NCBI RefSeq assembly: GCF_013167455.1
Contig: NZ_CP038330.1
Strand: one strand, 5' to 3'
DNA: 64,000 bases
Source of the DNA: Escherichia coli O157:H7
GTDB taxonomy: Bacteria; Pseudomonadota; Gammaproteobacteria; Enterobacterales; Enterobacteriaceae
In this document: one piece after another, positions 1 to 64,000 of the stretch
Position numbering within the stretch: the first letter of the stretch is position 1
How the letters are laid out: every line of letters begins with the position of its first letter
Translations under genes and position numbers: made by a program
The notes under the pieces: generated by a model
Databases searched by the model: none
The model's input: only the letters and a program-made list of their open reading frames with translations
What the model was told of the DNA's origin: nothing

Positions 1-322
1 ACAGACCACCAGCGCCACGGTGGTGGTGTGATTCGGAAGCTGGCAACAGGTGAACAAACGCGGCATACCGCTGGATCACCGGCAAAACAAGCCGGTTGAA
101 GTCGTCCACAGTGAAACCGAGAGAGTTCCGCACTTTCTCAATCAGTTCAGCTTGGGTTGCCAGTATCTTGTCTAGTGGGGCCACTGGCAGGCCCTTGGCA
201 AAAGGTGGGTATCGAGGGATTTCTTCATCTTCCACGTCTTTAAGCGGCAACACTCTGACGCTCGGCGCGGTCTCGATCACTCCACTTCGCCCACCAAATA
301 ACTTGTTAAGGGCTTTCAGCAT
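1..322 (-). CDS. 5' end of a conjugative relaxase-like gene (TraI/MOBH-like), partial; continues beyond window start
   Basis: Minus-strand ATG at 322 opens a frame (MLKALNKLFGGRSGVIETAPS...SESHHHRGAGG) with no stop before the window edge; absent from ORF track because open-ended. Identity from recollection of SXT/IncC-type TraI N-termini, unverified. Confidence 0.45.
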   Translation of the reverse strand, partial: MLKALNKLFGGRSGVIETAPSVRVLPLKDVEDEEIPRYPPFAKGLPVAPLDKILATQAELIEKVRNSLGFTVDDFNRLVLPVIQRYAAFVHLLPASESHHHRGAGGL

Positions 323-489
323 GTAGGTTGACCATATTCCTATCGTATTTCTCGTCGCTACATGCTCTCAAAACACCTTTAGATCGCACACACGCCTATC
401 TGTCCAATTTGGGCAGTTTGAGAAACCAGCTTTCCATCCCCCCCCTTTTAGAATGGGCTCATCGACAATTTTTTATGAGGAACGACACG

Positions 490-1107
490 ATGAGACAACT
501 GATAGCAATTCTGGGAGTGGCAATTCTGGCCGGGTGTGCCTCTAACGCCCCCGAGCAAAAGCCTCAGCCCCAGACTGCCCCTGCCGAAAATGACAAACCT
601 GCCCGAGTTAGCCGGGAACTGTCGATGGCATGGGACAACATGGGGCGCGGTGGTGCTGCATTACGTCAACCTGGTTATATCCATGTGCTGGGCGACGGTA
701 ATGTCAGCGCAACGATGAACAAGGTCAAAGATGACTCCGCTGGTTCAGATAAAACTCCAGCAGGGATCAAACAGCACGGGGATGTCAACGAAGCCATCAA
801 TACCTTCAAGTCCATGAATAAAGGCAAAGGCTACTCGCTGTACGAGTTGTCACGCTGGGAACGCTATTGCGATGGTGGCAAAGGTATGGACGAGCACGAT
901 TGGCGCTTTGTGGAAGCCGAGGGAACCACAAACATCCCCAAGGACGTTGTAACCGGCTGCATACCACCTACCCACACCTATAAAGATTATCTGAATGCCT
1001 GGACGCACTTTTGCACCAGTCAGGCTGTAACTGACGCAGATCGCCGCATTGTGCGCGAGTCCGTGCGTCCCTATTCAGTGGTGAACCCATGCAAAGCTCT
1101 GAAATAA
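490..1107 (+). CDS. putative lipoprotein
   Basis: Internal ATG at 490 preceded by GAGG; N-terminus MRQLIAILGVAILAGCAS has signal peptide plus lipobox (LAGC); the ORF track extends the frame upstream to 328. Confidence 0.6.
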   Translation: MRQLIAILGVAILAGCASNAPEQKPQPQTAPAENDKPARVSRELSMAWDNMGRGGAALRQPGYIHVLGDGNVSATMNKVKDDSAGSDKTPAGIKQHGDVNEAINTFKSMNKGKGYSLYELSRWERYCDGGKGMDEHDWRFVEAEGTTNIPKDVVTGCIPPTHTYKDYLNAWTHFCTSQAVTDADRRIVRESVRPYSVVNPCKALK

Positions 1108-1322
1108 GAAACCAGACAGAGCTAGGCCGTAAGGCTGAGCTCTTCGACGCTTTATTAATCATGCTCCAGGAGGCCGGTTCGAGGGGTAATTCCAGCGAAG
1201 CGGCCTATGTCATTTCTGGAGTCCTCGAAAACCTCTCCAGAGACTACCCCGAAGTCAAAGGTCTGGCTCAAAGCTGGACTGAGCTGGCGAATCTGGAATC
1301 AAAGATGAGAGGAGCTGCTTAA
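1089..1322 (+). CDS. small hypothetical protein (77 aa)
   Basis: ORF whose stop overlaps the topB ATG (TAATGG); no recognisable motif; weak RBS. Confidence 0.3.
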   Translation: MQSSEIRNQTELGRKAELFDALLIMLQEAGSRGNSSEAAYVISGVLENLSRDYPEVKGLAQSWTELANLESKMRGAA

Positions 1323-3514
1323 TGGACCTTTATATCTGCGAGAAGCCTTCTCAGGCAAAAGATTTGGCTGGCGTAATGAAGGCCTCCCAACGAGGTGATG
1401 GATTTCTCCATGATGGAGGAAACCGCGTTATTACGTGGGCGTTCGGCCACCTGCTGGAATTGTATATGCCAGACGATTATGACGAACGCTACAAGTCATG
1501 GTCACTGGAGACCCTCCCTATTGCACCAGAGTCATGGCGGTACAACGTTCGCAAGAGTGCGTTCAAACAGTACAAAATTGTTGAGGGACTGGTCAAAAAG
1601 GCGAGCACCATCTACATCTCAACGGACTACGACCGAGAAGGTGAGGCTATCGCCCGTTCGCTTCTGGATCGATTCCGCTACTCTGGCCCTATTCGCCGAG
1701 TTTGTTTGACGGCTCTCGATGAGTCAAGCATCAAGAAAGCGCTGAACAACGTAAAGGATGGCAAGGATACGGTCTCACTCTACTACGCCGCATTGGCACG
1801 GCAACGCGCTGACTGGTTGGTAGGCATGAACGTGAGCCGCCTCTACACAGTGCTGGCCCGAGATGTCGGCTTCAACCACACTCTTCACGTTGGCAGGGTT
1901 ATCACCCCAACCGTCGCTCTTGTTTGTCAACGGGACCGAGAGATCGCCGGTTTCACCCCCTCACCATACTGGACTCTGGGTGTGAACGTGTCCGTACAGA
2001 ATGGACAGTTTGCCGCCCAATGGATACCACCAGAAGAGTGCAGTGACGAGCAAGGCCGGTGCGTCAATAAGGCCTATGCCGAGCAGGTAGCCTCCCAGGT
2101 CAATGGTGCCAATGCTGTTATCAGCAAAGCAGAAACCAAACCAGGTAAAGAGTCAGCCCCCCTCCCCTTCGATCTAACGTCGCTGCAACAATACGCGAGC
2201 AAACGATGGGGATACACAGCTCAGCAGGTACTGGATGCAGCTCAAGCTCTGTACGAGACGCACAAAGCGACCACCTACCCTCGTACTGACAGTCGTTATC
2301 TACCCGAGAGCCAAAAGGAAGACATTCCGGACATTCTCCAGGCGCTCATTTTGTCCGATCAGAACGTCTCTGGGCTGGTGGCTGGCGCAGATCCTCATCG
2401 CAAGGCCAGGGTATTCAATGACGCCAAAGTGACCGCGCACCACGCGATCATTCCAACACCGGCCAGAACAGACATCAGTGCCATGTCTGAGATCGAGTTC
2501 AATCTTTACGACGCCATCCGTCGTTTCTACATCGCGCAGTTCTACAGCGAGTTCGAGTTCACCAAAACCTCCATCGAGGTGCAGTGTGGGCGTCACCTCT
2601 TTGCGTCCGCTGGTAAGACACCTACCAAACAAGGCTGGAAGGTTTTGTTTGCTTCTGATAGTGAAAGCAGTCCCAAGGACGAGGGGGAAGACACCGACGC
2701 GCCGGTTGAACAAGAGAAGCTCCCCAGGGTTAGCCAGGGCGAACCTGCCTTGCTGAATGGGGCCGAGCTGGCAAACAAAATGACGCGGCCAGCACCGCAC
2801 TTCACCGAAGCCACATTGCTTGCCGCGATGGAGAACATTGCCCGGTTCGTGACTGAGGAGAAGTTCAAACAAATCCTCAAAGACACAGCCGGTTTAGGCA
2901 CTCCAGCAACACGCGCAAGCATCATCCAGGGCGCTGTTGATAAAGGCTACTTCAAGCGTCAGAAAAAGGTACTGCTTGCAACTGATAAGGCTCATGCGCT
3001 TATAGCAGTGCTTCCACCAGCCATCAAATCACCCGGCATGACTGCGGCTTGGGAGCAGGAGCTTGAGAAAGTTGCCTCCGGCTCCGGGAACATGTCTGTC
3101 TTCATGAAGCAGATTTCCACCTGGATCTGCCAAATGGTTGAGCAGCTCAAAGTGGCCGCACCGGTTCTGACCAAAGAAGGTGGCGCGATGGCTAAAGCCT
3201 TCGAGGGCGCGAAGCCTCCTTCACACGAATGCTTCAACTGCGGTGGAGAGATGCACCGGATCAAAGGGAAGAACGGTTTTTTCTGGGGCTGCCAGAACGA
3301 GGCTTGCAAGAAGACGTTCCCAGACAACCGAGGGAAACCCGAGAAACGTATCGCGGCGGAGGATTGTCCAGACTGCCCAGATTGCGGTAGCCCGATGCGT
3401 CTCAGGAAAGGAAAAGCCCCTGGCAAGAAACGAGCCTCTAAGTTCTGGGGCTGCACAGCGTATCCCGATTGCAAAGGCACTATGCCCTTCAAAAAGTCGG
3501 ACTTTATGGATTGA
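1322..3514 (+). CDS. topB: DNA topoisomerase III (type IA) with C-terminal zinc ribbons
   Basis: 730 aa; Toprim-like N-terminus (MDLYICEKPSQAKDLAG...), type IA topoisomerase core, C-terminal CxxC...CxxC repeats (CFNCGGEM..., CPDCPDCGSPM..., GCTAYPDCKG). Confidence 0.9.
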   Translation: MDLYICEKPSQAKDLAGVMKASQRGDGFLHDGGNRVITWAFGHLLELYMPDDYDERYKSWSLETLPIAPESWRYNVRKSAFKQYKIVEGLVKKASTIYISTDYDREGEAIARSLLDRFRYSGPIRRVCLTALDESSIKKALNNVKDGKDTVSLYYAALARQRADWLVGMNVSRLYTVLARDVGFNHTLHVGRVITPTVALVCQRDREIAGFTPSPYWTLGVNVSVQNGQFAAQWIPPEECSDEQGRCVNKAYAEQVASQVNGANAVISKAETKPGKESAPLPFDLTSLQQYASKRWGYTAQQVLDAAQALYETHKATTYPRTDSRYLPESQKEDIPDILQALILSDQNVSGLVAGADPHRKARVFNDAKVTAHHAIIPTPARTDISAMSEIEFNLYDAIRRFYIAQFYSEFEFTKTSIEVQCGRHLFASAGKTPTKQGWKVLFASDSESSPKDEGEDTDAPVEQEKLPRVSQGEPALLNGAELANKMTRPAPHFTEATLLAAMENIARFVTEEKFKQILKDTAGLGTPATRASIIQGAVDKGYFKRQKKVLLATDKAHALIAVLPPAIKSPGMTAAWEQELEKVASGSGNMSVFMKQISTWICQMVEQLKVAAPVLTKEGGAMAKAFEGAKPPSHECFNCGGEMHRIKGKNGFFWGCQNEACKKTFPDNRGKPEKRIAAEDCPDCPDCGSPMRLRKGKAPGKKRASKFWGCTAYPDCKGTMPFKKSDFMD

Positions 3515-3528
3515 TAGAGGAATTAAGT

Positions 3529-4017
3529 ATGTTTGGAAAAATCATTTTAACTGCGATGCTCACAACCAGCTCTGCCACTGCCGAAGATGCCGGGAAGAAC
3601 ATCGCCTCAGGCTTGGCAACTGCATCTACCCGCCAAATAGGTCAGGCCATCATGCCAACTCTAGCTATCGGCTCGGCCATTGCAAAAAGCGCAGGAAAAG
3701 GCATGGTGTTAGGTTTCGCTGAGACATCTGCCAGCTATATTTCCCACGATGACCTGAGCGCCACTCGAAGCTATCAAAACCCTGAGGCTGTTGATATGGC
3801 AAAAGGCCTGGGGACCTTGAAAGACGTCCCTGATTTCCTCTACGTCATTACAGACGTAAATGCCAACATGGCTGACAAATGCAAGCGCGTCTGGGAGCCT
3901 CAATCACTGGCTTTAAGCCAATTGATTGTTGAGCTGGTGGCACTGCGTAAGACGAACAACAAAGGTAGCTACGAACAAGCGCTATCCCACCTCGATTGTT
4001 CAATATTCACAAACTAA
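3529..4017 (+). CDS. secreted hypothetical protein
   Basis: ATG at 3529 with GAGG upstream; N-terminal signal peptide MFGKIILTAMLTTSSATA; hairpin terminator follows. Confidence 0.55.
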   Translation: MFGKIILTAMLTTSSATAEDAGKNIASGLATASTRQIGQAIMPTLAIGSAIAKSAGKGMVLGFAETSASYISHDDLSATRSYQNPEAVDMAKGLGTLKDVPDFLYVITDVNANMADKCKRVWEPQSLALSQLIVELVALRKTNNKGSYEQALSHLDCSIFTN

Positions 4018-4022
4018 AACAA

Positions 4023-4045
4023 TTAAGGGGCCGTCGGCCCCTTAT
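4023..4045 (+). terminator. rho-independent terminator-like hairpin
   Basis: GC-rich inverted repeat AAGGGGCCGTCGGCCCCTTA followed by T-rich run, just after the stop at 4017. Confidence 0.5.
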
Positions 4046-4107
4046 CTTTAATTACCCAAGTTCTTTTGATACCTGAGCTACAATAGTTTTAAATCAGAAT
4101 ACCAAAA

Positions 4108-4386
4108 TCAATTCACATGGATGGCGAATACTTCAACCGGATAATCTCCAAAGTGCGGGTGCGTTATGACGTTCCTTGAGAAGCCACGCCAAGGACGAAT
4201 CTCTATCCTGGACATATCTCCAGCCTTTGGGTAGCCACACTTAACATGGACTTCATCATACTCGCGCCCCTCTAGTCTTTTTATCCAGTAGTCTGTGACG
4301 AGGCGATATTCATCTGGTTTTTCTCCAGATTTGATCTGATCGAAGTAAATCTTTTTTACGGGCAGATGAAGTATTCTCTTTTTCAT
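4108..4386 (-). CDS. ASCH/PUA-like domain protein
   Basis: Start MKKRILHL at 4386 with AGGTGG RBS; KKIYFDQIKSGEKPDEYR pattern resembles ASCH domains; last gene of the 10013->4108 minus-strand operon. Confidence 0.45.
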   Translation of the reverse strand: MKKRILHLPVKKIYFDQIKSGEKPDEYRLVTDYWIKRLEGREYDEVHVKCGYPKAGDMSRIEIRPWRGFSRNVITHPHFGDYPVEVFAIHVN

Positions 4387-4411
4387 AATCACCACCTGAT
4401 AGCTCATCAGA

Positions 4412-4618
4412 CTATCTAACTATTAGACAAAACATCCCTTTTTCAATTTCTGTCTCTCTCGCCTCATGGGCCAATACAATATCCGCGATAACACGAATAT
4501 TCCCTTCATAGTTGCGAATGGCCGCATCCCGCATCGTGTCTAAAGTGTCCTGACACTTCGCTCGCCTGAATTTAACGAGCCAACTTTGCCGATCTATCTT
4601 GTCCACACCAAATCCCAT
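4412..4618 (-). CDS. hypothetical protein (68 aa)
   Basis: ORF packed between flanking operon genes. Confidence 0.4.
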   Translation of the reverse strand: MGFGVDKIDRQSWLVKFRRAKCQDTLDTMRDAAIRNYEGNIRVIADIVLAHEARETEIEKGMFCLIVR

Positions 4619-5236
4619 TCAGCGAACCATGTATCCAGCTTCTTTTGCCGCAGCATCAAGCTCGGAGGAAAAGTTAACGTCGGACTTTTCTGCCGCGTTA
4701 TAGAGGGCTCCACACTTGGGCCATGAGCGCCCTACCAGTTTCATCGCCAACGCATCCGCCAGCATTTCTCGGATCTGTGTTTCAGCCTCACCAAAATCGG
4801 CTAGAGTTTCGTCTATGCCCGACTCTTCCATCAGCTCGATGAGCTGAGGTTGTTTGAGCCAGACGCCTGTTTGCATTTCCAACTGGTCTCTTGCATCTGC
4901 CACCAATTGGCGTTCAAGGGTGACGCCATTTACGGTCTTAACAAATTGCTTTGGCTGACGCTTTACCTTTTTTGGTCTGGACACATCAGAGATAACCGTC
5001 ACCGGCTTCCCACGCAGTTCACGCGGCAACGGTCCACTTAGCCCCAGAACTAAGCGACGAGCGTACTCATGCTCGTATGGTTTCAACCCTCGACCTTCAC
5101 GGTACATCTCAGTATCCACCAGCAGATCACCGCGCAGCCTCGCGTTTTTCCGCACTTGTTCGGACAAGACCGATTTGCCCTTCCCGCTGGCTCCCATTAC
5201 GAGCGAGTGAGATTCTACTTTGTTATCAAAAAACAT
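4619..5236 (-). CDS. P-loop NTPase / kinase-like protein
   Basis: Walker A motif GASGKGKS near N-terminus followed by DLLVD. Confidence 0.55.
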   Translation of the reverse strand: MFFDNKVESHSLVMGASGKGKSVLSEQVRKNARLRGDLLVDTEMYREGRGLKPYEHEYARRLVLGLSGPLPRELRGKPVTVISDVSRPKKVKRQPKQFVKTVNGVTLERQLVADARDQLEMQTGVWLKQPQLIELMEESGIDETLADFGEAETQIREMLADALAMKLVGRSWPKCGALYNAAEKSDVNFSSELDAAAKEAGYMVR

Positions 5237-5291
5237 AATTCCGCCCCCAAAGAGGTGTTGCTATAAAACATGGTTTGAACATCTGGCGCTG

Positions 5292-5948
5292 TTATTGCGC
5301 CCACCGATACTCTGGGCAACGCACTCTGTTGTGGCCGCTTTTCCCTTTGCTATTGGTGATGTCATCTTCATTCTTCGCAGCCCCCAGCTTACTCAGTATT
5401 TCAGCTTTTGTGGCGCGATGACCGCGTATTAAAAGAGCATTCAGCAGGTATCCAGTGAACACCTCTGTACTCGGCATACGGTCAAGCAACTCAACATACT
5501 GCTCATCCGTCAAATCATGGATCTCACAATATTTTTCCACCGCCTTTTCGTAGGCTTCTGCGTAGCCATGAGTGGAAATCCTGAAAACAATATCCCCATT
5601 GCCGTAGCCTGGCTTTGTGACGAGAAAACAAGGTGCGAAGTAGGTTCTCTTCACCCCCATCCGGCTCCGGTTCTCGATACTGATATAAGCCCTCAGCCCC
5701 TCAGCAATGATATTTGGCCCGGAGTTGCGTCGCCGCTTACAAGTCTTATTCTGACGCTTCACCTCTTCTGCCTCAGCTTCCCACTTTCGGTCCAAGCTGT
5801 AGGCCAGCCGGTGAGCTGTTGCGTAGGAATACTCTCTCAAGGAGAAGTATTCCTGCCGGTAATCATCCGCCACCCCAACTGTTCGTGCGACACGGAACCC
5901 GACGAAACCGGCGTCATGGGTTCCCTCGCCGTAGTAAATGACTGCCAT
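5292..5948 (-). CDS. hypothetical protein (218 aa)
   Basis: Start overlaps the stop of the upstream methyltransferase-like gene (translational coupling). Confidence 0.5.
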   Translation of the reverse strand: MAVIYYGEGTHDAGFVGFRVARTVGVADDYRQEYFSLREYSYATAHRLAYSLDRKWEAEAEEVKRQNKTCKRRRNSGPNIIAEGLRAYISIENRSRMGVKRTYFAPCFLVTKPGYGNGDIVFRISTHGYAEAYEKAVEKYCEIHDLTDEQYVELLDRMPSTEVFTGYLLNALLIRGHRATKAEILSKLGAAKNEDDITNSKGKSGHNRVRCPEYRWAQ

Positions 5949-7375
5949 TATTTACCTTCCTTACTTCTGATACCGTGCTGCACCACGGTATGGCGACCGC
6001 AATTCACATTCAGGTGATCCCGAACTGCGGCCATGACCGCTGAATGCAATCTGTAATCCACACTCTGCCCAAGTGTTTCTGTCGCTTGTTCTTTTGCCAT
6101 CCACGAAATATCAAAGCTATCAGGTATCGACATCAACTCCTGAACCAGATCGACCGATGGCTTGTAAATGCGGCCACCGTCTTGGATGTACACTGCATCC
6201 TTTACCCCACGATCCTGAGACTTGAGGATGGTCGGGCAACTGGTGCTTTCTCTCGTCAAGAACGCAGGCATCCTGCGAGAAGTTGACTCTCTGGCCTGAA
6301 TTGACTTCAACGCTGTGACGTCTGCACAATCCCCGAGGTGCTTCTCGATCACCGGCCACAATCGTCCACCAGCTCTCTGCTCAGGTTTCGGTGGAACGAA
6401 CCCAGGGAAGACCGACGCCACCATGTAATAGCGTTCTCGCCCCTGGTACGCGCCGAAATCCAGACCGTTCAAGACCATCTCAGTGAGGAAGTACCCCATC
6501 CGCCGCAGTGTCGTTCCCATCATCGCCCCGGCTCCGGATGCTTTGAAGTTCGGGACGTTTTCCACCAGCACGACGGCAGGGTTCACGACCTCGATCTGTT
6601 TTAGTGCCGGGTAAACCATGTCGAGCATGGTGGAGAGATCTTCAAGAGAACGCTCTTTGTCCCTTGGACTTTTGGCGTTTGAGTGGTCATCACACCCCAA
6701 CGAGTAATGGGCCAAACCAATTGGTGGGCACTCCGCCAGCAAGGCTCCAAGGCGATCCAGCTCCAGGTGATGAATGTCTTCATTCAGCAGGATACGCGGG
6801 GAGCTGTTCACCAGCGTATTGAGCGCATGTACTTCACTCAGGTTCCGCCCGGATGCTCTGTCTCTGGCTTCAACTGGACGATGTTCCAAAACAATCTCAG
6901 CCTTCCAGCCAAGCGATTCCATAACATGAATGTCTACCCCGCCAGTCAATGCCACAAAGGCACGGAAAGGGCTGGTTTTTCTGAACCGATCAGCAATGGC
7001 AAAGGCTCTGTTTGCGACGGGAGTGAAGACTACTCGACCTTTTCGCATTTCGACGTGGAAACGCTCTGTATAGCGAGGGAAGCACTTATCTATGAGCCCT
7101 TGTCCAGAAAACTCAATAACGGTTTCCAGCGGGTTGTTGGAGCGACTCTTTGGTTGATACCGGCGCTGATAAACCTGGTGTGTCTGTAGTTCATCGGTCG
7201 CTGGGATCACCGAAAAACCGCCCATCCCCTCCCCTGGCTCAACGGCGATGCCCATACCTGGCTTGAACCCCATAACATCCAAAAAGTTGGACGAAACCCT
7301 AACCTTGCGTTTATCGCCTACTCGATTGAACGCAAGTTGTTTGGTTACTACGGAGGGGGAGACGATCGGTAACAT
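5948..7375 (-). CDS. DNA cytosine-5 methyltransferase-like protein, divergent
   Basis: 475 aa; motif I-like EFSGQG, motif VI VVLVENVPNF, motif VIII-like QGRERYYMV, motif X-like GQSV; canonical PCQ catalytic motif not found (closest SLGCDDHS). Confidence 0.5.
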   Translation of the reverse strand: MLPIVSPSVVTKQLAFNRVGDKRKVRVSSNFLDVMGFKPGMGIAVEPGEGMGGFSVIPATDELQTHQVYQRRYQPKSRSNNPLETVIEFSGQGLIDKCFPRYTERFHVEMRKGRVVFTPVANRAFAIADRFRKTSPFRAFVALTGGVDIHVMESLGWKAEIVLEHRPVEARDRASGRNLSEVHALNTLVNSSPRILLNEDIHHLELDRLGALLAECPPIGLAHYSLGCDDHSNAKSPRDKERSLEDLSTMLDMVYPALKQIEVVNPAVVLVENVPNFKASGAGAMMGTTLRRMGYFLTEMVLNGLDFGAYQGRERYYMVASVFPGFVPPKPEQRAGGRLWPVIEKHLGDCADVTALKSIQARESTSRRMPAFLTRESTSCPTILKSQDRGVKDAVYIQDGGRIYKPSVDLVQELMSIPDSFDISWMAKEQATETLGQSVDYRLHSAVMAAVRDHLNVNCGRHTVVQHGIRSKEGK

Positions 7376-7378
7376 TGG

Positions 7379-7879
7379 TCAACCTCTTTTCTTCTTGTTT
7401 TGCTCGCGCTTCACCATTGCTCCAGCAGCTTTCAGAAGTCTCTGGTTCTCCGCCAGCTCCTCTTGGAGTTCCTGAGTATCCTCTTCTGTCTGAGCCTTTT
7501 TCAGCTCGGCCTCGCAATATTGGACCTCTTCCTGCAAGCTGACTTTCGCAAACTTGAGAGCGGCCAGTCGCGTCGTATAAACGCCAAAAGGCAATTCGCC
7601 ACCTTCCCGGAACTGCTTCAAGCACCAGCTCGGTATAGATGGCAACCAACCAAAGTCCCCATTCTTCCGTGACCTTTTCCCCCACGTAATCCCATCTAAC
7701 TTTTGGGCAAGATTGACATAGCGTTGATCGCTGGTTGAGTTGCGTCGTTTCTGAATAGAGCGAACTATCCACTCTGTAACCTCGACCTTTGCTTTATCAT
7801 CATCAGAGATGTAATAAAGGGCTGCGTACAACACAGCGCCTTTACGAATGACTGATGGTGGGTATGCCTGGGCTTTCAT
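7379..7879 (-). CDS. hypothetical protein (166 aa)
   Basis: ORF in operon; coiled-coil-like C-terminus. Confidence 0.45.
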   Translation of the reverse strand: MKAQAYPPSVIRKGAVLYAALYYISDDDKAKVEVTEWIVRSIQKRRNSTSDQRYVNLAQKLDGITWGKRSRKNGDFGWLPSIPSWCLKQFREGGELPFGVYTTRLAALKFAKVSLQEEVQYCEAELKKAQTEEDTQELQEELAENQRLLKAAGAMVKREQNKKKRG

Positions 7880-7887
7880 CTATCCCC

Positions 7888-8220
7888 CTATCGCTTTTTC
7901 TTTCCGACAAGACGGAGATGATCGGCGGCCAAGTCATACTGCTCGTTTTTGTCGCGGCGGCGGAATCTGTCAAAAAACTTCCCTCGTGGCAGGGTTTCTT
8001 CCATAGCGATCAGGCGGTTCAGCCACACTTCTTGAGGTAGCATCCCTGCTGGAGTCGGCCCGAGCTTACGTCCTTCCTTGACGTGCTCCATTGTTTGCGT
8101 GGCAGTAAAAATCGCACCACCAAACTTTCTCCACTTGAATTGCAGGGGCATATCTGGAGACTCATCCAGCATCAATTTCTTATTGGTTTGTTCTGTCACG
8201 ACAATTACTCCACCATCCAT
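7888..8220 (-). CDS. hypothetical protein (110 aa)
   Basis: ORF in operon, short overlap with upstream gene. Confidence 0.4.
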   Translation of the reverse strand: MDGGVIVVTEQTNKKLMLDESPDMPLQFKWRKFGGAIFTATQTMEHVKEGRKLGPTPAGMLPQEVWLNRLIAMEETLPRGKFFDRFRRRDKNEQYDLAADHLRLVGKKKR

Positions 8221-8711
8221 TCTTCACTAAGCAGGAACGCCCAGCGCTCTTCTGCTTTTTCTGGGTTGTCTTTGGCCTGTTTGATCATGATCTCGGCGGC
8301 GTTAAAGCCTACCTCTCCACTGAACCGGCCCCATGAATGGCTATGCCACTCGCGCATCACACTTCGGCCAAGCGATGCAAGTTCTGGACTTACACCCTCA
8401 TGGAGGGCATAGAGCTCCCAAGCATCCCACCCGTATCGTAATAGGTTGTGCCCTGGGGCGTTAAAGGCCTGAGCAGCCTTGAACCGCTCTCCAGGCTCCT
8501 TCCCTCTAACATCCACACCCTGGAGCACCAACCCCATTACCACTTCAATGACAGGCTCGCGTTGCTTCTTTGCCAGCTCGATGGCAGCCACCAGCATTGC
8601 TTTGGCGTCAACAAATTTCCCATGCCCTTGGCACATACCGCAGGTTTCTTTGGAAGGGGAAAAGTCATAAACACCGGAACCAGCACAAAGGCGGCATGTC
8701 AGGTCAATCAT
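8205..8711 (-). CDS. hypothetical protein with DnaJ-type CxxCxGxG zinc-finger repeats
   Basis: MIDLTCRLCAGSGVYDF...CGMCQGHGKF; start chosen at the Met giving an 8-bp overlap with the upstream gene (track start 8729). Confidence 0.4.
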   Translation of the reverse strand: MIDLTCRLCAGSGVYDFSPSKETCGMCQGHGKFVDAKAMLVAAIELAKKQREPVIEVVMGLVLQGVDVRGKEPGERFKAAQAFNAPGHNLLRYGWDAWELYALHEGVSPELASLGRSVMREWHSHSWGRFSGEVGFNAAEIMIKQAKDNPEKAEERWAFLLSEEWMVE

Positions 8712-9411
8712 GGGCTCTTCTCTCCTCATACTCTTCGATGCGCTCTTTCAGACGCTGAACCACTGGTGCGAGCTCAGGGATAGCTTCCGCTTCCTCAAGC
8801 GTGTATCGCTTGTCTTCCTGGTAATCGACTATTTGAGGAGGCCTTGGCTGTTTAGGGAACTCAGCAAAGTCATTCAGCGACATCGAGGTAGGAAGTCCTC
8901 CTTCAATCTCACCTTTTTCGTTGAGTGACTGAGTGACGATAAGCTGTGTTCCGCCCACCTCGGTATCAAAGCGGTCATCAAAGCGCTCACCGATAGTCCA
9001 GCCGCCACGGCCAAGAACACAGGTCGTACTCATACGTAGGCGATTGAATGCTTTAGCGTCATCCCAGTTCAAAGGATTTTCATCCATGAGGAAAAAAGGC
9101 GCTTCGTCCCGAACGAACACCTTGGACTTGGCGTTATCGAAGATCGGCCCAAACACCCCCTGCTGGAGGTATGGTTCGACTTTCTCTGCAAGATCCTGGT
9201 GCCCTTGAGAACGCAGCGCCTCATAGAGCTGGGTGATTGTTTGTTTGCCGGTGTCCGGAAGGCAGGACAATACTGTCTGCTTTTCCTCGTCACTCAGGCT
9301 TACCATTCTGGACAAAAAGCTGACTACCAGCTCGTTGTGCCCATCGACCGTTTCAATGTTGAGCTTGTTCTCGTCCATCTTCTTCCTCAGTAATCGGTTC
9401 GATAAATTCAA
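8704..9411 (-). CDS. hypothetical protein
   Basis: ORF in operon; true start may be the internal Met at 9378. Confidence 0.4.
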   Translation of the reverse strand: MNLSNRLLRKKMDENKLNIETVDGHNELVVSFLSRMVSLSDEEKQTVLSCLPDTGKQTITQLYEALRSQGHQDLAEKVEPYLQQGVFGPIFDNAKSKVFVRDEAPFFLMDENPLNWDDAKAFNRLRMSTTCVLGRGGWTIGERFDDRFDTEVGGTQLIVTQSLNEKGEIEGGLPTSMSLNDFAEFPKQPRPPQIVDYQEDKRYTLEEAEAIPELAPVVQRLKERIEEYEERRAHD

Positions 9412-9634
9412 TGGAGTCCATGCTTACATGACTGATAATGGCTTTCAGGCCGCAGCAGTCGCATGGTTCAAAGGTCAGTTCTGATCCCTTGGGAGACTGA
9501 TGCGTGACCGTTGCCACAGCCCCTAGAGGGATCAACCCCCAGCCGTTTTTTAGTACCCGAGTAGTTCTGACCAGCCGACCTTTGTACTCTCGTTTCAGTT
9601 TCGGATGCGGCACTACCGCATATCGCTTACTCAT
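9353..9634 (-). CDS. hypothetical protein (~94 aa)
   Basis: Start taken at internal Met (MSKRYAVV) to avoid a 95-bp overlap with the upstream gene. Confidence 0.35.
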   Translation of the reverse strand: MSKRYAVVPHPKLKREYKGRLVRTTRVLKNGWGLIPLGAVATVTHQSPKGSELTFEPCDCCGLKAIISHVSMDSIEFIEPITEEEDGREQAQH

Positions 9635-10013
9635 TTCGGTCCCCTTGTACCAAAGGCTCGACAACCAGCTCTTGAGCTTCGTCCCAGTCGGACACCTTTG
9701 CATCACCAAACGCAAAGGCAATTCGCATAGCCACTGTCGGCCTGCCTATTTTCATCAAGTAAGCCGCAGCACCGGCACACATCGACTCTTGTCCCGAAGG
9801 TGCATAGTTACCCTCTTCATCCCATTCACCACCTGACTTTGAGTGCACGGTCTTGTGGCAATGAAACGTCGTCATGTCGTTTTCAACGATGTCGTTGATG
9901 ATGCCTTCTAATCGCCCAGGGGCCAGCTCGATAGCGCCCTCCTTCCGGAATGGACAGTTGGCGCAAGGTTTCTTCAAACGGAGATGATTTGCTTGCTTTG
10001 GCATACATATCAC
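9627..10013 (-). CDS. hypothetical Cys/His-rich protein; first gene of operon
   Basis: CANCPF...HCHK motifs; followed without gaps by ten same-strand genes down to 4108. Confidence 0.45.
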   Translation of the reverse strand: MICMPKQANHLRLKKPCANCPFRKEGAIELAPGRLEGIINDIVENDMTTFHCHKTVHSKSGGEWDEEGNYAPSGQESMCAGAAAYLMKIGRPTVAMRIAFAFGDAKVSDWDEAQELVVEPLVQGDRNE

Positions 10014-10102
10014 TTTTACAGCATCATTTTATGATTCTATGATATAGCCATATTCCGTGTAGTCAATATCTCACTAACAATTACTTTCTATCGGACGCTT
10101 AC

Positions 10103-10119
10103 GCGCCCATTTTGGGCAG
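10103..10119. promoter_or_regulatory. candidate activator box GCGCCCATTTTGGGCAG
   Basis: CC-W5-GGGC inverted-repeat motif ~90-105 bp upstream of the operon start at 10013; similar boxes at 400-416, 36339-36353, 50344-50366. Confidence 0.35.
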
Positions 10120-10178
10120 ATAGACAAGTTATTTGGGCGTTTGGGCGTTTGGAGTGTGCGAGGTGGACAGCGGGGAGA

Positions 10179-10194
10179 CTTTCACATGTGAAAG
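10179..10194. promoter_or_regulatory. 16-bp palindrome CTTTCACATGTGAAAG (copy 1 of 5)
   Basis: Perfect palindrome in the divergent intergenic region; identical copies at 13594, 44203 (core), 50310, 58351. Confidence 0.6.
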
Positions 10195-10330
10195 TTTTGT
10201 TTCTTGGTATCGTTTTATTGTCTCTTGATATTATTTTATGATGCTGTAATAATCATAAATAAGGGCCGCATCGCTCTTCGACCTTCGTTGCAGCCCTTAC
10301 AACACAATCAAGCAATTAAGGAGCTTTGTT

Positions 10331-10474
10331 ATGCTGCAAGGCAATACTAACACGAATAAGCGCATCCCGCTCGCGGCGTTCATGAAATGGCCGCTGGCGA
10401 AACGTCAGGACTTCATCGACCGGGAAATGTCCGGTTGCCCCGACTTTATCAAGACGTCTTTGCTTCGGCATTAA
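10331..10474 (+). CDS. small hypothetical ORF (47 aa)
   Basis: ATG preceded by AAGGAG; followed by a hairpin terminator; below the ORF-track size cutoff. Confidence 0.3.
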   Translation: MLQGNTNTNKRIPLAAFMKWPLAKRQDFIDREMSGCPDFIKTSLLRH

Positions 10475-10496
10475 GGCGATCAGGCAGGAAAGCAAA

Positions 10497-10527
10497 GAAC
10501 CTCGCTTCGGCGGGGTTCTTCGTTTCT
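10497..10527 (+). terminator. terminator-like hairpin
   Basis: AGAACCTCGC-TTCG-GCGGGGTTCT stem-loop followed by a T-rich run. Confidence 0.4.
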
Positions 10528-10565
10528 ACCTCTTGAATGTTTCGTCAGAACAAACTGGAGCGCTT

Positions 10566-11201
10566 ATGTCACCAGAAACACAGCAACTTACATCCAAGGC
10601 TTTATCTCTCATCGAGCAGTCCCGATACAGAATGGGCACATCTCGGTTTGTTGAGGCCTTTATTGACCAGTGGGCATACTTGCAGACTGGCCTATACCCA
10701 GCCAAGGAGGAGATCCCGGAAGAACTTCAGCCGGTCGCCTTCGAGCTCTCTCACGTCCTGTCTGCCGCCATTAAGCGCGACCCCACCAGCGATGTTTTGG
10801 GTTACGTCCTAAGCATGTCTGGCTTCCACAAGAAGGGCACCAATTACTTCCCCACTCCTCCAGAGATTGGCCGCTTGATGTCACTCATTGTTGGCTCACA
10901 GTCTTCGGCAGACTTTTATGAGCCCTGCTGTGGTTCTGGCATCAACGCCATTCACTGGATGGAAAACCTGATCGAGAACCACGGTCCCGAAGCATTGAGA
11001 GAAGCCTCAATCTACCTGGAAGACATCGATCCGTTGATGGTGAAGTGCTGCATGATCCAGCTATTCCATTATTTCGAGTCCCGCAATACCACTCCCAAAA
11101 CGCTGAGTATCGTCGGCATAGACACCCTTAGCAGACGAACCAAGAACATCGCCTACTACGCCGAAAAACCTCCAGCAACCGCCGCTACCGTGGCAGCATA
11201 A
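10566..11201 (+). CDS. SAM-binding N6-adenine methyltransferase-like protein, short (211 aa), lacking the NPPY catalytic motif
   Basis: YFPTPPEIGRLM and DFYEPCCGSGINAI match the TP..V and DPxCGSG motifs of gamma-class N6-MTases; no NPP(Y/F/W) before the stop; ATG at 10566 with GGAG RBS. Confidence 0.45.
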   Translation: MSPETQQLTSKALSLIEQSRYRMGTSRFVEAFIDQWAYLQTGLYPAKEEIPEELQPVAFELSHVLSAAIKRDPTSDVLGYVLSMSGFHKKGTNYFPTPPEIGRLMSLIVGSQSSADFYEPCCGSGINAIHWMENLIENHGPEALREASIYLEDIDPLMVKCCMIQLFHYFESRNTTPKTLSIVGIDTLSRRTKNIAYYAEKPPATAATVAA

Positions 11202-11228
11202 AAAAACCCGCCGATTGGCGGGTTTTGC
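11200..11228. terminator. bidirectional rho-independent terminator
   Basis: AAAAAAACCCGCCGATTGGCGGGTTTT between convergent genes. Confidence 0.65.
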
Positions 11229-11253
11229 ATTCAATGCGCTGCTCTATGGCACC

Positions 11254-11526
11254 TTACAGTTTTCCGTACCGGTTCAAGAACGAAGACCTGTCTAAGATCC
11301 CCCAGTCTGTCAGCATGTAGTAGCCGGTGGCACCTCGTTCGCCGGTAGACTCCCTGACGAACAAGATATTCATTCCGAACTCATCACGCAGGGCAGACAA
11401 CTGTCTCTTGATCGTTGATTCAGGAATATTTGTTGCCTTGTGAAGGTCTTGGAGACTTGGCTTCTCCGTTTTAGACAGGGCATTCACCAAAGCAAATTTT
11501 CTTTTCATGTCCTGTGAGATCTTCAT
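11254..11526 (-). CDS. small HTH DNA-binding protein, third gene of the parAB operon
   Basis: ATG at 11526 with AGGTG RBS (track shows GTG at 11532); immediately downstream of parB as orf 053 is in IncC plasmids (recollection). Confidence 0.45.
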   Translation of the reverse strand: MKISQDMKRKFALVNALSKTEKPSLQDLHKATNIPESTIKRQLSALRDEFGMNILFVRESTGERGATGYYMLTDWGILDRSSFLNRYGKL

Positions 11527-11574
11527 ATTCACCTGTTCTTGACAGGCCCAACCTCTCTGGCTGGGCCTCCTTTA

Positions 11575-12756
11575 TTAGCCTTCGACACTCAGGAGTTCAA
11601 TGTCTGACACAGGCACATGAACATGCTTTTCCTTGCCTTCGCCATCGAGCGTTTTAACCCAGACAGTAGACGGAACCAGAGCAACACGGTCGGTCATGAT
11701 GACTCCACGTTTGGTCTCGCCATCCAGGTTAACGTTGACAGCAAAAATCAAACTGTCAGCCCGGACGTTCTTCCATTCCTTGTCCTTCGGCAGAGGAGGA
11801 AGAGCATCACCGCCTTCTTCATCTTTGTCCTTGCCGCTGTTATCTGGCTGCTTGACAGGATCTTTGTGCTCACCCTCTTCATCACGCAAAGGGTCTTCGT
11901 CATCATCGTCCTGACCATTGGAATTTTTACCCCCTTCCAGTTCCTCCTGGGCAAGGTTCAGGTCGTCATTCCCGGTTTGTTCCGACGTACCATCCCCACC
12001 CGAGTTGAGGGATTGCTCGTCGGTGTTGCCAGCGCCAAGCTCATCATTCTGGTGGGAGCCAGTCAGTGGGCCTTTTTCCATTTCGTCTTTGATACGTTTG
12101 GCATCATTCAGCAGCTCACGGCTTTGTTTACGAGTAATCCCGTCAGACATAGCCACCGCGCAGACGGCGCGACATCTTTCTTCATTCAGATCGAACAAGA
12201 GACGAAGGTTATTCAAGGTCTCTGTATCAGAACATACTTCATTATCGTATAACTCACGCACACAGTCAGGTAGCTTGAGCAACGACAGATGCGTAGATAC
12301 GAAAGTGATATTCTTACCGAGCCGATCAGCAATATCCTTTTGCTTCCAACCTTCTTCAATAAACAGGTTTAACGCCTCGGCAATCTCTACCGGAGTCAAG
12401 TCATCCCGCTGGATGTTTTCGATCAGCTCACCAGCAGTCTCGTCCAAGTTGTTCTGGACCTTATCATTCACCACCAAGTCAATGGTCTCGATACCAGCGT
12501 GTTTACACGCTCTCCAACGCCGCTCCCCTTTTTGGATGACGAACTTGCCTTCTTCGTTCTTCGGGAACACGATGATCGGAGACTGCTGCCCTTCGGTCAG
12601 CAAGGTTGCCGCCAGCTCTTCAATGTTACGGAAGCGCTTACGAACCTGGACCTTGGATACAACGTCGTCAACAGGTACGGTAAGAACCTCTTTGCCTTTC
12701 TTGCCTTTGGCGGCTTTAGCAAGTTCGGACAGGCCTTTTAAATTGTTCAATGCCAT
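11575..12756 (-). CDS. parB: ParB partition protein (ParB/Spo0J nuclease-like domain)
   Basis: 393 aa; ParB N-terminal domain (IIVFPKNEEGKFVIQKGERRWRACKHAG); acidic low-complexity C-terminal half; directly downstream of parA. Confidence 0.85.
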   Translation of the reverse strand: MALNNLKGLSELAKAAKGKKGKEVLTVPVDDVVSKVQVRKRFRNIEELAATLLTEGQQSPIIVFPKNEEGKFVIQKGERRWRACKHAGIETIDLVVNDKVQNNLDETAGELIENIQRDDLTPVEIAEALNLFIEEGWKQKDIADRLGKNITFVSTHLSLLKLPDCVRELYDNEVCSDTETLNNLRLLFDLNEERCRAVCAVAMSDGITRKQSRELLNDAKRIKDEMEKGPLTGSHQNDELGAGNTDEQSLNSGGDGTSEQTGNDDLNLAQEELEGGKNSNGQDDDDEDPLRDEEGEHKDPVKQPDNSGKDKDEEGGDALPPLPKDKEWKNVRADSLIFAVNVNLDGETKRGVIMTDRVALVPSTVWVKTLDGEGKEKHVHVPVSDIELLSVEG

Positions 12757-12759
12757 CGC

Positions 12760-13551
12760 TTAGCCCACCTTCTCTAATAGTTCTTCCAACACCGCCTCAA
12801 CTTCTTTGGCCGCGACATGTCCATAGCGAAGCTCCCAGACAGGGATGCCATCAGTCGTCGCCGTATCGAGCGGAGGCCGGTGCATAATTTTGTTCTCAAA
12901 CAACAGATCCGGAACTGTGTTCTCCAGCGACTTGAGGGCTTTGTCGTGATTGACAGAGCGGTCCATGTCGTTGATCACGATGCCCAGGATCTCCAAATCT
13001 TGGTTGTACGCCTCGCGCACACCAATAATCGTGTTCAGGAGACCTTCTACGCCGTCCACAGCGAAGCCAGAGAGCTTTACTGGACATGCCACATGGGTAG
13101 ACATCACCAACGCTGCCACCAGCTTTCTGCCGAGGCTAGGCGGACAATCAATCAGCACGTAGTCGTAGTTCTCAAACAGCTCAGCCAAATGGCGAGCCGG
13201 ATTCATGGCCTGGTCAAGAGGCACAGCCTCCATCTCAAACAGATCCGGGTCGTTTTTCGGCGTATGAATGAGGTCTGCACCGCAAGGGCAGTGCATGACC
13301 TCAATGCCGTCCAGCTCGTAAGCGAACAGCTCTGCGGTTTTGGTTCCTGTGAGGATGGGCTCGTAGTCACCATCCTCAAGCTCTCGTCTGGGGGCCAGTC
13401 GAGAGGACGTGTTCCCCTGACCATCCATATCCAAGACCAGCACTTTCTTTTTCTTCTGTAACGCCAGATAAAAGGCCTGCTGGATACAGAGGGTACTCTT
13501 ACCCACTCCGCCTTTCTGGTTGGCGAAGCTGATTACTTTTGCCATACCCAC
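12760..13551 (-). CDS. parA: ParA partition ATPase (type I, deviant Walker A)
   Basis: KVISFANQKGGVGKST deviant Walker A; ParA/MinD family length. Confidence 0.9.
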   Translation of the reverse strand: MGMAKVISFANQKGGVGKSTLCIQQAFYLALQKKKKVLVLDMDGQGNTSSRLAPRRELEDGDYEPILTGTKTAELFAYELDGIEVMHCPCGADLIHTPKNDPDLFEMEAVPLDQAMNPARHLAELFENYDYVLIDCPPSLGRKLVAALVMSTHVACPVKLSGFAVDGVEGLLNTIIGVREAYNQDLEILGIVINDMDRSVNHDKALKSLENTVPDLLFENKIMHRPPLDTATTDGIPVWELRYGHVAAKEVEAVLEELLEKVG

Positions 13552-13593
13552 CTCTATTTTGGTTTCTCGCAGGTGATCAAGACCACCCCCAAA

Positions 13594-13638
13594 CTTTCAC
13601 ATGTGAAAGATTGTAGCGATCATAAAATGATACTGCAA
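13594..13638 (-). promoter_or_regulatory. parA promoter with overlapping palindromic operator (copy 2)
   Basis: Minus-strand -35 TTGCAG (13633-13638), 17-bp spacer, -10 TACAAT (13610-13615), then palindrome CTTTCACATGTGAAAG (13594-13609) at the predicted start site. Confidence 0.6.
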
Positions 13639-13718
13639 TATCTAATTATGGTTCTGTTAAAACAAACTTTAAACAAAAAAACGGCCATGAAGGCCGCTTA
13701 TTGACAAGGTTTGTGCTG

Positions 13719-14030
13719 TCAGCGCAATTGATTTGCTGCTCCAAGCCCATTCGCCAATAACTGCATCGCATCGTTGAACAGCGCGGAGCCCCGTTCCGGT
13801 GTGAGCAATTCCGGCATATCTTCTCGCGGCCAAGTACCGGCTACTTGAATGAGCAAACTGGCAGCCCAGTGGATCTGCTTTTCTTCACTTTCATCGGCCA
13901 GAGTGCATACGACGGGGAAACCGTACTTACGCCCCCAGCGACTCACCTCTTTGAACGATACCAGCTCAGGCTTTTGCAAATCCCGGCTGTAGGCCTCAGC
14001 TATCATGTGGTTCAGTTCTTTAGCGTCCAT
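13719..14030 (-). CDS. hypothetical protein; last backbone gene before the resistance island
   Basis: 103-aa ORF with hairpin downstream (~13687-13703). Confidence 0.45.
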   Translation of the reverse strand: MDAKELNHMIAEAYSRDLQKPELVSFKEVSRWGRKYGFPVVCTLADESEEKQIHWAASLLIQVAGTWPREDMPELLTPERGSALFNDAMQLLANGLGAANQLR

Positions 14031-14336
14031 TTATCCCACTCTATTGTAAACAAGACATTTTTATCTTTTATATTCAATGGCTTATTTTCCTGCTAATTGG
14101 TAATACCATGAAAAATACCATGCTCAGAAAAGGCTTAACAATATTTTGAAAAATTGCCTACTGAGCGCTGCCGCACAGCTCCATAGGCCGCTTTCCTGGC
14201 TTTGCTTCCAGATGTATGCTATTCTGCTCCTGCAGCTAATGGATCACCGCAAACAGGTTACTCGCCTGGGGATTCCCTTTCGACCCGAGCATCCGTATGA
14301 GACTCATGCTCGATTATTATTATTATAGAAGCCCCC

Positions 14337-15152
14337 ATGAATAAATCGCTCATCATTTTCGGCATCGTCAACATAACCTCGGACAGTTTCTCCGATGGAG
14401 GCCGGTATCTGGCGCCAGACGCAGCCATTGCGCAGGCGCGTAAGCTGATGGCCGAGGGGGCAGATGTGATCGACCTCGGTCCGGCATCCAGCAATCCCGA
14501 CGCCGCGCCTGTTTCGTCCGACACAGAAATCGCGCGTATCGCGCCGGTGCTGGACGCGCTCAAGGCAGATGGCATTCCCGTCTCGCTCGACAGTTATCAA
14601 CCCGCGACGCAAGCCTATGCCTTGTCGCGTGGTGTGGCCTATCTCAATGATATTCGCGGTTTTCCAGACGCTGCGTTCTATCCGCAATTGGCGAAATCAT
14701 CTGCCAAACTCGTCGTTATGCATTCGGTGCAAGACGGGCAGGCAGATCGGCGCGAGGCACCCGCTGGCGACATCATGGATCACATTGCGGCGTTCTTTGA
14801 CGCGCGCATCGCGGCGCTGACGGGTGCCGGTATCAAACGCAACCGCCTTGTCCTTGATCCCGGCATGGGGTTTTTTCTGGGGGCTGCTCCCGAAACCTCG
14901 CTCTCGGTGCTGGCGCGGTTCGATGAATTGCGGCTGCGCTTCGATTTGCCGGTGCTTCTGTCTGTTTCGCGCAAATCCTTTCTGCGCGCGCTCACAGGCC
15001 GTGGTCCGGGGGATGTCGGGGCCGCGACACTCGCTGCAGAGCTTGCCGCCGCCGCAGGTGGAGCTGACTTCATCCGCACACACGAGCCGCGCCCCTTGCG
15101 CGACGGGCTGGCGGTATTGGCGGCGCTGAAAGAAACCGCAAGAATTCGTTAA
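14337..15152 (+). CDS. sul2: sulfonamide-resistant dihydropteroate synthase Sul2
   Basis: 271 aa, MNKSLIIFGIVNITSDSFSDGGRY..., recognised as Sul2. Confidence 0.97.
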   Translation: MNKSLIIFGIVNITSDSFSDGGRYLAPDAAIAQARKLMAEGADVIDLGPASSNPDAAPVSSDTEIARIAPVLDALKADGIPVSLDSYQPATQAYALSRGVAYLNDIRGFPDAAFYPQLAKSSAKLVVMHSVQDGQADRREAPAGDIMDHIAAFFDARIAALTGAGIKRNRLVLDPGMGFFLGAAPETSLSVLARFDELRLRFDLPVLLSVSRKSFLRALTGRGPGDVGAATLAAELAAAAGGADFIRTHEPRPLRDGLAVLAALKETARIR

Positions 15153-15212
15153 CTGCACATTCGGGATATTTCTCTATATTCGCGCTTCATCAGAAAACTG
15201 AAGGAACCTCCA

Positions 15213-16016
15213 TTGAATCGAACTAATATTTTTTTTGGTGAATCGCATTCTGACTGGTTGCCTGTCAGAGGCGGAGAATCTGGTGATTTTGTTTTTCGAC
15301 GTGGTGACGGGCATGCCTTCGCGAAAATCGCACCTGCTTCCCGCCGCGGTGAGCTCGCTGGAGAGCGTGACCGCCTCATTTGGCTCAAAGGTCGAGGTGT
15401 GGCTTGCCCCGAGGTCATCAACTGGCAGGAGGAACAGGAGGGTGCATGCTTGGTGATAACGGCAATTCCGGGAGTACCGGCGGCTGATCTGTCTGGAGCG
15501 GATTTGCTCAAAGCGTGGCCGTCAATGGGGCAGCAACTTGGCGCTGTTCACAGCCTATCGGTTGATCAATGTCCGTTTGAGCGCAGGCTGTCGCGAATGT
15601 TCGGACGCGCCGTTGATGTGGTGTCCCGCAATGCCGTCAATCCCGACTTCTTACCGGACGAGGACAAGAGTACGCCGCAGCTCGATCTTTTGGCTCGTGT
15701 CGAACGAGAGCTACCGGTGCGGCTCGACCAAGAGCGCACCGATATGGTTGTTTGCCATGGTGATCCCTGCATGCCGAACTTCATGGTGGACCCTAAAACT
15801 CTTCAATGCACGGGTCTGATCGACCTTGGGCGGCTCGGAACAGCAGATCGCTATGCCGATTTGGCACTCATGATTGCTAACGCCGAAGAGAACTGGGCAG
15901 CGCCAGATGAAGCAGAGCGCGCCTTCGCTGTCCTATTCAATGTATTGGGGATCGAAGCCCCCGACCGCGAACGCCTTGCCTTCTATCTGCGATTGGACCC
16001 TCTGACTTGGGGTTGA
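15213..16016 (+). CDS. strA: aminoglycoside 3''-phosphotransferase APH(3'')-Ib
   Basis: 267 aa, MNRTNIFFGESHSDWLPVRGGESGDFVFRRG..., recognised as StrA. Confidence 0.97.
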   Translation: MNRTNIFFGESHSDWLPVRGGESGDFVFRRGDGHAFAKIAPASRRGELAGERDRLIWLKGRGVACPEVINWQEEQEGACLVITAIPGVPAADLSGADLLKAWPSMGQQLGAVHSLSVDQCPFERRLSRMFGRAVDVVSRNAVNPDFLPDEDKSTPQLDLLARVERELPVRLDQERTDMVVCHGDPCMPNFMVDPKTLQCTGLIDLGRLGTADRYADLALMIANAEENWAAPDEAERAFAVLFNVLGIEAPDRERLAFYLRLDPLTWG

Positions 16017-16852
16017 TGTTCATGCCGCCTGTTTTTCCTGCTCATTGGCACGTTTCGCAACCTGTTCTCATTGCGGACACCTTTTCCAGCCTCGTTTGGA
16101 AAGTTTCATTGCCAGACGGGACTCCTGCAATCGTCAAGGGATTGAAACCTATAGAAGACATTGCTGATGAACTGCGCGGGGCCGACTATCTGGTATGGCG
16201 CAATGGGAGGGGAGCAGTCCGGTTGCTCGGTCGTGAGAACAATCTGATGTTGCTCGAATATGCCGGGGAGCGAATGCTCTCTCACATCGTTGCCGAGCAC
16301 GGCGACTACCAGGCGACCGAAATTGCAGCGGAACTAATGGCGAAGCTGTATGCCGCATCTGAGGAACCCCTGCCTTCTGCCCTTCTCCCGATCCGGGATC
16401 GCTTTGCAGCTTTGTTTCAGCGGGCGCGCGATGATCAAAACGCAGGTTGTCAAACTGACTACGTCCACGCGGCGATTATAGCCGATCAAATGATGAGCAA
16501 TGCCTCGGAACTGCGTGGGCTACATGGCGATCTGCATCATGAAAACATCATGTTCTCCAGTCGCGGCTGGCTGGTGATAGATCCCGTCGGTCTGGTCGGT
16601 GAAGTGGGCTTTGGCGCCGCCAATATGTTCTACGATCCGGCTGACAGAGACGACCTTTGTCTCGATCCTAGACGCATTGCACAGATGGCGGACGCATTCT
16701 CTCGTGCGCTGGACGTCGATCCGCGTCGCCTGCTCGACCAGGCGTACGCTTATGGGTGCCTTTCCGCAGCTTGGAACGCGGATGGAGAAGAGGAGCAACG
16801 CGATCTAGCTATCGCGGCCGCGATCAAGCAGGTGCGACAGACGTCATACTAG
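16016..16852 (+). CDS. strB: aminoglycoside 6-phosphotransferase APH(6)-Id
   Basis: 278 aa starting MFMPPVFPAHWHVSQ at the internal ATG overlapping the strA stop. Confidence 0.97.
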   Translation: MFMPPVFPAHWHVSQPVLIADTFSSLVWKVSLPDGTPAIVKGLKPIEDIADELRGADYLVWRNGRGAVRLLGRENNLMLLEYAGERMLSHIVAEHGDYQATEIAAELMAKLYAASEEPLPSALLPIRDRFAALFQRARDDQNAGCQTDYVHAAIIADQMMSNASELRGLHGDLHHENIMFSSRGWLVIDPVGLVGEVGFGAANMFYDPADRDDLCLDPRRIAQMADAFSRALDVDPRRLLDQAYAYGCLSAAWNADGEEEQRDLAIAAAIKQVRQTSY

Positions 16853-17431
16853 ATATCAAGCGACTTCTCCTATCCCCTGGGAACACATCAATCTCACCGG
16901 AGAATATCGCTGGCCAAAGCCTTAGCGTAGGATTCCGCCCCTTCCCGCAAACGACCCCTGGAAGCCCCGTAGCGACGCGGAGAGGGGCGAGACAAGCCAA
17001 GGGCGCAGGCTCGATGCGCAGCACGACATAGCCGGTTCTCGCAAGGACGAGAATTTCCCTGCGGTGCCCCTCAAGTGTCAATGAAAGTTTCCAACGCGAG
17101 CCATTCGCGAGAGCCTTGAGTCCACGCTAGATCTATCTCATCTGCGCAAGGCAGAACGTGAAGACGGCCGCCCTGGACCTCGCCCGCGAGCGCCAGGCGC
17201 ACGAGGCCGGCGCGCGGACCCGCGCCACGGCCCACGAGCGGACGCCGCAGCAGGAGCGCCAGAAGGCCGCCAGAGAGGCCGAGCGCGGCCGTGAGGCTTG
17301 GACGCTAGGGCAGGGCATGAAAAAGCCCGTAGCGGGCTGCTACGGGCGTCTGACGCGGTGGAAAGGGGGAGGGGATGTTGTCTACATGGCTCTGCTGTAG
17401 TGAGTGGGTTGCGCTCCGGCAGCGGTCCTGA

Positions 17432-18082
17432 TCAATCGTCACCCTTTCTCGGTCCTTCAACGTTCCTGACAACGAGCCTCCTTTTCGCCAATCCATCGAC
17501 AATCACCGCGAGTCCCTGCTCGAACGCTGCGTCCGGACCGGCTTCGTCGAAGGCGTCTATCGCGGCCCGCAACAGCGGCGAGAGCGGAGCCTGTTCAACG
17601 GTGCCGCCGCGCTCGCCGGCATCGCTGTCGCCGGCCTGCTCCTCAAGCACGGCCCCAACAGTGAAGTAGCTGATTGTCATCAGCGCATTGACGGCGTCCC
17701 CGGCCGAAAAACCCGCCTCGCAGAGGAAGCGAAGCTGCGCGTCGGCCGTTTCCATCTGCGGTGCGCCCGGTCGCGTGCCGGCATGGATGCGCGCGCCATC
17801 GCGGTAGGCGAGCAGCGCCTGCCTGAAGCTGCGGGCATTCCCGATCAGAAATGAGCGCCAGTCGTCGTCGGCTCTCGGCACCGAATGCGTATGATTCTCC
17901 GCCAGCATGGCTTCGGCCAGTGCGTCGAGCAGCGCCCGCTTGTTCCTGAAGTGCCAGTAAAGCGCCGGCTGCTGAACCCCCAACCGTTCCGCCAGTTTGC
18001 GTGTCGTCAGACCGTCTACGCCGACCTCGTTCAACAGGTCCAGGGCGGCACGGATCACTGTATTCGGCTGCAACTTTGTCAT
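17432..18082 (-). CDS. tetR: tetracycline repressor TetR(A)
   Basis: 216 aa from MTKLQPNTVIRAALDLLNEVGVDGLTTRKLAERLGV; ORF track over-extends the N-terminus. Confidence 0.95.
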   Translation of the reverse strand: MTKLQPNTVIRAALDLLNEVGVDGLTTRKLAERLGVQQPALYWHFRNKRALLDALAEAMLAENHTHSVPRADDDWRSFLIGNARSFRQALLAYRDGARIHAGTRPGAPQMETADAQLRFLCEAGFSAGDAVNALMTISYFTVGAVLEEQAGDSDAGERGGTVEQAPLSPLLRAAIDAFDEAGPDAAFEQGLAVIVDGLAKRRLVVRNVEGPRKGDD

Positions 18083-18084
18083 GC

Positions 18085-18140
18085 TTGACACTTTATCACT
18101 GATAAACATAATATGTCCACCAACTTATCAGTGATAAAGA
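18085..18140. promoter_or_regulatory. tet operator/promoter region
   Basis: Two palindromic operators (TTTATCACTGATAAACA and CTTATCAGTGATAAAGA) between divergent tetR and tet(A). Confidence 0.7.
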
Positions 18141-18187
18141 ATCCGCGCGTTCAATCGGACCAGCGGAGGCTGGTCCGGAGGCCAGAC

Positions 18188-19387
18188 GTGAAACCCAACA
18201 GACCCCTGATCGTAATTCTGAGCACTGTCGCGCTCGACGCTGTCGGCATCGGCCTGATTATGCCGGTGCTGCCGGGCCTCCTGCGCGATCTGGTTCACTC
18301 GAACGACGTCACCGCCCACTATGGCATTCTGCTGGCGCTGTATGCGTTGATGCAATTTGCCTGCGCACCTGTGCTGGGCGCGCTGTCGGATCGTTTCGGG
18401 CGGCGGCCGGTCTTGCTCGTCTCGCTGGCCGGCGCTGCTGTCGACTACGCCATCATGGCGACGGCGCCTTTCCTTTGGGTTCTCTATATCGGGCGGATCG
18501 TGGCCGGCATCACCGGGGCGACTGGGGCGGTAGCCGGCGCTTATATTGCCGATATCACTGATGGCGATGAGCGCGCGCGGCACTTCGGCTTCATGAGCGC
18601 CTGTTTCGGGTTCGGGATGGTCGCGGGACCTGTGCTCGGTGGGCTGATGGGCGGTTTCTCCCCCCACGCTCCGTTCTTCGCCGCGGCAGCCTTGAACGGC
18701 CTCAATTTCCTGACGGGCTGTTTCCTTTTGCCGGAGTCGCACAAAGGCGAACGCCGGCCGTTACGCCGGGAGGCTCTCAACCCGCTCGCTTCGTTCCGGT
18801 GGGCCCGGGGCATGACCGTCGTCGCCGCCCTGATGGCGGTCTTCTTCATCATGCAACTTGTCGGACAGGTGCCGGCCGCGCTTTGGGTCATTTTCGGCGA
18901 GGATCGCTTTCACTGGGACGCGACCACGATCGGCATTTCGCTTGCCGCATTTGGCATTCTGCATTCACTCGCCCAGGCAATGATCACCGGCCCTGTAGCC
19001 GCCCGGCTCGGCGAAAGGCGGGCACTCATGCTCGGAATGATTGCCGACGGCACAGGCTACATCCTGCTTGCCTTCGCGACACGGGGATGGATGGCGTTCC
19101 CGATCATGGTCCTGCTTGCTTCGGGTGGCATCGGAATGCCGGCGCTGCAAGCAATGTTGTCCAGGCAGGTGGATGAGGAACGTCAGGGGCAGCTGCAAGG
19201 CTCACTGGCGGCGCTCACCAGCCTGACCTCGATCGTCGGACCCCTCCTCTTCACGGCGATCTATGCGGCTTCTATAACAACGTGGAACGGGTGGGCATGG
19301 ATTGCAGGCGCTGCCCTCTACTTGCTCTGCCTGCCGGCGCTGCGTCGCGGGCTTTGGAGAAATTCTTCAAATTCCCGTTGCACATAG
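18188..19387 (+). CDS. tet(A): tetracycline efflux MFS transporter TetA(A), last ~9 codons replaced by ISCR2-derived sequence
   Basis: GTG start (VKPNRPLIVILSTVALDAVGIG...); 12-TM MFS; C-terminus ...RRGLWRNSSNSRCT diverges from the remembered native ...GLWSGAGQRADR at ~19355, where the ISCR2 5'-end sequence begins. Confidence 0.9.
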   Translation: MKPNRPLIVILSTVALDAVGIGLIMPVLPGLLRDLVHSNDVTAHYGILLALYALMQFACAPVLGALSDRFGRRPVLLVSLAGAAVDYAIMATAPFLWVLYIGRIVAGITGATGAVAGAYIADITDGDERARHFGFMSACFGFGMVAGPVLGGLMGGFSPHAPFFAAAALNGLNFLTGCFLLPESHKGERRPLRREALNPLASFRWARGMTVVAALMAVFFIMQLVGQVPAALWVIFGEDRFHWDATTIGISLAAFGILHSLAQAMITGPVAARLGERRALMLGMIADGTGYILLAFATRGWMAFPIMVLLASGGIGMPALQAMLSRQVDEERQGQLQGSLAALTSLTSIVGPLLFTAIYAASITTWNGWAWIAGAALYLLCLPALRRGLWRNSSNSRCT

Positions 19388-19660
19388 CCCGGCAATTCCT
19401 TTCCCTGCTCTGCCATAAGCGCAGCGAATGCCGGGTAATACTCGTCAACGATCTGATAGAGAAGGGTTTGCTCGGGTCGGTGGCTCTGGTAACGACCAGT
19501 ATCCCGATCCCGGCTGGCCGTCCTGGCCGCCACATGAGGCATGTTCCGCGTCCTTGCAATACTGTGTTTACATACAGTCTATCGCTTAGCGGAAAGTTCT
19601 TTTACCCTCAGCCGAAATGCCTGCCGTTGCTAGACATTGCCAGCCAGTGCCCGTCACTCC
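19356..19660 (-). mobile_element. truncated ISCR2 copy (terIS-side ~305 bp including the first 62 codons of rcr2)
   Basis: Identical to 23641-23945 of the complete ISCR2; encodes MPHVAARTASRDRD...EFEEFLQ then diverges. Confidence 0.8.
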
Positions 19661-19959
19661 GCGGTCTTCACTGCGTGATCGAGTTGATCGACACCCGCCG
19701 TGACACGCTCCATGAAGTGCCTGCCTGCGTCTGTTAGCCGAACGCCCCGCGCATGGCGCTCAAATAGCAGGACACCAAGGTTATCCTCCAGCGCTTTCAC
19801 ACGCGCGCTGACGCTCGACTGGCTGATACCAAGTGCCTTGGCCGCATGCCGAAAATTCAGATGCTCGGCGACGGCGATGAACTGAACAAGGGAAATGAGC
19901 GGTATCCTGCCAGACAGGATACCGACATTCACGAGGTTTCGATGGTTAGTGCGCCGCAT
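19654..19959 (-). pseudogene. truncated LysR-family regulator (N-terminal HTH fragment)
   Basis: 101-aa fragment with LysR HTH (FIAVAEHLNFRHAAKALGISQSSVSARVKALE); cut by the ISCR2 fragment; typical floR-associated lysR remnant. Confidence 0.7.
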
Positions 19960-19986
19960 CGGAGCGGGCCTGCTACCAGTCGTCGG

Positions 19987-21201
19987 TTAGACGACTGGCG
20001 ACTTCTCGGTGGCAGCCCCACGGAGCCGAAGGAGCACCAGCCCCAACGAAACCAGTACCGCCATCGCCGTGGCGTAACAGATCACGGGCCACGCTGTGTC
20101 ACCGTTTAAAAGTGCCACCGCCAATGTCCCGACAATGCTGACTATCAGGCTTTGAACGCAGAAGTAGAACGCGACCGCTGATCCCGCGATGTCGTCGAAC
20201 TCTGCCAAAGCGCCGTTCGCGGTAACGGACACCGTGAAGACAATACCGACCGCGACAACCCACATCGGTAGGATGAAGGTGAGGAATGACGGCGAGCCGT
20301 AAAGTTCGCCGATCCCCAACAGGACCGCTCCGCAAACAAGCAACGCCATCCCACGCGCCACGCATCCTGCGATGCCCCATCTGGCGACAAAGGACTTCGC
20401 GAAACGGGTTGTCACGATCATTACAAGCGCGACAGTGGCGAAGGCAAAGCTGAATCCGATCTCGGAATATTCCGCTTGGCCTATGAGCACACGGGGAGCC
20501 GTCGAGAAGAAGACGAAGAAGGTGCCCATAACGGCGCTAAAGCCGACAGTGTAAACCCAAAAAGCCGGACTCGCGAAGATCGGCAAGACAGATCGGCGCG
20601 TCTTGACTTGATCCAGAGGGCGGGTTTCGTGCCACCTGAAACCCGCATTTAGGAGTGCGAGCATCGCCAGTATAGCCAAAGTAATGAATATCGCCTGCCA
20701 TCCCAAGAACTCGCCGATCAATGCTCCGGCGATAGGGCCGAGCGCAGGCACGAACGCCAGTATCGAACTGAAAAGGCCGTAGATGACGACACCCTCAGGA
20801 CGGTTGGCATAAACGTCGCGAACCGTCGCGAACGTCGCCACCAGCATGGCCGACGCGCCCACTGCTTGAAGTAGACGGAAAGCGACAAAGGCCGGTGCAG
20901 TTGAAGACCAAGCTGCTCCCAGAGACGCAATGACGAAAGCCGTTGCGCCCGCAAGTAGAATTGGCCGTCGCCCGATTCTGTCTGAGAGCGGACCAAAAAT
21001 CACCTGGCCCACGCCGAGCATCACCATATAGAGGCTCAACGTGAGTTGGATCATAGCGGGCGTCGTGTTCAGGATGCCGGGCATCGCTGGAACGACAGGG
21101 AGATAAATATCCATCGCCAGTGAAGCGAGGATGTCGAAAGGAGCCATCAGCAGCAGTGCTGCCGGCAGCGTATAGGCCCACGCGGGGCGTGTGGTGGTCA
21201 T
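19987..21201 (-). CDS. floR: florfenicol/chloramphenicol efflux MFS transporter FloR
   Basis: 404 aa, MTTTRPAWAYTLPAALLLMAPFDILASLAMDIYLPVVPAMP..., recognised as FloR. Confidence 0.97.
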   Translation of the reverse strand: MTTTRPAWAYTLPAALLLMAPFDILASLAMDIYLPVVPAMPGILNTTPAMIQLTLSLYMVMLGVGQVIFGPLSDRIGRRPILLAGATAFVIASLGAAWSSTAPAFVAFRLLQAVGASAMLVATFATVRDVYANRPEGVVIYGLFSSILAFVPALGPIAGALIGEFLGWQAIFITLAILAMLALLNAGFRWHETRPLDQVKTRRSVLPIFASPAFWVYTVGFSAVMGTFFVFFSTAPRVLIGQAEYSEIGFSFAFATVALVMIVTTRFAKSFVARWGIAGCVARGMALLVCGAVLLGIGELYGSPSFLTFILPMWVVAVGIVFTVSVTANGALAEFDDIAGSAVAFYFCVQSLIVSIVGTLAVALLNGDTAWPVICYATAMAVLVSLGLVLLRLRGAATEKSPVV

Positions 21202-21417
21202 GACGAATCAACCCTCGATTAAGGAATACCGGGCGACGTCTGCTCGTCAGCAATCAGATGAGACTAGCCTTACAGAGCGCCGCAACAACAATACTGGTTG
21301 TTGCGGCTTACTTGTCTGCTGACTTGGAATTTCCCATCTGATTACTCCACGCTTACGAATATGAATTGCTACATTTTATCCGATTATCTTTTGCTTCGCA
21401 ATGCGGCATGGGCGCAC

Positions 21418-22302
21418 TCAGCGTTCCAGCCCCCTCTGCCGCCCTAACTGCCACGACACCGACCCGCCCTGCACGATGCCCATAACCTCGCGGCCGAGTT
21501 GGCGGTCGATGATCGGCCGCCACGGGACAAGGGTGAACTCATGGGATTTCTCGACCACGGCGAACTTGCCGCTCGATAGATGCACGGTTCCGGTAAACTT
21601 GCCGCTGACGCTCTCGCCGTCCGTGGCGGCGCGGAACGGCAGGCCCTTACTCAAAGCCATATCCGATCCGACGCCGGCTACCTCGCGCTCCCGCAGGATG
21701 GCGAGAAGGTTGCGCCGGTAGAAGACGCGGCTGTCCCGGCTGCGGGTGGCGTCGCCCTGTTCGATATGGTGCTCGCGGCGCTGGTCCATGGCTTCGCGGA
21801 CTTGTTGCCCGAAGCCGGTTGGCGCAAGGTCGGCCGTCTCGCCGTGGATCAGCCGCCGGTCCAGCCAGGTCGCGCCGTCCGATCCGATCTGTTTGTTCAG
21901 ATCGACCGGGGAAAGGACGCGAACGCTGGCCTGACTGTCTCGGCCGGCGTCATGGGCGGCGGCACGGCTGACCAGATCATCGGGGATGCGCCATTGGTCG
22001 GCGTCGATCCGCTCGACGATACCGGCCCGGCGTAGCGCCTCCAGCCGGCGCACATGGGCATCGACATAGCCCTCATAGTCGCCGCCTGGAACGCGGCACG
22101 TATAGGAAGAATAAACGCCCTTTTCACCCAAGTCCAACAGCTTTGGACCGCAGTTGACTCTTTCGACACCCCTGCGATGCAACCCAATCCGGCTGACGGG
22201 GAGCCAGCAACGCTGAAAATTTACCCTCCTCTTTCCCACTAGCGGCTCCTTTTCCGACAACCAGCACGGCGGATCCCTGCCGCGGCGCTGTGAACGCAGC
22301 AT
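21418..22302 (-). pseudogene. relaxase/VirD2-like fragment associated with the ISCR2-floR unit
   Basis: 294-aa ORF between floR and ISCR2; matches the usual virD2-remnant context (recollection); no intact relaxase motifs checked. Confidence 0.55.
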
Positions 22303-22309
22303 TTTGATT

Positions 22310-23945
22310 GGTATCGTTGGCCTTCAGGCTCGTCAGTCAAACAGACCCAGGAGCAGCTCAGCCGGTGGCGCCCGGCTTTCGGGTAACGCCCTGGTCCCGC
22401 TGGTTTCGGCTTTGTGCTTCAGGTGATCAAGGATCTGCTTGATCACTATAGGGTCTTCAATGCAGGCGATGACTTTCATGGCGCCGCCGCAGCCGCTGCA
22501 GGTCTCGATGTCGATATTGAAAACACGCTTGAGCCGTTGCGCCCATGTCATCGACGCTCGCCGTTGTGCTGGTGTTGCCGGTTCATCAGCCACCCTGACC
22601 TTGTTGCCCCTGCCCCGTTTTGCCGGCGTGACCAACGCCCGGTGCCGACTGTTGGGTGCGAACACCCCGTGGAAGCGGGTTAGGTTGACTCTGGGCTTCG
22701 GTACCAGGGCGGCCAGCCTTGCAATGAAATCCAATGGTTCGAAAATGACGTGCGTGGTGCCGTCCCGGTACGGCGTCTTGAGCTGGTAGCGCACGTTGCC
22801 GCCTCGTGTTAACGACAGCCGCTTCTCGGATACCGCCGGGCGGCTGATGTACCGGCACAGCCGTTCGAGCTTCTTGCGTTCATCGGCCCTGGCCGCCACG
22901 CCGGCGTGCAGGCTGGACCCGGCTACCTTGCCAATCCCGTCACCGAACGGATCACCACTGGTCGGCAGAGTTTGCAAAGTGAACACCTTTCGCCCCGCCT
23001 GTGAACCGACAGCGATACGGTAAGTGATCGAGTGCCCCAGCAGGGGTGTCATCGGGTCGTCATCCACCGCATCCGAGGCCAGATAGCTGTTTTCGACATC
23101 CCGTTCCAGCAGGCCTTGCCGTTCCAGATAGCGACCCACCCGGTGGGCGATGGTGTGCGTCAGCTGGGTGAGCTCTGGGCTGGTCGGCGCCTTGACCCAG
23201 CGGAAACGCGCTGAGCCGTGGGATTGCTCGACATACACACCGTCGAGAAACAGCATGTGGAAGTGAACATTCAGATTGAGCGCCGATCCAAAACGCTGGA
23301 TCAGGGTGACCGCGCCCGTCTTGGCCACTTGGTGGGTATGGCCCGCTTTCTTGACCAGGTGCGTGGCAATGACGCGGTAAACGATGCCCAGCACCCACCC
23401 CATGATCTCGGGCCGGCTGGCAAACAGGAAACGCAGCTGAAACGGGAAGCTCAACACCCACTGACGCATGGGTTGTTCAGGCAGTACTTCATCAACCAGC
23501 AAGGCGGCACTTTCGGCCATCCGCCGCGCCCCACAGCTCGGGCAGAAACCGCGACGCTTACAGCTGAAAGCGACCAGGTGCTCGGCGTGGCAAGACTCGC
23601 AGCGAACCCGTAGAAAGCCATGCTCCAGCCGCCCGCATTGGAGAAATTCTTCAAATTCCCGTTGCACATAGCCCGGCAATTCCTTTCCCTGCTCTGCCAT
23701 AAGCGCAGCGAATGCCGGGTAATACTCGTCAACGATCTGATAGAGAAGGGTTTGCTCGGGTCGGTGGCTCTGGTAACGACCAGTATCCCGATCCCGGCTG
23801 GCCGTCCTGGCCGCCACATGAGGCATGTTCCGCGTCCTTGCAATACTGTGTTTACATACAGTCTATCGCTTAGCGGAAAGTTCTTTTACCCTCAGCCGAA
23901 ATGCCTGCCGTTGCTAGACATTGCCAGCCAGTGCCCGTCACTCCC
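22310..23945 (-). mobile_element. ISCR2 (IS91-like rolling-circle element), complete copy; oriIS-side boundary approximate
   Basis: Contains intact rcr2; terIS-side end at 23945 defined by the end of identity with the truncated copy at 19660. Confidence 0.85.
22333..23826 (-). CDS. rcr2: ISCR2 rolling-circle transposase (IS91 family)
   Basis: 497 aa; HUH-type motifs (HFHMLFLDGVY), zinc-binding CxxC pairs; recognised sequence. Confidence 0.95.
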   Translation of the reverse strand: MPHVAARTASRDRDTGRYQSHRPEQTLLYQIVDEYYPAFAALMAEQGKELPGYVQREFEEFLQCGRLEHGFLRVRCESCHAEHLVAFSCKRRGFCPSCGARRMAESAALLVDEVLPEQPMRQWVLSFPFQLRFLFASRPEIMGWVLGIVYRVIATHLVKKAGHTHQVAKTGAVTLIQRFGSALNLNVHFHMLFLDGVYVEQSHGSARFRWVKAPTSPELTQLTHTIAHRVGRYLERQGLLERDVENSYLASDAVDDDPMTPLLGHSITYRIAVGSQAGRKVFTLQTLPTSGDPFGDGIGKVAGSSLHAGVAARADERKKLERLCRYISRPAVSEKRLSLTRGGNVRYQLKTPYRDGTTHVIFEPLDFIARLAALVPKPRVNLTRFHGVFAPNSRHRALVTPAKRGRGNKVRVADEPATPAQRRASMTWAQRLKRVFNIDIETCSGCGGAMKVIACIEDPIVIKQILDHLKHKAETSGTRALPESRAPPAELLLGLFD

Positions 23946-24036
23946 ACTCGATTGTAAACAAGCACACAAAACCCTTTAGTGACAACAATTTGCAAGAACT
24001 ATCAGGCTCAGTGCCATGAAAAATACCATGACCAGA

Positions 24037-24261
24037 TCATGAGGTTGAACACGGCTTGCGCCGGCAGCGTTCACGCTCCTGGTCGGCGATCTCGCCCGGC
24101 TGCAATGCTAGCTCAGCATCGGTCATGCGCTCCAGCACGTCGCGTAGGCGGATGGTGCAAGGAATGGGCGGCAGCTCGAACTCATAGCCGCCGGCGATCA
24201 TTTCGGCCGCAATCTCCTCGGTGATGAAAAACGGCTCGTCGTCTTGGTTCGGCTTCTTCAT
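24037..24261 (-). CDS. hypothetical protein (74 aa)
   Basis: ORF overlapping the resolvase stop (ATGA). Confidence 0.3.
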   Translation of the reverse strand: MKKPNQDDEPFFITEEIAAEMIAGGYEFELPPIPCTIRLRDVLERMTDAELALQPGEIADQERERCRRKPCSTS

Positions 24262-24965
24262 GCCCTTTCCTCCTGGCGCTCATCCTGGCCGACAGCGGCC
24301 AGGGCATCGGCTTCCGTCAATGCGTCCTCCACGAACGCGCCGTGCTGCTTCGCTTCGGCCTGGCTGACCTCGGCCCATATCCGTTTCACCTGGGCCGCAC
24401 TGTACCCGGCCAGCTCGGCGGTCTTGTTGATGCTGTAGCCGGACTTGCGCAGCGCGACAACTTGGGCGCGGCGCTTCGGATCAGCACGGCGGCCCTTGTA
24501 CCGCCCGGCCTGGCGGGCCAACTCAATGCCTTGGCGCTGGCGTTCGCGCCTGTCCTCGTAGTCGTCGCGGGCCATCTGCAAGGCCAGGCGAAAAAGCATG
24601 ATCTGCACGGCTTCCAGCACGATCTTGGCGACGCCCTGGGCCTCGGCCGCCAGGTCGGATAGATCGACCACGCCAGGGACGGCCAGGCGTGCGCCTTTGG
24701 CCTGTATCGAGGCCACCAGGCGCTCGGCCTCGGGCAAAGGTAGGCGGCTGATGCGGTCGATCTTCTCGGCAATGACCACCTCGCCGGGCTGTAGGTCGCC
24801 GATCATGCGCAGCAGCTCAGGCCGGTCGGCGCGTGCGCCGGATGCCTTCTCACGGTAGATGCCGGCGACGTAGTAGCCGGCGGCCTTCGCGGCCGTAGTG
24901 ATCGCCTCTTGGCGTTCCAAGTCCTGCGCGTCGGTGCTGACGCGCAGATAGACCCGCGCCACCAT
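24258..24965 (-). CDS. serine recombinase (resolvase family)
   Basis: N-terminal catalytic motif MVARVYLRVSTDAQDLERQ; C-terminal HTH (YSINKTAELAGYSAAQVKRIW); start taken at internal Met. Confidence 0.8.
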   Translation of the reverse strand: MVARVYLRVSTDAQDLERQEAITTAAKAAGYYVAGIYREKASGARADRPELLRMIGDLQPGEVVIAEKIDRISRLPLPEAERLVASIQAKGARLAVPGVVDLSDLAAEAQGVAKIVLEAVQIMLFRLALQMARDDYEDRRERQRQGIELARQAGRYKGRRADPKRRAQVVALRKSGYSINKTAELAGYSAAQVKRIWAEVSQAEAKQHGAFVEDALTEADALAAVGQDERQEERA

Positions 24966-25118
24966 CGGCGCGGCTACTGGCTTCGTCCTGCGCATACTTG
25001 CGGGCTCCTTTGGGCATACGCAAAGTGTCCGGTCATGCTACCCCCGGCCAAAAAGGCCGTCATGCGATTTATCTTGGCCGGGTCGTTATTGGCGGGTCTA
25101 AATGGCCGCTCCGTGGAT

Positions 25119-25345
25119 CTCATCGCCAGAAATGGCGATGCGAGATCCAGGGCAGGGCGGCCGCCATCGTCAGACCTGGCGATGGTCGACGCCGGCGCGC
25201 ATCGTCGGATGTGGCGATGCGAGCTCGAGGTCGGTGGCCACCGCCGGCGACCTGGTGCCATCGTCGGCAATGGCGATGCTGCAGCTCGACGTGCGCGGCC
25301 TGGTCGTCTCGGCATCGTCGGATGCGGCGATGCTCGAGCGAGGCG
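25119..25345. repeat. GC-rich iteron-like direct repeats (~5 copies)
   Basis: Repeated CATCGTC(A/G)G...TGGCGATGC units at ~25119, 25157, 25199, 25257, 25312, between the resolvase gene and IS26. Confidence 0.5.
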
Positions 25346-25574
25346 AAAAAAAACCGCCTCGGGGTGTCCGAGGCGGCAAGTCTGCATGCGGTTCAGGGAG
25401 GAAGAAACCGCGCCGGCGATCAGGGAGGAAAACCGCGCGGCCTGATGTGCAGCTCGGCCACTTTAGCCGGATTTTTCGACTTATCCGATGCGAGCGGCCC
25501 GCCGTGGGCGCTGCTCGATCTGCTGTTGCTTTTTCTCGACGTGCTTCTGCTCCTGGTGCTGCTGCTCGTCGCGC

Positions 25575-26394
25575 GGCACTGTTGCAAAGTTAGCGATGAG
25601 GCAGCCTTTTGTCTTATTCAAAGGCCTTACATTTCAAAAACTCTGCTTACCAGGCGCATTTCGCCCAGGGGATCACCATAATAAAATGCTGAGGCCTGGC
25701 CTTTGCGTAGTGCACGCATCACCTCAATACCTTTGATGGTGGCGTAAGCCGTCTTCATGGATTTAAATCCCAGCGTGGCGCCGATTATCCGTTTCAGTTT
25801 GCCATGATCGCATTCAATCACGTTGTTCCGGTACTTAATCTGTCGGTGTTCAACGTCAGACGGGCACCGGCCTTCGCGTTTGAGCAGAGCAAGCGCGCGA
25901 CCATAGGCGGGCGCTTTATCCGTGTTGATGAATCGCGGGATCTGCCACTTCTTCACGTTGTTGAGGATTTTACCCAGAAACCGGTATGCAGCTTTGCTGT
26001 TACGACGGGAGGAGAGATAAAAATCGACAGTGCGGCCCCGGCTGTCGACGGCCCGGTACAGATACGCCCAGCGGCCATTGACCTTCACGTAGGTTTCATC
26101 CATGTGCCACGGGCAAAGATCGGAAGGGTTACGCCAGTACCAGCGCAGCCGTTTTTCCATTTCAGGCGCATAACGCTGAACCCAGCGGTAAATCGTGGAG
26201 TGATCGACATTCACTCCGCGTTCAGCCAGCATCTCCTGCAGCTCACGGTAACTGATGCCGTATTTGCAGTACCAGCGTACGGCCCACAGAATGATGTCAC
26301 GCTGAAAATGCCGGCCTTTGAATGGGTTCATGTGCAGCTCCATCAGCAAAAGGGGATGATAAGTTTATCACCACCGACTATTTGCAACAGTGCC
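25575..26394 (-). mobile_element. IS26, complete 820-bp copy
   Basis: 14-bp terminal IRs GGCACTGTTGCAAA at 25575-25588 and (reverse complement) 26381-26394; intact tnp26. Confidence 0.95.
25627..26331 (-). CDS. tnp26: IS26 transposase Tnp26 (wild-type Gly184)
   Basis: 234 aa MNPFKGRHFQRDIILWAVRWY...; contains RIIGATLGF. Confidence 0.95.
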   Translation of the reverse strand: MNPFKGRHFQRDIILWAVRWYCKYGISYRELQEMLAERGVNVDHSTIYRWVQRYAPEMEKRLRWYWRNPSDLCPWHMDETYVKVNGRWAYLYRAVDSRGRTVDFYLSSRRNSKAAYRFLGKILNNVKKWQIPRFINTDKAPAYGRALALLKREGRCPSDVEHRQIKYRNNVIECDHGKLKRIIGATLGFKSMKTAYATIKGIEVMRALRKGQASAFYYGDPLGEMRLVSRVFEM

Positions 26395-27098
26395 TACATT
26401 TCAAAAACTCTGCTTACCAGGCGCATTTCGCCCAGGGGATCACCATAATAAAATGCTGAGGCCTGGCCTTTGCGTAGTGCACGCATCACCTCAATACCTT
26501 TGATGGTGGCGTAAGCCGTCTTCATGGATTTAAATCCCAGCGTGGCGTTGATTATCCGTTTCAGTTTGCCATGATCGCATTCAATCACGTTGTTCCGGTA
26601 CTTAATCTGTCGGTGTTCAACGTCAGACGGGCACCGGCCTTCGCGTTTGAGCAGAGCAAGCGCGCGACCATAGGCGGGCGCTTTATCCGTGTTGATGAAT
26701 CGTGGGATCTGCCACTTCTTCACGTTGTTGAGGATTTTACCCAGAAACCGGTATGCAGCTTTGCTGTTACGACGGGAGGAGAGATAAAAATCGACAGTGC
26801 GGCCCCGGCTGTCGACGGCCCGGTACAGATACGCCCAGCGGCCATTGACCTTCACGTAGGTTTCATCCATGTGCCACGGGCAAAGATCGGAAGGGTTACG
26901 CCAGTACCAGCGCAGCCGTTTTTCCATTTCAGGCGCATAACGCTGAACCCAGCGGTAAATCGTGGAGTGATCGACATTCACTCCGCGTTCAGCCAGCATC
27001 TCCTGCAGCTCACGGTAACTGATGCCGTATTTGCAGTACCAGCGTACGGCCCACAGAATGATGTCACGCTGAAAATGCCGGCCTTTGAATGGGTTCAT
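26394..27098 (-). CDS. tnp26: IS26 transposase, G184N variant
   Basis: Same as Tnp26 except RIINATLGF (GGC->AAC); stop codon recreated as TAG at the junction. Confidence 0.9.
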   Translation of the reverse strand: MNPFKGRHFQRDIILWAVRWYCKYGISYRELQEMLAERGVNVDHSTIYRWVQRYAPEMEKRLRWYWRNPSDLCPWHMDETYVKVNGRWAYLYRAVDSRGRTVDFYLSSRRNSKAAYRFLGKILNNVKKWQIPRFINTDKAPAYGRALALLKREGRCPSDVEHRQIKYRNNVIECDHGKLKRIINATLGFKSMKTAYATIKGIEVMRALRKGQASAFYYGDPLGEMRLVSRVFEM

Positions 27099-27161
27099 GT
27101 GCAGCTCCATCAGCAAAAGGGGATGATAAGTTTATCACCACCGACTATTTGCAACAGTGCC
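26395..27161 (-). mobile_element. IS26 truncated tandem copy 2 (767 bp; lacks the 53-bp tnp-distal end including one IR)
   Basis: Begins at the tnp stop codon directly abutting the IRL of copy 1; ends with TTTGCAACAGTGCC. Confidence 0.85.
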
Positions 27162-27865
27162 TACATTTCAAAAACTCTGCTTACCAGGCGCATTTCGCCC
27201 AGGGGATCACCATAATAAAATGCTGAGGCCTGGCCTTTGCGTAGTGCACGCATCACCTCAATACCTTTGATGGTGGCGTAAGCCGTCTTCATGGATTTAA
27301 ATCCCAGCGTGGCGTTGATTATCCGTTTCAGTTTGCCATGATCGCATTCAATCACGTTGTTCCGGTACTTAATCTGTCGGTGTTCAACGTCAGACGGGCA
27401 CCGGCCTTCGCGTTTGAGCAGAGCAAGCGCGCGACCATAGGCGGGCGCTTTATCCGTGTTGATGAATCGTGGGATCTGCCACTTCTTCACGTTGTTGAGG
27501 ATTTTACCCAGAAACCGGTATGCAGCTTTGCTGTTACGACGGGAGGAGAGATAAAAATCGACAGTGCGGCCCCGGCTGTCGACGGCCCGGTACAGATACG
27601 CCCAGCGGCCATTGACCTTCACGTAGGTTTCATCCATGTGCCACGGGCAAAGATCGGAAGGGTTACGCCAGTACCAGCGCAGCCGTTTTTCCATTTCAGG
27701 CGCATAACGCTGAACCCAGCGGTAAATCGTGGAGTGATCGACATTCACTCCGCGTTCAGCCAGCATCTCCTGCAGCTCACGGTAACTGATGCCGTATTTG
27801 CAGTACCAGCGTACGGCCCACAGAATGATGTCACGCTGAAAATGCCGGCCTTTGAATGGGTTCAT
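27161..27865 (-). CDS. tnp26: IS26 transposase, G184N variant
   Basis: Identical to the copy-2 transposase. Confidence 0.9.
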   Translation of the reverse strand: MNPFKGRHFQRDIILWAVRWYCKYGISYRELQEMLAERGVNVDHSTIYRWVQRYAPEMEKRLRWYWRNPSDLCPWHMDETYVKVNGRWAYLYRAVDSRGRTVDFYLSSRRNSKAAYRFLGKILNNVKKWQIPRFINTDKAPAYGRALALLKREGRCPSDVEHRQIKYRNNVIECDHGKLKRIINATLGFKSMKTAYATIKGIEVMRALRKGQASAFYYGDPLGEMRLVSRVFEM

Positions 27866-27928
27866 GTGCAGCTCCATCAGCAAAAGGGGATGATAAGTTT
27901 ATCACCACCGACTATTTGCAACAGTGCC
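27162..27928 (-). mobile_element. IS26 truncated tandem copy 3 (767 bp)
   Basis: Identical unit to copy 2; terminal IR TTTGCAACAGTGCC ends at 27928. Confidence 0.85.
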
Positions 27929-28074
27929 CCCAATGCGCTGTCCAGTCATGGAATTCCCTGCAAAATGTCAGGGAAGACTCTATGACCTTCAACGAGATAT
28001 GTCAATAAATTCAAAATTCAATCCTATCCTGACGCAATTTACACATGGCATCTGACATCAGGTTAGGGTATGCC

Positions 28075-29064
28075 TCAGTCTGACAGTGATGAGTCGCAGG
28101 CGTTCGGATCGGCATCGGTTTCGCTCCCGGTCTTGGCGCGCGCCTGGAAGCGCTGATAGCACTCCAGCCCGCAGAAGTGCTCGACGTATTCCGCGCCTTC
28201 CGGGGTGAAGGCGGCATCGAGCGGGATTTCCTTGCAGCACACGCAGCAACTGGTGGCAGTCGGATCATTTGCATTCATGGTGGCACCCCTCCATTGACTG
28301 ACGAAGACGGCGAATGCCGCCGCCGGCATCGGCTTGGCGAACAGGAAGCCTTGTCCTGTGTCGCAGTCCGCTTGTCGCAACAAATCAAGACTCGCCGATG
28401 TTTCCACGCCTTCGGCCACTACTTCCATGCCAAGCCCATGCGCAAGCTGAATCACGGTGCGCACGATGGTCTGGTCGCGGTGGTCGTTGGCGAGTCCGGC
28501 GACAAACGATTGGTCGATCTTGAGCGTGCTGATGGGGCAGCATTTCAGGTGTTGCAGGCAGGAATAGCCGGTGCCGAAGTCGTCGGCGGCGAAGCGCACA
28601 CCGATCTGTCGCAAAGCTTCCAGGGCGGGGAAGATCGCCGGATCACCGAACGCAACCGATTCGGTCAGCTCAATTTCAAGATACGCGGCGGGCAACCCGG
28701 CATCGGCCAGCACGCCCTTTACCCACTTGTCGAAATCTGGCCCCACTTGGCTCGCCGAAACATTGACGGCCAGCCGGAACGGTTGCCATGCCAGCACCCG
28801 CCAGTCGCGCATTTGACGGCAGGCTGCGCCCAGCACCCATGCGCCGATTTCCGGCATCAGGCCGGACGATTCGATCACGGGCAGGAACTGGCCCGGCGGC
28901 AACAGTCCGAGCGTCGGATGACGCCAGCGCAACAGGGCTTCCGCGCCGACAATCTGCTCACTGCGCAAATCGACAATCGGCTGGTAGTGCAGCTCAAGCT
29001 GCCCGCGCTCGACCGCCTGCGCCAGTTGCGCCACTGTCCATTCAATTGGCTGGGAAGCGCTCAT
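28075..29064 (-). CDS. urf2: EAL-domain protein Urf2 of mer modules
   Basis: Start [16 protein letters not shown] overlapping the merE stop (ATGA); EAL signatures (EALLRW, ELTES); ORF track over-extends to 29550. Confidence 0.8.
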
Positions 29065-29297
29065 GATCGACCTCTGAAGGCCCGCAGCAGCCGCGTCACA
29101 GACAGGACAAACAAGCCGGTCAGCGTGAGGGCTGCAATACCCCAGTGCTCGCCGATGAACGCGCCGGCCGTCGTGCCGGCCAGCACAATGGCGAGAATCG
29201 GCAAATGACAGGGACAGGTGAGCACCGCCAGCGCACCCCACAGGTAGCCGGTGAACGGCTTGTGTGTCTCGGCCGGCATGCGCTCGGGGCTGTTCAT
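29061..29297 (-). CDS. merE: MerE mercury transporter
   Basis: 78 aa, two TM helices with CPCH motif. Confidence 0.9.
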
Positions 29298-29659
29298 GGC
29301 AAACTCTCCGCATGCTGTGCCGGCGCGGTCGGCATGGCGGCCAACTGCACTTCCAGATTGGCCAACGCTTCGCGCCGGCGTTCGACGAACTGACGCAGCA
29401 CAGCAAGCTGCGCGGCAGTTTCATCGCAGTTCGCCGCATCCAGCGCCCGGCACAGCCGCGCCAATGCGCCGAGGCCGATGCCCGCCTCGAAGGCGGCCCG
29501 CACGAAGCACAGTCGCTGCAAGGCGGCGTCATCGAACAGGCCGTAGCCACCCGTGGTGCAGGCGACTGGCCGCAGCAATCCGCGCAGCAGGTAGTCGCGC
29601 ACGATATGCACGCTCACCCCGGCATCAAGGGCCAGCCGGGACACCGTGTAGGCGTTCAT
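29294..29659 (-). CDS. merD: MerD co-regulator
   Basis: Start [23 protein letters not shown] with GGAGGTG RBS; MerR-like HTH. Confidence 0.9.
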
Positions 29660-29770
29660 CGAACACCTCCTTTTGGTCGGTTCACGGCAATGCATATACC
29701 GTTTCGCCGAGTTCAATCCGCGCGCTGCGAATCCGATGCCGGTGCCGTAGAACATTGGGTCGATATCCGA

Positions 29771-30409
29771 TCACGGTGTCCTAGATGACATGGTCTGCAA
29801 CAGATGTCGATTAAACTCCTGGCCCAAGCCGAAAGCCTCGTGGACACTGACGATCGCCAATCCTTCCAATCCTTGATGCTTGGAGGCCCAGTCTTCCGCC
29901 GTCGGGACAGATGCAAAGAAATGTACATGGCAACAGAAGGACTGACGAACGTCGGCTGCTTCCTGCGGCAATACCAAGGACACCGCCATGCCGGCAGGTT
30001 CGACAGCCTGTATCTCGCTGGGTGAAACCGTGAGTGAAACGGGTGCTCCGGTTGCAGCGCAATGCGATGAGACGCGAGCTGTACGGCCGATCAGCGCCGG
30101 AAATATCAAGGTGTCCAGCGCGCACCAGGCATACAGACGGCGGTCGTCAATTTCAAAGACATACGAAGTCTCGCGCAAGGTGAGGCCGTAGCCGATGATG
30201 TTCCCATCTTTGTCATATTCGGTACTGGTGGCCTGTTCGAGTACGGCGGCCACTCGCTCAGCGGGCCAGTCGAGAATCCCGGCAAGTGTCGTTCGTGAAA
30301 CCGGACGCCCCTTGGCGAGTTCCCGCAGTAGCGGGACCAAGAGATCCGCAGTACCATTGGTACGATTGACCGAAGTGAGACGTTCTAAAATATATGGGGC
30401 GAGCTTCAT
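29771..30409 (-). CDS. merB: organomercurial lyase MerB
   Basis: Start [19 protein letters not shown]; conserved Cys/Asp region; position between merA and merD. Confidence 0.9.
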
Positions 30410-30423
30410 GGTTCCATCTCCTT

Positions 30424-32172
<1,749 letters not shown>

Positions 32173-32180
32173 TCAGTGCC

Positions 32181-32456
32181 TCACTTCTTGACGCTGGACG
32201 GATAGCCCGCGTCTTCGGTGGCCTTGGTCAGCTTCTGCACGCTGGTCTTGGCATCATCGAAGGTGACAACCGCTTCGCGTGTCTCGAAGGTCACGTTAAC
32301 TTTGCTGACGCCTTCGACCTTGGAAATCGCCTTCTTAACGGTGATCGGACAAGCGGAGCAGGTCATGCCCGGTACGGACAGCGTGACGGTCTGGGTGGCG
32401 GCCCACACGGGGGCAACAACGGCAGCGATGGCGAGAGAGGCAAACAGTTTTTTCAT
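32181..32456 (-). CDS. merP: periplasmic mercury-binding protein MerP
   Basis: 91 aa; signal peptide; GMTCSAC metal-binding motif. Confidence 0.95.
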   Translation of the reverse strand: MKKLFASLAIAAVVAPVWAATQTVTLSVPGMTCSACPITVKKAISKVEGVSKVNVTFETREAVVTFDDAKTSVQKLTKATEDAGYPSSVKK

Positions 32457-32471
32457 GATGAACTCCTGTGA

Positions 32472-32822
32472 TTAATAGAAAAATGGCATGACGTAGGGAA
32501 ATCCGAGCGCGACCAGAACCAGCGCGGCCACGACCCAGAAAATGAGCTTGTAAGTAGCGCGCACTTGGGGAATCGCACACACATCCCCTGGTTTGCAGGC
32601 TTGCGCCGGTCGGTAGATGCGCCGCCAGGCGAAAAACAGCGCCACCAACGCCGCGCCGATGAAGATCGGGCGATAAGGTTCCAACACCGTCAAGTTGCCG
32701 ATCCAAGCGCCGCTGAACCCCAGGGCGATCAGAACCAGCGGCCCCAGGCAGCAAGCCGAGGCGAGGATGGCGGCTAGCCCGCCAGTGAAGAGCGCCCCGC
32801 GCCCGTTTTGAGGTTCAGACAT
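32472..32822 (-). CDS. merT: mercuric transport protein MerT
   Basis: 116 aa; TM helices with CC pair (ASACCLGP). Confidence 0.95.
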
Positions 32823-32893
32823 ACGCTTGTCCTTTCAAATCTGGATTGGATAGCTTAAGCTTACTTCCGTACCAATGTACGGAGTCAAGCGAT
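32823..32893. promoter_or_regulatory. mer operator/promoter (divergent merR / merTPABDE)
   Basis: MerR dyad TCCGTAC-N4-GTACGGA at ~32866-32883 between divergent merT and merR. Confidence 0.8.
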
Positions 32894-33328
32894 ATGGAAA
32901 AAAATTTGGAGAATCTGACTATTGGCGTTTTCGCCAAGGCGGCCGGGGTCAACGTGGAAACAATCCGGTTCTATCAGCGCAAGGGCTTGTTGCCGGAGCC
33001 GGACAAGCCCTATGGCAGCATCCGCCGCTATGGCGAGGCGGATGTGACGCGGGTGCGCTTCGTGAAATCAGCCCAGCGGCTCGGATTCAGCCTCGACGAG
33101 ATCGCAGAGCTGCTGAGGCTGGATGACGGCACCCACTGCGAGGAAGCCAGCAGCCTGGCCGAGCACAAGCTTCAGGACGTGCGCGAAAAAATGACCGACC
33201 TGGCGCGCATGGAAACCGTGCTATCCGAACTTGTGTTCGCCTGCCATGCGCGGCAAGGGAACGTTTCTTGCCCGCTGATTGCTTCGCTGCAAGGGGAGAA
33301 AGAGCCGCGTGGTGCCGACGCGGTGTAG
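32894..33328 (+). CDS. merR: MerR transcriptional regulator
   Basis: 144 aa from [36 protein letters not shown] track over-extends upstream. Confidence 0.95.
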
Positions 33329-33344
33329 CCGAGGGTAGTTACGC

Positions 33345-33361
33345 CTTAGCGTGCTTTATTT
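33345..33361. repeat. inner part of the Tn21-family 38-bp terminal inverted repeat (mer end)
   Basis: CTTAGCGTGCTTTATTT immediately before the IS4321-like insertion; continues at 34689. Confidence 0.75.
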
Positions 33362-34688
33362 AATGAGATGGTCACTCCCTCCTTCCCGGTACTATGCTGA
33401 GGACAGGCTTTCATTCGGAGAACTATCATGGAAAACATTGCGCTCATTGGTATCGATCTGGGTAAAAACTCTTTCCATATTCATTGCCAGGATCGTCGCG
33501 GGAAGGCTGTTTACCGTAAAAAATTTACCCGGCCAAAGTTGATCGAATTTTTGGCGACATGCCCCGCTACAACCATCGCAATGGAAGCCTGTGGCGGTTC
33601 TCACTTTATGGCACGCAAGTTGGAAGAGTTGGGGCATTCCCCAAAGCTGATATCACCACAATTTGTCCGCCCGTTCGTTAAAAGCAATAAAAACGACTTT
33701 GTCGACGCCGAAGCTATTTGTGAAGCTGCATCGCGTCCGTCTATGCGTTTTGTGCAGCCCAGAACGGAATCTCAGCAGGCAATGCGGGCTCTGCATCGTG
33801 TCCGTGAATCCCTGGTTCAGGATAAGGTGAAAACAACCAATCAAATGCATGCTTTTCTGCTGGAATTTGGCATTAGCGTTCCCCGAGGAGCTGCCGTTAT
33901 TAGCCGACTGAGTACCATTCTTGAGGATAATAGTTTGCCTCTTTACCTCAGCCAGTTATTGCTGAAATTACAACAGCATTATCACTATCTTGTTGAGCAG
34001 ATTAAAGATCTGGAATCCCAGTTGAAACGAAAGTTGGACGAAGATGAGGTTGGACAGCGCTTGCTGAGCATTCCCTGCGTCGGAACACTGACAGCGAGTA
34101 CTATTTCAACTGAGATTGGCGACGGGAAGCAGTACGCCAGCAGCCGTGACTTTGCGGCGGCAACAGGGCTTGTACCTCGGCAGTACAGCACGGGAGGTAG
34201 GACGACATTGCTGGGAATTAGTAAGCGAGGTAATAAAAAGATCCGAACTTTGTTGGTTCAGTGTGCCAGGGTATTCATACAAAAACTGGAACACCAGTCT
34301 GGCAAATTGGCCGATTGGGTCAGGGATTTACTGTGCCGGAAAAGCAACTTTGTCGTCACTTGTGCTCTGGCAAACAAGCTGGCCAGAATAGCCTGGGCCC
34401 TAACGGCACGACAGCAAACTTATGTAGCATAACGGCAGAAATACACCGGTTTAAAGAATTACTGATCTGGTTTTGCGAATACTGATATTGATGATACTAA
34501 CGGCCCACCGGCCTGTTGAGGAACCTGTAAAACGGAAAGGCTCATTGAAGCCGTATATTTTCTGGAGGTTCATCAGGCGCGGAACTCATCAAGGCGCGGG
34601 AATAAAATCCCATTCAGACGCCGGATAGATTCAAGCAAGCCAACTTGTCGTCAAAATCGGTGTTGCAAAAACGGGAGTGACCATAGAT
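33362..34688 (+). mobile_element. IS4321/IS5075-like element (IS110 family), 1327 bp, inserted in the Tn21-family IR
   Basis: Length 1327 bp, IS110-family transposase, precisely splitting the 38-bp IR, the known target of IS4321/IS5075. Confidence 0.85.
33428..34432 (+). CDS. IS110-family transposase
   Basis: 334 aa; DEDD-type N-terminal domain (IGIDLGKNSFHIH) and C-terminal domain typical of IS110 family. Confidence 0.9.
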   Translation: MENIALIGIDLGKNSFHIHCQDRRGKAVYRKKFTRPKLIEFLATCPATTIAMEACGGSHFMARKLEELGHSPKLISPQFVRPFVKSNKNDFVDAEAICEAASRPSMRFVQPRTESQQAMRALHRVRESLVQDKVKTTNQMHAFLLEFGISVPRGAAVISRLSTILEDNSLPLYLSQLLLKLQQHYHYLVEQIKDLESQLKRKLDEDEVGQRLLSIPCVGTLTASTISTEIGDGKQYASSRDFAAATGLVPRQYSTGGRTTLLGISKRGNKKIRTLLVQCARVFIQKLEHQSGKLADWVRDLLCRKSNFVVTCALANKLARIAWALTARQQTYVA

Positions 34689-34709
34689 TCCGTTTTCTGA
34701 GACGACCCC
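34689..34709. repeat. outer part of the Tn21-family terminal inverted repeat; right boundary of the resistance island
   Basis: TCCGTTTTCTGAGACGACCCC, reverse complement of a GGGG..CTCAGAAAACGGA IR end. Confidence 0.7.
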
Positions 34710-34837
34710 TTGTAGGATTGGCTGTATCTGGGGACACTATAACCGTCAAAGAAGCCGGTTTGGTGTTGGTCATTGGGGTTATCCTGTGGATCTATGGTAT
34801 AATCTTAACCAAGGTCAGCAATTCCTAAGGGGGTCAA

Positions 34838-34954
34838 ATGGACGCTTTCACATTAGGCATGTTGGGGTTGCTCATTTTTTTCACTGTCGTCACTGGCGGC
34901 AGTCTGTATCTCTACCATGAGAAACAGAAGGAAAAAAAGCATCACAACGCCTAA
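34838..34954 (+). CDS. small hydrophobic peptide (38 aa), possible membrane toxin-like peptide
   Basis: Strong SD (AAGGGGG) 6 bp before ATG; MDAFTLGMLGLLIFFTVVTGGSLYLYHEKQKEKKHHNA = one TM helix plus basic tail; rho-independent terminator downstream. Confidence 0.4.
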   Translation: MDAFTLGMLGLLIFFTVVTGGSLYLYHEKQKEKKHHNA

Positions 34955-34981
34955 AGAGTAACTGCGACAATGAACGTAAAG

Positions 34982-35009
34982 GCCAGCAATAGCTGGCCTT
35001 TTTTTATAC
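34982..35009 (+). terminator. rho-independent terminator
   Basis: AAAGGCCAGCAATAGCTGGCCTTTTTTT. Confidence 0.7.
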
Positions 35010-35025
35010 TTGCAGTTTGAGGTGT

Positions 35026-35059
35026 TACATGTCACGATAAGGTAAGTGTGACATGTAAC
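35026..35059. promoter_or_regulatory. inverted repeat TTACATGTCAC-N12-GTGACATGTAA, probable operator
   Basis: 11-bp perfect arms overlapping the start of the RHH-like gene at 35048. Confidence 0.45.
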
Positions 35060-35449
35060 GGAAAAGGTGATTTTTTGAAAGTATCCAATGAAGATGCTCA
35101 GGCTACGGCGATCTATCTCCTCAGAGCTGCTTCGCGCCCAGCTTTCTGGCGTGACGTCCCATTCGATAAGAAACTTGAAGCCGTGGACAGCCTGAACAGC
35201 ATAGGGCGATCACCATCAGAACTCACTGAATGGATTAATAAATACCTGACAGCAGAGCAAATCAATAAACTCGGGACATCAATTAGGCAACGTCGCAGAA
35301 GGGGATATGGTGTTGGTAAAAGCATAACTATAAGCGATAAAGCCCACAGGATTTTGAAGCGGTTGTCAGAAGTCGATGGTTGCAGTTTGTCAGAAGTGAT
35401 CGAGAAACGCCTAGCCCGAGCTTATAAAAATACATGGGACCATAAATAG
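35048..35449 (+). CDS. ribbon-helix-helix-like DNA-binding protein (start uncertain)
   Basis: C-terminal KSITISDKAHRILKRLSEVDGCSLSEVIEKRL resembles CopG/Arc RHH; GTG start lies inside the palindrome. Confidence 0.45.
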   Translation: MTCNGKGDFLKVSNEDAQATAIYLLRAASRPAFWRDVPFDKKLEAVDSLNSIGRSPSELTEWINKYLTAEQINKLGTSIRQRRRRGYGVGKSITISDKAHRILKRLSEVDGCSLSEVIEKRLARAYKNTWDHK

Positions 35450-35562
35450 AGTGACACTAGGGGTTGCATTTTTAAAACCCGTGATAGCATCTAAATGAAC
35501 CCAAACGAATAGGGGGGCTGGCGGCGATGCCGACCATTATCCCGACAATGGAGAAATAGACC

Positions 35563-36288
35563 ATGATGACATTGACTACCGTCTCGAAGAAAACTTCAAA
35601 TAATTCAGCCCTTGTATTCTGGCGCGTTGGTACAAAACGGAAAGGCATCCTTGATGTCCATATTGATTTTGACCACGAAGAAGCGGATCTTTTGGCTGAG
35701 CTCGTAGCCATTCGCTATCTGGCGCTGGACAAACAGGTTTTTTGCAGAGAGCCAGGTGCTGGTGCTGGTTACAAGCTGGTGGTATCCAAAGGTGCAATCA
35801 AGAAGCTGGCGCTGGGCAAATCCACCAAGGCTTTTGCTTTCAAGTTTGCGGCTTGCCTCACTGGGCGTTTAAAGGGCGCTACTATTGAAGTCTCGCAGAG
35901 CATGGAGTTTATGGATGAGCCGGGAGAGGGCAACATTGAGCTCCTCGATGTGGACAAGCAAGCCTATACCCAGACCCATGACGAAATATCTACACCTGCC
36001 ATTGGCCCCGTCCTGGTTACTCAACATGCCATCGATCAGTATCAGGCCCGGATAACCTCTGGAGACCCTAAAAAACCGTGGGCCTCACTTGTTGGCCGCC
36101 TCCAGCATCCAGAGTTACAGGTTCAGCCCTTTGACGAGAAAGTGGCTCGCCATAAAGCCAGAAAGTATGGCCGCGTAGATAACGTGGAAGTCTGGGGCCA
36201 TAGAGATTCCAAGTTCAAGTACCTGATGGTGATCAACGACGACAACCAAAAACGTGTTCTTGTCACAGTGTTTGAGCGAAATGAGTAA
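35563..36288 (+). CDS. hypothetical protein (241 aa)
   Basis: ORF with reasonable spacing; no motif recognised. Confidence 0.5.
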   Translation: MMTLTTVSKKTSNNSALVFWRVGTKRKGILDVHIDFDHEEADLLAELVAIRYLALDKQVFCREPGAGAGYKLVVSKGAIKKLALGKSTKAFAFKFAACLTGRLKGATIEVSQSMEFMDEPGEGNIELLDVDKQAYTQTHDEISTPAIGPVLVTQHAIDQYQARITSGDPKKPWASLVGRLQHPELQVQPFDEKVARHKARKYGRVDNVEVWGHRDSKFKYLMVINDDNQKRVLVTVFERNE

Positions 36289-36338
36289 CCTGCTTCTCAT
36301 TTGTTCTGAATACACAACCTCTCCAAATCACGTATTCA

Positions 36339-36353
36339 TACCCTAAAAGGGCA
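36339..36353. promoter_or_regulatory. candidate activator box ACCCTAAAAGGGCA upstream of rhs
   Basis: CC-W5-GGGC motif ~65-80 bp upstream of the rhs start. Confidence 0.3.
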
Positions 36354-36420
36354 ATAACGCAGTCGTTGATAACGACTCTCCCACCTGAAAATAGCTCCAG
36401 CATAAAAACTGGAGCTGTAA

Positions 36421-39400
36421 ATGAGATCGAGACCTTCCCTTTTACTGATGCGAAACCTGCGGTCATTGGCCGTTGTGGTGCTCGCAACTTTGCCATGCGT
36501 TGCTTTTGCACAATGGCGGGTTGTAGCCGTGAGCACCGAAGTAGACAAAATGCGCTTCAACACCATCATAGACGCGCATTCCTTCATGAAGAATTATCGC
36601 TCTGGTGAGGAGCAAGGGAAGGGAACGCCAGTTGGGGATGCGCTTTATCCGGTTGCCAGTTATGGTGATGGCCGTTATGTCTCCAGGATCTGTTTTAAGT
36701 ATCTAGGTGCTACTGGCGATTATGACCCCACTACCTGCACTGGCGACCCAGCTACGGTCTACTGGCGCTCAACCTATGTTCTGCCGGGTGAGATGGATAA
36801 AACACCGTTCCTGGACAGGGATCTCGGCTTACCAACAACGACCATGTGTGTAGGGAACCCTATCCATCTTGGCACCGGCAACAAGTTCCAGGCTGAACTG
36901 GATTATCAAAGCGGAGGCTCCGACCCTTTCACATTCACCAGATACTACAATAGCCACCTTCCTGATGAAGAGCTCGGCGGCTGGCGGCATACCTACTCGC
37001 GGAGCGTCGAGGTCAACGCCTCGAAGTACGGTGAGAACATGGTTGTCCTGCACCGGCCAGAAGGGCAACAACTCGCGTTCTACAACTCGTCCTCTGTCTG
37101 GGTGCCAACATGGAAAACCGATGATACCTTGACGAAGGATGCTACCGGCTGGCGCTACACTCAATCTGACGGGGTAGTCGAGGCCTATGATGAAACCGGA
37201 CGACTGACCGGCATCGAGAAGCCCAACGGCAATCACATCACCCTGAGCTATCTGAACGGAGAGCTATCCTCGATCACTGACGGCTTTGGCCGCACCATCC
37301 AGTTCCAGTATCAAGATGGCCGCATGGTCAGTGTCACCGATCCTGCTGGTGGCAGTATTCAGTACCAGTACAACAGCGCTGGCAAGCTGGCGGAAGTGAT
37401 CTACCAGGACAATACGAGCCGCAGCTATCTCTACGATGACCCGAATGCACCGGGTTTGCTCTCTGGGCTGGTGGACGAGAACGGCAACCGTTTCGCCACA
37501 TGGGGATATGATACTCAGGGGAGAGCGGTTCTAAGCGAACACGCCGGGGGCGCAGAGAAAACTCAGGTAAGCTACAACGCTGACGGAAGCGTCTCTGTCA
37601 CCAATGCCCTCGGCCACGTTCAGCGATACACCTACAGTCGCCACAATGGGATGCTCAAGCCTGATGTGGTTGAGGGTGCGCCGTGTACCGGCTTTGTGGG
37701 CGGCAAGGAAACCTACGTCTACGACAGCAAAGGCCTCGTCTCCAGCATTACTGACCGCGCTGGGCAGAAGCGCACGTTCACCCATAACGACCGGGGATTG
37801 GAAACCACCCAGATAGACCAGGACGGGGGTAAGGTTACGACCGACTGGCTTCCTTCCAAGTCGCTCCCGGCAAAAATCACAGAACCAACCAGGATCACTG
37901 AGCTCACCTACGACACTCATCTCCGGGTGATAAGCCGCAAGGTCACTGATCGCAGCTCGGGCGCTTCCCGGACATGGACCTACACCTATGCCCCTGTTGG
38001 TACAGGAAAGCCGAGCCTGTTGGCCTCGGTTGATGGTCCGCGCACCGACGTCAGCGATGTTACGACATTTGACTACGATGACCAGGGCAACCTGATCCGG
38101 ACAACGAACGCGCTGGGGCAGGTGACGCAGTTTGGTGACTACGACGCGAACGGTCGCGCCGGGACCATTCAGGGTGTCAATGGTGTAACCCAAACCCTCA
38201 CCTATGACGCCAGAGGAAGACTTGTCAGCTCCACTGGGCCAGAAGGAACCACGGTCTACAACTATGATGCTGTGGGCCTCCTGAGTTCGCTGACCAAGCC
38301 AAATGGTGCAACCGTCAGCTATGAGTACGACGCTGCACATCGGCTGGTGGCGGAAACAGATGCACAGGGCAACCGGCGCGAGCTTGAGCTCAATGACCTC
38401 GGGAACCCAGTAGAAGAGCGACTGCTCGATGCGCTGGGCCAGACCCGTTGGATAGAGCGCCGGATCTTCAACGAAATCGGCTGGCTCTCCAGTGTCTCCG
38501 ACGCCTATAGCAATCAGTCATCGTTTTCCTACGATGTGGTGGCAAACCTGATACAGGAGACCAGTCCCTCTGGTAACACACACTCCTACAAGTACGACGG
38601 CTTCCATCACCGGACACAAACGACCGATCCCCTCGGGAAGGTCACGCAGGTGCTCTACAAGGATACCGGCGATGTTTACCGTGTCTCCGACCCTCGTTCG
38701 CGCCTGACCTACTACAGCTACAACGGCTTTGGCGAAGTGACCCAGGTCCGGAGCCCGGACACCGGCACCACCGACATTACCTATGACGAAGCCGGTAACG
38801 TGGCAACGCGCAAAACGGCCAAGGGGCAAACCACAAGCTACAGCTATGACGCGCTGAACCGGATCATCGAAACCTCCAGCGATGTCGCTGGCGAATCGCC
38901 AATTCTGTACGGGTACGACGAAGCAACCTCACCATACGGCATAGGCCGCTTGACCTCAGTCGATGATGGCAACGGTGTCCGGAGATTTGGCTACACCCCC
39001 GAAGGATGGCTGGCTTACGAAACCTGGGAAACCCACGGGCAGAGCCTGACTACCCAGTACCAATACGATGGTGCAGGCCTCGTCACGAAGATCACGTATC
39101 CCAGTGGCCGTGAGGTCTCCTACACCCGTGACTCAGCCGGTGACGTCATCGAGGTGACAACGACACAAGCAGGCACCACAACAAACCTGGCAAGCCAGAT
39201 TGAGCGAGCGCCCTTTGGCCCCGTCACCAGTATGGTCAGAGGGAACGGCATTTCAGAAAGCCGCACTCTGGATCTCGATTACCGTGTCACCGGCATCGAC
39301 GCTGCTAGGGTGCATTCGCTGGTCTATCGGTACACGCCAGACTCGTTGATTTCAGCCATAGACGACAATCTCAGCTCATCAGTCAATCAGTCACTCGGTT

Positions 39401-40674
39401 ATGACGCGGTTGGCCGCATCACCTCTGCTGAGGGGATCTATGGCGTTTTGGGCTATGGCTATGACGCCACCGGCAACAGGACCTCGATCACGACCGATGG
39501 CCTGAGCCAAAGCTACACCATCAACTACATGAACAACTGGTTGGTGAAGGCCGGGCAAACCTCCAGAAGCTATGACGCCAATGGCAACCTGACGAAGCAG
39601 GGGGCGGATACCTTCACCTATGACAGCCAGAACCGGCTGGTGGCCGCAACGGTCGCGGGAGTGACTGTAAGCTACACATACAACCATCTGGATCAGCGTG
39701 TAACCAAGACCCTAAACGGGCATACCCGGCTGCTGGTTTACGACCTGGCAGGAAACCTCATCGAGGAGCTGGACGCGGCCACTGGAGACGTGCTGGCGGA
39801 GTACATCTGGCTCGATGGGACACCCTTGGGCTTTGTTCAGTCAGGACAGACCTACCAAGTCCACGTCGATCACCTGGGCACCCCGAAGGCACTGACCGAC
39901 GTCAGCGGCCAAGTCGTTTGGAAGGCGAGCTACAGCCCGTTCGGTAAGGCCAGCATCATCATCCAGGGGCCAACCTTCAACCTGCGATTCCCAGGACAGT
40001 ATTACGACGCGGAGACCGGGTTCCACTACAACTGGCGGCGTTACTACGACCCAGCGACCGGGCGGTACATTACCAGCGACCCTCTTGGCCTGATCGATGG
40101 AGTAAACACCTACGGGTATGTGCATGGAAACCCTATGTCCAATACCGACCCGACGGGTGAATTTGCGTTTGTTGGTGCAGGTATTGGAGCTGGGTTGGAG
40201 CTACTTAGCCAACTAATCGAAAATAATGGGAGTTGGAAATGTGTTAGTTGGTCAAAAGTTGGAATCGCCGGAGCGATTGGGGCTATAGGTGGCGGCTGGG
40301 CGTCAGGAGTTTTCAGACATGCCAGCTCCGGTAAATCGTGGTTCAAATTAAGCCAAAAATGGAGCAATGTCTCACCCAGAGTAAGGAAAGTTCAAGGGGT
40401 TCCACGAGGTAATGAGCTTCACCATTGGGCTATTCAGAGAAATGGCAAGTTTGGCAAATATGTTCCTGACTCAATAAAAAACCATCCTTGGAACTTGAAG
40501 TCCATTCCAAGAGATATTCACCAAAACATTCACGGCAATGGACCTACCCCATATAGCGCATTTGGTCGTTGGTGGCACGGGACGCCTGAATGGGCAAAAG
40601 TAGCTCAAGCCTCTCCTGTTAGTGGTGGTTTAGCTGATTCAATAAATGATGAGGGATGCGGTTGTGCAAATTGA
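36421..40674 (+). CDS. rhs: Rhs/YD-repeat polymorphic toxin with Sec signal peptide and C-terminal HNH-like (LHH-type) nuclease domain
   Basis: 1417 aa; signal peptide MRSRPSLLLMRNLRSLAVVVLATLPCVAFA; many YD repeats; Rhs core end DPLGLIDGVNTYGYVHGNPMSNTDPTGE; C-terminal ~170 aa with glycine-zipper segment and ELHHW...HPWN...HQNIHG. Confidence 0.9.
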   Translation: MRSRPSLLLMRNLRSLAVVVLATLPCVAFAQWRVVAVSTEVDKMRFNTIIDAHSFMKNYRSGEEQGKGTPVGDALYPVASYGDGRYVSRICFKYLGATGDYDPTTCTGDPATVYWRSTYVLPGEMDKTPFLDRDLGLPTTTMCVGNPIHLGTGNKFQAELDYQSGGSDPFTFTRYYNSHLPDEELGGWRHTYSRSVEVNASKYGENMVVLHRPEGQQLAFYNSSSVWVPTWKTDDTLTKDATGWRYTQSDGVVEAYDETGRLTGIEKPNGNHITLSYLNGELSSITDGFGRTIQFQYQDGRMVSVTDPAGGSIQYQYNSAGKLAEVIYQDNTSRSYLYDDPNAPGLLSGLVDENGNRFATWGYDTQGRAVLSEHAGGAEKTQVSYNADGSVSVTNALGHVQRYTYSRHNGMLKPDVVEGAPCTGFVGGKETYVYDSKGLVSSITDRAGQKRTFTHNDRGLETTQIDQDGGKVTTDWLPSKSLPAKITEPTRITELTYDTHLRVISRKVTDRSSGASRTWTYTYAPVGTGKPSLLASVDGPRTDVSDVTTFDYDDQGNLIRTTNALGQVTQFGDYDANGRAGTIQGVNGVTQTLTYDARGRLVSSTGPEGTTVYNYDAVGLLSSLTKPNGATVSYEYDAAHRLVAETDAQGNRRELELNDLGNPVEERLLDALGQTRWIERRIFNEIGWLSSVSDAYSNQSSFSYDVVANLIQETSPSGNTHSYKYDGFHHRTQTTDPLGKVTQVLYKDTGDVYRVSDPRSRLTYYSYNGFGEVTQVRSPDTGTTDITYDEAGNVATRKTAKGQTTSYSYDALNRIIETSSDVAGESPILYGYDEATSPYGIGRLTSVDDGNGVRRFGYTPEGWLAYETWETHGQSLTTQYQYDGAGLVTKITYPSGREVSYTRDSAGDVIEVTTTQAGTTTNLASQIERAPFGPVTSMVRGNGISESRTLDLDYRVTGIDAARVHSLVYRYTPDSLISAIDDNLSSSVNQSLGYDAVGRITSAEGIYGVLGYGYDATGNRTSITTDGLSQSYTINYMNNWLVKAGQTSRSYDANGNLTKQGADTFTYDSQNRLVAATVAGVTVSYTYNHLDQRVTKTLNGHTRLLVYDLAGNLIEELDAATGDVLAEYIWLDGTPLGFVQSGQTYQVHVDHLGTPKALTDVSGQVVWKASYSPFGKASIIIQGPTFNLRFPGQYYDAETGFHYNWRRYYDPATGRYITSDPLGLIDGVNTYGYVHGNPMSNTDPTGEFAFVGAGIGAGLELLSQLIENNGSWKCVSWSKVGIAGAIGAIGGGWASGVFRHASSGKSWFKLSQKWSNVSPRVRKVQGVPRGNELHHWAIQRNGKFGKYVPDSIKNHPWNLKSIPRDIHQNIHGNGPTPYSAFGRWWHGTPEWAKVAQASPVSGGLADSINDEGCGCAN

Positions 40675-41086
40675 ATTTCCAGCGCTGCTTGTGAGCAGCA
40701 AGAAAAGGTCGCTCTTCGTAGTGGCATCAGAATCCGAGTTCGGGAAATGTACTATTCAGTCTTTGAGGAACGGTTATTTTGAGCTGATGGACATTTATGA
40801 TTCGGAAGGTCGTCACTACAAAATAGACGAGGTTGCGAGCTACAAGCCGCTAAGTCCATTCTGGTACTGGCCTGTAGAAATTGTGATGTATGGTTCTCGA
40901 CTGTTTAAGGCTAATTTCAATGCTGTTCTTATCTCTAATCTGGATTGCAAGGAGTTAAAATCTGAACTTTGTGATTTGGCTAAAAAGTACAGAAGTAATT
41001 TGGATTCCGGCGTCGGAATTGAAAAGATTATGGAGGAAATGGAGTCTGCCAGAACAATTAAAGAATTGATAAAGGTTTTTGGCTAG
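40646..41086 (+). CDS. putative cognate immunity protein for the Rhs C-terminal toxin (start uncertain)
   Basis: ORF overlapping the rhs stop, typical toxin-immunity arrangement; no known domain recognised. Confidence 0.5.
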   Translation: MMRDAVVQIEFPALLVSSKKRSLFVVASESEFGKCTIQSLRNGYFELMDIYDSEGRHYKIDEVASYKPLSPFWYWPVEIVMYGSRLFKANFNAVLISNLDCKELKSELCDLAKKYRSNLDSGVGIEKIMEEMESARTIKELIKVFG

Positions 41087-41238
41087 TTATTCATTGAATA
41101 CGCTGGTGTTAGTCTAGCTAACCGACGCCAGCGGCCAAGTGTTTGGAAGGCGAGCCATCATAGAGTCAGTAGAGAGAGATACTTTTGGAAATCAATAGTA
41201 TTATGATTGGTACAAATGAGTTGTAGCTCCATATTTTA

Positions 41239-41709
41239 AAGGGGGATTTCAGAGAAATGAAGAATAAGAAGGTAATAACTTTGATAATGGCCGCAGCCGC
41301 ATCATGCTCGTCAGTCTACGCCGCGACATTACCGACCAGTGAGGTAGACGCATACATACTTGCGATGAACACCATGTCACCTATCACTGCAAAGTACACC
41401 ATCTAGTACAAGCAAGCGGTTGAGCAGAAATGCAATACAGCCCTGAGCGTTGAGCAGCTCAACTCAAAGGCATTCACCAATGTTGTCCAGGCAATGGTGA
41501 GTAGTGAGACCGTCGATAGAATGGGGCTTGATGCTGCTGGTGGATCACTCCAGGATACCCTGTCTGTGATCGGCAAGAACGTCACATGCAGTGACCTGAA
41601 CGCGCCATTTAAAGCACTCTTGGATGATAAGGACTTCACCAGAAAGCATCAGCACCTATCGAAGGTGCTGCATACTTGGAATGAAGTTGTTTCTCAAAGC
41701 AAACCCTGA
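41239..41709 (+). pseudogene. signal-peptide protein gene interrupted by an in-frame TAG
   Basis: Frame opens at 41239 (MKNKKVITLIMAAAASCSSVYA...), has TAG at 41401-41403, and continues in the same frame as track ORF 41494..41709. Confidence 0.35.
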
Positions 41710-41713
41710 GTAA

Positions 41714-41742
41714 CAAAAAGGAGCCTAACTGGCTCCTTTTTT
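41714..41742. terminator. bidirectional rho-independent terminator
   Basis: AAAAAGGAGCCTAACTGGCTCCTTTTTT between convergent genes. Confidence 0.65.
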
Positions 41743-42387
41743 AATGGGGATGATGTTACGTTCGTGGACGTTATTTTCACTCGGGATATGTAACGTTGAA
41801 AAAGGCGTACCGACAAGAGAGTGGTCACATAGCTCTCCATAATAGATGAGCGACAAAATCTCTTGCTCGTTGATTTTTCCCACCTTAAAAAGGTAATTGA
41901 TTATTGCTGTATCCAGTAGGTCGTGACACCCATTAAGCAGATCCACGATATTGGCCGCAGCTTCATTTTCCTCTCCGTCATCTCGACCGGCTAATACTGA
42001 TTCAACCCAAGCCTCAAGGCTCGGATGTCCCTCAGCGAGCTCTATTTGACGGCACTCGTTCTCGATCAACCCTGTGATTGCTTCGTTGAGCGTTCCGCCA
42101 TAAGTCGGCATGTTGAGAACAACTCCAAATCCGGGGATTTCTTTTTGGATTGGCTTCGCATCCTTGGGAGCTGATTTCAGCCACAGGAAAAACCAGATCC
42201 CAGAGCTTATGTCTTCCGGCTTGACCTGGTTGGCCGCAAGGAATTTGGAAACCTCGTTACAGATGATGCCATCTGGCGCTGCCATCTCGTAAATACCCGC
42301 CATCAGATCTTCAAGGCTCTTATACATATTATCTCTCGCACCTGTACATGATGTTTTCACTATCGTTGTTAAGCGTTTTTTCAGCAA
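41725..42387 (-). CDS. hypothetical protein (start may be internal Met at 42327)
   Basis: 220-aa ORF; no motif recognised. Confidence 0.45.
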   Translation of the reverse strand: MLKKRLTTIVKTSCTGARDNMYKSLEDLMAGIYEMAAPDGIICNEVSKFLAANQVKPEDISSGIWFFLWLKSAPKDAKPIQKEIPGFGVVLNMPTYGGTLNEAITGLIENECRQIELAEGHPSLEAWVESVLAGRDDGEENEAAANIVDLLNGCHDLLDTAIINYLFKVGKINEQEILSLIYYGELCDHSLVGTPFSTLHIPSENNVHERNIIPIKKGAS

Positions 42388-42433
42388 GTATGTTCCAGCG
42401 AGACATCTTATACCATTCCATCTAAATCTGTAA

Positions 42434-42485
42434 AATTACCGTATTACCGTATTACCGTATTACCGTAATTATGATAATTACGGTA
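42434..42485. repeat. 4x ATTACCGT tandem repeat plus 15-bp palindrome TAATTATGATAATTA
   Basis: In the divergent intergenic region; the same palindrome recurs at 47386-47400. Confidence 0.6.
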
Positions 42486-42601
42486 AATAAATTTAAGTTC
42501 TTCTTGCTGTTGTTCTACTTATTAAAATGTATCTTTGAAAAAGTAGAGTTTTTGGAATAGGATAGGTGGTGCTGAATGCCCACTTTTTACAAGGAGCGCG
42601 A

Positions 42602-42886
42602 CCAGTGATTTTTGATGTAAGAGCGACCTTTGAAGTGGCACTCCAGACGGACACCCACCTGGTACTTATCGATCTGGATCAGGGAGCATCAGTTACGAAC
42701 GATGCTGATGCAGTGATCGCCTGGTTGGCCGCAAACCTCGAAGGTGGAATTGGAAAACGTAAGGTGTACTACCGGGACACCGATGGACGCTTTGATGAGC
42801 TCAAGGTTAATGCCGGTGCTTTTGCCGGATTTGCACCTTGTAGCGAAGGCCAGCAGACCACCTTGGCTGGGATGCTCGGCCAGTAA
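42602..42886 (+). CDS. hypothetical protein
   Basis: GTG at 42602 with AAGGAG 8 bp upstream (track start 42566); first gene of a six-gene same-strand cluster. Confidence 0.4.
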   Translation, partial: PVIFDVRATFEVALQTDTHLVLIDLDQGASVTNDADAVIAWLAANLEGGIGKRKVYYRDTDGRFDELKVNAGAFAGFAPCSEGQQTTLAGMLGQ

Positions 42887-42904
42887 CTTTGTGTGGAGAA
42901 CTCG

Positions 42905-43192
42905 ATGTTAAACAAAAACAAATTTGAGAAAGTTTTAAAGAGAATCCTCGATAAGAACTTTGAGCGCTGCTCTATTTGCAGGAAACCATTCCCTGGACCG
43001 TGCCATACTTTTGCTGGTTTGGATTCGGACAATAAAGTTCAGAACGTAGGTTCTTGCTGTCGGACCAGTATTGTGGACTTGCGGCATGGAGGTGTGTATA
43101 CGACCGCTCCTGTAGATACTCAAGAGGGGCAAAGTCAGGCGCGTGAGCTACTCGCAACACATCCTTGTAAGGGGATGATGGGACATGCTTAG
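42905..43192 (+). CDS. hypothetical Cys-rich protein
   Basis: ATG at 42905 with GGAG RBS; CSICRKPF...GSCCRTS. Confidence 0.4.
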   Translation: MLNKNKFEKVLKRILDKNFERCSICRKPFPGPCHTFAGLDSDNKVQNVGSCCRTSIVDLRHGGVYTTAPVDTQEGQSQARELLATHPCKGMMGHA

Positions 43193-43721
43193 CAAAAAAG
43201 TCTTTTTCATTAGTCAAGCGGAGGCCGAAAGACTGGAGCCGGTTCCCGGTGCGGCCATGATCTCCATAACTGACCCAGACAAGTCCCCTGCCGCTCTCGG
43301 ACAGTGGGGGCAGTTGTACCGCGATAGCTTCTATGACGGCGGCTATTCTGAGAACACCATCCACACGATGAAGGCAGCGTTCCGGATGAATTACGCCTCT
43401 TACATTGACTCATCCCAGGCTGAAAAGCTGTCCACCTTCCTGGATGGATTGGTTGGTAGCGGTATCGATCAGATCTTCGTTCATTGCTATTACGGAGAAT
43501 CCAGAAGTGGCGCGGTAGCGCTGTACCTCCAGAACAAACATGGATTCACTCCGAATAAGCCGATCACCAAGCCCAACCGAACAGTTTACGAATTGCTGTG
43601 CAATCCAACCAAGTTTGAACCACTGATGCAAAGCTACGAAACGCAACATATGGAGGAGGAACTACCTCTTCACCTCAAAATATGGGATTTTCTTCTCGTT
43701 GCGGTCGGGCTTAGGAGGTAA
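43185..43721 (+). CDS. protein-tyrosine / dual-specificity phosphatase-like protein
   Basis: CX5R signature VHCYYGESRSG; stop overlaps the RBS of the integrase gene. Confidence 0.5.
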   Translation: MLSKKVFFISQAEAERLEPVPGAAMISITDPDKSPAALGQWGQLYRDSFYDGGYSENTIHTMKAAFRMNYASYIDSSQAEKLSTFLDGLVGSGIDQIFVHCYYGESRSGAVALYLQNKHGFTPNKPITKPNRTVYELLCNPTKFEPLMQSYETQHMEEELPLHLKIWDFLLVAVGLRR

Positions 43722-43723
43722 CT

Positions 43724-44734
43724 TTGCACGACACAAACAATGACAAGGAAGAGCTAGTTTCACATGCGAAAGTAAATGTTCCGGCAGAACAAAGCATTCG
43801 CGGTGAACTGTTGCCGTCATCGAGCTCGCTCCGGAACATCCAGGACAACCCCGCCGTCGCCTATCTGGTGAGCCTCGGGTCAAAGCGAAGCAGGCAGACC
43901 ATGAGCTCATTCCTCAACATTGTCGCCAAGATGATCGGGTTTCAGAACCTTCGTGACTGTGCATGGAGCTCAATGAGGCGGCACCACATATTGGCGGTGC
44001 TGGAAATGCTGGGGGATGCAGGGAAGGCTCCGGCAACGATCAACACCTACCTGTCAGCGCTCAAAGGGGTGGCTCTTGAAGCCTGGACGATGAAGCAAAT
44101 TGATACGGATAGCTTCCAGCACATTAAGCAAGTCCGTTCAGTACGTGGATCTCGACTTCCTAAAGGGCGGGCACTTGAACGCCATGAGATTCGCAGCCTC
44201 TTTTTCACATGTGAAAGTGATTCAAGCGCCAAAGGGCTTCGGGATGCGGCCATTCTCGGGGTGCTCCTCGGGTGTGGCTTGCGCCGCTCGGAAATCGTTG
44301 CGCTGGACATGGGAAGCATGATCTACAAGGACCGCGCTCTCAAGGTTCTTGGCAAGGGCAACAAAGAGAGAATGGCGTATGTGCCTGGTGGCGCATGGAA
44401 AAGACTGGATAAGTGGGTTGAAGAGGTTCGAGGAACGCATGAAGGGCCTTTATTCCCGAGGATCAGGCGGTTTGATGATGTGACTGGAGAGCGGATGTCG
44501 GATCAGGCCATCTACCACATCTTGGAGACCAGAAGAGTTGAAGCCGGTCTGGAGATGTTTGCGCCCCATGACCTGCGACGCACCTTTGCCTCCTCGATGC
44601 TGGATAACGGTGAGGATATTGTGACCGTGAAGGACGCAATGGGCCACTCAAGCATTGCAACTACCCAGAAATATGACAGACGCGGCGATGAGCGTTTGAA
44701 GAGAGCGAGCCAACGCCTCGATATAGCGGATTAA
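43724..44734 (+). CDS. int: tyrosine site-specific recombinase (phage-integrase family)
   Basis: TTG start with AGGAGG RBS; C-terminal catalytic region HDLRRTFASSML...GHSSIATTQKY; contains a copy of the palindrome TTTCACATGTGAAAG at 44203-44217. Confidence 0.8.
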   Translation: MHDTNNDKEELVSHAKVNVPAEQSIRGELLPSSSSLRNIQDNPAVAYLVSLGSKRSRQTMSSFLNIVAKMIGFQNLRDCAWSSMRRHHILAVLEMLGDAGKAPATINTYLSALKGVALEAWTMKQIDTDSFQHIKQVRSVRGSRLPKGRALERHEIRSLFFTCESDSSAKGLRDAAILGVLLGCGLRRSEIVALDMGSMIYKDRALKVLGKGNKERMAYVPGGAWKRLDKWVEEVRGTHEGPLFPRIRRFDDVTGERMSDQAIYHILETRRVEAGLEMFAPHDLRRTFASSMLDNGEDIVTVKDAMGHSSIATTQKYDRRGDERLKRASQRLDIAD

Positions 44735-44738
44735 CAGC

Positions 44739-45608
44739 ATGAATGATGAAGAACTCGAACTTGCCAGAGCCGAAGCCATGAAAGCCGATAGGTGCTTTTC
44801 AAAAGGACGGCTCAGGGACGAATTTAGGATGAAGCCTAAGCCAGGAGTAGAGCCAGTTTCGTTCTACAAAAACGGGTATGGTGGCCAATTTGGAGTGTAC
44901 CGGATAGCAGATTGCCAACCAATGCGGAGAAGGGGTTGTTCACCGGCATCACAAAAGCAAATAAGGGCGCAATCCATCCTTTCGGTCAAGGCAAGAATGC
45001 GTAGCAACCTGGCAAAGGCCTCTGTCATGGCACAAAGGTGGGTCGCTCTGGAACCTCTGGTTCTCGATACCGAGACGACCGGACTTGGTGAAAGAGACCA
45101 GGTGATCGAGCTGGCTGTTACTGACATCAGAGGCGCGGTTCTCCTCTGCACCAGATTACGGCCAACCGTGGAAATAGACCCTCAGGCAATGGGTGTTCAT
45201 GGCATCACCGAGACTGAGCTGTCGAATGAGCCTACGTGGACTCAAGTTGCGCCAGCTCTCGCCCGGCTTTTGTCGGGCCGTCATCTGGTGATATTTAACT
45301 CCAGTTTCGACAGTAGGATGTTGAGGCAAACAGCCAGTGCATTTGGAGACCAACTCTCTTGGTGGCAAGAGCAGAACTGTCTGTGCGCGATGAAGCTGGC
45401 GGCTGATGCCTTTGGCTCAACCAACCGGCACGGCACAATCTCACTTGCGGATGCCACCTGCGAGGCAGGTGTGAGCTGGAAAGGTCGAGCCCATTCAGCA
45501 GCGACCGACGCTATTGCCACCGCCGACTTGGTGACAGAGATAGCCAAAGTCCAACGTGACCTCGTGGTCCAGCTCCAGGAGCTTCAAAGCAAAGGTAATT
45601 TGGAATGA
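44739..45608 (+). CDS. DEDDh 3'-5' exonuclease (DnaQ-like) with N-terminal extension
   Basis: Exo I motif VLDTETTGL, HLVIFNSSFD, Exo III HSAATDAIATADL. Confidence 0.75.
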   Translation: MNDEELELARAEAMKADRCFSKGRLRDEFRMKPKPGVEPVSFYKNGYGGQFGVYRIADCQPMRRRGCSPASQKQIRAQSILSVKARMRSNLAKASVMAQRWVALEPLVLDTETTGLGERDQVIELAVTDIRGAVLLCTRLRPTVEIDPQAMGVHGITETELSNEPTWTQVAPALARLLSGRHLVIFNSSFDSRMLRQTASAFGDQLSWWQEQNCLCAMKLAADAFGSTNRHGTISLADATCEAGVSWKGRAHSAATDAIATADLVTEIAKVQRDLVVQLQELQSKGNLE

Positions 45609-46096
45609 CAGAACAATCCTACGGCGAAAGTCTCAAATTTTTCTCAGACTGGCAGAAGGACCCCGCGAAACGCACCGGCCTGAATGTGCAACACACGCTA
45701 ACCAGAGGTGAATATCCTACGGTCAGCATCGAGATTGCGCCGATCAGGGCATCGGGGTCCAGCCCAGACTGGAAAAGCAAGATCACGGTGCAGCTCACTC
45801 GCGGCGAACTGACGGCGTTTTGCAGCGTTCTCTTTGGTTTGCGTAGCAAGGCTGAGGGTTCCTATCACGGCGACGCGAAGAATAAGAGCTTTGCGGTTTA
45901 CAACAACGGCAAGGCCGGTGTTGCGATCATCCTTAGTGAGCGAGGAAACCAGCTCCAGAATTTCATCAATGATGACGACCGAATGGAGCTCGCAGTCTTC
46001 GCAGTTCGCCAGCTTTCCAACGCATGGAAAGTTACCCCTTCTGATGCCATCGCGCTGCTACGCCAATCAGCGTGGATGGACCGAAATTTGTCCTAA
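45605..46096 (+). CDS. hypothetical protein (163 aa)
   Basis: Start overlaps the exonuclease stop (ATGA). Confidence 0.45.
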   Translation: MTEQSYGESLKFFSDWQKDPAKRTGLNVQHTLTRGEYPTVSIEIAPIRASGSSPDWKSKITVQLTRGELTAFCSVLFGLRSKAEGSYHGDAKNKSFAVYNNGKAGVAIILSERGNQLQNFINDDDRMELAVFAVRQLSNAWKVTPSDAIALLRQSAWMDRNLS

Positions 46097-46199
46097 TCGA
46101 GCAAATCTAGGCACTCTAAAAGTCGTCCTATAACCACAAAGTTAGACCATCATGCAAAGTGGGGTATAGAGGGTGCCAGCCCCACCCCAGCAGTCCCCC

Positions 46200-46292
46200 T
46201 CAGCCACATTTCTGGCTTGCCCCGCGCTTTTCTTCTTTCTCTCTTTTTCTCTCTTTTTCTCTCTCTTTCTCAATCTAATCTCACACACGAAG
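46200..46292. repeat. polypyrimidine CT-rich tract with TCTCTTTTTC repeats
   Basis: Strand-asymmetric low-complexity tract in an intergenic region. Confidence 0.5.
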
Positions 46293-46422
46293 GTCAAACA
46301 GGGCACCCGCCGACGCGAAGCGGAGGCGTATTCTTGCCCCTCCCCCTCGTTGCATGATGGTCTAAATCTGTCTACTATGTAACCAATGAACTGTTAGAAC
46401 AAACCCACACATAGGCGGCAGC

Positions 46423-47298
46423 ATGGCTAAAAACTTCATATCAGAACAATTCTCGGCCATGTGCCGCGACTTAACGAACCTGTCCTCTCTTATCAAACGA
46501 CTACCGCCACGGTACGCAAAAGTTGCGGCCATCCCTCCTACCGGAAAAGGAATGGAGAACGAGCCCGTCAACAAGATTGTCGTAACTGAACAAACTGGGC
46601 GCGAAGCTCTTGAGCTGGCAGCGCACAGCTACAGAGATCTTCACATCAACCCAGACTATTCGCAGAAGTCTGCCAGGCGCACCGTGGGGGTACTCTGGTT
46701 CTCCCCTTCCAGGATTGGTGTAGCTGACGAAATTGCGGCGACGGTTGAACGCATCAACGCGGCCAAAGCTGGTATCGAGGAGTTCATTATCTCGACGTAC
46801 CCCACCAGGCAAGAGAGGTTTGAAGCACTTCGAGCGGACTGCCCTGGTGTCATGACTCTCCACCTTTACAGACAAATTCGGTGCTATACCAATGGCGACA
46901 TCGACTCTATCCGCTTCACCTGGCAACGGAAGGACTCCTTGAAGAAGCCCGTAAAAGAGGAGCTTTTGCAACGCATCAGAGAGGAGCTGGAGCGATCTGG
47001 GCCAGACTATCAACTTCCCCTGGAGCAGCTTATCCAGAAGATCGCCAGCACCCCGGAGCCTTATCTCCGGGAGCGAAGGGAAGTAAAGGTTCAACCGGTG
47101 GCAAACGTCATGGCCGCAGGGGTACTCAAAACCGTTACCGCGCCAATGCCCCTGATCGTGCTCCAGGATAAGGATGTTCAGCTCAAATTGCTTCGTAACT
47201 TTGACGCCTCAGAACAACGCAAAACTCGATCTGATAAAGCGGCATCGGAAATCCTTGGCACCTTCGGTGGAGTCACTATCGAATCCTTCCCTGGATGA
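46423..47298 (+). CDS. hypothetical protein (291 aa)
   Basis: ORF with AGGCGG RBS; no motif recognised. Confidence 0.5.
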   Translation: MAKNFISEQFSAMCRDLTNLSSLIKRLPPRYAKVAAIPPTGKGMENEPVNKIVVTEQTGREALELAAHSYRDLHINPDYSQKSARRTVGVLWFSPSRIGVADEIAATVERINAAKAGIEEFIISTYPTRQERFEALRADCPGVMTLHLYRQIRCYTNGDIDSIRFTWQRKDSLKKPVKEELLQRIREELERSGPDYQLPLEQLIQKIASTPEPYLRERREVKVQPVANVMAAGVLKTVTAPMPLIVLQDKDVQLKLLRNFDASEQRKTRSDKAASEILGTFGGVTIESFPG

Positions 47299-47385
47299 AT
47301 CAGCGTGACCGCGTAACAAGGCTTTTCCGCAGCCGGAAGGGCTTTGTCCCACACAAACAATTCCAATCGACAGCAGCATGATATA

Positions 47386-47432
47386 TAATTATGATAATTA
47401 CCGTATTATCGTAATTATCGTAATTATCGTAA
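47386..47432. repeat. palindrome TAATTATGATAATTA followed by TCGTAATTA tandem repeats; probable kfrA operator
   Basis: Same 15-bp palindrome as at 42466; ~30-75 bp upstream of the kfrA start. Confidence 0.55.
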
Positions 47433-47459
47433 ACATTACAAATTAAAAGGAACGTTCTC

Positions 47460-58369: not shown

Positions 58370-58939
58370 GCCCTTACGGAACAAGGCGTTTATTGACAAA
58401 GCATTACATAGTTGAACATGTCAAACAAATCGCATACACTATGGAATAGGCCATTGCTAACGCTTTGGTCCCCATCTGCAACACCGCAGAGTTCTCTTTC
58501 TCAAATATCTCTTTCTGTAAACACCATCATCCTTGTGTGGTCGGGATGCGCCTTTGCCTTCCCTGCCCTCCTCAGCTCCTGCTGTATTCGCAATTTCAGC
58601 CCTCGCTGTATCCCTAAAATCACTTATACCTAAACGCTATTTAATATCACAAAATACCGCACTCCCCGTGCGCTATTTCCGCCATTCTTTTGGCGCACTT
58701 TCCATTACTATCGCAAAAATATCCGTATCCCATTGATTACTAAAAGTATTGTAACTTTGTTCCGTCGGTACAAAGTTAAGTGTATGTTTTTAAAGGTTTT
58801 TTATTGTTGACAGCATCATTATTTGGGCTTGTAAAGGCGCAAAATGTGTCAGTTTGTGACAATAGAAGAACTCTAAAAGCGTTCATCGAATAACGCACTT
58901 TTTGTATGGCTAACAACGCAGTTTAAAGGGTGGCAAACA

Positions 58940-59212
58940 ATGGATAAATGCCAATTGATAGACATCCCAAGCGACCCAGAGAAGAAACGTGAGTGGATCA
59001 AGTACAAACTCAAGATCCAGGGGCTTTCTCTGGCCGCATTGGGCAGAAAACACAAAACATCTCGGCAGGTGGTGTCTACGGCACTCTATAAGCCCAGTCC
59101 ACGCTGGGAACATGAGATAGCTACAGCTTTGGGTGTGAAGCCGTCTGAGATTTGGCCGGAGCGGTACGACGAAGAACACGAAATACCCCTCAGACATAAG
59201 GAGGCAAGCTGA
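58940..59212 (+). CDS. Ner/Nlp-family HTH DNA-binding protein (possible Acr1-type repressor)
   Basis: 90 aa; SLAALGRKHKTSRQVVSTALYKPSPRWEHEIATALGVKPSEIWPERY matches the Ner family pattern. Confidence 0.6.
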   Translation: MDKCQLIDIPSDPEKKREWIKYKLKIQGLSLAALGRKHKTSRQVVSTALYKPSPRWEHEIATALGVKPSEIWPERYDEEHEIPLRHKEAS

Positions 59213-59745
59213 TGAAGAACAAAGCCAAGGCGCTAGTTCTGTCTGCGGCTCTCCTTTCATCAACAGCGAATGCTATTGACCTGAGCGGAACCATCTTCGA
59301 CAAAGCAGCGAAAGCATATAACCTCGACCCTCTTCTAGTGTATTCGGTCGCATTGGCCGAATCTGCATCAGGGAGAGGTAATGGCTCTATAAGTCCTTGG
59401 CCTTGGACGCTTCGCGTTCCTGGGCTTCCTTTCTATGCTAAGTCGGAAGATCAGGCAAAGGCTAAGCTCGCTGAGTTTCAGCAGCAGTACGGTCGTGCCA
59501 TTGATGTCGGGTTTATGCAAGTGAGCATCCGGTGGAATGGTCATAGAGTTTCTTCTCCAGCAGATCTTCTCGACCCAGAGACCAACGTCATGGTTGGGGC
59601 AGAGGTGCTATCAGAAGCCATTCAGTCATCTCCAAATGACTTGGAGCTTGGCGTTGGCCGCTATCACGCCTGGGAAGACGAAATCCGAGCCAGAAACTAT
59701 GGTAGCCGAGTCTTGGCTATCTATCGCAACCTTCGTGATTTGTGA
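59212..59745 (+). CDS. lytic transglycosylase (SLT-domain) with signal peptide
   Basis: Signal peptide MKNKAKALVLSAALLSSTANA; SLT motifs (LLVYSVALAESASG, GFMQVS, RYHA). Confidence 0.65.
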   Translation: MKNKAKALVLSAALLSSTANAIDLSGTIFDKAAKAYNLDPLLVYSVALAESASGRGNGSISPWPWTLRVPGLPFYAKSEDQAKAKLAEFQQQYGRAIDVGFMQVSIRWNGHRVSSPADLLDPETNVMVGAEVLSEAIQSSPNDLELGVGRYHAWEDEIRARNYGSRVLAIYRNLRDL

Positions 59746-59755
59746 GGGGGGCGGA

Positions 59756-60364
59756 ATGTTGGAACTGGATATTATTGGTGCGTGGGATGCAAGAGCCGTC
59801 AACCTCGATCAAGAAGAAGCTGATAGAAACGTCTACGAGTTCGATCTGACATTGTGGAACCTGCTATCCACTCTGGCAAAAGAACGTCCAGATGATGCGG
59901 CCTCACAATTTTCTTTGGGCATGGACACCGTTCAAAAGCTGTCACTGGCAACACCTTCCCAATTGGAAGCTCTGGCCTCTGGCGTGTTGATCTCTTTCAA
60001 ACTCGAAACAGCAGAGCAGAACATCATCACGCGACTCTCTGGCGACTACGACCCTGTAGTTTTTATCAACCATAGTGTTGATGAATTTGATGCTGCCTAC
60101 TGGTTGCTATTTAACCGCGTCGCATCGAGAGACCCGGAGATGGCAAAGGAAGTTTTCGGGGTTTCGAGAGAGCTTGCGGAGCTGGTGGCTAAGGCAACAG
60201 ACAGCCAGTTGCGCCACATGTCTGGAACAACGGTTACGCATTTTACGCTTCGTTTTGCTCCGAGCATCATTGAAGAAATTCTCGATGACAGCCGGGAAGA
60301 GTTAACACACCCGGTATTGAAAAAACTGCAACAGTCTCTACAGGGACGTGGGAGGTGGAGATGA
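59756..60364 (+). CDS. FlhD-like subunit of a master transfer activator (AcaD/SetD-like)
   Basis: ATG at 59756 with GAGGGGGG RBS; ~202 aa; stop overlaps the start of the FlhC-like gene. Confidence 0.5.
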   Translation: MLELDIIGAWDARAVNLDQEEADRNVYEFDLTLWNLLSTLAKERPDDAASQFSLGMDTVQKLSLATPSQLEALASGVLISFKLETAEQNIITRLSGDYDPVVFINHSVDEFDAAYWLLFNRVASRDPEMAKEVFGVSRELAELVAKATDSQLRHMSGTTVTHFTLRFAPSIIEEILDDSREELTHPVLKKLQQSLQGRGRWR

Positions 60365-60912
60365 ACATTGGCAACTCTGGTACATTGGGTCGCTGGGTTA
60401 CAGCTCGACACATGGCCCTTGCTGGGTACATCACAAAAATCATCATGATCGAGACTGGTCTGACCTACAAACAGGTCAGACGGCTTTACCAGGATCTGGA
60501 GAGGGACGGATATACTCTGGAACGAAAATCCAGAACTTTCCGGGGTGGTGCGACACTGATTCATAGTCACACATCCAAGATACAGGCCTCTCTTCTAATG
60601 CAGCTCTACTTCAACATTGGTGGAGAAGCCGTGTTGCGGTCTGTGAACATCAAAGCCTTGAACAAGGCATTTAGAATGTATCACGCAATCCGCAAAGAAG
60701 TGCCCGGAATGAAAGGTGCTCGGTGGGCTCCGTTTGATATTACTGATGCCTGGTGTCTTGCTTCGGAGCTGAGAAGTGGGGACGCAATGCTGGAGGTGTG
60801 CGACAACTGCAAGTGTACGTACTTCACCTCTGTTAATCAAAGAACCTGCGTTGAATGTCCGTTCTGCAAAGAACAAGGAAGGCATGGTGGTGGGGAGAAA
60901 GAGTGTGCTTGA
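60361..60912 (+). CDS. FlhC-like subunit of a master transfer activator (AcaC/SetC-like)
   Basis: ATG at 60361 with GGAGG RBS; C-terminal zinc-binding cysteines CDNCKC...CVECPFC as in FlhC. Confidence 0.6.
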   Translation: MNIGNSGTLGRWVTARHMALAGYITKIIMIETGLTYKQVRRLYQDLERDGYTLERKSRTFRGGATLIHSHTSKIQASLLMQLYFNIGGEAVLRSVNIKALNKAFRMYHAIRKEVPGMKGARWAPFDITDAWCLASELRSGDAMLEVCDNCKCTYFTSVNQRTCVECPFCKEQGRHGGGEKECA

Positions 60913-60971
60913 GTAGACTATGACATTTCGGACCAGAAGATGAGCGCCCAAACTTTGCGGCGCTCATTTTT

Positions 60972-61391
60972 TTACTTCTTCTGTGGGATACGGTAGCGCT
61001 CCAGCTCGACAGCTCCCAACCCCTTGAAAGCATCCGGGCGACGTCCTTGCCCACTCCACGAAACTCCGTCTTTTGAATATTTAGCATTATCAGGTTCTGA
61101 TCTGCTCGTGAACATTTCGTTGAGCAAGCCGATGTCCACACCGCAGGATTCCATGTCGCTCATTATTCGCTCAGCCTGAGCTCGCTTTTCTTTTTCTTCT
61201 TCTTCTCGCTTTTTGTACTCTTCCTCCAGTTCATTGAGAACGCCCTTCATTCTGTCAATGATCTCCCGAACTTCATCTAACGGGAGTCCTCGCAACAGGG
61301 TGCGAATGCGGCTTTTACGCTTTAACTCTGCGATTATTAACTCTCTACGTTCAGCCGCTGATAGCGTAGAGAACTCCTCGTGGTCTTTCAT
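60972..61391 (-). CDS. H-NS family nucleoid-associated protein
   Basis: 139 aa; N-terminal coiled coil, C-terminal DGVSWSGQGRRPDAF DNA-binding motif. Confidence 0.8.
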   Translation of the reverse strand: MKDHEEFSTLSAAERRELIIAELKRKSRIRTLLRGLPLDEVREIIDRMKGVLNELEEEYKKREEEEKEKRAQAERIMSDMESCGVDIGLLNEMFTSRSEPDNAKYSKDGVSWSGQGRRPDAFKGLGAVELERYRIPQKK

Positions 61392-61392
61392 G

Positions 61393-61686
61393 TCATACGG
61401 AGCCCATCAGTTTTCCTTTAAGTGAATCACGTTGAGAGTTCAGTTTTGCGTCAGTCTGCACTGGCGAATTTTGATGCTGTGCAGGTTGACTCTCTGAACT
61501 CTGTTGCTCAAAAGACCCAATGTTGCCAGAAAATCGAAGAGAATAAAGACCCAATAGAGCAAGGGCGCGGAGCCGATCACTACGCGCCTTATGCTGCATC
61601 TGGGACAGTTCACGATAGAGCTCCGGAAAGGCTTGCTCCGATATGTTCAGATTAGATATTTTTCCATCCCATTTGCTACCAGCCAC
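61393..61686 (-). CDS. putative ParR-like adaptor of the ParM-type partition module
   Basis: 97-aa ORF immediately downstream of the parM-like gene; assignment by position only. Confidence 0.35.
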   Translation of the reverse strand: MAGSKWDGKISNLNISEQAFPELYRELSQMQHKARSDRLRALALLGLYSLRFSGNIGSFEQQSSESQPAQHQNSPVQTDAKLNSQRDSLKGKLMGSV

Positions 61687-61702
61687 AACGACCTCCTATC
61701 TA

Positions 61703-62686
61703 TCAGCCGCAGAACCAGAAGCCCCTGGCATTGGATGCCACGGATTCGTTGGGCAGTACGATCCTGCTCTTAGGGAAAAGCTCCTTGGCCGCATCTTGGT
61801 AAGCCTCGGCACCGCCGCCAGCCAGCAGAACTACGTCAGCATCCATCCCGTCCTCACGCATTGACTTCCGCATAGGGATCAAGGCGTTTTGAGCGACTTT
61901 GGTTGAGGCTTTCTTGAAGTAGTCTTTGATCGATACCTTTTCACCGTAGAGGAAGATTTCGGCCTTACCGGCACGAATAGCTTTCTCGATCTTTTCGATG
62001 CCAGGGGCACCGCCGTGGTCTTCCTGAATTAGCCGGTCCGTTTCCTGTAGCAACACCGACATCGCCTTGAGGCTGGTGCCAGATGAGTGATAGCGGACCT
62101 CTCCCTCTTCAAGAGCTACCCAGTCTACAGAAAAGAACCCAGGGTCAATTACAACGGTTTTTCCTCCCTGGATAATCTCCAGGAGGTCTTCATCTTTGGT
62201 TGAACTTACAACATCCATGTAAGCACCGGCAGGTTGAGGTACAACCACGACAGACTTAACCGCTACCGATCGTTTTGGCGTGATCTGGTGTTCACCCTCA
62301 AGCCGAGATTTCAACGCCTCTCTGCGCTCTACGTCCATGTACTGACTAACAGGCAGGCCAGTCACCAGCACATCGATCTCCTTCTGCTCGGACATCAGGA
62401 GTGCAGCGTAGAAAAGAGCCTTGTATGGATTGGTCGAAGGATAGTCACCGTGAAGCTCACGCTCCCATCCTTGCAATCGGTCAGGCTCGACGCCTGCAAC
62501 CCATTTCTCTCCATCAATCACAACCTGAATGCAGGTCCCTGCACCGCCAGTTAACTGTTGTGGCATCAGTTCCAATGGACCTGCCCCCACCGGCATGACG
62601 ACTGTGCGAGCTTCCTCACCTTTATACCCCATTGCCATTTTCAGGTTGGAGTAACCAATATCCAAACCCAGAACAAATTGACTCAT
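61703..62686 (-). CDS. ParM/StbA-like actin-type partition ATPase
   Basis: Start MSQFVLGLDIGYSNLK with GGAGGA RBS; actin/Hsp70-fold phosphate-1 motif; VLLAGGGA adenosine motif. Confidence 0.75.
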   Translation of the reverse strand: MSQFVLGLDIGYSNLKMAMGYKGEEARTVVMPVGAGPLELMPQQLTGGAGTCIQVVIDGEKWVAGVEPDRLQGWERELHGDYPSTNPYKALFYAALLMSEQKEIDVLVTGLPVSQYMDVERREALKSRLEGEHQITPKRSVAVKSVVVVPQPAGAYMDVVSSTKDEDLLEIIQGGKTVVIDPGFFSVDWVALEEGEVRYHSSGTSLKAMSVLLQETDRLIQEDHGGAPGIEKIEKAIRAGKAEIFLYGEKVSIKDYFKKASTKVAQNALIPMRKSMREDGMDADVVLLAGGGAEAYQDAAKELFPKSRIVLPNESVASNARGFWFCG

Positions 62687-62696
62687 GAAATCCTCC

Positions 62697-63175
62697 AAAG
62701 ATTGCTTTTAGATTGCTTTTCGATTGCTTGCCGCGTGTTGGATAGAGAATAAGGCTAAAAGCGGGGACAGATGGCCTGTGTAATTGCCCAAAAGGGGCAT
62801 ATAGGTTGCTTTTCGGTGGCTTTTTGATCGTTGAGTAAGGGAACCTATGGGAACGCTGCACGGATAGGCTCAGATAAACAGACCTTACCCTCGCATCGAG
62901 AACCGCTTGCCCTCCAGCATCGAGAGACGGTGGTAAAGAGGCATTTGGAATCTTTGATGCCATATCCAATATATCTGGAATCTTTAAATATAGATTCATA
63001 TGTAAAGAGGCTGTGAAAGAATAAGAGCATCAAGATTCCAGATAGATAGAGGGAAATTTGACAAATTCCAAAGATGGGTTAGCCTAGTGACAGAACTAGA
63101 TTCCAGTATTGGAATAATCAGCTTTAAATTCCAGATAGATAGTTATGTGGATAGGAATTGGATAGGAATTGGGAG
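62697..63175. repeat. centromere-like repeat region upstream of the parM-like gene
   Basis: 3x GATTGCTTTT (62697-62730), 2x GGAATCTTT, 2x ATTCCAGATAGATAG, 2x GGATAGGAATT (63150-63171). Confidence 0.5.
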
Positions 63176-63724
63176 GGTATTGAGGTGAGTCTACCAACAG
63201 AGCGATGGCTAGATCTGCTAGATCCGAAGCTCGAAGAAGAACGATCCGAGATAACAGAGGATCTGCTAGAGGCAGAGGGACGAGAGTTTGTTGCAGAGGT
63301 ACGGAGCAAACTGGATCACGCCTTAGCGGTTCTTGCTGTCGAGGCGCAGCAGGAAGCGGACATGTACTGGAACGCGCACAAATCAGCGCGTGAAGAAGCG
63401 TCAGAGGACGAACAAGGGCGTGTCGGTACACGGGTTCGCATTCTAGGCGTATCACTCGTTGCAGAGTGGTATCGCAACAGATTTGTCGAACAAGTTCCCG
63501 GACAAAAGAAAAGGGTTCTATCGACACATATCAAGAAGGGTCGCGGTCATGCCTACAGCATGTCGCACTTCAAGAAAGAGCCTGTCTGGGCACAAGAGTT
63601 GATCCAGCAAGTTGAAACCAGGTATGCCGTGTTAAGACAACGCGCCACTGCCTTAGCAAAAATTCGCCGGGCGCTAAACGAGTACGAGCGCCAGCTAAAC
63701 AAGACACATAGCGACGAGGTGTGA
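63158..63724 (+). CDS. hypothetical protein (start uncertain)
   Basis: 188-aa ORF whose 5' end overlaps the repeat region; acidic/coiled-coil-like. Confidence 0.4.
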   Translation: MDRNWEGIEVSLPTERWLDLLDPKLEEERSEITEDLLEAEGREFVAEVRSKLDHALAVLAVEAQQEADMYWNAHKSAREEASEDEQGRVGTRVRILGVSLVAEWYRNRFVEQVPGQKKRVLSTHIKKGRGHAYSMSHFKKEPVWAQELIQQVETRYAVLRQRATALAKIRRALNEYERQLNKTHSDEV

Positions 63725-63728
63725 CAAC

Positions 63729-64000
63729 ATGACAGCATCTGTAGCGGCCACTGAATTGGCGAAACTGGGGAAATGTGAAGCGATGATCAAGAAAGTCGCC
63801 AGCCATCCTCGCCCTGCCCTGTCAAAGCGCCCACAATCGCCACAGGGGACAGATAGCACCCTTCGGGGTGAGTTCGCTCATTTCCGATATGAAGCGGCAG
63901 CCCTGCGTTTTATGAGCGGCACTGCGGGGGCTAAGCGTCGCATCTACCAGCTAGTGTTTTCAGCGACGGTAGCAGCGGGAGCATTGACAATGCTGGCGGC
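63729..64000 (+). CDS. hypothetical protein, partial; continues beyond window end
   Basis: ATG at 63729 (MTASVAATELAKLGKCEAMIKK...), open to the window end. Confidence 0.35.
   Translation, partial: MTASVAATELAKLGKCEAMIKKVASHPRPALSKRPQSPQGTDSTLRGEFAHFRYEAAALRFMSGTAGAKRRIYQLVFSATVAAGALTMLA

Follow-up and report, generated by a model that had tools for sequence, protein, structure and literature searches.

What does an IS110-family element in the terminal inverted repeat (IR) of a Tn21-family transposon say about the transposon that once ended there, about the island that it bounds, and about the ability of that end to move again? These questions are raised by a locus in a stretch of 64,000 nucleotides from Escherichia coli O157:H7 (contig NZ_CP038330.1), referred to as the window. 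The account favoured here, held as a whole with a probability of about 0.93, is that the locus corresponds to a boundary of the resistance island ARI-A, where a transposon with a pDU1358-type mer module would have received a later insertion of IS4321, an element with a predicted guide RNA, and would thereby have lost the function of its end. The features on which this account is built are collected in Table 1.

Table 1. Features of the split inverted repeat and its surroundings, in window coordinates
Feature	Position	Strand	Basis or remark
IS26 array	25575..27928	-	One full copy and two 767-bp overlapping partial copies; truncates the inner edge of the transposon remnant
Broad-spectrum mer module, merT to urf2	28075..32822	-	pDU1358-type
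urf2/EAL	28075-29064	-	
merE	29061-29297	-	
merD	29294-29659	-	
merB	29774-30409	-	
merA	30424-32109	-	
merP	32181-32456	-	
merT	32472-32822	-	
merR	32894..33328	+	Reads towards the IR; NCBIfam NF010315, 307 bits; annotation in matching records
Inner 17 bp of Tn21-family terminal IR	33345..33361	+	CTTAGCGTGCTTTATTT; mer-module side
IS4321	33362..34688 (alternative 33361-34687)	+	100% identity to IS4321-annotated copies of many plasmids
Left subterminal inverted repeat	33368..33379	+	ATGGTCACTCCC; 12 nt, 100% complementary to 34673-34684
DEDD transposase gene of IS4321	33428..34432	+	334 aa; PF01548 and PF02371
Non-coding region (NCR) 3' of tnp	34433..34688	+	256 bp; predicted source of a seekRNA (guide RNA)
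Candidate seekRNA guide	34529..34538	+	AAAACGGAAA; would pair with TTTCCGTTTT, the top-strand IR sequence that spans the insertion point
Candidate second guide	34556..34562	+	TATTTTC; same sequence as the top strand of the IR where it spans the insertion point, so that its pairing partner would be the bottom strand
Right subterminal inverted repeat	34673..34684	+	GGGAGTGACCAT; partner of 33368-33379
Outer 21 bp of Tn21-family terminal IR	34689..34709	+	TCCGTTTTCTGAGACGACCCC
Right-hand copy of the ARI-A target-site duplication	34710..34714	+	TTGTA, 5 bp, in the IncC backbone
rhs gene of the IncC backbone	36421..40674	+	ORF; annotation in matching records

Identity and boundaries of the inserted element

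An IS110-family element of 1327 bp, lying precisely between CTTAGCGTGCTTTATTT and TCCGTTTTCTGAGACGACCCC, had been described in the initial annotation, and the coordinates checked in the window, the length and the transposase domains all agree with that description. A placement shifted by one base fits equally well because a T stands at both element junctions, and it is this alternative that agrees with the rule of a 7-bp left and a 3-bp right extension at IS ends (PMC11187229). Depending on the placement, the extensions outside the subterminal inverted repeats measure 6 or 7 bp on the left and 4 or 3 bp on the right (AATGAG/AGAT). If the ends of the element were joined, the predicted circle junction would read ...GACCATAGAT directly followed by AATGAGATGG..., and a promoter-like TTGCAA-17-GATAAT is predicted across it. 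No second copy of IS4321 was found in the window.

The transposase matches the NCBIfam model NF033542 ('IS110 family RNA-guided transposase') with 341 bits (cutoff 140), shares 331 of 334 residues with the ISFinder transposase of IS4321, and contains the sequence GLVPRQYSTG, an instance of the motif GL-P----(S/T)G. A long NCR downstream of tnp is regarded in the literature as a hallmark of the IS1111 family. Matches to the element at 99% identity or more were counted in 2,668 plasmid records, and the two copies of plasmid R751, which occupy the same site in the same orientation, are 99.5% identical (6 substitutions and 1 indel) and 96.8% identical (42 substitutions) to the copy in the window. 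Judged by these identities, the element is IS4321, a member of the IS1111 group of the IS110 family, and not IS5075.

The rebuilt inverted repeat

The two flanks of the element each occur once in the window and in none of 100 dinucleotide-preserving shuffles. When abutted, they give CTTAGCGTGCTTTATTTTCCGTTTTCTGAGACGACCCC, exactly 38 bp. In an alignment with Tn21, proposed in the initial annotation as the comparison that would tell whether the halves reconstitute a Tn21-family repeat, they do so without a gap, matching the tnp-end IR of Tn21 in R100 (positions 19693-19730 of the compared sequence) at 38 of 38 positions. The mer-end IR of Tn21 (GGGGGCACCTCAGAAAACGG..., positions 59-96 of the compared R100 sequence) differs from the rebuilt repeat by 3 mismatches, which fall at outer positions; it terminates in GAGGTGCCCCC in R100, from which the window sequence is 3 mismatches away. 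The observation in the initial annotation that the outer half departs from the Tn21 mer-end sequence therefore holds, and the Tn21 sequence given there was itself correct. The assignment of GGGGTCGTCTC... to the mer-end IR of Tn21 was rejected, since the R100 sequence shows it to be the tnp-end IR. The 'variant' repeat is the sequence that Tn21 itself has at its tnp end, and it is not rare: merR and the IR of the window recur at 99% identity or more in at least 1,056 plasmid records.

Alleles free of the insertion are also found. In pPC9 (12446-12483 of the compared sequence) and in many other plasmids, an uninterrupted 38-bp IR stands beside a merR that is 100% identical to the one in the window. 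In pVPS114, which shares merR and the backbone flank with the window, this very site is devoid of the IS, and the IR measures 37 bp, with one T missing exactly at the insertion point. As a weaker corollary, the shortened repeat may represent the scar of an imprecise excision rather than a sequencing error.

The flanks had been recognised at the outset as the known target of IS4321 and IS5075, the IR of Tn21-family transposons, and this is confirmed by the rebuilt 38 bp and by an insertion position and orientation identical to those known. The element was originally seen as IS4321L and IS4321R in plasmid R751, and its targeting of Tn21-family IRs was reportedly described by Partridge & Hall in 2003 (J Bacteriol 185:6371). 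Eight aligned copies of IS4321 or IS5075 (that of the window, both copies of R751 and five from other loci) have identical junctions, and of 5,000 plasmid hits taken as a spread sample, most give alignments that run from about the first base of the IR to its last (query 42-46 to query 1410-1411). A single position and a single orientation are used within the 38-bp IR, with no duplication of the target.

The halves of the repeat do not always travel together. Two compared loci have one outer half and flank in common, which IS5075 connects with the inner half beside a Tn21-type merR in one locus and beside cadR in the other; in a third, IS4321 connects a tnpA inner half with the outer half of the window followed by TTGTAGGA. 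Because recombination between IS4321 or IS5075 copies swaps IR halves, parentage is poorly indicated by the outer half taken alone; given also that the two IRs of Tn21 differ, it should not be used by itself to name the parent transposon.

The mer module and its parent transposon

Parentage is better read from the genes beside the inner half. There, merR is followed on the opposite strand by merT, merP, merA, merB, merD, merE and urf2; merB separates merA from merD, and merC is absent. ARI-A mer modules of this kind are labelled pDUmer in the literature, and Partridge & Hall 2004 reportedly support the same assignment. By gene content and this labelling, the parent module is assigned as merRTPABDE-urf2 of the pDU1358 type ('pDUmer'). 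Tn21 itself, with merRTPCADE and its own mer-end IR, is ruled out as the parent by mer genes that are only 80-84% identical, by the presence of merB, by the lack of merC and by the 3 IR mismatches. The earlier suggestion that the parent might be a less common member of the family was thus right in looking beyond Tn21, and wrong as to rarity, given the abundance of merR with this IR and the recurrence of the whole 12-kb arrangement in 201 records.

What is left in the window is a transposon remnant and not a complete transposon. A second, inverted IR was not found in the window at up to 3 mismatches; tblastn with the TnpA of Tn21 gave no match there, and with its TnpR only a 30% match to an unrelated resolvase.

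Position in the IncC backbone

Outward from the split repeat, TTGTA is present in the window as the right copy alone, the left copy reported in complete ARI-A islands being deleted here, and no backbone from the left of ARI-A was found in the window. Between the end of the IR at 34709 and the rhs ATG at 36421 there are 1711 bp. In the literature, ARI-A is flanked by TTGTA, has outer IRs interrupted by IS4321 or IS5075, lies 1711 bp upstream of rhs1 and is described as 'locked' in place. Matching records are typed IncC and show the order merRTPABDE-IS4321-rhs; the same 12-kb arrangement is present in at least 201 of them, including pSN254, to which the window is 99.94% identical over 10.3 kb. 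On the inner side, the IS26 junction recurs in pSN254 and at least 152 further plasmids, and on this ground an assembly artefact was rejected as the origin of the tandem partial IS26 copies. These matches identify the locus as the right-hand ARI-A boundary in a type 1 IncC plasmid that resembles pSN254 and belongs to the blaCMY-2 lineage.

That an IS4321-split end of a mer transposon lies at the right edge of ARI-A is already known and well documented in IncC multidrug-resistance plasmids. The split IR marks the right boundary of the island and helps to explain its fixed position in the backbone and its evolution in situ. The main gain from the present analysis is a correct annotation, and little lies beyond it, apart from predicted guides of IS4321 that could easily be tested by published seekRNA assays.

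Candidate seekRNA guides

Within the NCR, the segment AAAACGGAAA matches the target over 10 nt (shuffle p about 0.02), and nowhere else in the IS does a match reach 8 nt. The segment is unchanged in all eight of the compared copies and lies 97 nt past the tnp stop, the analogous match of ISKpn4 lying 98 nt past its own. The match of the second segment is only 7 nt long, and an alternative 7-nt register, TTTTCTG, is present. In the predicted fold of the NCR, both segments are arranged around a small hairpin (GGCUCAUUGAAGCC) inside a closing stem, and the MFE structure pairs a few bases of one with bases of the other. Thermodynamic stability gives the guide RNA no support, because the MFE of the NCR segment is no better than that of shuffles (z = -1.0). 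Between IS4321 and IS5075 copies, variability amounts to 3.5% in the NCR and to 9.4% in the remainder of the element. An Rfam scan of 33000-35200 matched no family of bridge RNAs or seekRNAs and returned only a sub-threshold Alpha_RBS match outside the IS.

As a control, the same exact-match search applied to ISKpn4 recovered the top-strand match and gave no bottom-strand match of 6 nt or more against the flanks of that copy. By eye, TTGAAC in the NCR of ISKpn4 may fit a canonical attC. There is an even chance that the NCR of IS4321 and IS5075 encodes a seekRNA and that the reading by its two putative guides is confined to TATTTTCCGTTTT at the centre of the IR. Such a restricted reading would explain how Tn21-family IRs with differing outer halves (GAGACGACCCC, GAGGCGACCCC) and differing inner halves are targeted.

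Proposed history and alternative readings

According to the proposed history, a transposon of the Tn21 subgroup of the Tn3 family, carrying a pDU1358-type mer module, would have entered the backbone at a site that lies 1711 bp upstream of rhs, with duplication of TTGTA. A later insertion would have placed IS4321 in the 38-bp mer-end IR, between the inner 17 and the outer 21 bases (or between 16 and 22), in its single typical orientation and with no target duplication. By analogy with studied relatives, its DEDD (RuvC-like) recombinase may use a seekRNA from the 256-bp NCR, in which the AAAACGGAAA and UAUUUUC segments would read the central TATTTTCCGTTTT on both strands. The tnp module and the second IR have been lost from the window through IS26 events.

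In Tn3-family IRs, the outer terminus is the end at which cleavage takes place and the inner part is that to which the transposase binds. Here the outer terminus lies 1.3 kb from the inner part, and the mer end should therefore no longer work; the split end should be inactive for transposition. A block to transposition by IS4321 or IS5075 within an IR is likewise the accepted inference in the literature. The mer transposon is immobile in the window for a second reason too, as it lacks tnpA, a Tn21-type tnpR and the second IR.

Three other readings were weighed against this account. The identification of the element as IS5075, or as a new relative resembling IS4321 and IS5075, draws on how common IS5075 is and on its having the same length, ends and target (between 1,973 and 1,991 plasmid records fall in the band of 90-95% identity to the window element); it is nevertheless extremely unlikely, given the complete identity to copies annotated IS4321, the 99.5% identity to one R751 copy and the near-identical transposase, against about 93.7% identity to IS5075-annotated copies over element and IR. 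It is also quite improbable that the parent was Tn21 or a hybrid whose outer IR half was imported by homologous recombination between IS4321 copies, the two halves having originally been separate. The swaps seen through IS5075 (merR and cadR inner halves sharing one outer half) and through IS4321 (a tnpA inner half) show that such exchanges occur, but the divergent mer genes, with merB and without merC, speak against Tn21, and the 38-bp repeat of the window is found uninterrupted beside an identical merR in pPC9 and many plasmids and, one T shorter, at the same site in pVPS114; uninterrupted modules of this mer type end in this very outer half.

IS4321 may, alternatively, have left the end functional, with the mer segment or the island still transposable. 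Precise excision of IS4321 with restoration of the IR is said to have been described by Partridge & Hall in 2003, and the IS-free allele of pVPS114 is compatible with excision. This reading is nonetheless very doubtful, since neither a Tn21-family tnpA nor, with 3 mismatches allowed, a second IR was found in the window, the backbone position is the same in at least 201 plasmids, and the literature treats the island as locked. The account of an ARI-A boundary formed by a pDU1358-type mer transposon and later split by IS4321 is therefore retained.

Comparison with known systems

The seekRNA mechanism has been demonstrated for the IS1111-family relatives ISEc11, ISKpn4 and ISPa11, a tested set to which IS4321 does not belong (Siddiquee et al. 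2024, PMC11187229). IS4321 shares with them the downstream NCR, a top-strand match located 5' of the bottom-strand match, the overlap of the two matches where the element inserts and a comparable distance from the tnp stop; the RNA was demonstrated in those elements, whereas the guides of IS4321 are predicted from its sequence alone. IS5075 and the IS4321 of the window agree in length, ends, target and orientation and have nearly identical NCRs; most of the differences between them fall in tnp and the first 35 bp of the NCR. The IS4321 of R751 agrees in its 1327 bp, its 12-bp subterminal IRs, the AATGAG/AGAT extensions, the insertion point and the orientation, with nothing of substance different.

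Tn21 of R100/NR1 belongs to the same 38-bp IR family as the parent transposon, its merR likewise reads towards the IR, and its merTPADE-urf2 genes are homologous. In contrast, it has merC and no merB, its mer genes are 80-84% identical, and its mer-end IR (GGGGGCACCTC...) differs at 3 outer positions, its tnp-end IR being identical. The closest counterparts of the locus as a whole are the ARI-A islands of the type 1 IncC (A/C2) plasmids pRMH760 and pSN254. In the window, ARI-A is reduced to the mer remnant, its left end, integron and Tn1696 tnp module being absent from the window, and three overlapping IS26 units join the remnant directly to ARI-B sequence, whereas pSN254 has two such units. 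The right end is shared with both islands: a pDU1358-type mer module, an IR split by IS4321, TTGTA and 1711 bp to rhs.

Identity and boundaries of the inserted element

The flanking strings CTTAGCGTGCTTTATTT (33345-33361) and TCCGTTTTCTGAGACGACCCC (34689-34709), each found once in the window and never in 100 dinucleotide-preserving shuffles, enclose 1327 bp (33362-34688), as the initial annotation had it. Because a T stands at both junctions, 33361-34687 is an equally valid placement of the IS, and it leaves terminal extensions of 7 bp on the left and 3 bp on the right, the lengths now taken as correct for the IS1111 family (PMC11187229). The transposase carries the DEDD_Tnp_IS110 and Transposase_20 domains and scores 341 bits (cutoff 140) against the NCBIfam model 'IS110 family RNA-guided transposase', while the downstream non-coding region (NCR) and the subterminal repeats together place the element in the IS1111 group.

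The element had been described as an 'IS4321/IS5075-like' member of the IS110 family; family and target stand, and the name can be narrowed. The transposase is identical at 331/334 positions to the ISFinder IS4321 protein (sequence from the PMC11187229 supplement). Among 72,556 plasmid records searched, the element has 100% identical counterparts annotated as IS4321, whereas those annotated as IS5075 share only about 93.7% identity; 2,668 records lie at 99% or above, and another 1,973 form a separate group at 90-95%. The defining features of IS4321 open to in silico testing are all present, and the element, which occurs once in the window, is IS4321 itself. R751 is the plasmid in which IS4321 was first described, and its two copies (99.5% and 96.8% identity to the window element) lie within IR-like sequences in the same position and orientation.

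The R751 copy at 13405-14730 is 1326 bp long; its left subterminal repeat region is one C shorter (GGTCACTCCTCC versus GGTCACTCCCTCC). Its target is a diverged IR-like sequence, ACGCTAAAGCTTTATTT / TCCGTTTTCTGAGGCGACCCC, and the IS therefore tolerates changes outside the central CTTTATTTTCCGTTTTCTGAG. In the window, a weak promoter-like TAGTTA-17-TTTAAT (8/12; 33336-33364) spans the junction of the IR and the left IS4321 end, upstream of tnp, and might allow the inserted copy to express transposase at a low level.

Features of the IS4321 insertion, the mer module and the adjoining IS26 array
Feature	Coordinates	Strand	Remarks
IS26 array	25575-27928		cuts the mer module on its inner side
urf2	28075-29064	-	EAL-domain gene
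merE	29061-29297	-	
merD	29294-29659	-	
merB	29774-30409	-	
merA	30424-32109	-	
merP	32181-32456	-	
merT	32472-32822	-	
merR	32894-33328	+	reads towards the IR
Left subterminal inverted repeat	33368-33379		ATGGTCACTCCC; perfect, 12 bp
IS4321 tnp ORF	33428-34432	+	334 aa; sole long ORF in the element
NCR			256 bp, downstream of tnp
Right subterminal inverted repeat	34673-34684		GGGAGTGACCAT; perfect, 12 bp

The reconstructed repeat and its parent transposon

Joined, the flanks give a 38-bp repeat, CTTAGCGTGCTTTATTTTCCGTTTTCTGAGACGACCCC. Both ends of Tn21 were read directly from plasmid R100. The tnp-end IR (19693-19730) is identical to the reconstructed IR, so that a Tn21-family repeat is indeed reconstituted, and the mer-end IR (59-96, GGGGGCACCTCAGAAAACGG...) differs from it at three outer positions. 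The Tn21 mer end as given in the initial annotation (...GAGGTGCCCCC) was thus right and the difference real. The suggestion of a less common family member is not borne out: the outer half is common, equals that of the Tn21 tnp-end IR and is native to this mer type, and a rare parent is therefore not indicated. The uninterrupted IR adjoins a 100% identical merR in pPC9 (12446-12483) and in many other plasmids, the merR and IR segment recurs at 99% identity or above in at least 1,056 records, and the reconstructed sequence also flanks IS4321 in R751 and at other loci.

An IS-free allele of the site, with merR, TTGTA and backbone all as in the window, is present in two Vibrio parahaemolyticus IncC plasmids, pVPS114 (NZ_KY014465, 9446-9482) and NZ_OQ622007. 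Its IR has 37 bp (TTTATTTCCG versus TTTATTTTCCG), with one T missing exactly at the IS4321 insertion point, which could be either the scar of an imprecise excision or a homopolymer sequencing error.

The suspicion that the parent was not Tn21 was correct, since the window module contains merB, lacks merC and shares only 80-84% identity with the mer module of Tn21; by gene content, identity and mer-end IR alike, the parent is not Tn21. The pPC9 module is closer (89-96% identity) but lacks merB. The IncC plasmid literature calls such a module 'pDUmer', of pDU1358 type, as against 'Tn21mer', and by its gene content and that naming the window module would be of the pDU1358 type.

In two K. pneumoniae plasmids one common outer half, GAGGCGACCCC, with a common pcoS-side flank, is reached via IS5075 from two distinct inner halves, a merR end of Tn21 type and a cadR end, an arrangement that implies IS-mediated recombination. 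In the IncC plasmid pKpn14-3, a Tn3-family tnpA end, not a mer end, leads via IS4321 to the window's outer half and TTGTAGGA, with the TTGTA flank, which implies that an inversion has occurred between the IS4321 pair of the resistance island ARI-A. Recombination between IS4321/IS5075 copies can thus swap outer halves, and for this reason an outer half alone is a weak marker of parentage. The first reading is corrected twice, in that the 'variant' half is the common one and says little of parentage; its observation is confirmed, and apart from the rarity of the parent it was essentially right.

Locus and remnant state

The closest plasmid matches are IncC plasmids, and the 12-kb query is covered to 80% or more in 201 records. 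ARI-A, first described in pRMH760, was published as lying 1711 bp upstream of rhs1 with a TTGTA duplication on either side, and as derived from Tn1696, with IS4321 or IS5075 interrupting both outer IRs and thereby leaving it 'locked' in place. ARI-A's right-hand end is found here as described: TTGTA directly follows the IR, and 1711 bp separate the IR end (34709) from the start of rhs (36421). The IS26-mer-IS4321-rhs stretch is shared with pSN254 at 99.94% identity over 10.3 kb. The locus is this well-known right end, already known and with nothing new in it.

What is left of the parent is a remnant of a Tn21-subgroup transposon, not a complete one. Neither a second IR (up to 3 mismatches allowed) nor a Tn21-family tnpA or a close tnpR was found in the window. 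In the Tn3 family, the transposase binds the inner portion of the IR and cleavage takes place at the outer tip. From this general knowledge, together with the 'locked' statement, we infer that the split IR blocks transposition; the mer segment would be immobile for that reason and, independently, through loss of the transposition module and the other end.

Across the IS26 array the mer module directly adjoins sequence of ARI-B type (ISCR2/ISVsa3, floR, tet(A) and others) and IncC backbone, which implies deletion of most of ARI-A and of the backbone separating it from ARI-B; the window also lacks the backbone that pVPS114 has to the left of ARI-A. Positions 1-25574 hold IncC backbone and the ARI-B-type island with ISVsa3/ISCR2, floR, tet(A), DNA topoisomerase 3 and a cytosine methyltransferase. 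The array opens with a full IS26 (820 bp, 3 mismatches). Behind it, in head-to-tail order, stand two identical partial units of 767 bp (IS26 positions 54-820); in each, tnp26 remains a complete ORF that borrows the following unit's first G to end in TAG, which makes three consecutive tnp26 copies in the window. An identical junction recurs in pSN254, where there are two units, in pAR060302 and in no fewer than 152 plasmid records, which rules out an artefact.

Target recognition by IS4321

IS4321 inserts at a single position and in a single orientation in the IR. Across a spread sample of the best 5,000 plasmid hits, most alignments run from roughly the first base of the IR to its final one. 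The junctions are identical in 8/8 aligned copies, although the outer half is GAGACGACCCC in some and GAGGCGACCCC in others and one copy has a differing inner half. Transposases of the IS1111 family bind a seekRNA of 70-100 nt from the downstream NCR, in which a segment complementary to the top strand precedes one complementary to the bottom strand, the two overlapping at the insertion point (literature including PMC11187229). By analogy with its relatives, IS4321 would find the IR through such an RNA. Two segments of the NCR, 34529-34538 and 34556-34562, are candidate guides, to which we give an even or slightly better chance (roughly 0.5-0.6).

The first, AAAACGGAAA, complements TTTCCGTTTT across the insertion point, and the entire IS has no other match of 8 nt or longer to the target; matches of at least 10 nt arose in 37/2,000 dinucleotide shuffles of the NCR, and the longest in windows of the coding part was 7 nt. 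The second, TATTTTC, equals the target top strand across the insertion point, a 7-nt match for which an alternative register exists. Both are invariant in the aligned IS4321 and IS5075 copies (n=8), between which the NCR varies by 3.5% and the remaining IS by 9.4%. In the predicted fold they flank a small hairpin (GGCUCAUUGAAGCC) inside a closing stem, the minimum free energy fold pairing a few bases of one with the other. The NCR is no more stably folded than shuffled sequence (z = -1.0) and matches no Rfam family.

A junction promoter has been reported for circular forms in the IS1111 family (PMC11187229), and joined IS4321 ends would form a promoter-like TTGCAA-17-GATAAT. ISKpn4 has an analogous match 98 nt past the tnp stop, where the top-strand match of IS4321 lies 97 nt past it.

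Follow-up and report, generated by a model that had tools for sequence, protein, structure and literature searches.

KdpF, CydX, AcrZ and FixQ/CcoQ are proteins of 30–50 aa with a single transmembrane (TM) helix, whose genes adjoin, and are co-transcribed with, a gene for a membrane protein. Small size, a single hydrophobic helix and a charged tail are also features of Hok, TisB, Ldr, Ibs and Fst. The 38-aa peptide gene described here is located in the window, i.e. the whole 64,000-nt stretch of Escherichia coli O157:H7 contig NZ_CP038330.1 that was analyzed, and its product resembles both groups. It has no sequence homology to KdpF, CydX, AcrZ or FixQ (a weak similarity to FixQ, E = 0.057, is not significant), and its partner gene, in contrast to theirs, encodes a protein of only 79 aa without recognizable function. 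Unlike the genes of the Hok type, it belongs to an operon, and no antisense RNA gene, promoter or leader of its own, or homology to these toxins was found.

The closest described locus is vcrx125 of plasmid pVCR94, which has the same 38-aa sequence, the same terminator position and the same downstream genes (vcrx126, vcrx127, rhs). In pVCR94, orf240/vcrx124 and the AcaCD-driven operon are intact, whereas the copy in the window is severed by the resistance island ARI-A. Insertion of ARI-A into the backbone gene orf240 has been described, and ARI-A islands are Tn1696 derivatives (PMC6872532). The inverted repeat (IR) end, the IS4321-type insertion, the mer genes and the junction in the window all match ARI-A of type 1 IncC plasmids, which lies in orf240 upstream of rhs, and no difference was found at the junction. 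Both the gene, which is annotated and whose expression in a sister plasmid has been published, and the insertion of the island into orf240 were already known.

The 38-aa ORF and its conservation

The ORF comprises an ATG, 38 codons in all and a TAA stop codon, and its product is MDAFTLGMLGLLIFFTVVTGGSLYLYHEKQKEKKHHNA. The peptide contains a single hydrophobic helix (Kyte-Doolittle 15-residue maximum of 2.4), followed by a tail with four Lys, three His and two Glu residues, as expected from the first-pass annotation, which had described one TM helix and a Lys/His-rich tail. The ribosome-binding region TAAGGGGGT agrees with the Shine-Dalgarno (SD) consensus TAAGGAGGT at 8 of 9 positions, with a spacing of 4 nt to the ATG. 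The hairpin of the terminator has a GC-rich stem of 10 bp (AAAGGCCAGC/GCTGGCCTTT) and a loop of 4 nt, and is followed by seven T residues; its folding energy is −17.4 kcal/mol (z = −5.4 relative to shuffled sequences). The SD, ATG, 38-codon frame and terminator were thus each found as the first-pass annotation had described them, and the distance of ~130 bp that it gave between the gene and the Tn21-family IR is 128 nt when measured from the IR end to the ATG. Its remark that the gene is missing from the ORF track holds only for the track which that reader had been given; NCBI PGAP does annotate the product, as WP_000338626.1.

Table 1. Position of the features surrounding the 38-aa peptide gene in the window
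Feature	Position	Strand	Remarks
IS110-family (IS4321-like) transposase gene	33428..34432	+	NCBIfam transpos_IS110, 341 bits
Tn21/Tn1696-family IR, outer 22 nt	34688..34709	-	exact match to GGGGTCGTCTCAGAAAACGGAA; right-hand end of ARI-A
3' remnant of orf240/vcrx124, codons 42-79 + stop	34712..34828	+	tblastn: residues 41-79 at 34709-34825
TGGTATAAT, perfect extended -10 motif	34795..34803	+	within the remnant, 35 nt before the ATG; candidate promoter
Shine-Dalgarno AAGGGGG	34827-34833	+	overlaps the TAA (34826-34828) ending the upstream cistron
Gene for 38-aa single-pass membrane peptide	34838..34954	+	= WP_000338626.1 = vcrx125 of pVCR94
Intrinsic terminator closing the operon	34978..35008	+	hairpin 34978-35001 + T7 run

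Short ORFs are plentiful in this region: 56 of at least 20 aa overlap the surrounding 3 kb. Chance alone produces many frames of this length, and the case for a gene must therefore rest on comparative evidence. The peptide is 100% identical to WP_000338626.1, a PGAP-annotated hypothetical protein of IncC plasmids, and to vcrx125 (pVCR94deltaX coordinates 93091–93207); these coordinates fit the ORF exactly and the layout offsets are equal. The first-pass annotation had proposed conservation in related plasmids as a check, and a tblastn search located the peptide ORF in ~819 plasmid records, 726 of them at ≥99% identity. The 350 bp beyond the IR are present in 811 PLSDB plasmids, nearly all of which are IncC or IncA and most of which are typed as conjugative.

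Among diverged copies, pN/pS ranges from 0.10 to 0.24, with synonymous sites near saturation. Comparison of the first 27 codons with those of an Edwardsiella plasmid gave 15 synonymous and 5 non-synonymous differences (pN/pS 0.10), and with those of a Salmonella contig 17 and 12, respectively (pN/pS 0.20; pS ~0.94). In the 19-codon core of nine diverse homologues, 11, 6 and 17 columns vary at the first, second and third codon positions, respectively. When a profile built from nine peptides was run against 1.84 billion representative proteins, it retrieved 16 clusters (50% identity), all of 30–66 aa. The core common to these clusters, G-M-L-G-L-L-x-F-F-T-x-V-T-x-G-S-L-Y-L, is followed by a variable polar/basic tail, and the peptide encoded in the window carries both the core motif and such a tail.

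The C-terminal tail is loosely constrained: KEKKHHNA is replaced by KEKSITTPES in IncA-like variants, as a result of a slip in an A7 run. This one-base slip (window positions 34925–34954 compared with loci L008–L011), which converts the end KKHHNA to SITTPES, was observed in IncA-like relatives from four independent samples, and the tail therefore tolerates either frame. Diverged relatives have retained both SD and terminator. The terminator is kept in all IncA/C-like relatives, with an altered loop in Edwardsiella, while the neighbors beyond it vary. Inactivated copies were also identified, namely one with a nonsense mutation at codon 6 in an E. tarda plasmid and one with a frameshift in Photorhabdus.

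Judged from these sequence comparisons, the ORF at 34838–34954 is a genuine protein-coding gene. The description of a well-formed gene in the first-pass annotation is borne out by the existence of an annotated protein, by conservation of the SD and terminator, and by purifying selection together with the pattern of variation across codon positions.

Operon context in intact backbones and expression in pVCR94

In intact IncC and IncA backbones, the ATG of the peptide gene lies 9 nt past the stop codon of a 240-bp gene encoding a 79-aa protein (orf240/vcrx124) whose basic N-terminus is amphipathic and which has two TM helices. This protein (WP_000714162.1) bears the RefSeq name 'permease', for which family support is absent. 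The operon is composed of genes for a toprim/zinc-ribbon primase (575 aa, vcrx122) and proteins of 92 aa (vcrx123), 79 aa (vcrx124) and 38 aa (vcrx125), in this order, and ends with the terminator. This uninterrupted layout is present in loci L002, L003, L004, L007 and L028. In all intact relatives, the ATG is located 9–16 nt after the stop codon of a 77–83-aa two-TM gene (this spacing was found in L002–L004, L006–L012, L015, L018, L021, L025 and L027), and a G-rich SD lies across the partner stop codon or behind it. The first-pass annotation had interpreted the peptide gene and its signals as a compact unit. This reading did not hold, since the gene forms the end of a longer operon that depends on AcaCD, and its SD overlaps the upstream stop codon.

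In pVCR94, vcrx122–vcrx125 were predicted by Rockhopper to form an operon (Carraro et al. 2014, Dataset S1; PMC4207636). The expression values reported for the wild type, the acaCD deletion mutant and the AcaCD-induced strain are, respectively, 765, 8 and 3095 for vcrx122; 594, 1 and 3060 for vcrx123; 64, 0 and 1136 for vcrx124; 19, 0 and 611 for vcrx125; and 0, 0 and 0 for the next gene, vcrx126 (PMC4207636); the replicates are noisy (q = 0 for wild type versus deletion and q = 1 for induced versus deletion), and the RNA originates from pVCR94 with an intact operon, not from an island-bearing plasmid. Under AcaCD induction, vcrx125 RNA reaches an RPKM of 544 (PMC4207636). These values indicate that vcrx125 is transcribed in pVCR94 and that this depends on the conjugation activator AcaCD. 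The drop from 611 for vcrx125 to 0 for vcrx126 indicates that the terminator works. All features of an intrinsic terminator were therefore observed, i.e. a GC-rich hairpin, a U tract and loss of the downstream transcript, the RNA part of this evidence coming from pVCR94. The nearest mapped AcaCD box and start site are situated upstream of vcrx114 (PMC4207636), and transcription of vcrx122–125 may represent read-through from the vcrx114 region. No main-text mention of vcrx122–125 was found in the literature, and nothing relevant was found in the TraDIS literature on pMS6198A.

The product of vcrx122 (L002, positions 3814–5541) is a primase-like protein with zinc-ribbon, DUF7146 and Toprim_3 domains, which matches DNA primases in PHROGs (E = 7e-57), and its gene is AcaCD-induced. 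A primase of this type also precedes the membrane pair in two unrelated metagenome contigs (L018 and L019).

Homologues of the 79-aa protein were identified down to 56% identity, and these share the terminal signature ...WIYGIILTKVSNS. A recurrent arrangement was observed, in which a 77–83-aa two-TM gene ending with ...WIYGIILTKVSNS is followed, after 9–16 nt, by a homologue of the peptide gene encoding 37–46 aa. The pair was found in an ICE-like contig with TraG_N, ParE/Phd, DUF3275 and RadC (L015), in the primase-linked metagenome contigs L018 and L019, in an Aeromonas contig (L021) and in two further contigs (L025 and L027). Besides the two inactivated copies mentioned above, there were two exceptions: a Salmonella contig (L005) carries a solo, intact peptide gene with its own SD and a GTG start codon, and in L024 the peptide gene stands beside a mere remnant, the last 8 codons of the partner. 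Since the peptide gene occurs at times without an intact partner, the peptide may be able to act alone.

Searches of the peptide and its neighbors against Pfam, NCBIfam, PHROGs and PADLOC gave no significant match, and neither the 79-aa nor the 38-aa protein significantly matched PDB sequences. AlphaFold2 modeling of a fusion of the 79-aa protein, a linker and the 38-aa peptide (9-row paired alignment) produced helices only, with low confidence (pLDDT 56.5; pTM 0.35).

Insertion of ARI-A and the isolated peptide gene

In the window, the backbone restarts at TTGTA (34710–34714), directly beside the IR. The sequence ...ggtattgtaggattgg... is uninterrupted in L002; its longer form, ...GGTATTGTAGGATTGG..., is broken in the window after TTGTA by the IR, and codons 42–79 are all that remains of the partner gene next to the peptide gene. 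The window contains neither the primase gene nor the 5' half of the 79-aa gene, and the left end of the ARI-A island was not found within it. The IR is the only exact match to GGGGTCGTCTCAGAAAACGGAA in the window, and mer genes lie just inside it. The segment 33428–34709 represents an IS4321-like element inserted within the terminal IR of a Tn1696-type island, with 22 nt of the IR left outside. The IS110-family gene is annotated as belonging to the IS4321 family in the identical region of NZ_CP029123.1; this sequence, in which a target-site duplication was sought, is rearranged by IS26.

The IS/IR–backbone junction is common to at least 381 records, and most of the junction-bearing IncC plasmids are typed as conjugative. 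The 79-aa protein was detected at ≥80% coverage in 431 of the 946 plasmid records with a match. Because ARI-A lies inside orf240, the peptide gene has been severed from its partner gene and from its native promoter, and the appearance of a compact unit results from the insertion of the island, which decapitated the operon. The peptide gene is here an intact but orphaned passenger.

How the gene might be expressed in this arrangement was considered on the basis of sequence signals. A search of the + strand from 34400 to 34838 yielded no sigma-70-like promoter possessing both hexamers, and no + strand terminator was found between the IS4321 transposase gene and the ORF. Since merR and IS4321 lie on the same strand as the peptide gene with no intervening terminator, read-through into the peptide gene is possible. 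Expression would then depend either on read-through from merR/IS4321 or on a cryptic extended −10 motif within the orf240 remnant. The sequence TGNTATAAT occurs once in the 64-kb window, at 34795–34803, and the extended −10 motif is kept in IncA, Edwardsiella and Aeromonas relatives and weakened or lost in more distant ones. A role of TGGTATAAT as an internal promoter is a lead suggested by the motif, not a finding. Additional nucleotide constraint around TGGTATAAT was considered and rejected, as other parts of the operon contain several runs at least as long as the 28-nt one that is identical to Edwardsiella.

Several other features of the window were recorded. A sub-threshold Rfam match to Alpha_RBS on the minus strand (34967–35062; 20.9 versus 38 bits) is most likely due to chance. 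Between the terminator and the next gene, at 35024–35059, there is an inverted repeat with two perfectly matching 12-nt arms (GTTACATGTCAC / GTGACATGTAAC) separated by 12 nt; each arm is itself nearly palindromic and similar to the matS half-sites GTGAC/GTCAC. The product of the gene that follows, vcrx126 (35075–35449, 124 aa), gave a weak MatP-like match with a C-terminus of ribbon-helix-helix-like type (E = 5e-8), and the inverted repeat may be the operator of an autorepressor. Approximately 1.5 kb downstream, at 36421–40674, is a gene for a 1417-aa RHS-repeat protein (rhs1 of type 1 IncC), whose counterpart in pVCR94 (vcrx128) has its own AcaCD box. At 25628–27900, three head-to-tail copies with a 767-nt spacing and 99% identity were identified, each with an IS6-family transposase ORF; their period is shorter than a full IS26, and they may be either an unusual tandem array or an assembly artefact.

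Role of the peptide

We consider it probable that the peptide is an accessory membrane subunit encoded at the tail of an operon, orphaned in the window by ARI-A. The properties expected of such a subunit, co-transcription and tight coupling with the partner gene, are apparent from the operon prediction and RNA-seq data for pVCR94 and from the SD that lies over the partner stop codon. The peptide is predicted to span the inner membrane by one TM helix, with its N-terminus outside and its basic C-terminal tail in the cytoplasm. According to the positive-inside rule, the orientation of the peptide would be N-out/C-in and that of the partner N-in/C-in. The peptide would be translated in step with the 79-aa protein and, as a small accessory subunit, would join it in the membrane; the two would form a complex that is made once the transfer regulon is switched on. 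This complex is likely to be dispensable for replication, transfer and exclusion. In pVCR94, eexC and sfx account for all IncC exclusion, vcrx124 and vcrx125 are not TraDIS candidates, and a deletion from vcrx087 to traG could be built (PMC11493245). The exclusion and TraDIS results, the feasibility of this deletion and the presence of the insertion in hundreds of IncC plasmids all argue that the module is dispensable. It is possible that the peptide gene is currently unexpressed in this plasmid, which is compatible with the accessory-subunit explanation.

The first-pass annotation had compared the gene with those of type I toxins, i.e. membrane-depolarizing peptides whose translation is checked by an antisense RNA. 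With 38 aa, one TM helix and a charged tail, the peptide has the size and shape of Hok, TisB and Ldr and falls within the range of such toxins (less than ~60 aa, one TM helix), and addiction modules are common on large low-copy plasmids such as the one that carries its gene. However, a scan of the minus strand revealed no promoter-like site between 34700 and 35100, no Rfam family reached the threshold when the region 33000–37000 was scanned at E ≤ 1, and no toxin family was matched in Pfam, NCBIfam, PADLOC or PHROGs. The gene has no leader of its own, its ATG lying 9–16 nt past the upstream cistron in all intact relatives; its RNA reaches the above RPKM of 544 under AcaCD with no antitoxin known; and it has been lost by nonsense or frameshift mutations in some lineages where no partner RNA is visible. 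With neither an antisense RNA nor a separate leader nor any homology to toxins detected at the sequence level, the evidence gives no support to a type I toxin, which is very improbable, and this half of the original comparison had to be dropped, while its other half, a small membrane regulator or accessory protein, stays reasonable. Tolerance of the orf240 insertion in hundreds of plasmids with an intact 38-aa gene bears on a different kind of toxicity, in which the two proteins form a toxin/immunity, abortive-infection or holin-like pair, one damaging the membrane and the other neutralizing it. This tolerance excludes the variant in which the 79-aa protein is the antitoxin of an expressed 38-aa toxin. 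The pair does consist of two very small, always adjacent membrane proteins, and it is present on several kinds of mobile elements beside toxin-antitoxin modules and DNA-metabolism genes, but it matches nothing in PADLOC, PHROGs or Pfam, a charged C-terminal tail of the kind that holins typically have is missing from the 79-aa protein, and no lysis or effector genes are located nearby. We regard such a pair as quite improbable.

The peptide could also be a lone small membrane protein that modulates a host membrane protein, as do MgrB, AcrZ and MgtS, in which case its linkage to the 79-aa gene would reflect co-regulation only. The intact solo copy with its own SD and GTG start codon in L005, the copy beside a partner remnant in L024, and the retention of an intact ORF in at least 381 plasmid records despite the cut in orf240 are consistent with this role. 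The last of these points is tempered by the 100% identity of the type 1 IncC copies, which may therefore be too young for decay, and no promoter with both hexamers was found in the ARI-A arrangement. The pair, with spacing suitable for translational coupling, is moreover kept in six independent, divergent contexts, and a lone function is in our view doubtful. A chance ORF or a dead remnant without function would agree with the abundance of short ORFs in the region and with the loss of the native promoter and the partner gene from this plasmid; the motif shared by the whole family and the conservation of the SD, together with the purifying selection and the codon-position data given above, leave this reading with hardly any credibility.

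A more far-reaching form of the accessory-subunit explanation, in which the pair constitutes an unrecognized two-component membrane module with a specific role in conjugation and the peptide is an essential small subunit, is unlikely. If it were true, this module would be distributed among IncA/C-like plasmids, ICE-like islands, and Aeromonas and Vibrio plasmids and switched on together with the transfer regulon, and its role might be, for example, in donor membrane protection, recipient establishment, or defence or counter-defence.

IncC plasmids rank among the main vehicles of multidrug resistance, and a large part of their backbone remains labelled 'hypothetical'. ARI-A, which among the resistance islands of type 1 IncC plasmids is the most common, disrupts the module, and spread of the plasmids continues. 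Disruption without blocked spread indicates that the peptide is an accessory factor, rather than an addiction toxin or an essential transfer function. The value of these observations lies mainly in the correction of annotations ('permease', 'hypothetical') and in a warning that the look of a compact unit is here a product of the island insertion.

Follow-up and report, generated by a model that had tools for sequence, protein, structure and literature searches.

Paired inverted sites at a short MatP-like gene of IncC plasmids: a candidate operator with copies on chromosomal islands

An inverted repeat that stands in front of two genes annotated only as 'hypothetical protein' raises the question of which protein recognises it and to what effect. 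The DNA that was analysed (a stretch of 64 kb, hereafter the window) is the backbone of an IncC (IncA/C2) conjugative resistance plasmid, in which the locus is flanked on one side by IS4321, where the mer/resistance island ends, and on the other by the rhs gene. It consists of the repeat, a gene encoding a 124-aa protein and a gene encoding a 241-aa protein; it is 100% identical in many records and is present in at least 736 plasmids with at least 80% coverage among the best-scoring 5000 records. IncC plasmids rank among the main vehicles of multidrug resistance; their regulatory circuits (AcaCD, AcaB, Acr1/2 and ParB-parS) have attracted close study because they are exploited by islands such as SGI1. 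A literature search found no description of the 124-aa gene, of its family's operator or of the orphan operator copies discussed below, and a candidate regulator with a MatP fold and a defined predicted operator is new for a locus carried by hundreds of sequenced plasmids.

The repeat and the gene that follows it

In a sequence-only reading of the window, the element had been described as a perfect 11-bp inverted repeat starting at position 35026 and overlapping the start codon of a gene whose product ends in a ribbon-helix-helix (RHH)-like fold. The repeat is present and its 11-bp arms are real, at 35025-35035 and 35048-35058, the start having been off by one base. The symmetry extends to a perfect 12/12 bp, with a left 12-mer GTTACATGTCAC at 35024-35035 and a right 12-mer GTGACATGTAAC at 35048-35059, neither of them stranded, separated by a 12-bp gap. 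Each arm alone is near-palindromic, of the form GTNAC-AT-GTNAC, and the base 3' of the right arm is an invariant G (28/28 exact-operator instances). The spacer at 35036-35047 measures 12 bp here and 11 bp in relatives and varies freely except for its first three bases. Perfect 12-bp inverted repeats with a gap of at most 40 bp have a chance expectation of 0.19 per 64-kb window, and at least one is found in 14% of shuffles, which makes the repeat by itself only mildly unusual. Since these window statistics are weak, the case for the repeat rests on the comparison with other loci; judged by those comparative data, a chance origin is untenable.

The overlap with the start codon was not confirmed, as the GTG at 35048 is simply the first possible start of the longest open reading frame. 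The RefSeq/PGAP start is the TTG at 35075, the starts of all homologues align at this position, and the Shewanella orthologue has an in-frame stop directly 5' of its start (the stop-to-stop ORF begins at L005 5998); the repeat thus ends 15 bp upstream of the start codon. Between the two, a Shine-Dalgarno-like AAGGTG can be read from the sequence at 35064-35069 (+), 5 nt before the TTG. On the other side, an intrinsic terminator-like hairpin with a T-run (34978-35008, +; 10-pair stem with 6 G-C pairs, T tail) closes the upstream operon, which comprises a toprim gene and small ORFs. This hairpin is kept in all A/C-type loci and forms the upstream boundary of the regulator's promoter region, giving the order terminator, about 15 bp, operator, 4 bp, AAGGTG, 5 bp, TTG.

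The gene (35075-35449, +; WP_000868820) encodes an N-terminal MatP-type helical bundle followed by a C-terminal RHH domain, so that the RHH-like C-terminus proposed earlier is borne out and is specifically MatP-like. MatP is the organiser of the chromosome terminus. The Pfam profile MatP_N (PF06303) scores 30 bits against a cut-off of 27, MatP chains in the PDB match residues 38-118 with E = 1.7e-4, and E. coli MatP aligns with 27% identity over the full length of the 124-aa protein, the middle part of the E. coli MatP sequence used being confirmed by the PDB match. Compared with the MatP-matS system of E. coli and its relatives (PDB 3vea, 4d8j), the differences are as clear as the likeness. 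The NCBIfam MatP equivalog NF003471 scores 33 bits, so far under its cut-off of 165 that the protein is not a MatP orthologue. The C-terminal coiled coil, which in MatP mediates tetramerisation (PMC6907758), is absent, the 124-aa protein ending at residue 124, where the C-terminal tail of MatP starts in the alignment. The gene is, moreover, carried on a mobile element. By its sequence, the product is a distant MatP homologue, MatP-like without the coiled-coil tail.

Close homologues are few (13 clusters), while a profile search reaches 212 cluster representatives, mostly of 120-150 aa, and the MatP architecture is found to be widespread on mobile elements as a short, probably autoregulated DNA-binding protein, which bears on the evolution of MatP and matS. 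Among solved structures, neither protein of the locus matches anything other than MatP, and neither has a match in PADLOC or PHROGs. One metagenomic family member (P0182, 546 aa) has what by eye appears to be a PIF1/RecD-type helicase fused to a C-terminal MatP-like bundle-plus-RHH module, and this module thus also serves as a DNA-targeting domain. Identity with AcaB, the activator of IncC conjugation, was considered because this is likewise a small RHH-type regulator of the same plasmid family. AcaB is RHH-like, is encoded near traN and activates Pacr1 (PMC8373056), whereas the proposed target of the 124-aa protein is its own promoter; the position of acaB near traN and the fact that MatP is the sole solved structure matched rule this identity out.

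The paired sites as a predicted operator

Every regulator lineage with obtainable upstream DNA was compared, and every one has a pair of inverted sites, spaced by 23-24 bp from start to start and ending 6-37 bp before the start codon. In seven lineages, with protein identities of about 38-63%, 15-37 bp separate the paired sites from the start codon downstream of them, and the loci contain no sites elsewhere, save a few single unpaired ones in L024; in an eighth, more distant lineage (P0098, about 32% identity), paired 13-mers end 6 bp before the start. The IncC loci of types 1 and 2, pT413A, the Shewanella plasmids and L009 have the sites GTTACATGTCAC / GTGACATGTAAC, while P0013 (50% identity, in a non-plasmid context) has GTCACATGTGAC twice, P0092 has GTCACCTGTCAC / GTGACAGGTAAC, P0093 has GTAACCTGTTAC / GTAACAGGTTAC, P0097 has GTGACCTGTCAC / GTAACAGGTCAC and P0098 has GTTAC-CTT-GTAAT / ATTAC-GAG-GTAAT. 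Spacers and flanks are unrelated between distant lineages, and among the three IncC lineages none of the 24 arm columns varies as against 6 of the 12 spacer columns. Where the central dinucleotide changes from AT to CT/AG, it does so in both arms together, and the overall two-fold symmetry is kept. Among the loci reached via the two gene families, the operator pair is present exactly where the MatP-like ORF is present. In a complete 160-kb IncC plasmid the 12-mer is found only at this locus, with 0.05 occurrences expected, and a 128-kb IncA plasmid without the regulator gene has no operator site.

Repeated sites at the gene's own promoter, conserved together with the gene in eight lineages, are what RHH autorepressors of the superfamily of Arc, Mnt, CopG, omega, ParG and MetJ display, and the shared fold and site arrangement would be consistent with binding as a dimer of dimers. 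The 124-aa protein differs from these in having a MatP-type bundle of about 77 residues before the RHH domain, and its subsites differ in being 12-bp near-palindromes with matS-like half-sites. We consider it likely that the repeat is the cognate operator of the MatP-like protein encoded directly downstream, with RHH dimers on the two inverted sites, negative autoregulation and a portable cassette on which the protein would also act in trans. From the comparison we infer binding in which RHH-mediated dimers would each occupy one 12-bp GTNAC-N2-GTNAC site, two dimers on the inverted sites, with starts 24 bp apart, making up a two-fold-symmetric assembly. That the symmetry of the whole element is kept even with internally asymmetric 12-mers suggests such a symmetric dimer of dimers.

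The sign of the regulation depends on where transcription would start. A candidate TG-extended -10 element, TGTCACGAT, is made up of the 3' end of the left arm and the first three spacer bases (35030-35038, +), and 17 bp upstream of it a candidate -35 hexamer TTGCAG can be read from the sequence (35010-35015, +), the equivalent position in IncC-type loci being occupied by TTGCAG, TTGAAG or TTGCGG. Facing the gene, TGTCAC[G/A]NT, with A at hexamer position 2 and T at position 6, occurs in 28/28 exact-operator instances, compared with only about 13/28 in the opposite orientation (a manual count from the printed spacer ends). Between the upstream terminator and the Shine-Dalgarno sequence there is no space for a promoter elsewhere, so that it should lie within the roughly 70 bp occupied by the operator. 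With the -10 element inside the left site, the start of the transcript would be covered by the right site, and occupied sites would block RNA polymerase and so produce negative autoregulation; the whole module could be seen as a portable promoter-operator cassette. The autoregulated RHH repressor of the sequence-only reading therefore survives in its RHH fold and in its paired, conserved, predicted sites at the own promoter, without the overlap with the start codon.

Against negative autoregulation it must be said that a consensus promoter scan calls no sigma-70 promoter at the site and does not call the candidate -35 either, which is weak; given this negative scan, the promoter proposal rests on comparison. 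In addition, RHH proteins can also activate, as AcaB of IncC does (PMC8373056). The repeat could also fold, the predicted structure being a 14-bp stem of -20.2 kcal/mol (z = -3.05), and might on this account act as a nucleic-acid hairpin, either as an RNA stem-loop in the 5'-UTR or as a single-stranded DNA structure in conjugative transfer. The joint change of the centre in both arms would suit such a hairpin, as would the position of the repeat 3' of primase-type genes in two contexts. However, the arm sequence itself is conserved beyond what pairing requires, the GTNAC...GTNAC periodicity inside each arm is not needed for a stem, and in L023 and L026 a stem would contain C-A mismatches. If the -10 element does lie in the left arm, this arm is not transcribed, which likewise argues against a hairpin. 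Rfam has no family at gathering score, its sole match being Alpha_RBS with 20.9 bits against 38 on the opposite strand, and we hold a hairpin function to be very improbable.

A few deviating loci are worth recording. Upstream of the main operator of the P0093 locus, by about 160 bp, a second, degenerate 12-mer pair GTAACCTGTCGC / GTAACAGGTTAC (L024 2787-2822) may be an auxiliary site. In a Xenorhabdus nematophila plasmid (NZ_LN681228.1, L002 at about 4058), ISXne1 interrupts the right arm two bases short of its end (GTGACATGTA|gg); what is left is a truncated operator, with the regulator gene lost. The slot of the IncC MatP-like gene contains, in the IncA plasmid NZ_CP069519.1 (L004 3138-3737), an unrelated 199-aa ORF matching the candidate defence family PDC-M14B (E = 2e-10) and phrog_16834 (E = 6e-50), and in an Edwardsiella plasmid (L003) it is empty and AT-rich.

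The half-sites resemble matS, the 13-bp site GTGACRNYGTCAC of MatP (PMC6907758). The sites of the family studied here are 12-mers with a 2-bp centre, and only the distant P0098 has 13-mers, with a 3-bp centre as in matS. This likeness, the MatP-homologous protein and a Tus homologue on the same plasmid would fit a role of the repeat in positioning or segregating the plasmid, as a matS-like organiser or partition site to which host MatP or the plasmid protein binds. What is found, however, is a single 12-mer pair on the plasmid, at the gene's own promoter, as opposed to the 23 sites of MatP dispersed over its macrodomain, and there is no canonical matS in the window or on the whole plasmid. The 2-bp centre and the lack of MatP's coiled coil speak against such a role as well, the multi-site centromere of the plasmid is a separate ParB-parS set (PMC10954446), and IncA plasmids lack both gene and site. 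An organiser or partition site is, in our view, hardly credible.

Thirteen plasmid copies of TCACATGTGA were examined as a matS-like set for the 124-aa protein and rejected, as they are the published parS sites bound by ParB. Binding of ParB to the IncC parS sites, which have the core TTTCACATGTGAAA with AAAC/GTTT flanks, was verified by EMSA (PMC10954446). The operator itself is not a parS site, since its arms have only the central ACATGT in common with parS and the 13 parS sites lie elsewhere, five of them in the window (core TCACATGTGA at 10182, 13597, 44205, 50313 and 58354). An IncA plasmid without the regulator keeps 14 copies of the parS site, and these sites are thus not targets of the 124-aa protein. 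The parS copy at 58347-58370 is a 24-bp perfect palindrome, and the 10-bp parS core is identical to the core of the P0013 operator in L010. The Tus homologue (46423-47298, +; Pfam Ter, 158 bits) is encoded about 10 kb from the MatP-like gene, so that IncC carries relatives of both chromosome-terminus proteins; in IncA, the Tus homologue is present and the MatP-like gene absent.

The 241-aa gene and the question of a toxin-antitoxin pair

The downstream gene (35563-36288, +) appears to encode an RNase H-like N-terminal domain, in which the DEDD residues are not conserved, and a RelE/BECR-like C-terminal domain; the protein has no match in Pfam or the PDB, and a nuclease-like activity is possible. 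Its family is much wider than that of the regulator (78 clusters). An earlier suggestion that it could be the partner of the RHH gene leads to the proposal of a type II toxin-antitoxin module, in which the RHH protein would be the autoregulating antitoxin and the 241-aa protein the toxin. The arrangement does recall type II systems with RHH antitoxins (RelB, ParD, CopG-type, VapB) in that an RHH gene lies upstream, the operator is located at the promoter and the downstream protein has a C-terminal half that may adopt a RelE/ParE/colicin-D-like fold. Moreover, the RHH domain gives weak matches to VapB and RelB antitoxin profiles, and the gene pair is seen again in L024 with 47% identity.

Nevertheless, the two genes are not conserved as a pair. 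The 241-aa gene occurs without the regulator in six contexts (IncA, Edwardsiella, Aeromonas, two Vibrio contexts and an Oceanimonas island) and the regulator without the 241-aa gene in three (L010, L023 and L026). The paired cases all have the toprim backbone in common, so that common ancestry explains the pairing. Nor do the genes form a tight operon with a single promoter, as they are separated by 113 bp and the 241-aa gene is preceded by its own conserved promoter-like element (35464-35490, +; TTGCAT, 15 nt, TG-extended TAGCAT), the TTGCAT of which is invariant in 8/8 loci upstream of 241-aa homologues, including three that lack the MatP-like gene. The domain order is reversed as well, the RHH domain being C-terminal without a tail able to bind a toxin, and PADLOC, as stated, recognises neither protein. 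A toxin-antitoxin module is accordingly a most improbable reading, and the 241-aa gene is not an obligate partner of the regulator.

No terminator-like site is called on the + strand of the 113-bp gap, so that read-through is likely, and the 241-aa gene, which the regulator's promoter would probably also feed, may be transcribed in this way. In IncC, IncA, Shewanella and Aeromonas loci alike, the leader of the 241-aa gene (35491-35562, about 70 nt) is conserved; it contains a potentially pairing GGCGGCGATGCCGACC segment and may be a regulatory RNA structure.

Operator copies on chromosomal islands and further features of the plasmid

Dereplicated collections were scanned for the exact operator, that is, for exact IncC-type arms with a gap of 11 or 12 bp. 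The scan returned 10 genomic and 16 metagenomic loci, with about 0.002 expected by chance in the genome collection, and no match among viral contigs. The MatP-like and 241-aa genes adjoin only 4 of the 26 copies; around the other 22, no MatP-like ORF is present in the DNA stretch read. All but one of these orphan copies can be assigned to three recurrent contexts, and the remaining one, at a contig end (L065), probably belongs to the first of them. In this first context (10 loci), the operator precedes by about 190 bp a three-gene operon (p128, p386, p119), of which the A/C plasmids carry no relatives. In E. coli EC50 the operon is part of an island of about 28 kb between yicC and dinD, at about 94.4-122.7 kb of NZ_CP056073.1, the sole island read completely, which encodes an integrase, a MobF relaxase and a coupling protein and contains neither a T4SS nor a MatP-like gene. 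In the second context (6 loci), the operator follows alpA by 45 bp, on islands with a DUF927 primase, MobI (PF19456), RhuM and HerA-SIR2; MobI-encoding islands are known to be mobilised by IncC plasmids (PMC7449626, PMC8409611, PMC5397120). The third context (5 loci) has the operator flanked by a DUF927 primase gene and by a 53-aa ORF, the start of which lies about 46 bp downstream. NCBIfam and PADLOC return nothing meaningful for the island genes. Across the islands the neighbouring proteins diverge to 45-77% identity and the spacers vary, whereas both operator arms are exact. Beside one orphan operator, a 52-bp segment (L047 982-1033) matches many Aeromonas, Salmonella and Enterobacter plasmids of about 7.6-9.6 kb with about 88% identity, as well as E. 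coli genes annotated as 'SprT-like domain-containing protein'.

Most simply, these copies can be read as a portable cassette whose binder would act on the islands in trans; since identical copies occur on islands without the regulator gene in the DNA read, the plasmid protein probably acts there. The same copies can be turned against autoregulation by the MatP-like protein, since 22 of the 26 have no MatP-like gene near them in the DNA read, which makes another binder conceivable, and since the island sites are not placed where a classic repressor would sit, being either about 46 to about 190 bp ahead of the next gene or immediately 3' of alpA. A different trans-acting factor, encoded by host, plasmid or island, might bind the site, the MatP-like gene being but one member of its regulon, and the unrelatedness of the three island contexts and the fully read island without a MatP-like ORF would fit such a factor. 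The site variants, however, with AT or CT/AG centres and as 12- or 13-mers, track the MatP-like orthologues through eight lineages in unrelated settings, which a common host factor would not produce. The half-sites are similar to matS, and the contexts share no other conserved candidate gene beside the sites. For these reasons a different factor appears unlikely.

If the MatP-like protein is the binder, a broader picture can be drawn, which we offer tentatively and regard as rather doubtful at present: the protein may be an unrecognised trans-acting regulator in the network between A/C plasmids and chromosomal islands, its cassette may have been acquired by at least three kinds of island (the yicC type with a MobF relaxase, the AlpA-DUF927-MobI type with defence cargo, and the DUF927-orf53 type), and the short MatP-like proteins may be a family of mobile-element transcription factors. 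A close parallel is offered by the AcaCD boxes and parS mimics of SGI1 and related islands; as with these, the predicted site of an A/C-plasmid protein is found here on islands, including MobI-type ones, without its gene in the DNA read. Both regulator and site differ, and cross-talk is proposed by analogy. Operator copies on islands without the regulator point to an unexplored layer of plasmid-island interaction. Should the proposal hold, island genes would be switched off or on when the plasmid arrives, helper and island would have a third channel of cross-talk beside AcaCD boxes and parS mimicry, and the family of 212 cluster representatives would consist of mobile-element transcription factors akin to MatP, the chromosome organiser.

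Three further features of the window were noted. A perfect palindrome at 42460-42486, with 13-bp arms TTACCGTAATTAT / ATAATTACGGTAA and a 1-nt centre, lies between divergent hypothetical genes and looks like another candidate operator. At 25627-27883, an IS6/IS26-family DDE transposase domain (PF13610) is encoded by each of three consecutive ORFs, which are spaced by 767 bp, less than the 820 bp of a full IS26, and which may form an unusual tandem or overlapping array. Finally, a perfect inverted repeat with 15-bp arms at 18091-18139 lies where the ORFs 17432-18109 (-) and 18113-19387 (+) diverge; they probably correspond to the tetR(A)-tet(A) pair in the annotation of pUMNK88, and the repeat is presumably the tet operator region.

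Follow-up and report, generated by a model that had tools for sequence, protein, structure and literature searches.

The rhs1 locus of type 1 IncC plasmids probably encodes an AcaCD-induced, Sec-exported Rhs toxin with a nuclease-like tip, and its immunity protein

The stretch of DNA analysed here (the window) comprises 64,000 nucleotides of contig NZ_CP038330.1 from Escherichia coli O157:H7. On its + strand, an intact 4.25-kb reading frame runs from ATG 36421 to 40674 and encodes a protein of 1417 aa. Conjugative plasmids of IncC (IncA/C2) type 1 carry this ORF as rhs1, a gene whose name and use as a typing marker are already in the literature (PMC6872532). The locus is matched by 1010 records in PLSDB, and the single record that was inspected is typed IncC / MOBH / MPF_F. 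A second ORF (40646..41086, + strand, 146 aa) overlaps the rhs1 stop. In the literature that we searched, the rhs gene of IncC plasmids was mentioned solely for its use in typing or as a hotspot for insertions, and the signal peptide, tip families, immunity genes and cassette boundaries were not found described. The features of the locus are as follows.

36334..36362, + strand: AcaCD-binding motif (core ACCCTAAAAGGGCA at 36340-36353), position transferred from pVCR94
36391..36418, + strand: 10-bp hairpin whose 3' arm holds the Shine-Dalgarno sequence GGAG (36411-36414); folding -16 kcal/mol, z = -5.3
36398..36399, + strand: start of AcaCD-dependent transcription, mapped by 5'-RACE in pVCR94 and transferred to the window, 22-23 nt before ATG 36421
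36421..40674, + strand: rhs1 coding sequence, 1417 aa, with Pfam and PLSDB matches and a dN/dS of 0.137 against the rhs2 shell
36421..36510, + strand: predicted Sec-type signal peptide, aa 1-30, predicted cut AFA|Q
36511..36852, + strand: N-terminal domain, aa 31-144, confined to A/C-like plasmids (tblastn)
36853..37080, + strand: DUF6531 (Rhs N-terminal plug region), aa 145-220 (Pfam PF20148, E 3.6e-13)
37081..40077, + strand: YD-repeat shell (RHS_repeat, TEN_YD-shell), including the RHS core PF03527 at 39862-39954
40078..40161, + strand: DPLGL-x18-DPTGE autoproteolysis motif, read from the sequence; the alleles part after 40092
40162..40320, + strand: glycine-zipper helical-hairpin pre-toxin module, aa 1248-1300 (AF2, profile match to Tse5-CT)
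40321..40671, + strand: putative HH-motif ββα-metal (HNH-superfamily, LHH-like) domain, aa 1301-1417
40420-40425 (HH), 40480-40482 (N), 40519-40521 (H) and 40531-40533 (H), + strand: key codons of the HH domain
40664..41086, + strand: probable cognate immunity gene, 140 aa from GTG 40664 (146 aa from the alternative ATG 40646)
41117..41155, + strand: rhs-core vestige of ~40 nt (copy of 39892-39930), right end of the exchangeable cassette

An earlier note on this DNA described a Rhs polymorphic toxin with a full YD-repeat shell that ends in a DPxGL...DPTGE motif, and this description holds. Pfam yielded at least 12 RHS_repeat matches at E <= 1e-3, a Teneurin YD-shell match and the RHS core PF03527 at aa 1148-1178 (E 1.7e-11). 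In the translation, DPLGL (aa 1220-1224) is followed by 18 residues and DPTGE (aa 1243-1247). These repeats, core and motif, together with a second allele in which both the tip and the immunity gene are switched, point to the architecture of a Rhs / YD-repeat polymorphic toxin with alternative tips that each have their own immunity gene.

RefSeq places the start of the Rhs protein at GTG 36529, and under this shorter start the signal peptide is lost. We favour the long ORF from ATG 36421, which includes the Sec signal peptide, as the best-supported start, because it has a GGAG site and a published transcription start 22 nt upstream, and because signal-peptide character is found in diverged homologues. 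The signal peptide has an n-region with a net charge of +4, an h-region with a 15-mer mean Kyte-Doolittle hydropathy of 2.56, and an AxA site. This character is kept with a different sequence in P0166, a homologue with 64% identity, and in the Rhs of a V. harveyi plasmid, and other full-length proteins with the same tip also start with signal peptides. A Pfam scan of aa 1-1000 of Rhs detected no PAAR domain, nor did a PAAR model match the four longest full-length proteins that share the tip. The sequence features, the Pfam scan, the published transcription start and the conservation in homologues all agree with the initial reading of a Sec signal peptide instead of PAAR, and we infer that the N-terminus serves as a Sec export signal. 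A lipoprotein signal was ruled out, as Cys26 has a Pro at -1 and the homologues have no Cys there. The N-terminal domain that follows (aa 31-144) had no match in Pfam or NCBIfam, and a PDB sequence search gave chance-level matches only. By tblastn this domain was found in 819 plasmid records, 773 of which are conjugative, and its metagenome homologues lie in A/C-like synteny.

The tip, put at about 170 aa in the earlier note, is 171 aa long and contains the glycine-rich hydrophobic segment and ELHHW...NHPWN...HQNIH. In the AF2 model, tip residues 2-21 and 31-53 form helices, and this hairpin is the only hydrophobic stretch in Rhs1 besides the signal peptide. The only significant match of the tip to a solved protein was Tse5-CT (8cp6_C), with E 2.6e-4 for the whole-tip profile and E 8.2e-6 for the module profile. 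A word-indexed search with the hairpin profile, which saturated at 8000 candidates, found at least five short proteins. The short proteins P0176 and P0177 contain the hairpin without the HH domain. Other family members have a second, different pre-toxin module in place of the hairpin, before the same HH domain. When 24 hairpin modules were compared with Pfam, no match was found for the toxin parts. At the level of sequence, the glycine zipper resembles Tse5-CT and forms a module that can be separated from the rest of the tip.

The rest of the tip had been proposed to be an LHH-type HNH/EndoVII nuclease. The fold and the HH/N/H/H residues support this proposal, whereas membership in the Pfam LHH family, or in any other Pfam toxin family, is not upheld. 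The fold of the HH domain matches HNH nucleases (ββα-metal), and its nearest annotated neighbour in Foldseek is an LHH-domain protein (E 2.9e-4, 28% identity). Residues H88, H89, N108, H109, P110, N112, L113 and H121 (tip numbering) are invariant in homologues; an alignment of 12 sequences shows no variation at H88, H89, N108, N112 and H121 and almost none at H125, and among 60 the HH pair and H121 are invariant. The domain is found in 534 clusters and lies at the C-terminus, or within about 30 residues of it, in all 159 members retrieved (159/159), and RHS models match the members that were scanned. At the sequence level, the tip had no match in Pfam (E <= 10) or NCBIfam, none of the Pfam HNH-type toxin models, including PF14411, matched the HH domain in 60 family members at E <= 10, and no PDB sequence model recognised it. 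By its modelled fold and its residues, the HH domain appears to be LHH-like, not a Tox-LHH member, and to belong to the HNH/EndoVII superfamily as a putative nuclease.

The ORF that overlaps the rhs1 stop had been taken for a 146-aa immunity gene. This assignment is supported by homologous ORFs that follow the same tip in all five other loci inspected (6/6 with the window), but the gene is probably shorter. GTG 40664 is the more likely start, giving 140 aa: GAGGG lies 8 nt upstream, the N-termini of the homologues align there, and RefSeq annotates the same start. In leave-one-out HMM searches the homologues scored 31-69 bits, compared with no more than 14 for shuffled sequences, and the homologue on the V. 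harveyi plasmid scored 97 bits. The ORF had no match in Pfam or NCBIfam, and a PDB sequence search with its profile gave chance-level matches only. Its maximum 19-residue hydropathy is 0.94, and it has no transmembrane segment. The product is probably a soluble cognate immunity protein.

These features bear on whether the tip could instead be a membrane-depolarising pore former like Tse5-CT, in which the hairpin kills and the HH domain is accessory or metal-binding. Tse5-CT is a proven pore former (PMC10684867) and the one solved protein that the tip significantly matches, hairpins without the HH domain exist in P0176 and P0177, and nuclease models have no sequence match to the tip. However, HH/N/H/H are invariant or nearly so across the 534-cluster family, as for a catalytic site, and the fold matches that of HNH nucleases. 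The HH domain is also found behind a quite different pre-toxin module, which suggests that it is the constant payload. Moreover, the rhs1 immunity protein is soluble, whereas Tsi5, the immunity protein of Tse5, is an integral membrane protein with two transmembrane regions (PMC9637101). We consider a pore-forming tip unlikely and retain the putative nuclease as the preferred reading.

A comparison of tips among related plasmids, as suggested in the earlier note, revealed two alleles that share the shell and differ in tip and immunity gene past DPLGL. For the rhs2 allele of type 2 plasmids, pVCR94 was represented by a plasmid from V. cholerae that shares its allele. The rhs1 and rhs2 alleles are 96.8% identical through the final DPLGL codon (40092), after which the tip and immunity gene differ; at the same junction, rhs2 continues with an EndoU tip (E 1.6e-9) and then a MafI-family immunity gene. 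This alignment shows the tip and the immunity gene as an exchangeable cassette. Across about 500 records, the tip and immunity gene of rhs1 share at least 99% identity, a uniformity that is uninformative on current selection. In persisting plasmids, rhs is often broken by IS elements or resistance islands, and most of the interrupted ones listed are typed conjugative. As rhs is so frequently interrupted in plasmids that persist, the plasmids can be maintained, and probably also transferred, without it. The neighbouring gene, a homologue of vcrx130, is a pseudogene in the window.

Uniformity of the cassette and frequent disruption would both be seen if rhs1 were a decaying passenger without present function, uniform from recent common descent only, and the vcrx130 pseudogene beside it would fit as well. 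This is very unlikely given the intact 4.25-kb frame, the low dN/dS between the shells, a dedicated AcaCD promoter with a mapped transcription start, and the maintenance of two different complete toxin-immunity cassettes. Vibrio plasmids that are more distantly related have kept the architecture as well.

The possibility that an upstream box makes rhs1 transfer-induced, raised in the earlier note, is supported by experiments on pVCR94. In this plasmid, an AcaCD site upstream of vcrx128 was identified by ChIP-exo, 5'-RACE and RNA-seq, with a ChIP-exo peak and motif at 94587-94615 (motif p 2.5e-9; Carraro 2014 Table S3), an AcaCD-dependent transcription start at 94651-94652 (5'-RACE), and vcrx128 expression that rises from 0 to 349 once AcaCD is supplied (PMC4207636). 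The binding, start and induction data refer to the rhs2 allele of pVCR94, the promoter of which differs from that of rhs1 at 1 of 321 bases. The AcaCD site was transferred by its offset from vcrx127 (window 35563-36288), and in the window the box is present at about -35, with the expected spacing. The core motif has been published as GCCCAAAATGGGC (PMC5058578). Our search with an IUPAC pattern did not return the rhs box because its spacer is off by one base relative to the pattern used.

The leader contains a hairpin that encloses GGAG. RNA from the mapped transcription start has no 5' hairpin arm and a folding energy of only -3 kcal/mol. The hairpin may block translation of the toxin on read-through transcripts, whereas RNA from the AcaCD start would have a free GGAG. 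A role as terminator was ruled out, as no T-run follows the hairpin.

This regulation also bears on the idea that rhs1 and its immunity gene stabilise the plasmid from within the host cell, as an addiction module or one resembling a type II toxin-antitoxin system, with no export. A plasmid-borne toxin with an overlapping immunity gene is compatible with such a module, and an addiction/toxin-antitoxin role as in Salmonella Rhs has been proposed for related Vibrio plasmids, citing Starsta et al. 2020 (PMC12406693). Yet expression is zero without AcaCD, unlike that of a constitutive addiction module, the conserved Sec signal peptide points to export, and many plasmids persist with a broken rhs. 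We regard an addiction module as highly improbable.

Taken together, the rhs1 locus of these type 1 IncC plasmids is likely a toxin-immunity cassette whose toxin is AcaCD-induced and Sec-exported and has a nuclease tip. In the mechanism that we propose, AcaCD would bind the box at ~36340-36353 and transcription would start at ~36398, giving a 22-nt leader with free GGAG, as transferred from pVCR94. The 1417-aa precursor would leave the cytoplasm by Sec, with the signal peptide cut after Ala30, as its sequence and conservation suggest. By analogy with the family, the YD shell would enclose the tip, and the DPLGL-x18-DPTG aspartyl-protease motif would free it inside the shell. Of the two modules in the tip, the Tse5-CT-related hairpin may insert in the target inner membrane and carry the HH...N...H...H ββα-metal domain to the cytoplasm, where it would cut nucleic acid. 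In plasmid-bearing cells, the soluble 140-aa product, which is linked to the tip, would bind and neutralise the nuclease. The tip and immunity gene differ between alleles as one exchangeable cassette, type 2 plasmids having a predicted EndoU RNase tip and a MafI-family immunity gene.

A more far-reaching and doubtful possibility is that rhs1 is a contact weapon coupled to conjugation. The toxin would be produced solely while the transfer genes are switched on, wait in the donor periplasm and pass at mating contacts without a T6SS, and the tip would cross the recipient inner membrane by itself via the Tse5-like hairpin. With HNH-like and EndoU cassettes that do not cross-protect, each of the incompatible type 1 and type 2 lineages could kill hosts of the other, as well as contacted cells in which the plasmid fails to establish, and the leader hairpin would prevent translation of the toxin from read-through transcripts.

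In enterobacteria and Vibrio, IncC plasmids rank among the main carriers of multidrug resistance, and for more than a decade their rhs gene has served solely as a type marker. If an active toxin is made with the mating machinery, IncC conjugation would carry a killing or kin-discrimination function, which could shape the coexistence of plasmid types and hosts. It would also provide a tractable Gram-negative Rhs toxin whose delivery does not involve a type VI system. The polymorphic-toxin catalogue would then gain a so far uncatalogued family of nuclease toxins, about 530 clusters in size, and the matching immunity family. The hairpin in the rhs1 tip suggests that the Tse5-type glycine zipper may act as a portable membrane-crossing module for enzymatic payloads.

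Among the closest known systems are rhs1/rhs2 of IncC plasmids (Harmer & Hall's typing markers; vcrx128-vcrx129 in pVCR94), to which the locus described here belongs. Zhang et al. reportedly gave the LHH signature in 2012 as N, LHH, E, H, H and W. Tox-LHH / HNH/EndoVII toxin domains (PF14411) share with the HH domain the ββα-metal fold, [LVA]HH, the upstream N, the downstream HxxxH and the W, and also occur at Rhs C-termini. They differ in that the L varies in the HH domain, in which NHPxNL is found where the signature lists E, the latter not being evident, and in that the rhs1 immunity family is unrelated to Imm-SUKH and had no match in any library searched. The DNase domains of colicins E7/E9 have no detectable sequence similarity to the HH domain, and these colicins have receptor-binding and translocation domains for delivery, whereas here there is a Rhs shell. 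Likeness to Tse5-CT (PDB 8CP6 chain C) is limited to the N-terminal hairpin: the first ~55 tip residues match it collinearly over two segments, GAxxGAGxxLxxQ and KC[VI]xWxxVGxxAAxG. In Tse5-CT, the two helices are separated by an additional 20 residues, and the C-terminal half is unlike that of the rhs1 tip, which has the HNH-fold domain there; the immunity protein of Tse5, Tsi5, is a membrane protein. The T6SS Rhs effectors Tse5, RhsA and Rhs1 share the YD shell, the DUF6531 plug, DPxGL-x18-DPxG self-cleavage, the encapsulated C-terminal toxin and the adjacent immunity gene. Unlike in these effectors, no PAAR/prePAAR domain was found in rhs1, which instead begins with a Sec signal peptide followed by an N-terminal domain confined to plasmids, and its expression is tied to the conjugation activator and not to a T6SS.

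The rhs1 locus is real and already known, because its ORFs are intact, plasmid records match it and the name rhs1 is used in published plasmid typing papers. A 5.5-kb query around both ORFs matched 1010 plasmid records, mostly from Klebsiella, Salmonella and Escherichia; 937 of these were typed as conjugative, and one that we inspected was IncC / MOBH / MPF_F. In the literature searched, rhs1 was treated solely as a type marker or insertion hotspot. The gene itself and its control by AcaCD, the master activator of conjugation, are already known. Seemingly new are the reading of rhs1 as a Sec-type Rhs co-regulated with conjugation, an uncatalogued family of LHH-like predicted nucleases with its immunity family, a Tse5-like hairpin serving as a portable module, and the precise cassette boundaries separating IncC types 1 and 2. 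An earlier note, made from the sequence alone, had described a plasmid-borne Rhs toxin with an immunity gene; this observation was confirmed, and ORFs, Rhs body, tip, immunity linkage and AcaCD control support its interpretation.

Features of the rhs1 locus (window positions, or residues of the rhs1 product)
36334-36362: AcaCD motif, core ACCCTAAAAGGGCA at 36340-36353, transferred from pVCR94
36391-36418: 10-bp hairpin (-16 kcal/mol, z -5.3) covering the rhs Shine-Dalgarno site
36398-36399: AcaCD-dependent transcription start, 22 nt before ATG 36421, transferred from pVCR94
36421-40674, + strand: rhs1 ORF, 1417 aa, ATG start, frame intact
aa 145-220: DUF6531 (Pfam)
aa 1148-1178: RHS core PF03527 (Pfam)
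40646-41086, + strand: ORF overlapping the rhs1 3' end, as read in the window
41117-41155: direct repeat (about 40 nt) of the rhs core, copy of 39892-39930, just downstream of the immunity gene, at the right-hand cassette junction

The region 30000-34432, about 2 kb upstream of rhs, contains a mercury-resistance operon with merR at its end and an element of the IS110 family (IS4321 transposase, 33428-34432). A resistance island seems to have its edge here, beside rhs.

RefSeq starts rhs1 at GTG 36529, with which the signal peptide would be lost. We favour ATG 36421 because of a GGAG site 6 nt upstream, the transferred transcription start and the signal-peptide-like N-terminus with its four arginines, hydrophobic core of 15 residues (mean hydropathy 2.56) and AFA/Q. 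The N-terminus of a 64%-identical homologue has the same character and another sequence (MRHFLLLLLFVILPGLSMA/QWRVVAV), and that of a Vibrio harveyi plasmid Rhs is of like character (...LLALIVPSAVSA/QWR). Pfam detected no PAAR domain in the rhs1 product, and the PAAR model matched none of the four longest among the other full-length proteins with this tip. These results bear out the claim of a Sec signal peptide in place of PAAR, with export predicted.

The idea that an upstream box makes the gene transfer-induced already has experimental support, for the sister allele on the IncC plasmid pVCR94. There, an AcaCD ChIP-exo peak and motif lie upstream of vcrx128 at 94587-94615 (p 2.5e-9), 5'-RACE placed the transcription start at 94651-94652 (Carraro et al. 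2014 Table S3, PMC4207636), and vcrx128 expression rose from 0 to 349 units with AcaCD supplied (PMC4207636). These positions were transferred to the window via the neighbouring gene vcrx127, which equals the ORF at 35563-36288. Across 321 nt around the rhs1 promoter, one base differs from a V. cholerae plasmid with the pVCR94-type allele. The mapped start is located within the 5' arm of the hairpin at 36391-36418, so the hairpin can form solely on read-through transcripts from upstream; it may block toxin translation unless AcaCD fires. Two more near-matches to the AcaCD core, at 10105-10117 (- strand, GCCCAAAATGGGC) and 62786-62798 (+ strand, GCCCAAAAGGGGC), are presumably further transfer promoters.

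The Rhs body contains at least 12 significant RHS repeats and a teneurin-type YD shell (Pfam), and its translation has exactly 18 residues between DPLGL (aa 1220) and DPTGE (aa 1243), in agreement with the described YD-repeat shell closing in DPxGL...DPTGE. Relative to rhs2, the sister allele of type 2 plasmids, the shell has 79 synonymous and 36 non-synonymous differences; the dN/dS is 0.137, hence past purifying selection on the protein. Comparison of tips among related plasmids, which the earlier note had proposed, revealed two alleles with a near-identical shell, one with an HH tip and one with an EndoU tip. The rhs1 tip and immunity gene were found in 522-529 plasmid records, the shell in 956. 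The sister allele is 96.8% identical up to 40092 (last DPLGL codon) and identity resumes from 41122; in between, its tip is EndoU_bacteria (E 1.6e-9) and its immunity gene product, 90 aa long, is a 'MafI family immunity protein'. On V. cholerae pVIC11-A (L007, local positions 8160-9547), the rhs2 C-terminus is an EndoU RNase domain; next come a MafI-family immunity gene and then two small ORFs (80 and 111 aa, predicted membrane helices). The window lacks both small ORFs. Differences between rhs1 and rhs2 increase towards the junction, and the rhs-core copy at 41117-41155 is read as a trace of tip replacement by recombination. At 41258-41709, the window has a pseudogene homologue of the pVCR94 gene vcrx130, which encodes a 150-aa protein whose start resembles that of a signal peptide or lipoprotein; where a type 2 plasmid reads CAG, TAG stands at 41403.

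Tip homologues occur on the Acinetobacter calcoaceticus chromosome, where a full Rhs lies upstream of the orphan tip, and on three metagenome contigs; each is followed by a 126-154-aa ORF, usually overlapping. These ORFs and that of the window are homologous (leave-one-out profiles score 31-69 bits; 2000 shuffles reach 14 bits at most). On a MOBH/MPF_F plasmid of Vibrio harveyi, the Rhs carries this tip (167 bits) and an ORF of this family comes next (97 bits). Linkage of tip and ORF thus holds in 6/6 loci, window included, which supports the proposal that the downstream ORF is a putative immunity gene. Its likely start is GTG 40664, on the evidence of the homologues' N-termini and of a GAGGG site 8 nt upstream. 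At the A. calcoaceticus locus (L002 959-6989), the order is a chromosomal Rhs (1468 aa), its immunity gene, the orphan HH-type tip and the immunity gene matching that tip; the Rhs has its own predicted Sec signal peptide and an N-terminal region rich in cysteine.

The 171-aa tip after DPTG matched nothing in Pfam or NCBIfam and nothing closely in PDB, and only 13 close relatives were found among 5.8 billion proteins. It is built of two modules, residues 1-55 and 55-171, and H88, H89, N108, H109, P110, N112, L113 and H121 are invariant among its relatives; the glycine-zipper segment and HH motif described earlier for a tip of about 170 aa were both recovered. Module 1 is glycine-rich and hydrophobic, and a helical hairpin in the AF2 model. 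Against Tse5-CT (8cp6_C), the whole-tip profile gave E 2.6e-4 and the module-1-alone profile (24 sequences) E 8.2e-6 in two collinear segments. Tse5-CT is a pore-forming toxin; its insertion into membranes is spontaneous, and it depolarises cells (PMC10684867, PMC9637101).

Module 2, the HH domain, retrieved 534 clusters at E <= 1e-3 when 1.84 billion representative proteins were searched with its profile. In 159/159 retrieved members (70 to 3590 aa), it lies at the C-terminus or at most about 30 residues away, and the long proteins scanned were matched by RHS models. Among the 112 members with sufficient upstream sequence, 34 have the glycine-zipper module directly after DPTGE, 50 (class 2, within P0034-P0158) have a second conserved pre-toxin module without a Pfam match (...PGFxESLIPVWGSGRQAIxDFQxG...NxxLAxSDVFLVK...), and 28 have neither pattern. 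The hairpin also occurs in a few short proteins that lack the HH domain. The constant payload is the HH domain; the hairpin is exchangeable. Because of this exchangeability and the Tse5 precedent, we infer by analogy that the hairpin may aid membrane insertion or translocation. The tip's extreme C-terminus has a CxC motif (CGC, 40654-40662) that is semi-conserved in HH-domain toxins; the model has low confidence in this tail. One hairpin-only protein, P0176, has such a motif too (it ends in CECE).

No relative of the mature N-terminal domain (aa 31-144) is known in Pfam, NCBIfam or PDB, and its occurrence is confined to A/C-like plasmids and metagenome contigs of the same synteny. Predicted signal peptides also start other full-length proteins with this tip, as well as the A. 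calcoaceticus Rhs beside the orphan tip. The Sec-export association, the hydrophobicity of the pre-toxin modules and the regulation shared with the mating apparatus point to a putative T6SS-free delivery route. A strong present-day role is disfavoured, because IS elements or resistance islands often interrupt rhs in persisting plasmids, most of which are typed conjugative, and because the immunity and toxin genes of pVCR94 are equally silent without AcaCD (Carraro et al. 2014, PMC4207636). On a metagenome contig with an A/C-like backbone (L010 3321-11815), rhs is cut off after 164 aa and followed, on the opposite strand, by phage-defence-type genes for a HamA protein, a helicase and a PglZ-domain protein; the rhs site there likewise appears to be an insertion hotspot.

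Sequence analysis found no hydrophobic segment in the immunity protein, unlike the membrane-embedded Tsi5, which favours a presumed cytoplasmic enzymatic target over pore formation. The proposed HMM check of the tip against toxin families gave no match in Pfam or NCBIfam, and Pfam toxin models matched 0/60 HH-domain family members. In the AF2 model of the HH domain alone (core pLDDT 87-95), strand, strand and helix surround HH and HxxxH. The first annotated Foldseek match outside the family in AFDB50 was an 'LHH domain-containing protein' (E 2.9e-4, 28% identity), followed by proteins annotated 'HNH endonuclease'. Of the earlier reading as an LHH-type HNH/EndoVII domain, the predicted HNH-like fold stands and the residues are LHH-like in part, but Pfam LHH membership does not hold. 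The pattern N, [LVA]HH, HxxxH, W is like the Tox-LHH signature of Zhang et al. 2012, whereas an NHPxNL motif takes the place of their listed E. As fold, Foldseek matches and residue pattern agree, yet the Pfam match is absent and the E replaced, we call module 2 a predicted HNH-superfamily, LHH-like domain outside Pfam LHH.

Follow-up and report, generated by a model that had tools for sequence, protein, structure and literature searches.

The locus at 41239–41709 of the window, the 64,000-nucleotide stretch of Escherichia coli O157:H7 DNA analysed here (contig NZ_CP038330.1), is very probably a pseudogene, in which one C>T transition at 41404 changed the CAG codon for Gln50 into TAG in a gene conserved on the backbone of conjugative plasmids of the IncC/IncA type. 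It is an ordinary lineage-specific nonsense pseudogene and already known, since RefSeq flags it. On plasmid pUMNK88, the segment NC_017645.1 140288–140740, equivalent to window 41257–41709, is annotated by RefSeq/PGAP as pseudogene UMNK88_RS34290, ‘hypothetical protein; internal stop’. This is the same feature, with the same sequence and coordinates relative to rhs1, and the locus differs solely by an 8-bp repeat-number change about 1 kb downstream. A search of the literature found no paper discussing this ORF or SNP. The tests for a nonsense pseudogene revealed colinear intact orthologues (homologues of 145–158 aa), a stop derived by a single substitution, and purifying selection on the ancestral frame.

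Translation of 41239–41709 on the plus strand yields a single frame with exactly one internal stop. A script located this premature TAG at 41404–41406, which is codon 50 of a 150-codon frame running from ATG 41257 to position 41709, with the terminal stop TGA at 41707–41709 (Table 1). An earlier note on this DNA had described two ORFs in one frame separated by a single TAG, and this description is borne out by the translation and by intact 150-aa orthologues that are colinear over both halves. Its frame end at 41709 is correct, while its TAG at 41401–41403 lies 3 nt away from the real one. The frame does not open at 41239, as had been proposed, but at 41227, after a TAG at 41224–41226 as read from the sequence, and the start is ATG 41257; position 41239 belongs to the Shine-Dalgarno region. 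The Shine-Dalgarno sequence is kept as GGGGGA in IncC alleles and as AGGGAA in an 86%-identical allele.

Table 1. Features of the split gene and its 3′ flank in window coordinates.
Feature	Position	Strand	Description
5′ ORF in ORF list	ATG 41257 to TAG 41404–41406	+	49 aa
3′ ORF in ORF list (track ORF)	ATG 41494 to TGA 41709	+	71 aa; same frame as ATG 41257
Shine-Dalgarno-like AGGGGGA	41240..41246	+	10 nt 5′ of ATG 41257; read from sequence
Predicted signal peptide, codons 1–23	41257..41325	+	MKNKKVITLIMAAAASCSSVYA, next residue A; n-, h- and c-regions, V-Y-A cleavage motif
5′ pseudogene fragment	41257..41406	+	49 codons and premature TAG; all that would be translated
Premature TAG	41404..41406	+	from CAG (Gln50), C>T at 41404; sole difference over 701 bp from 3 sibling plasmids
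Untranslated 3′ remainder	41407..41709	+	codons 51–150 and TGA; in frame, undecayed; contains ORF 41494–41709
Hairpin AAAAAGGAGCC-TAACT-GGCTCCTTTTT	41715..41741	.	RNA fold −20.6 kcal/mol, z = −3.9

The N-terminus, with MKNKK, a hydrophobic core and VYA/A, can be read as a Sec signal peptide, and such features are consistent with the secreted-protein label given in the earlier note. A lipoprotein reading, taken from the name of one UniRef cluster member, was rejected: Cys17 is absent from the Vibrio homologues, which keep an AxA-type site (A-Q-A) instead of Cys, so that there is no conserved lipobox. A minus-strand ORF at 41403–41639 (78 aa) was also discarded, as it overlaps the conserved plus-strand frame and is without support. 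A promoter scan detected nothing in the 170-bp intergenic region 5′ of the gene. On the 3′ side, the hairpin is probably a bidirectional intrinsic terminator common to the convergent gene 41725–42327(−); it was not listed by a consensus terminator scan, and folding confirmed it.

The locus belongs to the IncC (IncA/C) plasmid backbone directly 3′ of rhs1. Its 701 bp match 122 E. coli records, nearly all of them plasmids and most with at least 99% identity. Over 12.7 kb, the window shows 0 mismatches to pUMNK88 and only an 8-bp repeat-number gap, and along a stretch of 24 kb it is at least 99.9% identical to pSN254 and related plasmids from Salmonella and E. coli. Plasmid pSN254 carries the exact allele of the window, TAG included. 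The rhs1 gene marks type 1 IncC plasmids, among which pSN254 is classified as type 1b (PMC8169936). In the window, the gene for the RHS-repeat protein lies upstream of the locus at 36421–40674, and the small ORF at 40646–41086 is probably its immunity gene. Within this region (36421–41086), rhs1 encodes 1417 aa with DUF6531, RHS repeats and an RHS core, followed by a C-terminal tip without a Pfam match; the small ORF (146 aa) overlaps rhs1 and has no family match.

A comparison of alleles traces the stop to a sense codon. Three plasmids sharing the rhs1 flank (AR_0128 tig00000792, pK71-77-1-NDM and AB66 plasmid 2) have one difference from the window over 701 bp, namely C against T at 41404, and all three have the intact 150-aa protein WP_000791469.1 annotated at the locus. 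The genes for WP_000791469.1 (for example on pK71-77-1-NDM, AR_0128 and pECO-c85f) have the same neighbours as the gene in the window, and in the rhs1-type siblings their DNA is identical except at 41404; however, they carry CAG (Gln50) and not TAG, from which a full-length secreted protein would be expected. The rhs2-type IncC plasmid pECO-c85f combines CAG with one synonymous difference and has 150 aa annotated. CAG is also present, with the frame spanning the site, in plasmid pEco15-1 and in a chromosomal copy of E. coli AH04, both with 86% nucleotide identity. Their shared allele encodes WP_001553092.1 (150 aa, about 86% nucleotide and roughly 90% amino acid identity), which has length, convergent neighbour, Gln50 and both cysteines in common with the IncC protein and whose gene is intact. 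Unlike the window, pEco15-1 has no rhs gene upstream, and a 241-aa ORF directly abuts the 150-aa gene.

In a protein alignment reaching down to 59% identity (Vibrio, Xenorhabdus), column 50 is mostly Gln and otherwise Leu or His, with Gln in the Vibrio homologues (148–154 aa). The complete homologues in this alignment measure about 148–154 aa, except for one longer entry with an N-terminal extension. No stop at column 50 occurs among the homologues examined. The earlier note had proposed comparison with homologues as a check, and when this was run, none of those examined ended at codon 49 through a stop; where database entries are shorter, they represent fragments or fusions at a junction. Because every outgroup examined has CAG or another sense codon (Gln in Vibrio), TAG is, on the evidence of these alleles, the derived state, reached from CAG (Gln50) by one C>T transition.

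The distribution of the two alleles was determined in PLSDB with 41-mers centred on 41404, using megablast with a 28-nt exact word, so that the other allele cannot seed. The TAG 41-mer was found in 247 plasmid records from 10 genera (Salmonella 140, Escherichia 50, Klebsiella 30 and 7 more genera) and the CAG 41-mer in 689, which puts TAG at ~26% of the ~936 allele-typed records, although these counts reflect database sampling that is heavy in US Salmonella surveillance. We infer from the identical flanks, and not from a plasmid phylogeny, that the TAG allele arose once, among rhs1-type IncC plasmids, in a pSN254/pUMNK88-like sub-lineage. As a practical marker, the SNP at 41404 cleanly separates this sub-lineage from near-identical rhs1-type IncC siblings. 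The nonsense mutation had been called recent in the earlier note, and this holds in terms of sequence divergence, with no decay downstream of the stop; it is not private to this isolate, since pSN254 and the 247 PLSDB records share it.

To characterize the ancestral protein, the window allele was compared with the 86%-identical allele by the Nei-Gojobori method, which gave a dN/dS of 0.07 overall (44 synonymous and 16 non-synonymous differences) and of 0.036 for codons 51–150 after the TAG. Both values indicate a real protein-coding gene in the ancestral frame. AlphaFold2, run with a 13-sequence alignment, predicts an eight-helix all-alpha domain with a mean pLDDT of 85.5 and values above 93 over residues 30–140, residues 1–23 (pLDDT below 50) being the sole low-confidence part of the model. 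No sequence of the cleaned alignment departs from Cys at positions 59 and 111, which suggests that these two residues may form a disulfide in the periplasm. The intact product would be a Sec-exported, periplasmic all-alpha protein of 150 aa.

Known families and folds offered little for comparison. Pfam and NCBIfam gave no match above threshold, and even the distant full-length family members (including those of 145–158 aa) have no Pfam domain. Below threshold, DUF4168 (E 0.014, 16.9 bits against a gathering cut-off of 25.8) and SurA_N_2 (E 0.049, 13.9 bits against 28.5) show a weak likeness, both as secreted helical proteins, but the protein is a member of neither. PADLOC returned nothing, and PHROGs matched the signal peptide only. 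A sequence-profile search of the PDB had a best E-value of 0.21, and no significant structural match was obtained among PDB sequences and folds. The family is very small, with only 29 clusters recovered when 1.84 billion representative proteins were searched with a profile. Combined, these results describe a conserved component of the IncA/C backbone, predicted to be secreted and modelled as all-alpha, without detectable relatives of known function or fold.

As for the consequence of the stop, the C>T change would have occurred once in the pSN254/pUMNK88-type sub-lineage, and all descendant plasmids would have inherited TAG. Translation would end after 49 codons, leaving a peptide of at most 26 residues after signal-peptide cleavage. 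Such a peptide would be missing some 80% of the folded domain, with seven of its eight predicted helices and the two conserved cysteines. We infer that the TAG allele is effectively null, and go no further than this because sequence analysis leaves room for low-level natural misreading of UAG. Reinitiation after the stop was considered and rejected, as the in-frame ATG/GTG/TTG codons at 41494, 41497, 41521, 41566, 41620 and 41665 have no convincing upstream Shine-Dalgarno sequence; a product restarted there would stay in the cytoplasm as a partial protein, without signal peptide and Cys59. Annotators should not call the 71-aa ORF 41494–41709 as a gene. No polar effect is expected either, because the convergent neighbour and the terminator hairpin leave no downstream gene on the transcript.

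Besides a nonsense mutation, which stands, the earlier note had offered a sequencing error and a site of stop-codon readthrough as alternatives, and neither of these two agrees with the allele data. An error in sequencing or assembly, with C as the true base at 41404, would account for a single-base difference from intact alleles, a typical error signature. The change is a substitution, however, and not a homopolymer indel, and the same T appears in pUMNK88, in pSN254, in many E. coli plasmid records matching at 100% and in the 247 PLSDB records. With this T common to hundreds of independently deposited plasmid records, a sequencing error is left with almost no probability. Leaky termination, in which a near-cognate tRNA or a host amber suppressor reads the TAG usefully and some full-length protein is still made from an attenuated, not a dead, gene, deserves more discussion and is nevertheless very unlikely. 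The 100 codons downstream still form an undamaged open frame, 247 plasmid records have retained the allele, and the host of one record with TAG is a DH5alpha strain. UAG can be misread by near-cognate tRNA-Gln, and glnV(supE) hosts, as which DH5alpha is commonly listed (glnV44), would insert Gln at UAG and thereby restore the exact wild-type residue and protein. On the other hand, the stop is kept in no homologue (Gln, Leu or His in its place, in proteins of ~150 aa), which gives no sign of selection for recoding, and a conserved recoding site would not be confined to about a quarter of the records and missing from every outgroup. The next base is T (TAGT), and U after a stop codon is an efficient termination context in E. 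coli. An E-value scan of 40600–42600 with Rfam detected no RNA family or structure, the only match being a sub-threshold SraG hit at the terminator. The lack of further decay in the codons after TAG is not evidence of retained function, because decay is not yet expected in a backbone so nearly invariant (0 mismatches over 12.7 kb against pUMNK88). Programmed UAG readthrough and pyrrolysine insertion share the in-frame UAG and the intact downstream frame with this locus, but the likeness is in appearance only, since they differ from it in the conservation of the stop among homologues and in the recoding RNA element, and pyrrolysine machinery is not known as a feature of Enterobacterales.

Selection would be another way to account for the stop. 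That loss of a costly or targeted secreted protein was selected in the pSN254-like lineage, or that the exported 26-residue peptide became active there (neofunctionalisation), is exceedingly unlikely in our assessment. The gene has been struck repeatedly by independent IS26, Tn3-family transposon and deletion events in several plasmid lineages, and the TAG lineage, with its ~26% of allele-typed records, is epidemiologically successful. Recurrent disruption is, however, equally expected for a neutral dispensable gene beside a cargo hotspot, the long-term dN/dS of 0.07 indicates that the protein is normally maintained, and CAG plasmids are still the majority. We also regard it as unlikely that the loss was not neutral, with TAG fixed by selection and the repeated IS, transposon and deletion strikes amounting to removal of a costly or targeted periplasmic protein.

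Under the preferred reading of an ordinary nonsense pseudogene, the stop is one lesion among several. In pWF5_NDM, a 14-bp deletion lies in the gene, which is annotated as ‘frameshifted’, and in pUTAK-15-1, IS26 is inserted into the TAG allele itself. Records from Salmonella Enteritidis and V. cholerae O1 show fusions to IS26 ends near codon 45. Cys111 is lost through an in-frame deletion of 12 nt, IncC and 86%-identical alleles alike have Tn3-family transposons immediately 3′ of the Cys111 codon, and several other junctions fall in the gene too. Given these independent disruptions elsewhere, the gene looks dispensable, a non-essential part of the backbone for which TAG is just one natural null allele among many. 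Such null and insertion alleles in nature indicate that plasmids persist in the field without the protein.

The positions of these junctions form two clusters. An inverted repeat, GTCAC-ATGCA-GTGAC (41581–41595), spans the Cys111 codon, and three different insertion junctions right after this codon, as well as the 12-nt deletion, fall within it, making 41581–41595 an apparent insertion hotspot. Two of the Cys111 junctions could be traced, one to a Tn3-family transposon with PemK/MazE (IncC plasmid) and the other to an strA-strB/resolvase transposon (86%-identical allele). The second cluster of independent insertion junctions covers codons 44–49 (AKYTI; window 41385–41405), adjoining the TAG, and comprises homologues P0013, P0014, P0017, P0042, P0043 and P0047, with IS26 ends in two different frames. 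In AR_0055 unitig_2, an IS1 occupies the 170-bp intergenic region (equivalent to window ~41100–41256) just 5′ of an intact CAG allele, where it may separate promoter and gene.

The surroundings of the homologues vary. In V. cholerae contigs of ~150 kb, the homologue is again found downstream of an Rhs gene and small ORFs, while in a V. vulnificus element its neighbours are a Thoeris-like TIR/SIR2(-STALD) cluster upstream and an integrase downstream. Since the upstream slot is variable (Rhs, Thoeris-like, or no rhs as in pEco15-1), the 150-aa gene looks like a marker of the edge of a variable cargo site or hotspot, which is context and not an explanation of the stop.

Several further observations were made in the window. 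A complete 820-bp IS26 at 25575–26394 is followed head-to-tail by two copies without the first 53 bp (26395–27161 and 27162–27928; 767-bp spacing). Relative to copy 1, copies 2 and 3 carry a GC>TT dinucleotide change near 25768 and a single C/T difference; the dinucleotide may correspond to the Tnp26 G184N ‘IS26*’ variant. The best PLSDB match, in two aligned pieces, covers 23,226 bases where the query has 24,001, and this shortfall of ~775 bp would fit an array with one 767-bp unit less. The array at 25575–27928 reflects either a genuine tandem amplification or an artefact of long-read assembly.

The octamer repeat (ATTACCGT)n at 42435–42466 has 4 copies in the window, 3 in pUMNK88 and AR_0128, and 2 in the rhs2-type pECO-c85f. 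It adjoins the palindrome ACCGTAATTA-TGA-TAATTACGGT in the intergenic region between the divergent 200-aa (−) and 93-aa (+) genes, and may be an operator or iteron-like site with slippage. Finally, 58940–60912 holds a regulatory cluster of acr1, a vcrx147-like gene, acaD and acaC, assigned by gene order and size only. A frameshift in acaC has been described for pSN254 and pAM04528 (Carraro et al. 2014, PMC4207636); the ORF at the acaC position in the window (60355–60912) encodes 185 aa.

Follow-up and report, generated by a model that had tools for sequence, protein, structure and literature searches.

The window, a stretch of 64,000 nucleotides, is the backbone of an IncC (A/C2) resistance plasmid. 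Two sites 4.9 kb apart each carry an exact copy of the palindrome TAATTATGATAATTA (42466–42480 and 47386–47400), and the initial annotation rightly saw that the two share it and that both lie in promoter regions. Site 1 is placed between the divergent ORFs orf200 and orf93. Site 2 extends from the last base of the predicted −10 box of kfrA to 28 nt before the ATG of this gene (Table 1).

Table 1 Features at and around the two sites (window coordinates).
Feature	Position	Strand	Details
orf200, hypothetical protein	41725–42327	-	reads away from site 1
predicted orf200 promoter	TTTACA (42434–42429)-18-TAAGAT (42410–42405)	-	abuts array
site 1 array	42436–42486		6 units: TTACCGTA x3, TTACCGTAA, TTATGATAA, TTACGGTAA
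promoter/operator block downstream of site 1	42512–42565	+	inverted repeat CTACTT..AAGTAG around TTGAAA-17-TAGGAT
orf93, hypothetical protein	42605–42886	+	first gene downstream of site 1
orf178 and tyrosine recombinase (int)	43185–44734	+	operon downstream of site 1
tus-like gene	46423–47298		just upstream of kfrA; NF002810, E 7e-159
predicted kfrA promoter	47361–47389	+	-35 TTCCAA (47361–47366), 17-nt spacer, -10 TATAAT (47384–47389)
site 2 array	47389–47432		5 units: TTATGATAA, TTACCGTA, TTATCGTAA x3
kfrA	47460–48500	+	346 aa; N-terminal helix-turn-helix head, then long coiled coil
candidate site upstream of acr1	58752–58778		palindrome
parM	61703–62686	-	own 11-nt GATTGCTTTT repeats at 62697–62730 and 62805–62822

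Anatomy and conservation of the arrays

A search for TAATTATGATAATTA on both strands with up to 3 mismatches returned 11 matches against 0.71 expected, a number that none of 100 shuffles reached. All matches fell within the two sites, apart from two at 10247–10261 that represent both strands of a single unrelated site. The palindrome is flanked by short repeats, four copies of ATTACCGT at 42435–42466 and three of TTATCGTAA at 47406–47432, the latter having been described previously, in another register, as ~2.7 copies of TCGTAATTA. The initial annotation took the palindrome for a 15-bp operator and the repeats for iteron-like auxiliary elements. However, this division did not hold, because the 15-mer is two adjacent units of a homogeneous array, and the palindrome and both repeat sets resolve into a single 9-nt unit, TTAYNRTAA, which has 8 exact matches in the window against 1.4 expected, 7 of them inside the two sites. 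The units conform to TTAYSRTAA, a 9-base palindrome, and are spaced 9 or 8 nt apart; the last three units of site 1 form a perfect 27-nt palindrome (42460–42486, TTACCGTAATTAT G ATAATTACGGTAA). The 15-mer was rejected as the functional unit since it is missing upstream of kfrA in IncA and in the divergent A/C plasmid L003, where the 9-mer units are kept.

The unit consensus was built from 47 units in 10 arrays. Positions 1–3 (TTA) and 7–8 (TA) were nearly invariant (43–47 of 47). Two bases occurred at each of the positions in between, C/T at 4, C/G alone at 5 and G/A at 6. Position 9 was A in 36 units; in the other 11, which are eight nt long, it was T, taken from the start of the following unit. 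The plasmid-wide motif search proposed earlier, run over the window and a further 107 kb of pEC14-1b (~170 kb of IncC sequence in all), located arrays at these two places and no further TTAYSRTAA array. Two-unit matches of the form TTACAGTAT(T/C)ATAA are part of a different inverted repeat and do not make an extra array.

Several known classes of element were also considered. Replication iterons are direct repeats of ~17–22 bp that Rep binds at the origin, beside the rep gene. These units are palindromic and 8–9 nt long, and repA, whose first base is 1138 in pEC14-1b (roughly 64000 in window coordinates), is ~16 kb from one array and ~21 kb from the other. A type II centromere (parC of ParMR) was discounted, as parM has its own 11-nt iterons and no TTAYSRTAA units are found there. 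Promoters activated by AcaCD have an upstream AcaCD box with the core GCCCAAAATGGGC (PMC5058578); no match to this core with up to 3 mismatches occurs within 42300–42600 or 47300–47460, and good AcaCD boxes are at 10105, 50349 (traF) and 62786.

Both arrays are kept in IncC, pUO-STmRV1, L003 and IncA-type plasmids, and the substitutions between them preserve the consensus, although the flanking DNA of these lineages has diverged by 15–25%. The number of units is 4–7, never below 4, and differs between otherwise identical plasmids. At site 1 the array (4–7 units) was found in IncC plasmids, pVCR94, pUO-STmRV1, L003 and the IncA-type p39R861-4, and a distant relative (L024) has an equivalent with 5 units. 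Site 1 is nevertheless dispensable, since pAsa4b lacks it, as does at least one IncC plasmid (L029).

Upstream of kfrA, all the relatives examined carried TTAYSRTAA arrays or units, even where KfrA identity falls to 41%. Homologues at 40–50% identity were reached by an exhaustive representative search, whereas a word-indexed search gave almost only fragments of the same protein. In pAsa4b, whose KfrA is 51% identical, the scan of all 182 kb found one array, upstream of kfrA, and no second one; its int operon is without an array, the only one being 40 kb away at kfrA. Units upstream of kfrA were also seen in nine further loci, whose KfrA proteins are 41–70% identical, and in seven of these an automatic scan, which gives 5.9 clusters per 75 kb of shuffled sequence, puts a cluster 14–90 nt before the kfrA ATG. 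The loci examined include a Rep3-type plasmid contig and contigs that share no gene but kfrA, and across these unrelated backbones kfrA is the only gene that constantly adjoins the array. The recurrence of kfrA-upstream arrays in pAsa4b and the nine further loci shows that the array goes with kfrA rather than with the genes around it.

Genes and promoters at the two sites

The kfrA promoter is a prediction read from the sequence and the alignment. It is conserved as TTYCAA-17-TAKAAT, with its last T shared with unit 1 of site 2, and the array spans about −7 to +38. Site 2 thus overlaps the predicted core promoter, and in all A/C lineages it consists of several short units (4–6, of 9 or 8 nt); both are properties of KfrA operators. 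An overlapping alternative promoter from a consensus scan (TCGACA-17-TATGAT, 47367–47395) is not conserved in IncA or L003.

The gene next to site 2 encodes a true KfrA, with a match to Pfam KfrA_N (PF11740, E 8.8e-23, residues 9–121), coiled-coil family matches at residues 125–340, weak SMC-like matches, and an AlphaFold model (mean pLDDT 92) with a three-helix HTH and a long helix (helices 8–20, 27–34, 39–52 and 66–126). The sequence around the recognition helix is KGS[FY]TTIST[YF]LK[QR]W, with only those alternatives in IncC, IncA, L003 and pAsa4b. A comparison of KfrA with solved structures gave no significant match by sequence or by fold, the best PDB matches of the model being weak, generic HTH domains with E values of at least 0.08.

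Site 1 abuts the predicted −35 of orf200. It is ~85–135 nt away from where the orf93-orf178-int operon is predicted to start, on the upstream side, and does not overlap the predicted core promoter of this operon. That promoter is predicted within the block at 42512–42565, which is nearly invariant in six lineages, including pAsa4b where there is no array; the block is an element separate from the arrays. Neither gene at site 1 presents an obvious alternative DNA-binding protein, since orf200 matched no Pfam or NCBIfam family and orf93 had no domain in the same searches. In addition, orf93 is not conserved with the arrays, which persist where it is truncated (p39R861-4) or absent (pAsa4b).

KfrA as the likely binder and the alternatives

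We propose that both sites are probably operator arrays of the plasmid's own KfrA, a reading drawn from sequence comparison. Binding by KfrA is the best explanation because the anatomy of the arrays matches that of the proven RA3 KfrA operator. We infer the binder, its stoichiometry and any effect at site 1 as follows: KfrA dimers would recognise TTAYSRTAA, the 9-nt palindrome, and would fill 4–7 contiguous units, 9 or 8 bp apart, by cooperative loading. At site 2, bound KfrA would cover the predicted start site and leader and thereby block RNA polymerase. Negative autoregulation of kfrA is what would be expected from an array that covers the −10 end, the predicted start and the leader. Site 1 might then be a second anchoring or regulatory site for KfrA on the plasmid. 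The earlier suggestion of operators for a shared regulator is in keeping with this in that both sites represent one kind of element, with KfrA autoregulation appearing as the best-supported reading at site 2; it was the split into palindrome and auxiliary repeats that had to be abandoned.

It is also possible, though we hold this only tentatively, that KfrA of the IncA/C plasmids goes beyond autorepression and is a two-site DNA-organising protein, with coiled-coil filaments nucleated on both arrays bridging the 4.9 kb between them. Such bridging could throw the int-exo-tus segment into a loop or provide a scaffold for plasmid positioning. It might couple kfrA dosage to expression of orf200 and the int operon and to plasmid stability, and slippage in the number of units (4–7) could serve as a tuning knob.

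A different plasmid regulator might instead bind the arrays and co-control kfrA and the orf200/int region, which we consider unlikely. The candidates are Acr1 (Ner-like), a ParR-like protein encoded downstream of parM, orf92 (a small ORF after kfrA), orf93 and an uncharacterised DNA-binding protein; several small unannotated ORFs lie nearby. Ribbon-helix-helix repressors bind contiguous short palindromic units, as in the MetJ metboxes and the omega heptads, and arrays of this kind would suit them as well. The kfrA promoters of IncP plasmids provide a precedent for further control, being also under the global regulators KorA and KorB, whose operators they carry. However, acr1 and parM are each preceded by candidate sites unrelated to the arrays, which makes the Ner-like and RHH/ParR-like binders named in the initial annotation improbable. 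The fate of orf93 in p39R861-4 and pAsa4b speaks against that protein, and orf92-like ORFs are missing after kfrA in three loci (L022, L025 and L027). More generally, kfrA alone is constantly beside the array across unrelated backbones, and the arrays accompany kfrA into backbones in which no called gene has an HTH_35 match or is recognisably ParM-like. HTH_35 is a Pfam family matched by a short gene of 31 aa in one locus (L020). Since the unit consensus is unchanged across the clade examined, there is no protein-site covariation to pin down the binder.

We see only a slim chance that the arrays are Ter sites bound by a Tus-like protein, or that a host nucleoid protein (H-NS, Acr2 or IHF) is drawn to their AT-rich DNA. 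A tus-like gene does precede kfrA in IncC, pAsa4b, L022 and L024. However, Ter sites are single, asymmetric and about 23 bp long, and the arrays do not show this form with its GTTGTAAC core; a Ter consensus search gave 4 matches against 3.1 expected, none of them at the arrays, and arrays also occur on four contigs (L025–L028) with no called tus-like (Ter family) gene. As for nucleoid proteins, the strict TTA..TAA with only C or G at the centre favours a sequence-specific dimer.

The chance is slimmer still that the adjacent tyrosine recombinase uses the arrays, and above all the 27-nt palindrome, as recombination sites in multimer resolution or inversion, with the direct repeats as accessory arm sites. 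Site 1 and int do share one operon region, with site 1 upstream at a distance of 1.2 kb, and tyrosine recombinase genes are found near kfrA in several loci (L009, L020 and L026). Recombination between the two sites should, however, delete or invert the segment between them, yet in 826 plasmids the 4.9-kb segment matches as one single place that covers at least 80% of a 6.5-kb query. The int operon of pAsa4b has no array, the number of units varies freely, and 8–9-nt units differ from the usual two 11–13-bp arms with a 6–8-bp spacer; a core or resolution site would have inverted arms, co-occur with its recombinase and recombine between copies. Finally, the idea that the arrays have no function and are microsatellites or hairpins prone to slippage, alike by chance or gene conversion, is scarcely credible: the number of units does differ between near-identical plasmids and single-strand folding gives weak z-scores (−1.8 and −2.9), but the arrays hold their two positions in the diverged lineages, persist upstream of kfrA at 41–51% protein identity, and change only at degenerate positions with a floor of 4 units. 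A hairpin or cruciform reading was likewise rejected, given these weak z-scores and a hairpin that is not conserved at site 2.

IncC and IncA plasmids are major carriers of multidrug resistance, and the regulation of their maintenance genes is poorly known beyond AcaCD, Acr1 and Acr2. Our analysis yields a concrete predicted recognition element for their KfrA, TTAYSRTAA in at least 4 contiguous units. It is present before kfrA across a wide clade, on different backbones and at 41–100% identity, and would be the first predicted DNA code of that KfrA_N branch. The second conserved array, a target without counterpart in characterised KfrA proteins, would if real link KfrA to the int/orf200 region or to a higher-order organisation of the plasmid. 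If KfrA is not the binder, the arrays would point to an as yet undescribed regulator that has just these two targets on the plasmid. A literature search on IncC kfrA regulation and on the motif strings found nothing, and a description in Hancock et al. (IncC maintenance, AcaB) is possible.

Comparison with known KfrA operators

Negative autoregulation by KfrA has been shown experimentally in RK2, R751, RA3 and R388, and in R388 it forms a simple negative feedback loop. In these plasmids, as in IncC, the site lies at the promoter of kfrA itself. In RK2 KfrA acts through an imperfect palindrome of 24 nt, and the site in R751 has been described either as an extended inverted repeat or as an iterated motif; both overlap the −10, and in R751 operator DNA nucleates KfrA filaments (PMC7821693). 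The closest likeness is to RA3 (IncU), where the operator OK covers the kfrA promoter with five contiguous 9-nt repeats, of which 4 are required for full binding and repression, with orientation unimportant (Lewicka et al. 2021, PMC7783346). The IncC array at kfrA similarly has contiguous 9-nt repeats in mixed orientation, about 4–5 units, and in both proteins a coiled coil follows an HTH head of the form GS.TTI...L..W that includes the conserved Trp. The two differ in detail, however. The RA3 unit, TGTATTGTA, has two direct TGTA elements and no palindrome, whereas the IncC unit is palindromic and some units are 8 nt apart. OK overlaps the −35 and −10, while the IncC array begins at the −10 and extends downstream.

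A second array sets IncC apart from the known systems, where one site per plasmid is a trait of the known members and not a strict definition. KfrA acts at a single locus in RA3 and R388, and no second site has been reported for RK2, R751, RA3 or R388. A second KfrA site at site 1 would thus be without precedent.

Short head-to-tail units, each probably bound by one dimer, are also a feature of TubR-tubC, the omega heptads, the MetJ metboxes and ParR-parC, and TubR-tubC and RHH arrays likewise present a protein filament wrapped on DNA. Unlike these likenesses in architecture, the TubR and RHH proteins themselves have no sequence or significant fold similarity to KfrA. The authors of the RA3 study took TubR as the basis for modelling a KfrA dimer and placed its two recognition helices in a single major groove; given the lack of a significant solved-structure match, this binding mode remains their model only. 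A TubR-type dimer that occupies one groove would fit the 9-nt palindromic unit of the IncC arrays.

Anatomy of the two repeat arrays

The initial annotation described a 15-bp palindrome, TAATTATGATAATTA, at two promoter regions, flanked by iteron-like repeats, and proposed these as operators of a shared regulator. The observation itself is real: the 15-mer occurs exactly at 42466-42480 and 47386-47400, accompanied by four copies of ATTACCGT (42435-42466) and three of TTATCGTAA (47406-47432), and its near-matches (11 vs 0.71 expected; none of 100 shuffles reached 11) are confined to the two sites, except for one unrelated site matching on both strands (10247-10261). However, the division into a palindrome and separate auxiliary repeats does not hold. 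Both sites resolve wholly into a single 9-nt unit, TTAYNRTAA, running head to tail at a spacing of 9 nt, or of 8 nt where the T of the next unit replaces the final A. The 15-mer is a TTATGATAA unit with the edges of its neighbours, and at site 1 it lies within a longer, perfect palindrome of 27 nt (42460-42486). Exact TTAYNRTAA matches number eight in the window vs 1.4 expected, seven of them within the two sites.

The motif search that had been proposed was run over the window and 107 kb of the IncC plasmid pEC14-1b, allowing one mismatch per unit. It returned no further run of at least three true units, and therefore there are exactly two such arrays on the plasmid within the sequence examined. 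The one remaining cluster of three matches, at 14314-14328, was rejected as a simple repeat, TTATTATTA. An inverted repeat that gave a weak two-unit match, TTTACAGTAT-N9-ATACTGT(G/A)AA, was also set aside as a different operator-like element; it is conserved between IncC and the Aeromonas plasmid pAsa4b, each of which has it in two intergenic regions.

The 6.5-kb region 42000-48500 matches many IncC (A/C2) plasmids, such as pEC14-1b and pSN254, at 99.9-100% identity, and the local gene order was taken from the pSN254 RefSeq annotation and the ORF list. The Rhs/YD-repeat protein (1417 aa, with a variable C-terminal tip) belongs to the rhs locus already known from IncC plasmids, and the 146-aa ORF overlapping its end probably encodes an Rhs immunity protein.

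The predicted kfrA promoter, TTYCAA-17 nt-TAKAAT, is conserved in an alignment of five A/C lineages, and the last T of its -10 element is the first base of the first unit of site 2. An alternative from a consensus scan, TCGACA-17-TATGAT, is not conserved; under either prediction the array extends from the -10 edge across the start site and over most of the leader. Site 1 abuts the predicted -35 of orf200, whose promoter hexamers show no conservation in the IncA type, and lies ~50 nt upstream of the -35 of the predicted orf93-orf178-int promoter. That promoter sits in a block, TCTACTTATTAAAATGTATCTTTGAAAAAGTAGAGTTTTTGGAATAGGATAGG, which is almost invariant in six lineages (including IncC, IncA-type, L003, L024 and pAsa4b) and whose core (42514-42554) recurs as short matches (33-45 nt) in many further plasmid records. 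Within it, an inverted repeat, CTACTT..AAGTAG, brackets the -35. The block is not an AcaCD box and looks like a candidate operator of yet another regulator.

Features of the arrays and their surroundings (window coordinates unless a plasmid or contig is named; genes in local order)
Feature	Coordinates	Strand	Units, sequence or place
rhs locus (Rhs protein gene and 146-aa ORF)	36421-41086		first, before orf200
146-aa ORF	40646-41086
orf200	41725-42327	minus
orf200 promoter -35 (predicted)	42434-42429	minus	TTTACA
Site 1	42436-42486		TTACCGTA / TTACCGTA / TTACCGTA / TTACCGTAA / TTATGATAA / TTACGGTAA; between orf200 and orf93
Int-operon promoter block	42512-42565		TCTACTTATTAAAATGTATCTTTGAAAAAGTAGAGTTTTTGGAATAGGATAGG
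orf93-orf178-int promoter (predicted)	42535-42563	plus	TTGAAA-17-TAGGAT
orf93	42605-42886
orf178	43185-43721
Tyrosine recombinase (int)	43724-44734
3'-5' exonuclease, then orf163			between int and Tus-like gene
Tus-like protein	46423-47298
kfrA promoter (predicted)	47361-47366; 47384-47389		TTCCAA; TATAAT
Site 2	47389-47432		TTATGATAA / TTACCGTA / TTATCGTAA / TTATCGTAA / TTATCGTAA; between Tus-like gene and kfrA
kfrA	47460-48500
Small ORF after kfrA (orf92 in the window)	48500-48778; L024 9002-9307; L026 3665-3964; pAsa4b 166631-166924
UvrD-like helicase, then traF			after orf92
Palindrome upstream of acr1	58752-58778		TAACTTTGTTCCG T CGGTACAAAGTTA
acr1 (Ner-like repressor)	58940-59212
Small ParR-like ORF	61393-61686
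ParM/StbA gene	61703-62686	minus
11-nt direct repeats	62697-62730; 62805-62822		(A/C)GATTGCTTTT
AcaCD-like box	62786		GCCCAAAAGGGGC
TTTACAGTAT inverted repeat	pEC14-1b (L005) 4880-4906, 16163-16190; pAsa4b 5328, 12636
Site 1, pVCR94 (L030)	296-356		7 units
Site 1, IncA-type p39R861-4			TTATCGTA TTACGGTAA TTATGATGA TTACCGTAA (4 units)
kfrA-upstream, pUO-STmRV1			TTATGATAA TTACCGTA TTACCGTAA TTATCATAA
kfrA-upstream, L003 (~77% nucleotide identity)			TTACGATAA TTATCATA TTACGGTAA TTATCGTAA
kfrA-upstream, IncA-type plasmids			TTACGGTAA TTACCGTA TTACGATAA (C/T)TACC(G/A)TAA
kfrA-upstream, pAsa4b			TTACGATAA TTACGATAA .. TTACGGTTA TTTACCGTAA TTATGATTA
kfrA-upstream, L025			TTATGATAA TTACTGTAA TTATCATA TTATCGTAA TTACGGTAG
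kfrA-upstream, L026 (contig with Rep3 and RepB-primase replication genes)			TTATCGTAA TTATCGTAA TTATGTAA TTATCATAA
kfrA-upstream, L022			TTATGATAA TTATCGTAA
kfrA-upstream, L028			CTATCGTAA TACGATAA TTATGGTAA

Conservation of the arrays and their linkage to kfrA

We compared the arrays in relatives fetched at growing distance. In a profile pooled from 47 units of 10 arrays, the TTA of positions 1-3 and the TA of positions 7-8 hardly vary (43-47 of 47). Position 4 takes C or T, position 5 only C or G, and position 6 G or A; position 9 has A in 36 units and T in the other 11, which are eight nucleotides long and for which the first T of the following unit was counted. This makes the unit the palindrome TTAYSRTAA. 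Changes in the arrays are confined to its degenerate positions amid flanking DNA that has diverged by 15-25%, a pattern that marks a protein-binding site.

In PLSDB records, both sites readily vary in their number of units. At site 1, 28 records fall in the band of at least 99% identity, which includes the 6-unit form of the window; 465 lie at 95-99%, with nearly all of the matches listed 8 nt shorter (5 units), and 676 at 90-95%, with nearly all of the matches listed 16 nt shorter (4 units). At site 2, 343 records lie at 99% or above, the matches listed having the window's length, and 624 at 95-99%, where, among the matches listed, most are shorter by one unit and two longer. In general, site 1 has 4-6 units in most IncC plasmids (five in the divergent A/C plasmid L003 and in pUO-STmRV1), the kfrA-upstream array has 4, 5 or 6 in IncC variants, and no array with fewer than four units was seen among the A/C plasmids examined. 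The longer site 1 of pVCR94, with two TTATGATAA copies, arose via a 26-nt internal duplication; this model plasmid is a handy natural variant for experiments. In p39R861-4 the site 1 region lies ~87 kb from kfrA after rearrangement and still carries its array. Site 1 and orf200 are missing from the Salmonella Heidelberg IncC plasmid p3 (L029), where the int-operon promoter block is kept (2800-3010) with unrelated DNA upstream (PqaA and hydrolase genes), and site 1 is thus dispensable for plasmid survival.

Beyond the A/C group, pAsa4b (KfrA 51% identical) has one array on its 182 kb, directly upstream of kfrA; the second array is missing, its orf178-int promoter being without one. In Photorhabdus, a kfrA remnant (70% identical) is closely preceded by TTACCATAA TTATGATAA. 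An exhaustive HMMER search with the KfrA head found 1370 relatives, and in contigs fetched for eight representatives (KfrA 41-50% identical) related units lie immediately upstream of kfrA in all eight. An automatic scan placed a unit cluster 14-90 nt before the kfrA ATG in seven of nine loci, and the two it missed (L021 and L027) have looser units upstream of kfrA, seen by eye. Because shuffled sequence gave only ~0.008 two-unit clusters per 100 nt (5.9 per 75 kb), the association with kfrA is not due to chance. Neighbouring genes vary by locus: several loci lack orf92-like ORFs, several lack tus-like genes and several lack integrases, and two lineages that retain arrays have a truncated orf93 or none. 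The sole constant neighbour is kfrA. Since the IncC-syntenic metagenomic relative L024 (KfrA 47% identical) likewise carries a 5-unit array just before its int operon, the second array is older than the A/C group.

KfrA and other candidate binders

The kfrA product matches KfrA_N (E 8.8e-23), with coiled-coil and SMC-like matches over the remainder, and is, judged by its sequence, a genuine KfrA. Residues 1-127 were modelled with AlphaFold from a 60-sequence alignment; the model (mean pLDDT 92) has a head of three helices (8-20, 27-34 and 39-52), with a long helix starting at residue 66. Comparison of this model with PDB folds gave weak generic HTH/winged-helix matches, none better than E 0.08, and the KfrA sequence had no match among solved structures. 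The predicted recognition helix and preceding residues, KGS(F/Y)TTIST(Y/F)LK(Q/R)W, are common to IncC, IncA, L003 and pAsa4b, with no alternatives beyond those bracketed; among 60 homologues, G37 never varies, and conservation reaches 90% or more at S38, T41, I42 and W49. Directly after kfrA, many relatives, though not all, have a small ORF (~92-101 aa), which often overlaps it. This ORF matches no family, and the analogy of KfrB or KfrC suggests that it might encode a KfrA partner.

The arrays could instead be operators of other plasmid regulators, such as Acr1 or the ParR-like protein, but these genes have elements of their own, which do not resemble the array unit. For Acr1, a candidate operator is the 27-nt near-perfect palindrome in Pacr1, ~160 nt before acr1, and the 11-nt iterons immediately upstream of parM probably serve the small ParR-like ORF as a parC-like centromere. 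An AcaCD-like box lies between the two iteron groups. Control by AcaCD was rejected for the arrays: neither has a box with the GCCCAAAATGGGC core nearby, and clear boxes are found at traF and parM. A recombination site for Int would fit poorly with pAsa4b, which carries int with no array there, and with the 826 plasmids in which at least 80% of the 6.5-kb query, containing the 4.9-kb interval, matches as one place; furthermore, the architecture is wrong for a core site. As to Tus/Ter sites, Ter consensus matches are at chance level and none falls at the arrays, and arrays also occur on contigs without any called tus-like (Ter family) gene. Weak folding z-scores speak against a hairpin, and conservation argues against a neutral microsatellite.

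The sites are best explained as a KfrA operator array at kfrA and a second KfrA-type array in the orf200/int intergenic region. We consider KfrA the likely binder, and are more confident of this for site 2 than for site 1. The proposal of a shared operator tied to KfrA is largely right, apart from its split into palindrome and auxiliary repeats.

Comparison with known KfrA operators

KfrA of RA3 binds OK, a run of five adjoining 9-nt repeats (TGTATTGTA) that covers the -35 and -10 of kfrAp, with three oriented one way and then two the other; four repeats give full binding and repression irrespective of orientation, two are insufficient, and the motif has no other occurrence on RA3 (PMC7783346). 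The R751 site overlies the -10, with operator DNA serving to nucleate filaments (PMC7821693); KfrA of R388 controls only its own promoter (PMC3937220). The RK2 KfrA site is a 24-nt imperfect palindrome. The IncC recognition stretch corresponds to the RA3 KfrA motif with its essential Trp, and the IncC array resembles OK in repeat length, contiguity, a floor of about four units and promoter overlap. It differs in mixing 8- and 9-nt spacing, in having a second, remote array, and in that the unit is itself palindromic, which would suggest a fit to a KfrA dimer in one groove, by analogy with the TubR-based RA3 model that places both recognition helices in a single major groove (PMC7783346). We found no description of either array in the searchable literature, outside which some key IncC papers fall. 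The arrays are apparently an undescribed case of a known operator type, and the variant feature is the second conserved site.
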